A stretch of 46,577 nucleotides of DNA from Leucoraja erinacea (GCF_028641065.1 NW_026575474.1:1-46577); one strand, 5' to 3'. Positions 1-46,577 are shown, numbered from the stretch's first letter. Notes: a model not told the origin generated them from the sequence alone. Numbers and translations: made by a program.

Positions 1-1365
1 AACCCCCTACAACTAAACACGACCCACAAACCCTACCCAAATACACTATTACCCTCCAACACCCCAAAACAATACACATAAACACATATGATAACTCTCC
101 AATTACCCCTCTCCAACCCACAGTGACCCCTTCTCTGTTCTTAACTCTTATCCTCTCTACCACCTTCGCTCATCTACACTTTCCAGCGTCATACATGCCC
201 CCCCATCCCCATCTTCTCTGCCCTCCGCTCTCTCCCCCTCTCTCGTCCGCGCTCCTCCCTCCTCGCGCCCTCCCTCCCTCCCCCCCCCTCTCCCTCCTCT
301 CTCTCCCTCTTCACCTTCCCTACTCTCTTCCCTCCCGCCCCCTTATAAAACCCTTCTTGGATCTCGCTCCTCCCTCTCCTCCAACTCCTCCCCCTCTCTC
401 TCCTCCCTCTCTCCTAACTCTCCCTCCCTCTCTACTTCCTCTCCCTCCCTCCTCCAGCTCTCCCTTCTACCAACTCTCCCTCCTCCTCTCCATCCCTCCC
501 TCTCTCCTCTCCCTTACCTCCTCTCCCTCCCTCCTCCGGTTCCCTCCTGCTCTTCTATCCTCTTTCTCTCCATCTGTGCTTTCCTCTCTCCCCCATCTCC
601 CCACTCTCGCCCCCTCCCTCTTCCTATTCTCGCTCCGTCCATCCCCCTCGCCTCTCTTTCCTTCTTACCATCTGTTCCCCCCCCTCCCTCCCTCCTCCCC
701 TACTCACCTTTAGCCTCTCCCTCTCCTCCCTCCTCGCTTTTCCACCGCCACTCTCTCCCCTCCTTTCTCTCCCTCTCTCACCCTCCTCCTTCTCTCCCTC
801 TCTCGTCCCCCGGACCCTCCCTCTCTCCTGGAATCCGCTCCCTCATCCCTCCTTCTCCCCGCTCATCCCCTCTTCTTCTCCCTCCTTCTCCCTCCCTCTC
901 ACTTTTTTTGACCCCTCCCCACCTCCTCATTCCCTCTCCCTCCTCCTCCCCCTCTCCTCCTCTCCCATACGTTGTCTCCCTTCCACGTCCCCCTCTCCCT
1001 CACCTCTCTTCATTGATCCTCATTACCCTACTTTCTCTTCCCTGCCCTACCTCCCCTCATCCCTCCGCCTGACCCTGCCAGTCTACCATCTCCTCTCCCT
1101 CTCATCCCTCGGAACACCCGTCTCCTCTATTTCTCCCTCTCCCTCCCCTCCCTTCTCCCTGCCCTCTCTTCCTCGCCCTCACCATAGTCCCCCTCTTCTC
1201 ATCCCCAATTAAACTCTTCTCGTCTCTCTCGTCGCAGACTCCTCTCTCCGCATCTTCTCCCCCTCCCCCAGCGTACTCTTCATCCATCGTTCCCTTACAA
1301 TAGTCTTCCTCCGCAAACCGTACTCCTTTCCCATCCTCCCTTCTCCTCACCTCCCCTCTGCTAAA
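1..1365. repeat. Low-complexity C/T-rich (polypyrimidine) tract, probably noisy consensus
   Basis: Irregular CT/CCT runs with no stable unit; the ORFs here are Pro/Ser/Leu or Gly/Arg/Glu compositional artefacts. Confidence 0.85.
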
Positions 1366-1694
1366 CCTTCTCTGTTGAAGCAGGAAGAGAGTACTTAGTG
1401 TGGGGCCTAGTTCAGATGGCCAAATTTAGGGCTCCTCTCAAGCCCTATAGACCATAACTTAACTCAGGGCTTTGTTCCCTCTCCTATCCAAACCAAACAG
1501 GGGCACCTCCTCCCCGGATCCAAGATGGCTAACCCATTCCCACTCCCCTCTGCTCTCCTTTCTCCTCCCCCTCTCACCCTCTTCCGCAAGCGTCCACTAC
1601 CGTATATCCCCTCCCCATTGGCCCCGCTCCCCTCCCCAACCCCTGGGGCCCCTCCCCCTCTCCGTCCCCTGGCCAACTTTTGGGCCTAGTTCCT

Positions 1695-2275
1695 CTCGGC
1701 GGAGGTAGCCCAGGAGCGGGACACAGGGAGCTGGAAGTTTCACGCTTAACCCGGGATATATGGAAGGTGGGGTGAATACACATAGACCGGGACAGTCTAA
1801 GGCGGACAGCAGAGCGGTTGATGACTCTGAGAACAATGAATGGACCAATAAACCGGGCGCCAACTTACTGGACTCGACGCGGAGGACGAGGTCTCGGGTG
1901 GACAGGCAGAGCCTCTGCCCAGGGCGGTAGCGAGGGACAGGGATCCGGTGATGATCCGCCCGCCGTCTATTCCTGGAAGCGGTGCGGAGCAGAACAGAAC
2001 GGGCCTCCCTCCAGGTCTGACGACCGCGGCGCACAAACCGCTGGGCAGAGGGAACGGAGACCTTCTCCTCTTGGTCTGTGAACAGAGGTGGCGGGTAACC
2101 TCTGGAGCAGTGGGATGGAGACAGACCGGTGGTAGAACTGGGCCGGGAATTGTGGACATGTTCAATCCATACCAGCTTACTGGACCAGGAGGTAGGATTG
2201 GCGGACACCGGGCAACGTAGAGAGGTCTCTGGGTCCTGCTTGTCTCTCTCCGGCTGGACATTAGATTGTGGATGG
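1695..2275 (-). mobile_element. Ty3/Gypsy (Sushi/Tf2-like) LTR retrotransposon integrase C-terminal fragment, degenerate
   Basis: ORF 1597-2346 reads ...WSSKLVWIEHVHNSRPSSTTGLSP...GYPPPLF...[25 protein letters not shown]. After a frameshift, ORF 1574-1783 gives [11 protein letters not shown]. These are the integrase core end and GPF/Y-domain motifs. No chromodomain follows. Confidence 0.85.
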
Positions 2276-2760
2276 AACATAGACGTAGAAACATAGAAAA
2301 TAGGTGCAGGAGTAGGCCATTCGGCCCTTCGAGGCTGCACCGCCATGCAATATGATCATGGCTGATCATCCAACTCAGTATCCTGTACCTGCCTTCTCTC
2401 CATACCCCCTGATCCCCTTTAGCCACAAGGGCCACATCTAACTCCCTCTTAAATATAGCAAATGAACTGGCCTCAACAACCTTCAGTGGCAGAGAGTTCC
2501 ACAGATTCACGACTCTCTGTGTAAAAAATGATTTCCTCATCTCGGTCCTAAAAAACTTCCCTCTTATCCATAAACTGTGACCCCTAGTTCTGGACTTCCC
2601 CAACATCGGAAACAATCTTCCTGCGTCTAGCCTGTCCAACCCGTTAAGAATTTTGTAAGTTTCTATAAGATCCCCCCTCAATCTTCTAAATTCCAAGCGA
2701 ATACAAGCCGAGTCTATCCAGTCTATGTTCATATGAAAGTCCTGCCAATCCAGAAGAGAG
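2275..2760 (-). mobile_element. CR1-clade LINE 3' end, 5'-truncated
   Basis: LEFRRLRGDLIETYKIL...RTRGHSL...FFTQRVVNLWNSLP ORF2 C-terminus, 3'UTR and a (TTTCTATG)n-type tail near 2275-2300. Very similar to the 3' end of the + strand CR1 at 25900-26357. Confidence 0.95.
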
Positions 2761-2810
2761 GCTGACGGAGGAGCCAACTAGGGAGCAGAAAGCTTTCCAG
2801 ATACAAGACC

Positions 2811-2970
2811 GAAGATAGACACAAAATGCTGGAGTAACTGATCCGTTCAAGCAGCGTCTGTGGAGAGAAGGAATGACGGACGCTTCGGGTCGACACCGTC
2901 TGAAGAAGAGTCTCGACCCGAAACATCACCCATTCCTTCTCTCCAGAGATGCTGCCTGGCCCGCTAAGTT
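2811..2970. mobile_element. Short Penelope-derived palindromic terminal element with a hammerhead-ribozyme-like core
   Basis: Imperfect inverted arms 2851-2895 and 2910-2955. Motif CTGAAGA-A-gagtc-tc-gaccc-GAAAC-ATC at 2900-2927. Homologous to the Penelope terminus at 9340-9440. Confidence 0.75.
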
Positions 2971-3372
2971 AAGGGCCTGTCCCACGAGCATGCGACTGCA
3001 TGCGGCTAGCGCGACCTAACGTGGTCGCTTGAGCCGTACGACGTCGCGGGGCCGGTCCCACTTCGGTCGCCGGAGCCGTATGGAATTGTGCGGAGCTGGT
3101 CCCGACATCCGAAACACTGACACTGTCGAAAAACCCCGCGCGCGAACGGCCTGACGGCCCGCAGCGTCTTGACGGCGTAGGCAGCGTCTTGACGGCGTAG
3201 GCAGCGTCTTGACGGCGTACGTCTAGCGCGTGGCGTTGCGCGATGACGTAACGCTCGACGCCGTGGGACGTCCAAATCCAGTCGGCCCGCCTCCTGCCCA
3301 GCTGATTGGTGAGGATGACGTCGGCACCAGCTCCAGACGGCTCCGCGGTTGGAAGTGGGACCGGCCCCGCGA
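2971..3372. mobile_element. PIF/Harbinger-type non-autonomous element (MITE), right outer end missing
   Basis: Begins GGGCCTGTCCCAC directly after TTA/TAA and interrupts the Penelope-derived element. Perfect 21-bp inverted repeat TCGCGGGGCCGGTCCCACTTC at 3044-3064 and 3352-3372. Internal 20-bp unit GCAGCGTCTTGACGGCGTAG x3 at 3161-3220. Confidence 0.7.
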
Positions 3373-3479
3373 GGATGTCCCGGCACCTTCCCCACCCCCT
3401 CCCCCGGCGTGTCCACACTGCCCCTCCCCCTGGTTGTGATCCCTCAGCCACCCAATCGCCGTGAGCCCCCACTCCCAAC

Positions 3480-3975
3480 GTCAGTGAACCCCCCCCATCT
3501 CTCAATCCCCGTAACACCCCCCCCCCCCCATCTCCGTGACCCTACCACCCCCCCCCAATCCCAGTGACCCCCCTCACCCCCCAATCCCAGTGACCCCCCC
3601 CCAAATCCCAGTGACCCCCCCCCCCCAATCTCCGTGACCCCCCACCCCCCAATCCCAGTGACACCCCAATCCCAGTGACCCCCCCCCCTCACACCCCCAA
3701 CCCCAGTGACCTCCCACCCCCCAATCCCAGTGACCCCCCCCCCCCCCATCTCCCAATGACCCCCCACCTCCCAATCTCCCGTGACCCACATCCCCAACCC
3801 CCCGTGACCCCCCATCCCCGTGGTGGTGCCCCCCCATCAATCTCCGTGACCCCCCACCCCCCCCCCCCCCAAACCCCCCATCCCAGACCCCCCATCCCCC
3901 AATCCCCGTGAACCCCCCCACCCCCCAACCCCCCGGACTCCCCACCCCATTCATCGTGACCCCCCCCCCCCCGTG
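3480..3975. repeat. C-rich degenerate minisatellite (CCCAATCCCAGTGACCCC-like)
   Basis: Repeated CCAATC(C/T)C(A/C)GTGACC units separated by variable C runs. Confidence 0.85.
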
Positions 3976-4279
3976 ACCACAAGCAGCCACGGAAAAAAAA
4001 GCAGCCCCGAGAACACCCACCCCCAATTTAGTGATTGAACATTTATGTGGCGACAGTGAAGCAGTGACACCCCATCACAATCCCCCCCAAGCAAAGAATC
4101 ACATTCCCTGAACCCCCCCCCCCCCACACGCCCCCCCCCCCCCCCCCCCCCACCCCCCCCCCCCCCCCCCCCCCCGCCCCCACCCCCCCCCCCCTCCCCA
4201 CCCCCAAACCCCGTGACCCCACCCCCCCAAACCCCGTGACCCCCCCCCCACCCCCACAAGCCCCCACGGACAAAACAGC

Positions 4280-4846
4280 TGGAGAAACACACTGGATTTT
4301 ATTGAACCGACCCAGTGAAGCCCCACCCCCCCCCCCCAAAGACCACCACAACCCCATCCCACATTCCCCCCCCTCCCCCCCCCCCCCCCCCCCCCTGTCC
4401 ACGGTGGATGTGACGTCACAACGCCAGGAACCCCCCCACTCCGTCTCCGTCTCCGTCTCCGTCTCCGGGCCTTGGGTCAACCAGCGCTGCAACCAGCTGT
4501 GATTCATTCCCACCAGATGTTGATCGGGACTGCCCCCCCCCCCCCCGAACCCCGTCATTACAGGAACATTACGGGCAGCAGCAGCCCCCCTCCCCCCCCA
4601 GTGCAGTCAGTAAATGAGCAGCGACCCACAGAGCGAAGCGCAAAGTCCAAATCACCAAATCAGCTGTAGATGCGCTCATTGTTCACCCATCCCCCCCCCC
4701 CCCCCACCATTACACCCCCCCCCAATCCCCCGTGACCCCCCAATCCCGTGACCCCCCATCCCCCACACAGCAGAAACCCCGCCAACATGTTCCGCTCTCC
4801 ACCGACGCTCCTGCACCGGCGGCGGCGGCGGCGGCACACGGCGACC
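4280..4846 (-). other. Putative non-coding 3'UTR terminal exon of the MHC class I gene
   Basis: Strong acceptor ctctctgtctgtctgtctcccccag (AG at 4848-4847). AATAAA on the minus strand at 4303-4298, followed by a GT/T-rich tract. The preceding exon has a donor 1 nt after its stop codon. Confidence 0.55.
4298..4303 (-). terminator. Putative polyadenylation signal AATAAA
   Basis: TTTATT on the + strand, with a downstream TGTGTTT/TGTTTTGT element on the minus strand. Confidence 0.55.
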
Positions 4847-5499
4847 CTGGGGGAGACAGACAGACAGAGAGACGGAGAGAGAGAGTTGGTTACAGAGCGA
4901 CACAAGCCCACCCGTGTAGCAGTAGTACTGACCCCCCCCCCCCCTGCCGGCAATACACTACCCCCCAGCACCACAGGACAGTACAGCACAACAACAGGCC
5001 CTCCGGCCCACAATGTCTGTGCCGACCATGCTGCCGACACCAACTATCTGTCTGCGCGTCACCTCCCCCCCCGCTCCCCGCATGTCCACGTGTCCATCCA
5101 CAAGTCTATTTAATGTCACTGTCGTGTCTGTGTCGCCCCCCCCCCATCCCCTCAATTATCAGCAATAAAACCACCCCCCCCCCCCCCCCCCGGATTAACT
5201 GCCCCGCCCCCCGGGAAAACCCACCCCCCCTCACTGGATATGATCCCCCCCCCCCAACACACACACACACACCGCTAGCATAACATAACCCCCCCCCCCC
5301 CCCCCACCCCACACATACAAACGCACGGTAGCCCCTCCCCTCGCAACGGGGCATTAAACCCACAGCTCCCCGCCGGGATACCCCCCCCTTCCCCGGTGAT
5401 AAAACCCCCCCCCCCCACGGGAATGATATCCACGACCCCCTCCCTCCAGCAGAATAAACGCCACCCCCACAGGGTTTGCGGGGGGTCCCAGTTCCTACC

Positions 5500-5546
5500 T
5501 CAGGCTGGAGCAGAGGAGTTTGATGAGTTTTCCCCGCGCTCCGAGG
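5500..5546 (-). CDS. MHC class I heavy chain, cytoplasmic exon 2: (T)SERGENSSNSSAPA*
   Basis: Acceptor ccttccctccgcag, phase 1. TGA at 5502-5500, then G|gtagga donor. The Ser-rich tail resembles cartilaginous-fish class I C-termini. Confidence 0.85.
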
Positions 5547-5604
5547 CTGCGGAGGGAAGGAGCGACGTTACACGTCAACTGGCGACGCCGTGGGTGCAGT
5601 GAGG

Positions 5605-6020
5605 CGCGGACAGACGGACACGCGCACACACACGAGCACGGGGACACAGGGACTCGCACGGACACGTACACGTGGCGGGGACGCGCACAGACGGTCACAG
5701 CGCAGACACGTGGACAGATACGCAAGGGTCACACTGACGCGCACAAAAATACACGGACACACACGGACACGCGCAGACATACACGGACACGCGCACACAC
5801 GGACACGCGACACACACGGACAGACACACACGGACACGCGCAGACACACACGGACACGCGACACACACGCGCACACACACGGACACGCGCAGACACACAC
5901 GGACACGCGCAGACACACACGGACACACGCGCAGACACACACGGACACGCGCACAGACACACACGGACACGGGCAGACACACACACGGAAACGCGCAGAC
6001 ACACAAGGACACAGACACAG
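5605..6020. repeat. Intronic ~20-bp minisatellite (CAGACACACACGGACACGCG)n
   Basis: Visible tandem units between the two cytoplasmic exons. Confidence 0.9.
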
Positions 6021-6027
6021 TACTTAC

Positions 6028-6057
6028 TGTTGGTGGCATTGTAGCCGCTGTTCCCCG
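6028..6057 (-). CDS. MHC class I heavy chain, cytoplasmic micro-exon 1 (30 nt): (A)GNSGYNATN
   Basis: Acceptor ctgtctctgtgttttacag and donor gtaagt, phase 1-1. Carries the conserved class I cytoplasmic Tyr (GYNA). Confidence 0.87.
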
Positions 6058-6164
6058 CTGTAAAACACAGAGACAGTTGTCAACCCTCAGCTCTCAACCC
6101 AATCACACAGCGGACACGGGCTGGGCTGTGACTGGGAAGAGTGGGACAGGCAGCAGCTCAGGGC

Positions 6165-6910
6165 TGGGCCCGGCCCCAACACCCACACCGGCCCCCAGTC
6201 CCACCCCACACCCACACCGGCCCCCACACCGACACCCACACCGCCCCCCACACCGGCCCCCGCCCCCACACCGGCCCCCGCTCGCACACCGGCCCCCACA
6301 CCCACACCGGCCCCGACACCCACACCGGCCCCCACACCTACACACGGCCCCCGACCCCACACCGGCGCCCACACCCACACCGGCGCCCACACCCACACCG
6401 GCCCCCGCTCGCACACCGGCCCCCCGCTCGCACCCCGGCGCCCACACCCACACCGGCCCCCACACCCACACACCGGCCCCCACACCCACACCGGCCCCAC
6501 ACCCACCACCGGCCCCCACACCCACACACCGGCCCCCACACCCCACACCGGCCCCCACACCCACACCGGCCCCCACCACCCACACCGGCGCCCACACCCA
6601 CACCCACACCCACACCCACACCGGCGCCCACACCTACACCCACACCGGCCCCCACACCCACACCGGCCCCCACACCCACCACACCGGCCCCACACACACA
6701 CACCGGCCCCCACACCCACACCGGCCCCCACACCCACACCGGCCCCCACACCCACACCGGCCCCCACACCCACACCGGCCCCCACACCCACACTGGCCCC
6801 CCACACCACCACCGGCCCCCACACCCACACCGTCCCCCACACCCACACCGGCGCCCACACCCACACAGCCCCGACATCGGTTCCCCACACCCACACCGGC
6901 TCCGACGACA
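6165..6910. repeat. Intronic ~18-bp minisatellite (CACCGGCCCCCACACCCA)n
   Basis: Dozens of tandem units; they explain the PTPAPT/HRPP/GAGVGV ORFs in all six frames. Confidence 0.92.
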
Positions 6911-7747
6911 CCCGCACAGAGATGGCCCGGGGGATGGGGAGGGGGGGGGAGGCGGGGTGAGGGAGAGTGAGGGGGAAACGGGGGGGGAGGTGGAGGAAAC
7001 TCAGGGAAGGGGATGGAGGGGGAGGGGAAGGACGGGGTCGGAGGCGATGGGGGAGGGAGAGAAAGAGGGGGAGGGAGGTGGGAAGAGGGTGGTGAGGACC
7101 GGGAGAGAGGTGAGATGGAGGGGGAGATGGAGGGGTAGGCGTGAGTGTGGGGCAGATTGAGTTGTACTCGGTGTTTCCGCTGGGTCAGGCCACGGGGGTG
7201 GAGGTGCCCGGAGGATGATGCAGACACATGCGGCGGGCGGGAGGTCACGTTGACCCGGGGCAGAGCTGCGGTTTGAGGGAGGAGGATTGGAGAATAATCC
7301 CCCCTCCCCCGGGGGCTGCAATGTGTTTGCGCTGCACGAGGGGTGGGGGAGCAGAGACTCTCAGCCCGATGGATGTCCGGCCCGGAGCTGCCAGGCAGAG
7401 AACCAGCGGCCCAGAGCCGGCAAATGGGAGCAATGTCCACGGGCCCCTGACGGGCAGACACGGACACGGTGGGCCGAAGGGCCTGATACTGTGTTGTCTG
7501 GACCCCCCCCGTGTGCTCCTACCCCCACGTGGCAGAAGGGGGCGGGCGGAGAGAGGTTGAGACGGGAGTCTGGGGAGGGAGCGGGGAGGAGACGGGAGAC
7601 AGAGGAAACAACGTGACGTCTTGTATCAGAAGAGTCGGGGGTCAGGGGGAGGGTGAAGGTCGTAGTTCGGGGGCAGGTTGAGGTACATGGGTCGGGGGGG
7701 GGAGTTGAGGAGAGGACGCCCCTCCAATGTCTCCCCCCCACTCCTAC

Positions 7748-7855
7748 CTTGTTTCTTCTTCCAGTAGAGGACTCCCCCCACGACAGCGGCCACCACCAGC
7801 ACCAGGACAACGAGCACCAGGACAATGGTCATCACGGTGATGCCCGACTTGCGGA
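7748..7855 (-). CDS. MHC class I heavy chain, connecting peptide/transmembrane exon: (F)RKSGITVMTIVLVLVVLVLVVAAVVGGVLYWKKKQ
   Basis: 108 nt, phase 1-1, cag| acceptor and G|gtagga donor. Hydrophobic span followed by a basic stop-transfer KKK. Confidence 0.88.
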
Positions 7856-8195
7856 CTGTCCCAGATTCACAAACACAGGCGGATGAGAGACAGAGACCGG
7901 GTCACGCATACCCCTCTTCTCCCCCAATCATCCTTCCCGAAGTCTCACTCACCCCCCTCCCCGTTCTCTCCCCCTCATCTCCCTCCCGAGCTGCTTCCCT
8001 CCGCAACCACCTGCCCTGAGCGCTACCCCACTCCTCCTCACCAACTCTCTCACCCTCCGCCCATCTCATACCCCCCCCCTCCCTCCAATCTCCCGCTCTC
8101 CCCCTCCCTCACCCATCCTCTATTTCCTAACCCTCCCCTTCCCTCTCTCCGATCTCCCGCTTCCCCCTCACCCCCCGCTCCCGCCCTCCACTCAC

Positions 8196-8459
8196 ACAGG
8201 AAGACCTCGAGGGGCTCGGACAGCCCCGGGTGCTCCACACGACAGGAGGGCGGGGCCGTGTCCCCGGGCTCCACGTGGGCCCAGCGGCGCTGCTGGAAGG
8301 TGCCGTCCTGGTTGGGCAGCGTCCCGTGGGAGCGGCTCTCATCCAGGACCAGGCCGTCCCGCACCAGGTTCACCTCGATGGAGCACGAGTAGAAGCCCGT
8401 GATGAAACAACAAACGCGGCTCCCATACCCCGACAGGAAGATGCTCACCTCCGGCTGAA
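8196..8459 (-). CDS. MHC class I heavy chain alpha3 (Ig C1-set) exon
   Basis: 264 nt, phase 1-1, ctctccccacag acceptor and gtgagt donor. Reads QPEVSIFL...CFITGFYSCSIEVNLVRDG...GTLPNQDGTFQQRRWAHVEP...SCRVEHPGLSEPL, with the C-x3-GFY, PNxDGTFQ and CxVEH signatures. Confidence 0.93.
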
Positions 8460-8789
8460 CTGTGGGGAGAGGCTCAGTGAGGGGGAGACAGTGAGGGGGG
8501 TGGGGGGGGGGGGGGGGGGGGTGTGAGTGGGGGGACAGTGAGGGAGGGGGGGGGGTGAGGGGGGCAGTGAGGGGGAGACAGTGATGGGGGGGAAGTGAGG
8601 GGTGACAGTGAATGAGGGACAGTGAGGGGGACAGTGGGGGGACAGGATGGCCCGATTAGAGCAAAGGGCAGGTTGGCAGGTTTGGGGAACCCTGGCCGAT
8701 GAGCAATTATATTGAGGTTCTGGAAAAGAAAAAGATGGCACCCTACAGGTTTAGGTAGTCGAGATGAAATTAATCACTCGCCGAGAAGC

Positions 8790-9330
8790 GTGGGAGTAAA
8801 TCTAAGTGGGAAATCCCGAGGGCATAAGGAAAGTATTAGATGGATCTGGCAGTCCAGGTAAAGGAACATTCCAAGAGATTCCACAGGTATATTGAGTGTA
8901 AAATGGTGCCCAACGTGTGAAAAGGTCCCTTTAAAGATCAGTGTGGCTATTTCTGTGTGGAGGCAAATATATGTGAGATTGTAAATAAATATCTCATCAG
9001 TTTTTACTGTATAAAATCATGGAAGCTGAGGAATTAAGACAAATGGGCTGTGATGTATTGGGCCATACACACATTTCCAAAGAGGATGTCTTGGTGGTCC
9101 TAAAGCACATTAGAGTAGCTCAAACCCCAGGGCCTGACCAGGCGGGAATATTTAAAAACCGGCAGTTGGAGGTGAGAGTCAACGTGAGGCTTGAACAGCG
9201 ATTAAAAGGAGGGCAGGCTCAATCGGAGCAGCCATTTTGGGGTGCTGCTGTAGATCAAAGTGTGGTTTTGCTCAGTTCTCGGAGGTGGCCAAGCAGCACA
9301 CAGGCTAGGGCAAGGATGGTCACTTCTCAT
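8790..9330 (+). mobile_element. Old degenerate CR1 fragments
   Basis: EDVLVVLKHIRVAQTPGPDQ resembles the CR1 ORF2 KVDKSPGPD region. Confidence 0.55.
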
Positions 9331-9337
9331 TTCCATC

Positions 9338-12200
9338 AGAAAGATACAATAAGGTGGAGTAACTCAGCGGGCTCAGACAGCATCTCTGGAGAAAAGGTAT
9401 AGGTCAAATTTCCGGTCGAGACCCTTCTCCAGACTGAGCGTCAGGAAAAAGGGAAACAAGATATAGACACGGTGATATAGGGAAATATAAATCAAATGAA
9501 TGAAATATATGCAAAAAAGTAGCAACAATATTAGACAGGCCTTTGTTAGCTGAAGGGCCAAGTGAAAATGAGTTGCAGACAATGAAACTCACCATCGCGA
9601 CACTGAACCTAGTTCAACAACTAGGGTGGGAGAGGGACGGAGAGAGAGAGAGCGGTTGCAAGGGTTACTTGAAGTTACGAAAATCAATATTCATACCGTT
9701 GGGTTGCAAACTGCCCAAGGAAAATAAGAAGTGCTGTTCCTCCAATTTGCGTTTGGCCTCACTCTGACAATGGAAAACCCCAGGACAACAAGCTACATGT
9801 GGAATGGGAAGGGGAATTAAAGTGTTTGGCAACCGGAAGATCAGGTAGGACCAGGCCGACTGAGCGAAGGTGTACAGCGAAACGATCACTCATTTTATGT
9901 TTGATCTCACCGACGAATTAGAGTCGACACCATGAACAATGGATACAGTAGATGGTTGGAGGAGATGCAAGTGAACGTCTGCCGAACCTGAAGGGTCCAT
10001 CAAGGTCCCAGGACAGTCGCAGGATGAGGCATTATGGACAGGTGTTACATCTCCTGCGGTTGCTGATGAAGGTACCTGGGGAGGAGGTGGTTTGGGTGGG
10101 AAGGGATAAGTTAATCGGAGGGAACGGTCTCTGCGGATGGTGGAAAGGAGTGGAGATGGGAAATTGTGACTTGTGGTGGGATCCCGTTGGATTCATGTAA
10201 AGATCAGTTGATCAAAGTGCAGGATCAGCATGTTCCAGTACGGAGGAGCGACAAGGTTGGCAAAATATTGCAACTGTGGGTGTATACTTGGTCAGGAATC
10301 AAATTTGGAAAATACAAATATGGCAAGACAGCTTGAGCGAGAAAGAGGTCGTGCTGAGGTTGTTGAAAAACATTAAAGTCAGGGCCGGATTTATTATTAA
10401 GCTATTTCAAATGTGAACCCCTTCCCCACCACCCCCCCCCCCCCCACTCCCAGTCCCCCCCCACCCCCACGACTAGAGGACCATGACTACCCGACAGTGA
10501 CAGTGTGACACTTTTAGATCCTACTGTATGTTGTCATTAAATAGTTGGTTTTAAAATACAAATTGGATTCACCGTGGAGCGGGCGACAACTTACGTGTAT
10601 CGCCATTTGAAGTTCTGGAGTGGTGGGCCTGCTGCTTCAACATCTTGGAGCTGTGGTTTGCGGAGCTCCCAGCCTCAGGCTGCGCTGATTTAAACATTGT
10701 GAAACCCTGGGATCCCTTTGCCGAGAGCCGCCAGCGTGAATCTCCGCCCTGCTCAGCCTGTGGAATTTGGGTGGTGCGGGAGGGAAGGGAAGAATTGACC
10801 AGAGAATTGTGGAGGGAGCGGTCTTTGCAGAAAGCGGACAACGGGGGAGGGAGGGGGGGGAGGTGAGAGATCCGAAGATGTGGCGAGTGATGGGGTCACG
10901 TTGGAGGTGGCGAAAATGACAGAGGCCAATTTGTTGTACGTGACGGCTAGTGGGGTGAAAGGTGAGGGCTAGGGGGACTCTGCCCTTGTGACGTGTGTGG
11001 GGGGGAGGGGACAGAGAGCAGTGTTACGGGGTATGGAAGAGACCCTGGCGAGAGCCTCATCTATAGAAGGGGAGTGGAACCCCCGTACCTTGAAGAAGGA
11101 CGACATTTCCGATGCCCTGATGTGAAACACATCATCTTGGGAGCAGATGCGGCGCAGACGGACGAATTGGGAGAGTATCAGTGGACGGGTATATGTTGAT
11201 TCTCCGGTCGAGGAAGAACCGGAGGGCTTTGAGACTATCCTGGTGGGGGATGGAGGTGTAGAGTGACTGGACGTCCATGGTGAAGATGAGTGGGTGAGGG
11301 CCTAGAGAATGGAATGCCCGGAGACGACGGAGAGTGTCTGAGGTGTCTTGAACATAGGAGGGGAGGTATTTAACCAGGGGGATAGGATGGAGTCAAGGTA
11401 TGTGGAGATGTTTTCGGTAGGGCACGAATAGGCCGAGTCAATGGGTCTAGCAGGACAGTCAGGTTTGTGGATTATGGGGAGAAGGTAAAATCGGGCCGTG
11501 CGAGGCCGGGTAACGATGAGGCTGGAGGCGGTGGGGGGCAGCAGTGGACGAAGTCAGTGATGGTGCTGGAGATAGTGGCCTGGAAGTACGCTGTGAGGTG
11601 GAGGCGACGGTAGAAGAGCTCCAAGTCGAGGTGGGCGCGGAACTCATTGAGGTGGGGGCGGAGGGGGACAAAGGTAAGACCTCTGCTGAGGACCGGACGT
11701 TCGGTGTCAGAGAGGTGGAGGTCAGGGGTGATGGTGATCACCCGGCAGGGATGGGGGTTGGGGCCGGAGGAAGGCAGGTGGGTGGACTGGGGACGAGGCG
11801 ATGTGTGGTGGGGGAGTGGTGGGTAGGAGGGTATGAGGACTGTAATGTGGGTGGGGAAGAGCAGGGGTCACGTAGCTTGAGGGGGATGGGGAAGACCCAG
11901 TGCAACAGCAACGGAGGTTACCAGTGTTAGGGGGACTTGCACAAAGACCCAGTGTAGTCAACCCCAGGGGTGTTGGAGTTAGCAACGTGGAGGCTTCATG
12001 CCCGGTGCTGGGTGCTGGTTGCAGGTAAGGCAACGGCTGGATGGCGGTGGAGTGGCGAGGGTTGACGGACCCGATGGTGGGAGTCCGCGGGGAGTAGAGT
12101 TCGGGTCGGCGGGCGATGCGTGGGCGGTCCCGGTGGGCGGATGGTCGGTGGGGCGGCGCGGGTCGGCCAGCCCGGTGAGGCGACGCGGTGAGTAGGGCGC
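9338..12200 (-). mobile_element. Penelope-like element, fragmented (RT, GIY-YIG C-terminus, terminal repeat)
   Basis: DLHLSDTERPVLSRGLTFVP N-terminal motif, IFTMDVQSLYTSIPH RT motif (~11240-11290), AFCKDRSLHNSLV linker, and HCQSEAKRKLEEQHFLFSLGSLQPNGMNIDF C-terminus (9665-9780). Terminal repeat at 9340-9440 has a decayed hammerhead core. Interrupted around 10195-10755. Confidence 0.85.
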
Positions 12201-12942
12201 AGTGAGGCGGCAATGTTCGGACAGCCCGGTGCAGCCGCGATGTTAGGTAGGTCCGGTGCGGCGACAATGTTGTGTGGGCCCAGTGCGAGGTGGGTCGGCC
12301 AGGTGCGGATGCGAGGTGGATAGACCCCAGATGCGGCGGAGAGGCCAATGTTGTTCGTTTCTTTAAGAAATTAAACAAAATCCAGGGAACTGTAGTCTGG
12401 TGAACTACACGTCCGTGCTGGGGAAACAAATGGAGAGAACTCTCCGAGATAGGATGTACTCCTGTTCTACCCGAATATGGTATCAACTGGCGCGTCGAAT
12501 AAAATAATCCAAACCAATGATTAGTACAACTAAATCTTTATTTGCATCGATTTATTTAAGCATGCATGCAAACTGTTGAAATCTAAGAGGTGCTCATTTA
12601 TTTTATTATTTCAACATAATTTCTTAAACGAAATTACAAAACTCTTGACTTTGACTAGATATTACCCGTATGAATGATTTGGGAATATTCTCTCTGATGG
12701 TTGGGGGTAGTATTCTCCGATTTACAAGTTCAGGAACCTCGTTTTTACTACAGTGGTGCCCGGGTTGTCCCTGTCGATCTCTCGCTCGGACAGCCATTCT
12801 TTTCAATATTTTTTCCTACCATTTTCGAAAGAAGCCTTTGTTCTAACCCAAGGCTTTCATGACTATGAAGTAAATCATTTCAAGTTGTCACTCCTCCAAC
12901 GGCTGAATAAACACATCATCTTAGTTCCCTATCAAGCTAGAG

Positions 12943-13100
12943 CAGCGTTTCTCAACCGCGGTTCCCCGGAGCGCTGGGGTTCAGCGAGAGGTCGCTACGG
13001 ATTCCGATTGAAATAGTGATAGATAGGCTAATTGTATGTAAATGAATGTTAGCGTTATGTTTGTGTTTAATTTCATATTCGTAATTCTCCCGCTACATAG
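12943..13100 (+). mobile_element. hAT (Charlie-like) transposon end
   Basis: CAGCGTTTCTCAACC TIR-like start directly after AGCTAGAG, a Charlie-type target. The partner TIR was not found. Confidence 0.45.
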
Positions 13101-14340
13101 GCCCCCACATCCCCCCCCCCCCCCCTCTCTCATGCGCTTTCATCCCCTGCACTCTCCTCTGTGTGTCTGCTCTCCATCTCACACTGTTTCTGTCTTCCTG
13201 TCACCCCCTGTGAGTCGTTCCCCTCTTCCAATTCAGCATCACCCCTCTCTGGTTCTTCGCTCGCTCTTCTTTCTACCTCGCTCGTGTCCCTCGCTATCTC
13301 ACTAGCCATTCCCTATCTCCGAATTATTTATTGCGCTCCTTCCTTTGCCCTCCTCTGTCACCCCATTAATCCGCATGATGTTTCGGCTCCTACTCCTCTC
13401 TCTTTCTATCGATCACATAGACCCATCTTGGCCGAGCAACTCACACTCTCCCTCCGCCCCCCCCCCCCCCCAGGGGGGTGATATACGATGCTGAGAACAT
13501 CTTTTCCATTTATAAACCGGCACAAAATCTTGATACATGTACATCTACAAAAAGTCACCAGGTTCGATCTTCGTGCCACATATTTATTGCTGGGACATGT
13601 CGGTCGCTGTTGGCAGGTTCGGCCGAAGGGCCGACAGACATCCGCAGACACTGTTGGACGGTTGGGCATGGCAGTGAAGGAGTGTGGAAGGTGAGTCGTT
13701 TCTAACTTTGGAAATAAACGGATAAAACATGACCTACTGTCTACTGAAGTGTCAGTGTCGGGTGGGTGAGGCCGATCTTAGGGTAGGGAGTCAATGACGC
13801 ACAAAGACAGAGGGAGATTACAAGAGATGAACAACGCTCAGCATGGAGATTGGAAGGTGGTTCTTGGTGGAAGAGCACGCTCAGATGTAGGGGATTGAAG
13901 GATAATTCTGGGCATTTTTATTTCAGACGGACCTCGTTCAAGAAGCATATCGGGCCCGCGGAGGGAGATGGGACTATTGGTCGCGAGGCCGAATTTGCCC
14001 AAGACCTGTCCCCACTGCGGAGTAAAACCGCATAAACGGTCCCAGAGTGGGGTTCACATCAGATGGGTTCCCATTGAAGATGAGAATGGGACGATTGGTA
14101 CTAGGTCAGACTTTGCACCAGAGTAGTCTCCGCTATGCAGAGAGGATTTGTTCTTGGCCGGAGTTTACACCAGGCTGTGTACGGAGTCGGGTCGACTGGG
14201 CAAATGTGCAGTTCTCACTGTGAGGGGATTGAGGTCATGGAGCAGTGGCCTTCGATGTGATCATCCGCCCAGGAAAATCTGGTGTGATTGTCAGGATCAC
14301 GAGCACGGCCAGAGAGGCTGCATCCGCCTGCTGGATGTTC

Positions 14341-15254
14341 TCATTGCGCGCATTTATTAATGAGCCGGAGCACTGAAGCGAACGGATATTTCACCGCTCC
14401 CTTCATCTGCTCTCTAAACTTGGACTGGGTGGCCACGTAAATAAACGTGTTCGTGCAGCAGCTGAGATTACTCAGCAAATGCCCGACGTCGTCAGCGATG
14501 TGAGCAGAAACATTCGGACCTTTTGAATTTCCTCTGATTTTATTATAGACCACGTATGAAACCAACGTCAGCCATCGTGCGATGAAGCAGCCGGAGATGG
14601 TGAAGAGTAAAACCACAGACTTTCTCCTACTCTCCATCTCCGGGTCACTGCGGCTCTCCTCCCTCCTCCTTGCTCAGACCCCTCAGCCCCTGACGGACTC
14701 GACTAGCCACTAAAATTTGGCGGACTGTCAGACCATTGAGCATGAGAATTACAACGAAAGGGACGACGGGATTGCAAACCTTGTCGAAGTAGGTAAATAC
14801 CTCCCATCCGTGGGTAGTTTTAACACTGGCCAACGTTTTACAGCCCCATGCGACATTGCCGATGATCACAGCGGGTCCACTTACGACGTAGAAAGTGACG
14901 TTTTTCAGAAGAATCAGAACGCCGGTTGTTGCGAGAACCGCAGCCGCAGTTTTCCCGGTGCAATATTTTGTTTTCAGCTTCTGGCAACAAATGGCGACAC
15001 ACCGATCAAACGTGAAAGTGACGGTGAACCAGACAGAACACTCTCTAGCTGTATACTTTAGCACCATGGTAACACAAAAACAGGGGTGATGCCCAGGAAA
15101 CTCCACCGAAAGTAATATATTCGGATCTGATGTAAAATGACCTCGATGATGAGGACCAGTAGATCGGACGCTCCCATGGCTACCAGGTAGCGAGTGGTGC
15201 AGGTGGAGAGGCCACATTTTCCCCGGGACAGAATCACAATCGCCATTAAATTCA
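14341..15254 (-). pseudogene. GPR139/GPR142-like orphan class A GPCR, copy 1, exon 2 (frameshifted as assembled)
   Basis: Near-identical to the intact copy 2, but has A5 instead of A6 at ~15076-15080 (premature stop at 15058) and a 7-bp CTCCTCC duplication at ~14655-14670. Acceptor cctttctgcag is intact. Confidence 0.8.
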
Positions 15255-15287
15255 CTGCAGAAAGGGAATTGAACGGATGCTGGGCAT

Positions 15288-15455
15288 TGATTCAGATTCA
15301 GATTCAATTTTAATTGTCATTGTCATTGTCAGTGTACAGTACAGAGACAACGAAATGCATTTAGCATCTCCCTGGAAGAGCGACATAGCACATGATTTGA
15401 ATAAATAATAATACGTGTCCGGGGGGGGGGGGTGATTGGCAGTCACCGAGGTACT
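15288..15455 (-). mobile_element. LINE 3' terminal fragment (Rex1/Babar-like) with (CTGAAT)n tail, in the GPCR intron
   Basis: GATTCA x3 tail plus ATTAAA on the minus strand, ending ~35 nt upstream of the exon 2 acceptor. Confidence 0.5.
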
Positions 15456-15457
15456 GG

Positions 15458-17505
15458 TGTCATAGTCATAGAGCGATACAGTGTGGAATCAGGCCCTTCG
15501 GCCCAATTCGCCCACAGCGGACAACAATGACCCAGCTACACTAGTTCCACTTGCCTGCGCGTGATCACTATCCCTCCAAACCCGTCCTATCCATGTACCT
15601 GTCAAATCGTTTCATAAACAATGGGATAGTCCCAGACTCAACTGTCTCCTCTGGCAGCGTGTTCCATACACCCACCACCCTTGTGTGAAAAGGTTACCCC
15701 TCGTAGTTATATTAACTATTTTCCCTTTCACCTTGAACCTATGTCCTTTCGTCCCCTATTCCCCTGCCCAGGGCGAAAGACATTGTGCCTCTACCAGATC
15801 TATTCCTCTCACGATTGTATACACCTCTATAAGATCTCCCCTCAACCTCCTGCGCGCCATGGAATAAAGAATAATGAATAATGGTAATATCCTCGTAATT
15901 CATTTCTGAACCCTTTCAAGCTTGACAATATATTTCCTATAACAGCCCTATAACATTCAGAATTAAAGACACTATTCGAGATGCGGTCTCACCAACGTCT
16001 TGTACAACTGCAACATGACCTCCCAACTACTATACTCAATACTCTAACTGATGAAGGCCAAAGTGCTAAAAGCCTTTTTGATCACCTTATCTGCCTGTGA
16101 CTCGACCTTCAAGGAAATATGCACCTGGACTACTAGATCCCTCCGCTCTACAACACTACCCAGAGGCCTACCATTTACTGTGTAGGTCCTTCCCTGGTTC
16201 GCCGTCCCAAAATGCAACACCTCACATTTTTCTGCATTAAATTCCATCAACCATTCTTTCGCCCACCTGGGCAATCGATCCAGGTCCTGCTGCAATCATT
16301 CACAGCCATCTTCACTATCTGCAAAACCACATTTATATCATCAACAAACTTGCTAATCTCGCCCTGTGTGTTCTCATCCAAATCATTGATCTTGATGACA
16401 AACGGTAACGGGCCCAGCACAGAACCCTGAGGCACACCACTAGTCACAGGCCAGTCTGAGATGTAAACTTTCAACATCACCCTCTGCTCCATTCCATGGA
16501 ACCAATTTTCCATCCATTCAGCTATCTCTCCTTGGATCCCATGCGATCTAACCTTCCAGAGCAGCCGACCATGCGGAACCTTGTCAAATTCCTCACTGAA
16601 ATTCATGTAGACAACATCTACAGCTCTGCCCTCATCAACCTTTTTGGTCACGTCTTCAAAATATTCAATCCGAATGTGAGACACGACCTCCCACGTACAA
16701 AACTATACTGACTATCCCTGATCAGCCCTTGCCCATCCAAATGCCTGTATAACCTATCTATCGGAACACTCGTCAGTAACTTACCAACAACAGATGTTAA
16801 GCTCACCGGCCGATAGGCCCCGGCATTTTCCTTGCAACCCTACTTGAAAAGAGGCGCAACATTTGCCACCCTCCAGTCATCCGGCACCTCTCGTGTATTT
16901 AACGACGATTCGTAAATTTCTACCAGGGCTCCCGCAATTTCCTCTCTAGCTTCCCACAATGTCCTCGGATATATCTGATCAGGTGCTGGCGATTTGTTTA
17001 TCTTCAAACACGTCAGTACATTTAGTACTTCTTCTTGACTGCTCTCAAAACACTTCAAGTGACTGCTCCAATTGCTTCCGTCCGACTCGGTAAGTACAAA
17101 GGGAAAATATTCATTTAGGACCATGCCCATCTCCTGTGGCTCCACACCGAGGTGGTCGCTTTGATTCCTGACAGGTCCCATTCTCTCTCTAACCCTTTCC
17201 CCCCTTATTTATTTATAAAACATTTTGGGGTTGTCCTCAATGCTAGCCGTCAGAGCTATATCCTGTTCCCTTTTGCCTTTCTGATACCCGTGTTAGTTGA
17301 CTCCTTAGTTCCCGAAACTCCTCCAGGGGTGCACCTGATCCCAGCTGCCTACACTTGTCCCATGCATCCTTCTTGTTTTTGATTAACGTCTCAATTTCAC
17401 TCGTCAGCCAAGCTTCCTTACGTCTGCCTGCTTTGCGCGTCACTATAAACGGGATGTACACATCCTTAGCTTTCTTCAGTACGCTGTTAAAAACATCCCA
17501 CGGCC
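15458..17505 (-). mobile_element. CR1 LINE, 5'-truncated and degenerate, in the GPCR intron
   Basis: [35 protein letters not shown] and KSPAPDQIYPRTLWE motifs; 3'UTR and tail near 15460. Confidence 0.92.
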
Positions 17506-17554
17506 GATGTTCCTTTCCTCTCAAATAACCTGCACCAGGCAACTTGAGCGAGAC

Positions 17555-18088
17555 CGCAAGATGGTGCCTGCCTGCGGAGCACCAGAACAGAAAAGGTTCA
17601 CCTCTAACTCCTATCAACTCACCTGGACCAGGGAAACGGCAATAATCGGTGCCGTTTCAGACAAGCTGTTTGGGCAGCTGAAAGCGTTGGCAATTTCATG
17701 ATCTCCCGCAGCTGCGGAAACCACGCTTTAAAATGTCCCACGCTGGCTGTAAAACTCCCGACCTGACTGAGGATCCCAGGTACGATACCTGCAGACCCCG
17801 GGATGACCCCCGGAGCCGACGGGCTGTGTCTCCCAGAAACAATTATGCTGGAGCTGCTGACTTTGGGGGAACCGCCGTTCGTTACGGAGCTGGAGCTGCC
17901 GTCTGTGAAGGAATCCTTGTTTCAGCGCAGTTCCACAGAAACTGCAGTAAATATAGTACCTGGAAACAAAGGGGAAGCCTCCATTGTGTCCGGAACGTGG
18001 CCGACGGGCAGGACTTCAGGTCAGACTGAAGCGCAGGGGACTTCGTCCCCTTCTCCCTACTACCCTACTCGCCAATGTACAGTCCCTC
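17555..18088 (+). mobile_element. Rex1/Babar LINE 5' fragment
   Basis: RGRRAGLQVRLKRRGLRPLLPTTLLANVQSL, the typical start of the APE endonuclease in this clade; CAAGATGG motif at the 5' end. Confidence 0.7.
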
Positions 18089-18925
18089 GTAATCTCATCC
18101 TTTGTAATTGACACTAAAATATTATCACCCACCGAAGTCAGACTAACTGGCCTGCAGTTTCCACTGTTCTGCTCCGCTGCCTTCTTGTACAGCGGGGTGA
18201 TATTCACAATGTTCCAATCTTCAGGAACCAACCTAACTCTAGTGATTCTTGAAATAACAGAACTAAATAACGCCTCCTCAATTTCTGAGGCCTCCACCTT
18301 CGGACCCCAGTGGCGCAGTCCATCCGCTCCAGGTGACTTATCCACCTTCAGACCTATCCGTTTTTCCAGCACCTTCACATTAGTAATCGCCACTCCACAA
18401 ACTTTCACCCACTGAGTCTCTCGGATCACACGCGCACGACAGGTGTCTTCCACTGTGAAGACTGATGCAAAACAGTTATCCAATCCCACTGTCATTTATT
18501 GATTTTCCGTTATCACTTAGCCTGCATCATTTTCTAGCACCCCAACGTCCACTCTTGCCTCTTGTTTTCCTCTTCATATATCCATAGGAACTCTTGCTAT
18601 CCACTGTTATATTTTTGGACATCTTATATTCGTACTTCATCTTTTCTCGCAGTATTGTCCTTTCAGTTAACTGTTGCTGTTCATTAAAAACATCTAAATC
18701 CTCTGACTTACCACTAATCTTTGCAATGTTATATGCTTTCTCCTTCGCTTTTATGTTGTCCTTGACCTCCCTTGTCAGCCTTTGTCGGCTTATTCATCCC
18801 TGGAATATTTCTTCCACTTTGTAATGAAATGATCCTGCACCTTCCGAATTATTCAATGAAATACCTGCCATTTCTGTTCTACAGTCATTCCGACCAAAGC
18901 CCCTTATCTGTCAATCTTTTCCAGC
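18086..18925 (-). mobile_element. CR1 LINE internal fragment, degenerate
   Basis: LKVDKSPGADG...VPEDWNIVNITPLYKK...NCRPVSLTSVG motifs. Confidence 0.85.
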
Positions 18926-19338
18926 TCCAACAGGGGATGGTATCCGACTGTGACGGACTCCATTGTGAGATTCCATAATGAAACTGCACCGTGAAATGCA
19001 TCCCATTGTGAACTTCACAAAGTAAACTCCGCTCAGTCACACATCTCCGGATAGCTGCCGTTCCCGAGCAGTGTGGCAACTTAAGGCAAGGTGCCACTGA
19101 AGTCAAGAACAACATTATAGTGGGTCTCGAGATTGACAAGAAAAGATAAGTCGTTTCTGATAGAGAGGGAGCACGGTAAAGAATTAAAATAAATTCGGCG
19201 TGAATTAAACGGAGAGGATTAATATCACTGACATCCGTGTACAACGATCATAATTTGGGAAACTTGCGAAAATGATCAGCATCAGGATAAAACATTAAGA
19301 CACGGATTTATAACAAAATAATTATTCTGCTCACTTAC

Positions 19339-19414
19339 CAGGGACTCCAACGGTAGCAATGATCACGTACAAGATTTTCTCCACACTGTGATATCTGTCC
19401 ACCATGTCCATCAT
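19339..19414 (-). CDS. GPCR copy 1, coding exon 1: MMDMVDRYHSVEKILYVIIATVGVP
   Basis: ATG at 19414, 76 nt, perfect G|gtaagt phase-1 donor. Joining to exon 2 gives ...VGVP-VNLMAIVIL, the TM1 GxPxN motif. Confidence 0.88.
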
Positions 19415-20007
19415 GTTCTCTTCTCAGCCACGTCACCGTGTGCAACCTATAATCTCCCGGAATGGATTACTGGGGCAGAACAATCTAGGAGATGTTATAC
19501 CATTTCCCATCTCCGCCGGGACAGTGCAGTTTTAACAGAGTTAAAAATAGAGACGTTGAAACAATTCCCAAACAGATGACATCAGGCGAGTGAAATCCAC
19601 GCTGTTAACAGGTTGTCAATATTTTTTTAAATTATAGTTACGAAACATCAAATCGCGGCGAAATTGAAAAATGGGATTTGGGAGCGGCTTTGTTCCAGCA
19701 AAGGGAATAGTGTTTCAAACATAATCAGATCCAACTCTCCACCTCAAGTTACTCGTCTGATTTCCTTCATCACGCTTCACTGAACACGGTGGTCTCAAAT
19801 TCCTGGCACTGTCTCGGGGCTTCTGGTGCGCAGTTTCAAGACAGACGGCGACCACAGGTGGAGGAATTAATTCAAAGTGATTACGGCTCATCAGATTGCC
19901 ACTTTAACATGATAATCCCAGCAGCGCTGGTAACCGCACACTTTGCCTGCCTGGAATGTATCTTATTTTGGCGCTTGCAAAGTAACATTCTCTGCCTTCA
20001 TCACCTA

Positions 20008-23000
20008 TATAATAACCATATAACAATTTACAGCACGTAAACAGGCCATCTCGACCCTTCTAGTCCATGCCGAACACGTATTCTCCCCTAGTCTCCTATA
20101 CCTGCGATCAGACAATAACCCTCCATTCCATTCCCGTCCATATAACTATCCAATTTATTTTTAAACGATAAAAACGAACCTGCCTCCACCACCTCATTCC
20201 ACACAGCTCATTCCACACAGCCACCACTCTCTGAGCAAATAAGATCCCCCTCATGTTACCCCTAAACTTCTGTCCCTTAATTCTCAAGTCATGTCCCCTT
20301 GTTTGAATCTTCCCTACTCTCAGTGGGAAAAGCTTATCCACGTCAAGTCTGTCTATCCATCTCATCATTTCAAAGACCTCTATCAAGTCCCCCTTAACCT
20401 TCTGCGCTCCAAAGAATAAAGACGTAACTTGTTCAACCTTTCTCTGTAACTTAGTCGCTGAAACCCAGGCAACATTCTAGTAAATCTCCTCTGTACTCTC
20501 TCTATTTTGTTGAAATCCTTCCTATAATTAGGCGACCAAAATTGTACACCATACCCCAGAATTGGCCTCACCAATGCCTTGTACAATTTTAACATTACAT
20601 CCCAACTTCTATACTCAATGCTCTGATTTATAAAGGCCAGCACACCGAAAGCTTTCTTTACCACCTTAACTACATGAGATTCCACTTTCACGGAACTAGT
20701 TATTCCCAGATCCCTCTGTTCACCTGCATTCTTCAATTCCCTACCATTTACCATGTACGTTCTAATTTGATTTGTCCGGCCTAGATGTAGCACCTCACAC
20801 TTATCAGCATTAAACTCCATCTGCCATCTTTCAGACCACTCTTCCAACTGGCATAAATCTCTGTGTAGACTTTGAAAATCTACTTCGTTATCCACAACCC
20901 CACCTATCTTATTATCAACTGCATACTTACTAATCCAATTTACCACACAATCATCCAGATCATTGATGTACATGACAAACACCAGTGGACCCAACACAGA
21001 TCCCTGTGGCACCCCACTAGTCACTGGCCTCCAAACTGACAAACAACCATCCACCATTACTCTCTGTCATTTCCCATTCAGCCACTGCTGAATCCATCTT
21101 GCTACTCCACCATTAATACCCAACAATTGAACATTCTTAACCAACCTTCCGTGAGGAACCTTGTCAAAGGCCTTACTGAAGTCCATATATACAACATCCA
21201 CTGCTTTACCCTCATCAAGTTCCCGAGTAACCTCTTCAAAAAATTCAAGAAGATTAGTCAAACATGACCTTCCAGGCACAAATCCATGTTGACTGTTTCT
21301 AATCAGACCCTGTTTATCGAGATGCTTATATATATTATCTCTAAGTATTCTTTCCATTAATTTGCCCACCACTGACGTCAAACTAACAGGTCTATATTTG
21401 CTAGGTTTACTCTTAGACACCTTTTTAAAGAAAGGAACGACATGCACAGTACGCCAATCCTCCGGCATATTCCCGTTTCTAATGACATTTCAAATATTTC
21501 AGTCATAGCCCCTGCTATTTCTACACTAACTTCCGTCAATGTCCTAGGGAATATCCTGTCAGGACCTGGAGACGTATCCACTTTTATATTTCTCAAACGT
21601 GTCAGTACTTCCTCTTCTTTGAATCTCATAGTTTCCATAGCTACTCTACTTGTTTCCATTACCTCACATCATTCAATATCCTTCTCCTTGATGAATACCG
21701 AAGAAAATAAATTGTTCAATATCTCCCCATCCCTTTTGGCTCTGCAGATAGCTGTCCACGCTGACTCTCTAATGGACCAATTTAATCCCTCGTTATCCTG
21801 TTGCTATTAATATAGCTGTAGAAAGCCTTTGGATTTACTTTCACCTTACTTGCCAAAGCAACCTCATATCTTCTTTTAGCTCTTCTAATTTCTTTCTTAA
21901 GATTATTTTTACATTCTTTATACTGCTCAAGCACCTCATTTACTCCATGCTGCCTATAATTATTGTAGATCTCTCTCTTTTTCCGAACCAAGTGTTCAAT
22001 TTCCCTTGACAACCATGGCTCTTTCCAATTTTTACTATTTCCTTTCAACCGAACAGGGACATAAAGATTCTGTACTCTTAAAATGTCACCTTTAAATGTC
22101 CTCCATTTATCTTCCACATCTTTCCCACAAAACAAACTGTCCCAATTTACTCCTTTTAAATCATTTCGCATCTCCTCAAAGTTAGCCTTTCTGCAATCAA
22201 AAATCTCAACCCTAGGTCTAGTTCTGACCCTTCTCATAATTATATTGAAACTAATGGTTTTGTGATCACTAGACACGAAGTGCTCCCCAACGCATACCTC
22301 TGCCATCTGACCCGTCTCGTTTCCTAACAGTAGGTCCAGCACCACCCCTTCTCTAGGAGGTACTTGTAGGTATTGCTGCAAAAAGCTATCCTGCACACAT
22401 TTTACAAACTCCAACCCATCCAGCCCATTTACAGAATGTGTTTCCCAGTCTATGTGTGGAAAATTGAAATCTCCCACAAGCACTACCTTGTGCTAACTAC
22501 TAATATATGCAATCTCCTTACATATTTGCTCTTCCAATTCTCGCTCCCCATTTGACGGTCTATAATACATCCCTATAAGTGTCGCTACCCCTTTCCCATT
22601 TCTCAGTTCCACCCAAATAGCCTTCCTAGACGAGCCCTCTAATCTATCCTGCCAAAGCACTACTGTAATATCTTCCCTGATAAGCAATGCAACACCTCCA
22701 CCTCTTGCCCCTCCAATTCTATCACACCTGAAGCAACGAAATCTTGGAATATTTAGTTTCCAATCACAGCCCTCCTGCAACCATGTTTCACTGATCGCCA
22801 CAACATCGTACTTCCAGGTGTCAATCCAGGCTCTAAGTTCATCCACCTTTCTTACAATACTCCTAGCATTAAAATATACACATTTAAGACCCCCCCCCCC
22901 TCTTATTCTATGTTTATTGTCTTTTTCTTCTCTCTCCCCTATATTTTAGGTCAGAGTGCTACCATTCTCTGCCTCCTGCCTCACACACAGACTGCTAGCT

Positions 23001-23725
23001 TTCCAATTTGAGTCCCTCCCCCCAACCATACTAGTTTAAATTCTCCCCAGTAGCCTTTGCAAATCTCCTCGCCAGGATATTGGTCCCCCTCGAGTTCAAG
23101 AAAGCAACCCGTCCATTCTGTACAGGTCGCACCTTCCACAAAAGAAGTCCCAATGATCCAGAAACTTGAATCCACACCCACTGCACCAGTCCTTCAGCCA
23201 CGCATTTATTCTCCACCTTGCTCCATTCCTACTCTCACTGTCGCGTGTCACAGGCAGTAATCCTGAGATTGTTACCTTTGCAGACCTTCTCCTTAACTCT
23301 CTACCTAACTCCCTAAATTCTTCTTTCAGGACCTCTTCTCTTTTTTTACCTATGTCGTTGGTACCTATACGTACCACAACCTCAGGCTCCTCTCCCTCCC
23401 ATTTCAGGATTTCTTGGACCCGTTCAGACACATCCCTGACCCTGTCACCAGGGAGGCAAACTACCATACGGGTCTCCTGTCTGCGTCCACCGAATCGCCT
23501 ATCCGATCCCCTGACTATTGAGTCCCCTATTACAATTGCCCTCCTCTTATTTTCCTTACCATTCTGAGCAACAGGACCGGTCTTTGTGCCAGAGGCCCGG
23601 CCGCTGTCGCTGCCCCCAGGTAGGCTGTCTCCCCCACCCTTACTCAAACATGATTACTTATTTTCAAGGTGTACAGCCACCGGGGTACTCACCAGTCCCT
23701 GCCTCTGCCCGTTGCCCTTCCTAAC
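20008..23725 (-). mobile_element. Near full-length CR1 LINE: 3' part (ORF1 SGNH esterase, ORF2 APE endonuclease and RT)
   Basis: AIVIGDSIVRG...VCLPG...IGTND esterase (23096-23647), VVAISETWL and VGDFNFPHIDW endonuclease, YMDFSKAFDKVPH and [12 protein letters not shown]; (ATATGGTT)-type tail near 20010. Confidence 0.95.
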
Positions 23726-26357
23726 ACTAAGGGGCAGAAAACAATGGTGGGGGTTGTGTACAGGCCGCCTAACAGTAGTAGTGAAGTTGGAGATGGTATC
23801 AAACAGAAAATGAGAAATGCGTGCGACAAAGGCAAAACAGTTATAATGGGTGACTTCAATCTACATATAGATTGGGTGAATCAAATTGGCAGGTGTGCTG
23901 AGGAAGAGGATTTCTTGGAATGTATGCGGGATAGTTATCTAAATCAACATGTAGAGGAACCAACGAGAGAGCAGGCTATTTTAGTCTGGGTATTGAAAAA
24001 TGAGGATGGGTTAGTTAGCAATCTTGTTGTACGTGCCCCCTTGGGCAAGAGTGACCATAATATGGTTGAGTTCTTCATTAGGATGGAGAGTGACATTGTT
24101 AATTCAGGAACAATGGTTCTGAACTTAAAGAAAGGTAACTTTGAGGGTATGAGACGTGAATTGGCCAAGACTGACTGGCAATTAATTCAAAAAGGGTTGG
24201 CGGTGGGTATGCAATGGAAGACATTTAAAGGGTGCAAGGATGAACTACAAAAATTGTTCATACCAGTTTGGCAAAAGAATAAATCAGGGAAGGTAGTACA
24301 TCCGTGGATAACAAGTGAAATCAGGGATAGTATCAAAGCGAAGGATGATGCGTACAAATTAGCCAGAAAAAGCAGCATACCGGAGGACTGGGAGAAATTC
24401 AAAGACCAGCAGAGGAGGACAAAGGACTTAATTAGGAAAGGGAAAATAGATTATGAAAGAAAACTGGCAGGGGACATAAAACTGACTGCAAAAGTTTTTA
24501 TAGATATGTGAAAAGAAAGAGATTAGTTAAAACAAATGTAGGTCCCTTGCAGTCAGAAACAGGTGAGTTGATCATGGGGGACAAGGATATGGCGGACCAA
24601 TTGAATAACTACTTTGGTTCCGTCTTCACTAAGGAAGACATAAATAATTTGCCGGAACTAGCAGGGGACCGCGGGTCATAGGAGTTGGAGGAATTGAGTG
24701 AAATCCAGGTTAGCCGAGAAGTGGTGTTGTGTAAATTGAATGGATTAAAGGCCGGTAAATCCCCAGGGCCAGATAGGCTGCATCCCAGAGTACTTAAGGA
24801 AGTAGCTCCAGAAATGGTGGGTGCATTAGTAATAATCTTTCAAAACTCTTTAGATTCTGGAGTAGTTCCTGAAGATTGGCGGGTAGCAAACGTAACCCCA
24901 CTTTTTAAGAAGCGAGGGAGAGAGAAAATGGGGAATTACAGACCAATTAGTCTTACATCGGTAGTGGGGAAACTGCTAGAGTCAGTTATTAAAGATGGGA
25001 TAGCAGCACATTTGGAAAGTGGGGAAATCATTGGACAAAGTCAGCATGGATTTACGAAAGGTAAATCTTGTCTGACGAATCTTATAGAATTTTTCGAGGA
25101 TGTAACTAGTAGCGTGGATAGGGGAGAACCAGTGGATGTGATGTATCTGGACTTCCAGAAGGCATTCGACAAGGTCCCACATAAGAGATTAGTATACAAA
25201 CTTAAAGCACAAGGCATTGGGGGTTCAGTATTGATGTGGATAGAGAACTGGCTGGCAAACAGGAAGCAAAAAGTAGGATTAAACGGGTCCTTTTCACAAT
25301 GGCAGGCAGTGACTAGTGGGGTACCACAAGGCTCAGTTCTGGGACCCCAGCTATTTACAATATATATTAATGATCTGGATGAGGGAATTGAAGGCAATAT
25401 CTCCAAGCTTGCGGATGACACTAAGCTGGGGGGCAGTGTTAGCTGTGAGGAGGATGCTAGGAGACTGCAAGGTGACTTGGATAGGCTGGTTGAGTGGGCA
25501 AATGTTTGGCAGATGCAGTATAATGTGGATACATGTGAGGTTATCCATTTTGGTGGCAAAAACGGGAAAGCAGACTATTATCTAAATGGTGGCAGATTGG
25601 GAAAGGGGGAGATGCAGCGAGACCTAGGTGTCATGGTACACCGGTCATTGAAGGTAGGCATGCAGGTGCAGAAGGCAGTAAAGAAAGCGAATGGTATGTT
25701 AGCTTTAATTGCAAAAGTATTTGAGTATAGGGGCAGGGAGGTACTACTGCAGTTGTACAGGGTCTTGGTGAGACCACACCTGGAGTATTGCGTACAGTTT
25801 TGGTCATCAAAACTGTACGCAAGGAAGGGCATTATTGCCCTAGAGGGAGTGCAGAGACGGCTCACCAGACTGATTCCTGGGACGGCAGGACTGTCTTATG
25901 AAGAAAGACTGGATAGACTTGGTTTATACTCTCTAGAATGTAGAAGATTGAGAGGGGATCTTATAGAAACTTACAAAATTCTTAAGGGGTTGGACAGGCT
26001 AGATGCAGGAAGATTTTTCCCGATGTTAGGGAAGTCCAGGACAAGGGGTCACAGCTTAAGGATAAGGGGGAAATCCTTTAAAACCGAGATGAGAAGAACT
26101 TTTTTCACACAGAGAGTGGTGAATCTCTGGAACTCTCTGCCACAGAGGGTAGTTGAGCCAGTTCATTGGCTATATTTAAGAGTGAGTTAGATGTAGCCCT
26201 TGTGGCTAAGGGGATCAGGGGGTATGGAGGGAAGGCAGGTACGGTATACTGAGTTGGATGATCAGCCATGATCATATTGAATGGCGGTGCAGGCTCGAAG
26301 GGTGGAATGGCCTACTCCTGCACCTAATTTCGATGTTTCTATGTTTCTATGTTTCTA
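23726..26357 (+). mobile_element. Younger CR1 LINE (5'-truncated ORF2) nested in ORF1 of the minus-strand CR1
   Basis: ORFs 23669-24511 and 24685-26190 (501 aa, RT with LADDTK); (TTTCTATG)n tail 26333-26357; CTAAC duplicated at 23721-23725 and 26355-26359. Confidence 0.95.
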
Positions 26358-26745
26358 ACTGTGACACAGTTTTCTGTCTCCCGTGGTCTTGGAGTGACCA
26401 CCTCCCTGTAACTCCTTTCGATGACCTCCTCGATCTCCATGAGCAGACAGAGATCATCGAGTTGCTGTTCCAGGTTCCTAACACGGTCCCTTAGGAGCCT
26501 CATCTCGACGCACCTGGCGCAGATGTGAACGTCTGGAGGGCACTCAGACTCCATGACCTCCGACATCTGACATCCAGAACAGTAAACTGCCCTGGCCCTC
26601 ATTCTCCCCCTTACCCTGGATACAATACAAAGCCTTACCCGGGATACAAGCCAATCAGCTTCTTCCTCTGGTCCTCTTCCGCCAATCAGAGGCTTCCATC
26701 AGACTCATTCTCTGGAAGTGAGATGGGACGTTGCAGGTTTGGGTA
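26355..26745 (-). mobile_element. 5' part of the interrupted CR1: ORF1 N-terminal zinc finger/leucine zipper and 5'UTR
   Basis: MRARAVYCSGCQM...HICARCVEMRLLRDRVRNLEQQLDDL. Removing the nested insert rejoins ...VTVR-KGN. Confidence 0.9.
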
Positions 26746-26956
26746 ACTCACAGCTCCAGGTAACTCCTCCTCGCACCAACGACTCACCGGGCCTCTGTAA
26801 ACGCAAGCCCCGCACTGTTTTTATACTCACAGCTCCAGGTAACTCCACCTCGCACAAACGGCTCCCCGGGCCTCTGTAGAAGCAAGTCCCGCGCTGTTTT
26901 GTATACTCACAGCTCCAGGTAACTCCTCCTCGCACCAACGGCTCCCCGGGCCTCTC
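26746..26956. repeat. 79-80 bp tandem repeat, ~2.6 copies
   Basis: ACTCACAGCTCCAGGTAACTCC starts at 26746, 26825 and 26905. Confidence 0.9.
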
Positions 26957-26959
26957 CCA

Positions 26960-27442
26960 CAACAGTGGTTTGGTCAGCGAACTAGATGATGGAGTTCGCA
27001 CTGTGACCGGCTACGCAGTCATGAGTATAGAGTGAGTACAGCAAGGGGGCTGAGCACGCAGCCTTGAGGTGCTCCCGTGCTGATTGTTATCGAGGCTGAC
27101 ACATTTCCACCAATACGAACAGACTGTGGTCTGTGAATGAGGAAGTCGAGGATCCAATTGCAGAGGGATGCGCAGAGACCCAGTTCTGCGAGTTTGGTAA
27201 CCAGCTTGGAGGGGATGATTGTGTTAAATGCCGAGCTGTAATCGATGAATAACAGCCTGACATATAAGTTTGTGTTGTCCAATTGGTCCAGAGCGGAGTG
27301 CAGGGCCAACGAGATCGCATCCACCGTTGATCTGTTGTGGCGGTAAGCGAACTGCAGTGGGTCCAGGTTTGTGTCGAGGTAGGAGTTGATTTGCTCCATG
27401 ATCAGCCTCTCAAAGCACTTCATCACCACCGGCGTTAATGCC
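26960..27442 (-). mobile_element. Rex1/Babar LINE RT fragment
   Basis: [14 protein letters not shown]...[14 protein letters not shown]...[15 protein letters not shown]...[12 protein letters not shown]...YTHDCVA. Confidence 0.9.
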
Positions 27443-27445
27443 ACA

Positions 27446-27659
27446 GAAAATGAAGGCGTTGTGGCCAAGTTTGTGGATGGATGATAGGACAATAGGTGGA
27501 GGGGCCAGGTATAATAGAGAAAGAAGGAACTCAGCAAAAGGCACCGCACAGATTGGGTGAGTGGGCAGAGAAATGGCAGATGGAATATACTGGTGCAAAG
27601 TGTAGAGTCATGCATTTTGGGGTAGGATAAAGGCAGAGACTATTTTCCAAATGTGGAGA
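27446..27659 (+). mobile_element. Old CR1 RT fragment interrupted by the ERV LTR
   Basis: gccaagtttgtggat...gagtgggcagagaaatggcagatggaata...tgcattttgg corresponds to the KFADD and EWAxxWQM region. Confidence 0.7.
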
Positions 27660-28147
27660 TGTTACAAGGGAACACGTTCAAGTATCTGACTAGTAGAAAA
27701 CAAAAAAACACACTCGGCCCCTAAGTTACAAACAATGTTTATTGGCACGAAATAGAACACACACAAAACTAGTCTCCGTTTGCGCGGGGTCCGGATTACA
27801 GCAGTACACATCCCCCCTCTCTGCCTCCGTCCGCGGCGCTGATCACAACCCAGCCCGCCAATGACCCCTCCCGTCAATAACGAGTCGTGGCAGACGGCGC
27901 ACACGGTATAATATACACAGCGCTATCAGCTGCAGACTTGGTGAGTAAAGGTTCAAACAGAGCGTTGTCAGCTCTGCGCGTGCGGTTTTAAACGAAGAGC
28001 TACCGGCTGCAGCGCTATAGTTCTAAACTTAGAGTAACCCGCTACAGCGCTATGTGCTTTAAGCGTAGCGCTGTGGGCTTTACACGTAGCGCTATGGCCA
28101 CAGCGCTATTGGGTCACAGACTGTTTGGGCAAAATTCTCGTATAACA
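27660..28147 (-). mobile_element. Endogenous retrovirus 3' LTR (488 bp)
   Basis: TGTTA...TAACA inverted termini. Immediately preceded on the minus strand by the purine tract AAGAGGGGAAA. TATA-like sequence at ~27906-27914, then AATAAA at 27743-27738, in U3-R-U5 order. Confidence 0.85.
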
Positions 28148-28158
28148 TTTCCCCTCTT
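28148..28158 (-). promoter_or_regulatory. Retroviral polypurine tract (PPT)
   Basis: AAGAGGGGAAA abutting the LTR TG. Confidence 0.8.
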
Positions 28159-28159
28159 G

Positions 28160-29327
28160 AACGAACCCCAGTCTGGTTACCGTCACACCCGGCCCGCAGG
28201 CGTTTTCTCGTTACATTCAGCCCAATGGTCAGTCCCCAATGCACAACTTGTCTATCAGCGTCCAACCATCCCGAAACGCCACTACTCCACTGTTTCCTGG
28301 ATATGGGCAACAAGGTTGGTGATTTTCTCTGAATCGGCGCTCCCGCCCGATCAAAGCACGTGCCCCCTTTCTCAGCCAGGGTGAAATCTAGGGCCATGCG
28401 GTTCTGTCGGGCTACGGTGCGAATACTCCCGTTGATAGTTCTGCGATGGCCTCTTTAACCCACTCATGGCGTTTGCCGTCTCGTTGGCTATTTATTCAAT
28501 GGCTGAAGCCATGTTAATTATTTCCCGTGTCAGCTTCGCAGTACCATAGGAGGAAATGCAATAGCCCAGAACCACTCGGCCTCCGTAATAGCCCGTTACA
28601 CATGTCATTGCCGGGGGTATGTGGGTAAGGATGGCAAGTGTCTCAGGTGGGTGCCACATATGCCAGGTGACAACAGCCCGCCCAGGGCATTGGTCTCTCC
28701 CATGTCCCGAAGTGCACCCCGGGCATTCCCGGGAGCCAGGAGTAGGCCCACAGGCCACACACCCAGTAGATTCCATTAACGGGGTGTGGGGGAGCCGCCC
28801 TGGTGTATGTCGTACAGGTACTGTTACCCAGGGAAGGGCCCGGCCCTTCAAAGTTACAATGGCAAGGACTATTATTGGACTCGTCGGCCCCAGTTAGGCG
28901 TAATCTCGAATGTGGTTAAATGGCGGAATGTACCACCCGTCAATGCAGTGACACTGGCAATCAAGGGTGGTTTGGTGGCAGTTCGTAGCCGCACCACTCC
29001 TGGTCTCGCTACAAAAATACCAGGCGGACAATTGTTCGCTTTCATTTAAGGGGACTGCCCACAATGGGATGTCCCCACTGTGGTACTGGATGCGTGTACA
29101 CACCCAGCACGCTGAGACAGTGACCCGTTGGCGAATTTATAGCTGAGGGTGAGAAACGAATTTGGAACAGGAGATTCATGAATGTAGGCCGAGGTGTCCG
29201 CATTCCCCCCGAACACCACAAGCAGGCAAGCAACAGTAAACCAATAATAATTCACCCATGTCCTTCCCGACAATCACAGCGCCCAATACAATAGTGATGG
29301 AGCCGATGTCCTTGGGTCCAAGGTACT
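28160..29327 (-). pseudogene. env: Endogenous retrovirus gamma-type envelope gene, degenerate
   Basis: Signal-like WVNYYWFTVACLLVVFGG (~29200-29260); CWVC (CxxC) at 29109-29098 followed by IPLWAVPLN; fusion-peptide-like AITEAEWFWAIAFP (~28550-28593); heptad TREIINMASAIE; immunosuppressive domain QNRMALDFTLAEKGGTC at 28406-28356. Multiple stops and frameshifts. Confidence 0.88.
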
Positions 29328-30082
29328 TGGGGGGGAAGTGAGGGGTGACAGTGAATGAGGGACAGTGAGGGGGACAGTGGGGGGACAGGATGGCCCGATT
29401 AGAGCAAAGGGCAGGTTGGCAGGTTTGGGGAACCCTGGCCGATGAGCAATTATATTGAGGTTCTGGAAAAGAAAAAGATGGCACCCTACAGGTTTAGGTA
29501 GTCGAGATGAAATTAATCACTCGCCGAGAAGCGTGGGAGTAAATCTAAGTGGGAAATCCCGAGGGCATAAGGAAAGTATTAGATGGATCTGGCAGTCCAG
29601 GTAAAGGAACATTCCAAGAGATTCCACAGGTATATTGAGTGTAAAATGGTGCCCAACGTGTGAAAAGGTCCCTTTAAAGATCAGTGTGGCTATTTCTGTG
29701 TGGAGGCAAATATATGTGAGATTGTAAATAAATATCTCATCAGTTTTTACTGTATAAAATCATGGAAGCTGAGGAATTAAGACAAATGGGCTGTGATGTA
29801 TTGGGCCATACACACATTTCCAAAGAGGATGTCTTGGTGGTCCTAAAGCACATTAGAGTAGCTCAAACCCCAGGGCCTGACCAGGCGGGAATATTTAAAA
29901 ACCGGCAGTTGGAGGTGAGAGTCAACGTGAGGCTTGAACAGCGATTAAAAGGAGGGCAGGCTCAATCGGAGCAGCCATTTTGGGGTGCTGCTGTAGATCA
30001 AAGTGTGGTTTTTGCTCAGTTTCTCGGAGGTGGCCAAGCAGCACACAGGCTAGGGCAAGGATGGTCACTTCTCATTTCCATC

Positions 30083-33010
30083 AGAAAGATACAATAAGGT
30101 GGAGTAACTCAGCGGGCTCAGACAGCATCTCTGGAGAAAAGGTATAGGTCAAATTTCCGGTCGAGACCCTTCTCCAGACTGAGCGTCAGGAAAAAGGGAA
30201 ACAAGATATAGACACGGTGATATAGGGAAATATAAATCAAATGAATGAAATATATGCAAAAAAGTAGCAACAATATTAGACAGGCCTTTGTTAGCTGAAG
30301 GGCCAAGTGAAAATGAGTTGCAGACAATGAAACTCACCATCGCGACACTGAACCTAGTTCAACAACTAGGGTGGGAGAGGGACGGAGAGAGAGAGAGCGG
30401 TTGCAAGGGTTACTTGAAGTTACGAAAATCAATATTCATACCGTTGGGTTGCAAACTGCCCAAGGAAAATAAGAAGTGCTGTTCCTCCTCCAATTTGCGT
30501 TTGGCCTCACTCTGACAATGGAAAACCCCAGGACAACAAGCTAAATGTGGAATGGGAAGGGGAATTAAAGTGTTTGGCAACCGGAAGATCAGGTAGGACC
30601 AGGCCGACTGAGCGAAGGTGTACAGCGAAACGATCACTCATTTTATGTTTGATCTCACCGACGAATTAGAGTCGACACCATGAACAATGGATACAGTAGA
30701 TGGTTGGAGGAGATGCAAGTGAACGTCTGCCGAACCTGAAGGGTCCATCAAGGTCCCAGGACAGTCGCAGGATGAGGCATTATGGACAGGTGTTACATCT
30801 CCTGCGGTTGCTGATGAAGGTACCTGGGGAGGAGGTGGTTTGGGTGGGAAGGGATAAGTTAATCGGAGGGAACGGTCTCTGCGGATGGTGGAAAGGAGTG
30901 GAGATGGGAAATTGTGACTTGTGGTGGGATCCCGTTGGATTCATGTAAAGATCAGTTGATCAAAGTGCAGGATCAGCATGTTCCAGTACGGAGGAGCGAC
31001 AAGGTTGGCAAAATATTGCAACTGTGGGTGTATACTTGGTCAGGAATCAAATTTGGAAAATACAAATATGGCAAGACAGCTTGAGCGAGAAAGAGGTCGT
31101 GCTGAGGTTGTTGAAAAACATTAAAGTCAGGGCCGGATTTATTATTAAGCTATTTCAAATGTGAACCCCTTCCCCACCACCCCCCCCCCCCCCCACTCCC
31201 AGTCCCCCACCCCCACGACTAGAGGACCCATGACTACCCGACAGTGACAGTGTGACACTTTTAGATCCTACTGTATGTTGTCATTAAATAGTTGGTTTTA
31301 AAATACAAATTGGATTCACCGTGGAGCGGGCGACAACTTACGTGTATCGCCATTTGAAGTTCTGGAGTGGTGGGCCTGCTGCTTCAACATCTTGGAGCTG
31401 TGGTTTGCGGAGCTCCCAGCCTCAGGCTGCGCTGATTTAAACATTGTGAAACCCTGGGATCCCTTTGCCGAGAGCCGCCAGCGTGAATCTCCGCCCTGCT
31501 CAGCCTGTGGAATTTGGGTGGTGCGGGAGGGAAGGGAAGAATTGACCAGATAATTGTGGAGGGAGCGGTCTTTGCAGAAAGCGGACAACGGGGGAGGGAG
31601 GGGGGGAGGTGAGAGATCCGAAGATGTGGCGAGTGATGGGGTCACGTTGGAGGTGGCGAAAATGACAGAGGCCAATTTGTTGTACGTGACGGCTAGTGGG
31701 GTGAAAGGTGAGGGCTAGGGGGACTCTGCCCCTTGTGACGTGTGTGGGGGGGAGGGGACAGAGAGCAGTGTTACGGGGTATGGAAGAGACCCTGGCGAGA
31801 GCCTCATCTATAGAAGGGGAGTGGAACCCCCGTACCTTGAAGAAGGACGACATTTCCGATGCCCTGATGTGAAACACATCATCTTGGGAGCAGATGCGGC
31901 GCAGACGGACGAATTGGGAGAGTATCAGTGGACGGGTATATGTTGATTCTCCGGTCGAGGAAGAACCGGAGGGCTTTGAGACTATCCTGGTGGGGGATGG
32001 AGGTGTAGAGTGACTGGACGTCCATGGTGAAGATGAGGGGATAGGGGCCTAGAGAATGGAATGCCCGGAGACGACGGAGAGTGTCTGAGGTGTCTTGAAA
32101 ATAGGTAGGGAGTGATTTAACCCAGGGGGATAGGATGGAGTCAAGGTATGTGGAGATGTTGTCGGTAGGGCACGAATAGGCCGAGTCAATGGGTCTAGCA
32201 GGACAGTCAGTTTTGTGGATTATGGGGAGAAGACGGTAAAATCGGGCCGTGCGAGGCCGGGTAACGATGAGGCTGGAGGGCGGTGGGGGGGCAGCAGTGG
32301 ACGAAGTCAGTGATGGTGCTGGAGATAGTGGCCTGGAAGTACGCTGTGAGGTGGAGGCGACGGTAGAAGAGGCTCCAAGTCGAGGTGGGGCGCGGAACTC
32401 ATTGAGGTGGGGGCGGAGGGGGACAAAGGTAAGACCGCTGCTGGGGACAGACCAATCGGTGTCAGAGAGGTGGAGGTCAGGGGGGAGATGGTGAACACAC
32501 GGCAAGGATGGGGTTGGGGCCGGAGGAAGGCAGGTGGGTGGACTGGGGGACGATGGCGATGTGTGGGTGGGGGAGTGTGGGGGTAGGAGGGTATGAGGAC
32601 GTAATGCTGTAATGTGGGGGTGAAGGAAGCAGGTGGGGTCACGTAGCTTGAGGGGGATGGGGAAGACCCAGTGCAACAGCAACGGAGGTTACCAGTGTTA
32701 GGGGGACTTGCACAAAGACCCAGTGTAGTCAACCCCAGGGGTGTTGGAGTTAGCAACGTGGAGGCTTCATGCCCGGGGTGCTGTTGCCGAGACAGTAAGG
32801 TGCTGGTTGCAGTGGCGAAGGGTTGGACGGACCGAACGATGCTGGGAATCCCGCGGTGGAGTGGCGAGAGTGGGGTTGACGGACCCGATGGTGGGAGTCC
32901 GCGGGGAGTAGAGTTCGGGTCGGCGGGCGATGCGTGGGCGGTCCCGGTGGGCGGATGGTCGGTGGGGCGGCGCGGGTCGGCCAGCCCGGTGAGGCGACGC
33001 GGTGAGTAGG
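30083..33010 (-). mobile_element. Penelope-like element, duplicate copy
   Basis: ORF 31879-32682 includes LPIIHK...RPI...ISTYLDSILSP...IFTMDVQSLYTSIPH; same C-terminus at 30410-30530. Confidence 0.85.
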
Positions 33011-35156
33011 GCGCAGTGAGGCGGCAATGTTCGGACAGCCCGGTGCAGCCGCGATGTTAGGTAGGTCCGGTGCGGCGACAATGTTGTGTGGGCCCAGTGC
33101 GAGGTGGGTCGGCCAGGTGCGGATGCGAGGTGGATAGACCCCAGATGCGGCGGAGAGGCGAATGTTGTTCGTTTCTTTAAGAAATTAAACAAAATCCAGG
33201 GAACTGTAGTCTGGTGAACTACACGTCCGTGCTGGGGAAACAAATGGAGAGAACTCTCCGAGATAGGATGTACTCCTGTTCTACCCGAATATGGTATCAA
33301 CTGGCGCGTCGAATAAAATAATCCAAACCAATGATTAGTACAACTAAATCTTTATTTGCATCGATTTATTTAAGCATGCATGCAAACTGTTGACATCTAA
33401 GAGGTGCTCATTTATTTTATTATTTCAACATCATTTCTTAAACGAAATTACAAAACTCTTGACTTTGACTAGATATTACCCGTATGAATGATTTGGGAAT
33501 ATTCTCTCTGATGGTTGGGGGTAGTATTCTCCGATTTACAAGTTCAGGAACCTCGTTTTTACTACAGTGGTGCCCGGGTTGTCCCTGTCGATCTCTCGCT
33601 CGGACAGCCATTCTTTTCAATATTTTTTCCTACCATTTTCGAAAGAAGCCTTTGTTCTAACCCAAGGCTTTCATGACTATGAAGTAAATCATTTCAAGTT
33701 GTCACTCCTCCAACGGCTGAATAAACACATCATCTTAGTTCCCTATCAAGCTAGAGCAGCGTTTCTCAACCGCGGTTCCCCGGAGCGCTGGGGTTCAGCG
33801 AGAGGTCGCTACGGATTCCGATTGAAATAGTGATAGATAGGCTAATTGTATGTAAATGAATGTTAGCGTTATGTTTGTGTTTAATTTCATATTCGTAATT
33901 CTCCCGCTACAAAGGCCCCCCCATCTCCCCCCCCCCCTCTCTCATGCGCTTTCATCCCCTGCACTCTCCTCTGTGTGTCTGCTCTCCATCTCACACTGTT
34001 TCTGTCTTCCTGTCACCCCCTGTGAGTCGTTCCCCTCTTCCAATTCAGCATCACCCCTCTCTGGTTCTTCGCTCGCTCTTCTTTCTACCTCGCTCGTGTC
34101 CCTCGCTATCTCACTAGCCATTCCCTATCTCCGAATTATTTATTGCGCTCCTTCCTTTGCCCTCCTCTGTCACCCCATTAATCCGCATGATGTTTCGGCT
34201 CCTACTCCTCTCTCTTTCTATCGATCACATAGACCCATCTTGGCCGAGCAACTCACACTCTCCCTCCGCCCCCCCCCCCCCCCAGGGGGGGGATATACGA
34301 TGCGGAGAACATCTTTTCCATTTATAAACCGGCACAAAATCTTGATACATGTACATCTACAAAAAGTCACCAGGTTCGATCTTCGTGCCACATATTTATT
34401 GCTGGGACATGTCGGTCGCTGTTGGCAGGTTCGGCCGAAGGGCCGACAGACATCCGCAGACACTGTTGGACGGTTGGGCATGGCAGTGAAGGAGTGTGGA
34501 AGGTGAGTCGTTTCTAACTTTGGAAATAAACGGATAAAACATGACCTACTGTCTACTGAAGTGTCAGTGTCGGGTGGGTGAGGCCGATCTTAGGGTAGGG
34601 AGTCAATGACGCACAAAGACAGAGGGAGATTACAAGAGATGAACAACGCTCAGCATGGAGATTGGAAGGTGGTTCTTGGTGGAAGAGCACGCTCAGATGT
34701 AGGGGATTGAAGGATAATTCTGGGCATTTTATTTTCAGACGGACCTCGTTCAAGAAGCATATCGGGCCCGCGGAGGGAGATGGGACTATTGGTCGCGAGG
34801 CCGAATTTGCCCAAGACCTGTCCCCACTGCGGAGTAAAACCGCATAAAACGGTCCCAGAGTGGGGTTCACATCAGATGGGTTCCCATTGAAGATGAGAAT
34901 GGGGACGATTGGTACTAGGTCAGACTTTGCACCAGAGTAGTCTCCGCTATGCAGAGAGGATTTGTTCTTGGCCGGAGTTTACACCAGGCTGTGTACGGAG
35001 TCGGGTCGACTGGGCAAATGTGCAGTTCTCACTGTGAGGGGATTGAGGTCATGGAGCAGTGGCCTTCGATGTGATCATCCGCCCAGGAAAATCTGGGTGT
35101 GATTGTCAGGATCACGAGCACGGCCAGAGAGGCTGCATCCGCCTGCTGGGATGTTC

Positions 35157-36064
35157 TCATTGCGCGCATTTATTAATGAGCCGGAGCACTGAAGCGAACG
35201 GATATTTCACCGCTCCCTTCATCTGCTCTCTAAACTTGGACTGGGTGGCCACGTAAATAAACGTGTTCGTGCAGCAGCTGAGATTACTCAGCAAATGCCC
35301 GACGTCGTCAGCGATGTGAGCAGAAACATTCGGACCTTTTGAATTTCCTCTGATTTTATTATAGACCACGTATGAAACCAACGTCAGCCATCGTGCGATG
35401 AAGCAGCCGGAGATGGTGAAGAGTAAAACCACAGACTTTCTCCTACTCTCCATCTCCGGGTCACTGCGGCTCTCCTCCTTGCTCAGACCCCTCAGCCCCT
35501 GACGGACTCGACTAGCCACTAAAATTTGGCGGACTGTCAGACCATTGAGCATGAGAATTACAACGAAAGGGACGACGGGATTGCAAACCTTGTCGAAGTA
35601 GGTAAATACCTCCCATCCGTGGGTAGTTTTAACACTGGCCAACGTTTTACAGCCCCATGCGACGTTTCCGATGATCACAGCGGGTCCACTTACGACGTAG
35701 AAAGTGACGTTTTTCAGAAGAATCAGAACGCCGGTTGTTGCGAGAACCGCAGCCGCAGTTTTCCCGGTGCAATATTTTGTTTTCAGCTTCTGGCAACAAA
35801 TGGCGACACACCGATCAAACGTGAAAGTGACGGTGAACCAGACAGAACACTCTCTAGCTGTATACTTTAGCACCATGGTAACACAAAAAACAGGGGTGAT
35901 GCCCAGGAAACTCCACCGAAAGTAATATATTCGGATCTGATGTAAAATGACCTCGATGATGAGGACCAGTAGATCGGACGCTCCCATGGCTACCAGGTAG
36001 CGAGTGGTGCAGGTGGAGAGGCCACATTTTCCCCGGGACAGAATCACAATCGCCATTAAATTCA
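35157..36064 (-). CDS. GPR139/GPR142-like orphan class A GPCR, copy 2, exon 2 (intact)
   Basis: Open 302-codon frame with 7TM pattern: TM2 MGASDLL, TM3 TFDRCVAICC (DRY equivalent), TM5 PFVVILMLN, ICL3 DPEMESRRKS, TM7 NTFIY (NPxxY equivalent). Acceptor cctttctgcag. Confidence 0.92.
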
Positions 36065-36272
36065 CTGCAGAAAGGGAATTGAACGGATGCTGGGCATTGA
36101 TTCAGATTCAGATTCAATTTTAATTGTCATTGTCATTGTCAGTGTACAGTACAGAGACAACGAAACGCATTTAGCATCTCCCTGGAAGAGCGACATAGCA
36201 CATGATTTGAATAAATAATAATACGTGTCCGGGGGGGGGGGTGGGTGATTGGCAGTCACCGAGGTACTGGTG

Positions 36273-38330
36273 TCATAGTCATAGAGCGATACAGTGTGGA
36301 ATCAGGCCCTTCGGCCCAATTCGCCCACAGCGGACAACAATGACCCAGCTACACTAGTTCCACTTGCCCATGCGCGTGATCACTATCCCTCCAAACCCGT
36401 CCTATCCATGTACCTGTCAAATCGTTTCATAAACAATGGGATAGTCCCAGACTCAACTGTCTCCTCTGGCAGCGTGTTCCATACACCCACCACCCTTGTG
36501 TGAAAAGGTTACCCCTCGTAGTTATATTAACTATTTTCCCTTTCACCTTGAACCTATGTCCTTTCGTCCCCTATTCCCCTGCCCAGGGCGAAAGACATTG
36601 TGCCTCTACCAGATCTATTCCTCTCACGATTGTATACACCTCTATAAGATCTCCCCTCAACCCTCCTGCGCGCCATGGAATAAAGAATAAATGAATAATG
36701 GTAATATCCTCGTAATTCATTTCTGAACCCTTTCAAGCTTGACAATATATTTCCTATAACAGCCCTATAACATTCAGAATTAAAGACACTATTCGAGATG
36801 CGGTCTCACCAACGTCTTGTACAACTGCAACCTCACCTCCCAGCCAACTATACTCAATTCTCTAACTGATGAAGGCCAAAGTGCTAAAAGCCTTTTTGAT
36901 CACCTTATCTACCTGCGACTAGACCTTCAAGGAACCATACACCTGTACTCCAAGATCCCTCTGCTCTACAACACTACCCAGAGGCCTACCATTTACTGTG
37001 TAGGTCCTTCCCTGGTTCGCCGTCCCAAAATGCAACACCTCACATTTTTCTGCATTAACTTCCATCAACCATTCTTTCGCCCACCTGGGCAATCGATCCA
37101 GGTCCTGCTGCAATCATTCACAGCCATCTTCACTATCTGCAAAACCACATTTATATCATCAACAAACTTGCTAATCTCGCCCTGTGTGTTCTCATCCAAA
37201 TCATTGATCTTGATGACAAACGGTAACGGGCCCAGCACAGAACCCTGAGGCACACCACTAGTCACAGGCCAGTCTGAGATGTAAACTTTCAACATCACCC
37301 TCTGCTCCATTCCATGGAACCAATTTTCCATCCATTCAGCTATCTCTCCTTGGATCCCATGCGATCTAACCTTCCAGAGCAGCCGACCATGCGGAACCTT
37401 GTCAAATTCCTCACTGAAATTCATGTAGACAACATCTACAGCTCTGCCCTCATCAACCTTTTTGGTCACGTCTTCAAAATATTCAATCCGAATGTGAGAC
37501 ACGACCTCCCACGTACAAAACTATACTGACTATCCCTGATCAGCCCTTGCCCATCCAAATGCCTGTATAACCTATCTATCGGAACACTCGTCAGTAACTT
37601 ACCAACAACAGATGTTAAGCTCACCGGCCGATAGGCCCCGGCATTTTCCTTGCAACCCTACTTGAAAAGAGGCGCAACATTTGCCACCCCCTCCAGTCAT
37701 CCGGCACCTCTCGTTGTATTTAACGACGATTCGTAAATTTCTACCAGGGCTCCCGCAATTTTCCTCTCTAGCTTCCCACAATGTCCTCGGATATATCTGA
37801 TCAGGTGCTGGCGATTTGTTTATCTTCAAACACGTCAGTACATTTAGTACTTCTTCTTGACTGCTCTCAAAACACTTCAAGTGACTGCTCCAATTGCTTC
37901 CGTCCGACTCGGTAAGTACAAAGGGAAAATATTCATTTAGGACCATGCCCATCTCCGTGGCTCCACACCGAGGTGGTCGCTTTGATTCCTGACAGGTCCC
38001 ATTCTCTCTCTCTAACCCTTTCCCCCCTTATTTATTTATAAAACATTTTGGGGTTGTCCTCAATGCTAGCCGTCAGAGCTATATCCTGTTCCCTTTTTGC
38101 CTTTCTGATACCCGTGTTAGTTGACTCCTTAGTTACATAAACTACTGCAGGGGTGCACCTGAAACCAGCTGACTACACTTGTCCGATGCACACCTCTTGT
38201 TTTTGATTAACGTCTCAATTTCACTCGTCAGCCAAGCTTCCTTACGTCTGCCTGCTTTGCGCGTCACTATAAACGGGATGTACACATCCTTAGCTTTCTT
38301 CAGTACGCTGTTAAAAACATCCCACGGCCG
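36273..38330 (-). mobile_element. CR1 LINE, duplicate of 15458-17505
   Basis: Same RT motifs (ORF 37065-37502). Confidence 0.9.
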
Positions 38331-38378
38331 ATGTTCCTTTCCTCTCAAATAACCTGCACCAGGCAACTTGAGCGAGAC

Positions 38379-39745
38379 CGCAAGATGGTGCCTGCCTGCG
38401 GAGCACCAGAACAGAAAAGGTTCACCTCTAACTCCTATCAACTCACCTGGACCAGGGAAACGGCAATAATCGGTGCCGTTTCAGACAAGCTGTTTGGGCA
38501 GCTGAAAGCGTTGGCAATTTCATGATCTCCCGCAGCTGCGGAAACCACGCTTTAAAATGTCCCACGCTGGCTGTAAAACTCCCGACCTGACTGAGGATCC
38601 CAGGTACGATACCTGCAGACCCCGGGATGACCCCCGGAGCCGACGGGCTGTGTCTCCCAGAAACAATTATGCTGGAGCTGCTGACTTTGGGGGAACCGCC
38701 GTTCGTTACGGAGCTGGAGCTGCCGTCTGTGAAGGAATCCTTGTTTCAGCGCAGTTCCGCAGAAACTGCAGTAAATATAGTACCTGGAAACAAAGGGGAA
38801 GCCTCCATTGTGTCCGGAACGTGGCCGACGGGCAGGACTTCAGGTCAGACTGAAGCGCAGGGGACTTCGTCCCCTTCTCCCTACTACCCTACTCGCCAAT
38901 GTACAGTCCCTCGTAATCTCATCCTTTGTAATTGACACTAAAATATTATCACCCACCGAAGTCAGACTAACTGGCCTGCAGTTTCCACTGTTCTGCTCCG
39001 CTGCCTTCTTGTACAGCGGGGTGATATTCACAATGTTCCAATCTTCAGGAACCAACCTAACTCTAGTGATTCTTGAAATAACAGAACTAAATAACGCCTC
39101 CTCAATTTCTGAGGCCTCCACCTTCGGACCCCAGTGGCGCAGTCTATCCGCTCCAGGTGACTTATCCACCTTCAGACCTATCCGTTTTCCAGCACCTTCA
39201 CATTAGTAATCGCCACTCCACAAACTTTCACCCACTGAGTCTCTCGGATCACACGCGCACGACAGGTGTCTTCCACTGTGAAGACTGATGCAAAACAGTT
39301 ATCCAATCCCACTGTCATTTATTGATTTTCCGTTATCGCTTAGCATGCATCATTTTCTAGCAGCCCAACGTCCACTCTTGCCTCTTTTTTTACTCTTCAT
39401 ATATCCATAGGAGCTCATGCTATCCACTGTTATATTATCGGACATCTTATATTCGTACTTCATCTTTTATCGCAGTATTGTTCTTTCAGTTAAGTGTTGT
39501 TGTTCTTTAAAAACATCAGAATCCTCTGACTTACCACTAATCTTTGCAATGTTATATGCTTTCTCCCTTCGCTTTTATGTTGTCCTTGACCTCCCTTGTC
39601 AGCCTTTGTCGGCTTATTCATCCCTGGAATATTTCTTCCACTTTGTAATGAAATGATCCTGCACCTTCCGAATTATTCAATGAAAATACCTGCCATTTCT
39701 GTTCTACAGTCATTCCGACCAAAGCCCCTTATCTGTCAATCTTTT
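38379..39745. mobile_element. Rex1/Babar 5' fragment (+) and CR1 fragment (-), duplicates of 17555-18925
   Basis: ORFs 38808-39206 and 38840-39169 match unit 1. Confidence 0.8.
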
Positions 39746-40169
39746 CCAGCTCCAACAGGGGATGGTATCCGACTGTGACGGACTCCATTGTGAGATTCCA
39801 TAATGAAACTGCACCGTGAAATGCATCCCATTGTGAACTTCACAAAGTAAACTCCCGCTCAGTCACACATCTCCGGATAGCTGCCGTTCCCGAGCAGTGT
39901 GGCAACTTAAGGCAAGGTGCCACTGAAGTCAAAGAACAACATTATAGTGGGTCTCGAGATTGACAAGAAAAGATAAGTCGTTTCTGATAGAGAGGGAGCA
40001 CGGTGATAAATTAAAATAAATTCGGCGTGAATTAAAACGGGAGAGGATTAATATCACTGACATCCGTGTACAACGATCATAATTTGGGGAAACTTGCGAA
40101 AATGATCAGCATCAGGATTAAAACATTAAGACACGGATTTATAACAAAATAATTATTCTGCTCACTTAC

Positions 40170-40245
40170 CAGGGACTCCAACGGTAGCAATGATCACGTA
40201 CAAGATTTTCTCCACACTGTGATATCTGTCCACCATGTCCATCAT
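40170..40245 (-). CDS. GPCR copy 2, coding exon 1; the spliced product with 35157-36064 is 327 aa
   Basis: Identical 76-nt exon, ATG at 40245, G|gtaagt donor. Confidence 0.9.
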
Positions 40246-40852
40246 GTTCTCTCTCAGCCACGTCACCGTGTGCAACCTATAATCTCCCGGAATGGATTAC
40301 TGGGGCAGAACAATCTATGGAGATGTTATACCATTTCCCATCTCCGCCGGGACAGTGCAGTTTTAACAGAGTTAAAAATAGAGACGTTGAAACAATTCCC
40401 AAACAGATGACATCAGGGCGAGTGTGAAATCCACGCTGTTAACAGGTTGTCAATATTTTTTTAAATTATAGTTACGAACGACATCAAATCGCGGCGAAAT
40501 TGAAAAAATGGGATTTGGGAGCGGCTTTGTTCCAGCAAAGGGAATAGTGTTTCAAACATAATCAGATCCAACTCTCCACCTCAAGTTACTCGTCTGATTT
40601 CCTTCATCACGCTTCACTGAACACGGTGGTCTCAATTTCCTGGCACTGTCTCGGGGCTTCTGGTGCGCAGTTTCAAGACAGACGGCGACACACAGGTGGA
40701 GGAATTAATTCAAAGTGCCCGATTACGGCTCATCAGATTGCCACTTTAACACATGATAATCCCAGCAGCGCTGGTAACCGCACACTTTGCCTGCCTGGAA
40801 TGTATCTTATTTTGGCGCTTGCAAAGTAACATTCTCTGCCTTCATCACCTAT

Positions 40853-43800
40853 ATAATAACCATATATACAATTTACAGCACGTAAACAGGCCTCTCGACC
40901 CTTCTAGTCCATGCCGAACACGTATTCTCGCCTAGTCACATCTACCTGCACTCAGACCATAACCCTCCATTCCTATTCCCGTCCATATACCTATCCAATT
41001 TATTTTTAAACTCGATAAAAACGTGCCGGGAAACCTGCCTCCACCACCTCATTCCACACAGCTCATTCCACACAGCCACCACTCTCTGAGCTAAGAAGTT
41101 CCCCGTCATGTTACCCCTAAACTTCTGTCCCTTAATTCTCAAGTCATGTCCCCTTGTTTGAATCTTTCCTACTCTCAGTGGGAAAAGCTTATCCACGTCA
41201 ACTCTGTCTATCCATCTCATCATTTCAAAGACCTCTATCAAGTCCCCCCTTAACCTTCTGCGCTCCAAAGAATAAAGCCCTAACTTGTTCAACCTTTCTC
41301 TGTAACTTAGTTGCTGAAACCCAGGCAACATTCTAGTAAATCTCCTCTGTACTCTCTCTATTTTGTTGAAATCCTTCCTATAATTAGGCGACCAAAATTG
41401 TACCCCATACTCCAGAATTGGCCTCACCAATGCCTTGTACAATTTTAACATTACATCCCAACTTCTATACTCAATGCTCTGATTTATAAAGGCCAGCACA
41501 CCGAAAGCTTTCTTTACCCACCTTAACTACATGAGATTCACTTTCAGCACGGAACTAGTTATTCCCAGATCCCCTCTGTTCACCTGCATTCTTCAATTCC
41601 CTACCATTTACCATGTACGTTCTAATTTTGATTTGTCCGGCCTAGATGTAGCACCTCACACTTTCAGCATTAAACTCCATCTGCCATCTTTCAGACCACT
41701 CTTCCAACTGGCATAAATCTCTGTGTAGACTTTGAAAATCTACTTCATTATCCACAACCCCACCTATCTTAGTATCATCTGCATACTTACTAATCCAATT
41801 TACCACACCTTCATCCAGATCATTGATGTACATGACAAACAACAGTGGACCCAACACAGATCCCTGTGGCACCCCACTAGTCACTGGCCTCCAAACTGAC
41901 AAACAACCATCCACCATTACTCTCTGGCATCTCCCATTCAGCCACTGCTGAATCCATCTTGCTACTCCACCGTTAATACCCAACAATTGAACATTCTTAA
42001 CCAACCTTCGTGAGGAACCTTGTCAAAGGCCTTACTGAAGTCCATATATACAACATCCACTGCTTTACCCTCATCTATTTCCCGAGTAACCTCTTCAAAA
42101 AAAAATTCAAGAAGATTAGTCAAACATGACCTTCCAGGCACAAATCCATGTTGACTGTTCCTAATCAGACCCTGTTTATCGAGATGCTTATATATATTAT
42201 CTCTAAGTATTCTTTCCATTAATTTGCCCACCACTGACGTCAAACTAACAGGTCTATATTTGCTAGGTTTACTCTTAGACACCTTTTTAAACAATGGAAC
42301 AACATGCACAGTACGCCAATCCTCCGGCACTATTCCCGTTTCTAATGACATTTGAAATATTTCTGTCATAGCCCCAGCTATGTTCTACACTAACTTCCGT
42401 CAATGTCCTAGGGAATATCCTGTCAGGACCTGGAGACGTATCCACTTTTATATTTCTCAAAAGTGTCAGTACTTCTTTTACTTTGAACCTCATAGTTTCC
42501 ATAGCTACTCTACTTGTTTCCATTACCTCACATAATTCAATATCCTTCTCCTTGGTGAATACCGAAGAAAAAAAATTGTTCAATATCTCCCCCATCTCTT
42601 TTGGCTCTGCAGATAGCTGTCCACGCTGACTCTCTAATGGACCAATTTTATCCCTCGTTATCCTGTTGCTATTAATATAGCTGTAGAAACCCTTTGGATT
42701 TACTTTCACCTTACTTGCCAAAGCAACGTCATATCTTCTTTTAGCTTTTCTAATTTCTTGCTTAAGATTATTTTTACATTCTTATACTACCTCAAGCACC
42801 TCATTTACTCCATGCTGCCTATAAGTTATTGTAGATCTCTCTCTCTTTTTCCGAACCAAGTGTTCAATTTCCCTGTGAAAACCATGGCTCTTTCCAATTT
42901 TGGAACTATTTCCTTTCAACCCGAACAGGGACATAAAGATTCTGTACTCTTAAAATTTCACCTTTAAATGTCCTCCATTTATCTTCTACATCATTCCCAT
43001 AAAACAAAACTGTCCCAATTTACTCCTTTTAAATCATTTCGCATCTCCTCAAAGTTAGCCTTTCTCCTATCAAAAATCTGAACCCTAGGCCCAGTTCTGC
43101 CCCTATCCATAATTATATTGAAACTAATGGTATTGTGATAATTGGTCCAGAACTGTTCCCCAACGCATACCTCTGCCATCTGACCCGTCTCATTTCCTAA
43201 CAGGAGGTCCAGCACTGCCCCTTCTCTAGTAGGTACTTCTATGTATTGCTGCAAAAAACTATCCTGCACACATTTTACAAACTCCAACCCATCCAGCCCA
43301 TTTACAGAATGTGTTTCCCAGTCTATGTGTGGAAAATTGAAATCTCCCACAAGCACTACCTTGTGCTTACTACTAATATCTGCAATCTCCTTACATATTT
43401 GCTCTTCCAATTCTCGCTCCCCATTTGGCGGTCTATAATACACCCCTATAAGTGTTGCTACCCCTTTCCCATTTCTCAGTTCCACCCAAATAGCCTCCCT
43501 AGACGAGCCCTCTAATCTATCCTGCCAAAGCACTGCTGTAATATCTTCCCTGATAAGCAATGCAACACCTCCACCTCTTGCCCCTCCAATTCTATCACAC
43601 CTGAAGCAACGAAATCCTGGAATATTTCGTTTCCAATCACAGCCCTCCTGCAACCATGTTTCACTGATCGCCACAACATCATACTTCCAGGTGTCAATCC
43701 AGGCTCTAAGTTCATCCACCTTTCTTACAATGCTCCTAGCATTCAAATATACACATTTAAGAAACCCACCCTCTCTTATCCTCTGATTATTTTCTTTTTC

Positions 43801-44624
43801 TTCTCTCTCCCCTATATTTTGGGTCAGGGTGCTACCATTCTCTGCCTCCTGCCTCACACACCGACTGCTAGTAGCTTTCCAATTTGAGTCCCTCCCCCCC
43901 CAACCATACTAGTTTAAATTCTCTCCCCAGTAGCCTTTTGCAAATCTCCCCGCGCCAGGATATTGGTCCCCCTCGAGTTCAAGAAAGCAACCCGTCCATT
44001 CTGTACAGGTCGCACCTTCCCAAAAGATCGTCCAATGATCCAGAAACTTTGAATCCACACCCACTGCACCAGTCCTTCAGCCACGCATTTATTCTCCACC
44101 TTGCCTCCATTCCTTACTCTCACTGTCGCGCGGGTCACAGGCAGTAATCCTGAGATTGTTACCTTTGCAGACCTTCTCCTTACCTCTCTACCTAACTCCC
44201 TAATTTCTTCTTTCAGGATCTCTTCTCTTTTTTTAACCTATGTCGTTGGTACCTATATGTACCACAACCTCAGGCTCCTCTCCCTCCCATTTCAGGATTT
44301 CTTGGACCCGTTCAGACACATCCCTAACCCTGGCACCAGGGAGGCAAACCACCATCCGTGTCTCCTGGCTGCGTCCACAGAATCGCCTATCCGATCCCCT
44401 GACTATTGAGTCCCCTATTACAATTGCCCCATCCTCTTATTTTCCTTACCATTCTGAGCAACAGGGACCGGTCTTTGTGGCAGAGGCCCGGCCGCTGTCG
44501 TGCTGCCCCCAGGTAGGCTGTCTCCCCCACCACCTTACACTCAAACATGATTACTTATTTTCAAGGTTGTACAGCCACCGGGGTACTCACCAGTCCCTTG
44601 CCTCTGCCCGTTGCCCTTCCTAAC
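40853..44624 (-). mobile_element. CR1 LINE, duplicate of 20008-23725
   Basis: Endonuclease ORF 42991-43857 (288 aa) and RT pieces with YADDTK. Confidence 0.93.
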
Positions 44625-46577
44625 AATAAGGGGCAGAAAACAATGGTGGGGGTTGTGTACAGGCCGCCTAACAGTAGTAGTGAAGTTGGAGAGGTGGTAT
44701 CAACACAGAAAATGAGAAATGCGTTCGACAAAGGCAAAACAGGTATAATGGGTGACTTCAATCTACATATAGATTGGGTGAATCAAATTGGCAGGTGTGC
44801 TGAGGAAGAGGATTTCTTGGAATGTATGCGGGATAGTTATCTAACTCAAACATGTAGAGTGAACCACCGAAGCGAGAAGAGAGCAGGGCTCTTTTAGTCT
44901 GGGTATTGAAAAATGAGGATGGGTTAGTTAGCAATCTTGTGTACGTGCCCCCTTGGGCAAGAGTGACCATAATATGGTTGAGGTATCTTCATTAGGGATG
45001 GAGAGTGACATTGTTAATTTCAGGAACAATGGTTTTTCTGAACTTAAAAGAAAGGTACTTTGAGGGTATGAGACGTGAATTGGCCAAGACTGACTGGCAA
45101 TTAATTCTAAAAGGGTTGACGGTGGATATGCAATGGAAGACATTTATAGACTGCAAGGATGAACTACAAAAATTGTTCATACCAGTTTGGCAAAAGAATA
45201 CATCAGGTAAGGTAGTTACCATCCCTGGCTAACAAGTGAAAAATCAGGGATAGTATCAAAGCGAAGGATGATGCGTACAAATTAAGCCAGAAAAAGCAGC
45301 ATACCGAGGACTGGGAGAACACTTCAAAGACCAGCAGAGGAGGACAAAGGACTTAACTTAGGAAAGGGAAACTAGATTATGAAGAAACTGGCAGGAACAT
45401 AAAACTGACTGCAAAAAGATTTTATAGATATTGGTGAAAAGAAAGAGATTAGTTAAAACAAATGTAGGTCCCTTGCAGTCAGAAACAGGTGAGTTGATCA
45501 TGGGGAACAAGGATATGGCGGACCAATTGAATAACTACTTTGGTTCCGTCTTCACTAAGGAAGACATAAATAATCTGATGGCGGAAATAGCAGGGGACCG
45601 CGGGTCATAGGAGTTGGAAGGAATTGATTGAAATCCAGTTAGCGGAAGAAGTGGTGTTGGGTAAATTGAATGGATTAAAGGCCGAAAAATCCCCAGGGCC
45701 AGATAGGCTGCATCCCAGAGTACTTAAGGAAGTAGCTCCAGAAATAGTGGGTGCATTAGTAATAATCTTTCAAAACTCTTTAGATTCTGGAGTAGTTCCT
45801 GAAGATTGGCGGGTAGCAAACGTAACACCCCACTTTTTAAAAGCGAGGGAGAGAGAAAATGGGGAGGGAATTACAGACCAAAGTAGTCTTACATCGGTAG
45901 TGGGGAAACTGCTAGTCAGTTATTAAAGATGGGATAGCAGCCCATTTGGAAAGTGGTGAAATCATTGGACAAAGTCAGCATGGATTTACGAAAGGTAAAT
46001 CATGTCTGACGAATCTTATAGAATTTTTCGAGGATGTAACTAGTAGCGTGGATAGGGGAGAACCAGCGGATGAGATGTATCTGGACTTCCAGAAGGCATT
46101 CGACAAGGTCCCACATAAGAGATTAGTATACAAACTTAAAGCACAAGGCAATTGGGGGTTCATTATTGGATGTGGATAGAGAACTGGCTGGCAAACAGGA
46201 AGCAAAGAGTAGGAGTAAAAGGGACCTTTTCACAATGGCAGGCCGTGACTAGTGAGGTACCGCAAGGCTCAGGTCTGGGACCCCAGCTATTTACGATATA
46301 TATTAATGATTTGGACGAGGGAATTGAATGCAACATCTCCAAATTTGCTGATGACACTAAGCTGGGGGGGCAGTGTTAGCTGTGAGGAGGATGCTGGAGA
46401 CTGCAGGTGACTTGGATAGGCTGGGTTGAGTGGGCAAATGTTTGGCAGTGGCAGTATAATGTGGATACATGTGAGGTTATCCATTTTGGTGGCAAAAACG
46501 GGAAAGCAGACTATTATCTAAATGGTGGCCGATTGGGAAAGGGGGAGATGCAGCGAGACCGGGTGTCATGTAACACA
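44625..46577 (+). mobile_element. Nested CR1 LINE, duplicate of 23726 onward, cut by the window end
   Basis: Same CCTAAC|xxTAAGGGGCAG junction and ORF2 motifs; many indels. Confidence 0.92.

What the first reader, a model, noticed from the sequence alone, without database searches (positions are those of the whole stretch)
4280..8459. Intact 3' half of an MHC class I gene with no alpha1/alpha2 exons in 38 kb upstream
Seen: four coding exons with canonical splice sites, all phase 1 and stop-free, plus a 3'UTR exon and poly(A) signal. Upstream I can recognise only repeats and GPCR genes. Established: class I genes need leader, alpha1 and alpha2 exons 5' of alpha3. Three readings remain open: a decapitated class I gene, a groove-less class I-like gene, or GPCR genes nested same-strand inside a >38 kb alpha2-alpha3 intron.
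Basis: partly seen in the sequence, partly recalled or inferred. Interest (0 to 1): 0.7.

Follow-up and report, generated by a model that had tools for sequence, protein, structure and literature searches.

The report
Headless skate MHC class I fragment
This is the back half of a skate immune gene (MHC class I) that lacks its peptide-binding front half on this contig and is joined, at a repeat inside an intron, to a receptor-gene block; it is most likely a decaying gene fragment of the kind already known from the human HLA region.

Summary
Observation confirmed; most likely a real 5'-truncated pseudogene fragment of a classical-type class I gene. The window is a whole 46.6-kb unplaced contig. 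Alpha3, TM, two cytoplasmic exons, UTR exon and AATAAA are present; no alpha1/alpha2 is detectable. The '38 kb upstream' is two copies of one ~20.7-kb GPR139-like receptor block. The break lies in a C-rich minisatellite that precedes alpha3 in all paralogues examined: at 8640/8641 it is fused, with 5-nt microhomology, to the middle of a decayed LINE. Short-read contigs from two samples bridge this junction, so it is real DNA; the 180 bp from there to alpha3 rest on the assembly alone. 'Intact' is overstated: alpha3 has six private amino-acid changes, including loss of the otherwise invariant FYP proline; no RNA read carried this copy's letters (thin data). No free intact head exists in the assembly. 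At least one more headless copy (C1000, 68 kb without alpha1/alpha2, a different junction) and headless gene models in two other skate genera suggest the minisatellite is a recurrent break point. Same anatomy as human HLA-T (exons 4-7). The scan had not noted this before.

The parts
8196..8459 (-). MHC class I alpha3 (Ig C1) exon, classical (Ia/UAA)-type; private changes D12Y, T20I, P25S, R26C, H51Q, L71P
7748..7855 (-). transmembrane exon
6028..6057 (-). cytoplasmic exon 1 (two private K>N changes against C1000, C196, C1159)
5499..5546 (-). cytoplasmic exon 2 with stop codon
4280..4846 (-). 3'UTR exon; AATAAA at 4303-4298 (3' end inferred)
8460..8640 (-). remnant (~180 bp) of the C-rich (CCCCCCTCACTGT)n minisatellite of the alpha2-alpha3 intron, ending in the normal acceptor
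8636..8645 (.). break point 8640/8641: minisatellite fused to the middle of a decayed LINE; CTGTC microhomology; bridged by short-read contigs of two samples
8585..29327 (.). tandem unit, copy 1 (~20.7 kb): LINE/SINE remnants, one GPR139-like gene, retroviral-like remnant; collinear with C943 over 8641-20006 at 87-93%
29328..46577 (.). tandem unit, copy 2, cut by the contig end; begins with 57-58 bp of the same minisatellite joined (CCCA microhomology) to the retroviral-like remnant; this junction not tested with reads
19339..19414 (-). GPR139-like gene copy 1, coding exon 1 (25 codons, phase-1 donor)
14341..15254 (-). GPR139-like gene copy 1, exon 2 (7TM; a 1-nt deletion and a 7-nt insertion against copy 2, real or error)
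40170..40245 (-). GPR139-like gene copy 2, coding exon 1
35157..36064 (-). GPR139-like gene copy 2, exon 2 (open frame)
27700..29327 (-). broken retroviral-like remnant, 94% like C877 and repeated in the genome; env-like by a recalled motif only (no Pfam hit)

Best explanation
It is the alpha3-to-poly(A) half of a duplicated classical-type skate MHC class I gene, fused inside its intron-3 minisatellite to a GPR139-like receptor block, and it is likely a non-functional fragment that lost promoter, leader, alpha1 and alpha2 in that rearrangement. Shown: the exons, the junction, its presence in other samples, the private changes in alpha3. Inferred: a double-strand break in the G/C-rich minisatellite was repaired by microhomology-mediated joining (CTGTC) to a LINE in a neighbouring receptor-gene array (such receptor genes also lie on class I contigs C1000, C1159, C732); the orphaned half then drifted; later the 20.7-kb unit upstream was tandemly duplicated with a second break in the same minisatellite.
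For: Alpha3 falls in a 100/99 clade with whole genes, apart from 8 other-lineage alpha3 of the genome; those whole genes keep the eight anchor residues in 3 of 4 proteins (motif recalled). All 7 paralogous contigs have the minisatellite directly 5' of alpha3; 33 of 35 exact 35-mer hits lie on class I contigs. Paralogous receptor blocks C943 and C1148 run on as LINE where the window switches to minisatellite. X1 (8566-9016, 1 difference) and X2 (8566-8795, 0 differences) bridge 8641 with 75 letters on the short side and follow copy 1 for 19 letters past the copy-2 break; X1 also holds the unbroken form. FYP proline lost here, kept in 17 of 17 other rows; longest end branch in the clade, 0.076. 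Census: alpha3 on 8 contigs, classical-type alpha1 on 4, whole alpha2 on 3; the two orphan heads (C732, C894) are broken in alpha2. RNA: 0 reads with this copy's letter at 8249 (0/7), 8308 (0/7), 8385 (0/2), 8388 (0/2), and 7785 (0/12, letter shared with C1000 and C196).
Against: No read or contig spans from the junction to alpha3 (8486-8565 was skipped as repeat). The contigs that cover alpha3 in X1-X3, X5 and X10 show the paralogue letters at the listed private sites, never this copy's; contigs drop variants, so this is inconclusive, but it is not support. Only 2 of 6 contig runs bridge the junction, both one study and one organism label, not the label that holds the RNA runs. 6 N: 1 S fits neutrality (P=0.44) but does not differ from the other five copies (11:11, Fisher p=0.19). 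RNA depth is very thin (1 and 5 in 100 of two runs). The contig ends, the assembly is visibly unreliable in this family (mosaic alpha3 on C1000 and C1416), and C1159 keeps its head across a 14-kb intron. One junction cannot tell deletion from insertion.
Confidence: 0.68

Rival explanations
1. The head still exists beyond the contig end: the receptor block was inserted into intron 3, making an intron over 38 kb with same-strand receptor genes inside. The gene would probably be crippled anyway.
For: Contig ends at 46,577; C1159 has a 14,024-bp alpha2-alpha3 gap filled with LINEs against 2.0 and 3.3 kb in C1416 and C1256; the assembly may miss heads.
Against: No unassigned intact alpha1+alpha2 in the assembly; no full-length protein with this copy's alpha3 among 7 longer hits; alpha3 decay; two same-strand genes with their own terminal exons would sit in the intron.
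Confidence: 0.15
2. Assembly misjoin: the LINE-minisatellite junction is real but belongs elsewhere, and the assembler or polisher linked it to alpha3 through the low-complexity repeat.
For: Remnant is only ~180 bp and holds a C homopolymer, against 0.4-7 kb in paralogues; mosaic alpha3 copies on C1000 and C1416; copy 1/copy 2 differences look like errors (95 transitions, 178 transversions, many homopolymer indels); a copy of the minisatellite lies on C6 without class I exons; no contig links junction to alpha3.
Against: The minisatellite is nearly confined to class I intron 3 (33 of 35); the junction occurs only on this contig, twice; this 3' half has 7 private substitutions and no indel in alpha3, so it is a distinct copy that needs some upstream neighbour.
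Confidence: 0.11
3. A functional groove-less class I-like gene: the receptor gene's promoter and phase-1 exon 1 (19414-19339) splice in frame to alpha3, giving a membrane protein of one Ig C1 domain.
For: Exon 1 is on the same strand with a phase-1 donor; downstream frame and splice sites are intact; headless models occur in Amblyraja (7) and Rhinoraja (5); HLA-G isoforms lacking alpha1 and alpha2 are reported (PMC13106471, passage).
Against: Exon 1 encodes half of TM1, not a leader; the receptor's own exon 2 lies between; FYP proline lost and an extra cysteine gained; no RNA read with this copy's letters; no such chimera among the protein hits; the other skates' headless models begin with intron read-through, not a leader, and group by genus.
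Confidence: 0.05

Closest known systems
Human/ape MHC-T (HLA-T) fragment pseudogene (PMC12674619, section on MHC-T read whole; listed as 'class I gene fragment' in PMC12936402, passage)
   Same: Exons 4-7 only (alpha3 to cytoplasmic tail) after a deletion, within a class I region that grows by block duplication.
   Different: Independent origin in skates; much younger (alpha3 DNA 93-96% identical to paralogues); break point is visible in an intronic minisatellite and fused to a receptor-gene block.
Elasmobranch classical MHC-Ia (UAA) and the 'MHC-Ia-like' copies mentioned as unpublished in PMC10751288 (passages); PDB 6LUP is the best solved match of the whole paralogue P0004 (E 1.8e-96; that it is nurse shark UAA is recalled)
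   Same: Alpha3 92% identical to whole skate genes; tail of the C1159/Amblyraja type.
   Different: No leader or groove; neighbours are GPR139-like genes rather than the zinc-finger genes that the paper describes around Ia-like copies.
HLA-G isoforms lacking alpha1 and alpha2 (PMC13106471, passage)
   Same: Alpha3-TM-tail product without a groove.
   Different: Those are splice forms of a whole gene with its own promoter and leader; here the DNA is missing and no transcript was seen.

Membership tests
Classical-type (Ia/UAA) class I lineage | alpha3 groups with whole classical-type genes, apart from other class I lineages | tested here: met
   100/99 clade of 10 rows; 8 other-lineage alpha3 outside. 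No named UBA/UCA/UDA/UEA references were in the tree, so the outgroups are unlabelled.
Classical-type (Ia/UAA) class I lineage | leader, alpha1 and alpha2 exons present | tested here: not met
   none on the contig
Classical-type (Ia/UAA) class I lineage | eight peptide-anchor residues (YYRTKWYY, recalled) | not testable with these tools
   no groove in this copy; present in relatives P0002, P0004, P0006, K146E in P0146
Classical-type (Ia/UAA) class I lineage | linkage to TAP and PSMB8/9 | not tested
   contig is 46.6 kb and unplaced
Class I gene fragment (HLA-T type) | retains exons from alpha3 onward, lacks the 5' exons at a defined break | tested here: met
   limited to the contig
Class I gene fragment (HLA-T type) | released from purifying selection | tested here: inconclusive
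   6 N: 1 S plus two K>N; invariant proline lost; but Fisher p=0.19 against other copies
Class I gene fragment (HLA-T type) | no protein-coding transcript | tested here: inconclusive
   0 reads with its letters at five sites, 2-12 reads per site, carrier status of the RNA animals unknown
Functional groove-less class I-like gene | own promoter and signal-peptide exon in phase with alpha3 | tested here: not met
   no class I head DNA; only candidate is a receptor exon 1 that is not a leader
Functional groove-less class I-like gene | conserved orthologous lineage across species | tested here: not met
   headless models group by genus or mix with whole genes

The most novel reading that the evidence does not exclude
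The C-rich minisatellite in intron 3 of skate class Ia genes is a recurrent break and exchange point that has split groove from stalk many times (at least two different junctions in this genome, headless models in three genera; alpha3 89-98% identical between genes whose alpha1 are 66-74% identical). I put that tier at about 0.4. The boldest tier, scored here: some of these headless halves, this one included, have captured an upstream promoter and exon (here a GPR139-like exon 1 in the right phase) and are expressed as groove-less, single-Ig class I molecules that could act as CD8 or beta2-microglobulin decoys.
Probability: 0.06. Interest if true: 0.75.

Novelty: new member of a known kind. 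Interest (0 to 1): 0.3.

Why it matters
As a fragment it is ordinary birth-and-death debris, but a well-resolved one: it shows the break point and points to an intronic minisatellite as the weak spot of skate class Ia genes. That would explain why skate annotations hold many alpha3-only 'FcRn-like' or 'BoLA-like' models and may be one reason the skate MHC assembles badly (the thorny skate was dropped from the elasmobranch MHC survey for that reason, PMC10751288 passage). It also shows class Ia-like copies interspersed with GPR139-like receptor arrays, which that paper does not mention (0 hits for GPCR/GPR139). If any headless copy were expressed, it would be a new kind of class I molecule.

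Tried and rejected
Divergent alpha2 in 8460-14300: rejected; that stretch is LINE/SINE remnants collinear with C943. Whole finding as a chimera at 8641: rejected by bridging contigs. No RNA holder listed by the run index: no evidence either way. Holes at the junction in X3, X4, X5, X10: prove nothing. Contig depth as a test of the tandem duplication: not used, the tool says it is no copy number. dN/dS test: underpowered. DNA tree of intron 4/TM: unresolved. A first exon-3 boundary was off by one, corrected. A regex missed receptor exon 1; a profile of 59 exon-1 peptides found it. Sigma-70 scan is irrelevant to a fish. Pfam gave nothing for the retroviral-like frames. Literature searches with nothing on headless skate class I genes or this minisatellite; GPR139 expansion in sharks: 0 papers. 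The two Almeida lineage papers (PMC8454915, PMC7002201) are not held, and I did not open supplements of PMC10751288; either may already list these fragments. No fold or complex was run.

Full report
Setting. The window is the whole of contig C293 (46,577 bp) of a 2.19-Gb, 1,769-contig genome. NCBI models of its paralogous loci are labelled Leucoraja erinacea, a skate.

Observation. On the minus strand lie alpha3 (8459-8196; Pfam C1-set), a TM exon (7855-7748), two cytoplasmic exons (6057-6028; 5546-5499 with the stop), a UTR exon from 4846 and AATAAA at 4303; all sites are AG/GT and phase 1. Skate alpha1/alpha2 peptides find nothing in the window (best E 0.19); nor do whole relatives or head DNA. 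But the upstream 38 kb is one ~20.7-kb unit twice (8585-25635 = 29328-46570), each with one two-exon GPR139-like gene. The two copies differ in an error-like way (1 substitution in the first 2 kb; 95 transitions to 178 transversions overall), so the duplication is very recent or artefactual; its junction at 29328 was not tested with reads.

What kind of class I gene. Alpha3 has close copies on 7 other contigs (9 matches on 8 contigs). It sits in a 100/99 clade with whole genes of this skate, Amblyraja and Rostroraja, apart from 8 other-lineage alpha3. Whole members (C1256, C1416, C1159) have alpha1 and alpha2; 3 of 4 whole proteins checked keep all eight anchor residues (motif recalled) and P0004 best matches PDB 6LUP. 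So this is a piece of a classical-type gene, not a separate lineage. Named UBA/UDA/UEA references were not available.

The break. In all 7 paralogous contigs a (CCCCCCTCACTGT)n minisatellite of 0.4-7 kb ends at the alpha3 acceptor; 33 of 35 exact 35-mer hits in the genome are on class I contigs. In whole genes alpha2 lies 2.0, 3.3 or 14.0 kb upstream of alpha3. In the window only ~180 bp of repeat remain, and at 8640/8641 they meet the middle of a decayed LINE. The paralogous receptor blocks on C943 and C1148 match from exactly 8641 and continue as LINE on the other side; the join has a 5-nt microhomology, CTGTC, equal to the end of the repeat unit. The junction 31-mer occurs only on this contig, once per tandem copy. 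Short-read contigs of two samples of one study bridge it: X1 8566-9016 with 1 difference, X2 8566-8795 with none, 75 letters on the short side; X1 also holds the unbroken LINE. The other 4 contig runs laid (X3, X4, X5, X10) list no bridging piece. Thus the junction is real DNA; the link from it to alpha3 rests on the assembly, because 8486-8565 was skipped as repeat.

State of the fragment. Against five other copies, this alpha3 has 6 private non-synonymous and 1 synonymous change, among them P25S in the FYP motif, kept in 17 of 17 other rows and in shark and bony-fish structures, an added cysteine (R26C) and L71P; the first cytoplasmic exon adds two K>N. It has the longest end branch of the clade (0.076), longer than the whole genes of two other genera. 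The ratio fits neutral drift (P=0.44) but is not significantly different from the other copies (p=0.19). Against my reading: contigs covering alpha3 in five DNA-type runs show only paralogue letters at the listed private sites, which is inconclusive because contigs drop variants. In RNA reads none carries this copy's letter (0/7, 0/7, 0/2, 0/2; 0/12 at a site shared with C1000 and C196), but 1 and 5 in 100 of two runs were read and the animals may not be carriers. Whole proteins from Logan contigs (8 in one cluster) are all of the C1416 type.

Is a head left over? Classical-type alpha1 occurs on 4 contigs and whole alpha2 on 3 (all candidates scored). The spare heads on C732 and C894 are broken within alpha2. 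No intact head is free for any of five headless tails, though the assembly may be incomplete.

Recurrence. C1000 is a second headless copy with no alpha1/alpha2 in 68 kb upstream; it shares with C196 and C76 a LINE-minisatellite junction unlike the window's. Annotations of Amblyraja (7 models) and Rhinoraja (5) also hold alpha3-first class I models with no leader; they group by genus or among whole genes, which suggests repeated births, or repeated assembly gaps at the same repeat.

Mechanism. Most likely (0.68): break in the minisatellite, microhomology joining to a LINE in a neighbouring receptor array, loss of promoter, leader and groove, drift, then a second break in the same repeat with tandem duplication (CCCA microhomology). 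Rivals: head beyond the contig end (0.15), misjoin through the repeat (0.11), expressed groove-less molecule by capture of the receptor's phase-1 exon 1 (0.05).

Comparison with the known. The anatomy equals human/ape MHC-T, which 'contains only exons 4-7' after a deletion (PMC12674619, section read). PMC10751288 (passages) mentions variable numbers of Ia-like genes in elasmobranchs as unpublished and left out the thorny skate because its MHC genes were unplaced. Searches found no paper on headless skate class I genes or this minisatellite; the Almeida lineage papers were not held and supplements were not read. Earlier scan notes held nothing on this locus; one note on the large GPR139-like family of this genome (e1-9304611) fits the neighbours.

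Verdict. Real, correctly seen, most likely an ordinary class I gene fragment; new member of a known kind; interest 0.3, raised a little by the resolved break point and the hint of a recurrent minisatellite weak spot.

Noticed in passing
G000 C1000:1-76236, C196:43146-51379, C76:57347-58301: Three more class I 3' halves share one LINE-minisatellite junction, different from the window's; C1000 has no alpha1/alpha2 in 68 kb upstream but several GPR139-like genes. C196 and C76 end 5.5 kb and 0.3 kb upstream of the repeat.
   Followed up: partly
P0129-P0132, P0145, P0147, P0148 (Amblyraja); P0133-P0135, P0149, P0150 (Rhinoraja): Twelve NCBI models start at alpha3 with intron read-through and no leader, some on chromosome-size records; real fragments or gaps at the minisatellite, not checkable without DNA.
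   Followed up: partly
G000 C732:214246-214989 and C894:409-594: Orphan class I heads: alpha2 cut by a LINE after 32 codons (C732) and degraded after about 60 (C894).
   Followed up: partly
P0002, P0004, P0146, P0006: Alpha3 is 89-98% identical between genes whose alpha1 are 66-74% and tails 55-90% identical; two tail types share one alpha3, which hints at exchange on both sides of alpha3.
   Followed up: no
G000 C1000:75300-76300 and C1416:223192-223227: Alpha3 copies mixed with minisatellite letters, likely polishing artefacts; NCBI models P0007 and P0136 are built on them.
   Followed up: no
window 14341-19414 and 35157-40245; C1000, C1159, C732: GPR139-like genes (41 DNA matches among 40 scored candidates of 792; 1,938 protein relatives) are interspersed with class I genes.
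   Followed up: partly
window 27700-29327: Broken retroviral-like remnant, cut at the tandem junction; described only.
   Followed up: partly
G000 C6:82205500-82207000: A copy of the same minisatellite on a chromosome-size contig without class I exons in the 10 kb fetched.
   Followed up: partly
window 6170-6870 and 5730-6012: An 18-bp G-rich minisatellite (38 copies) and an AC-rich array in the class I downstream introns.
   Followed up: no
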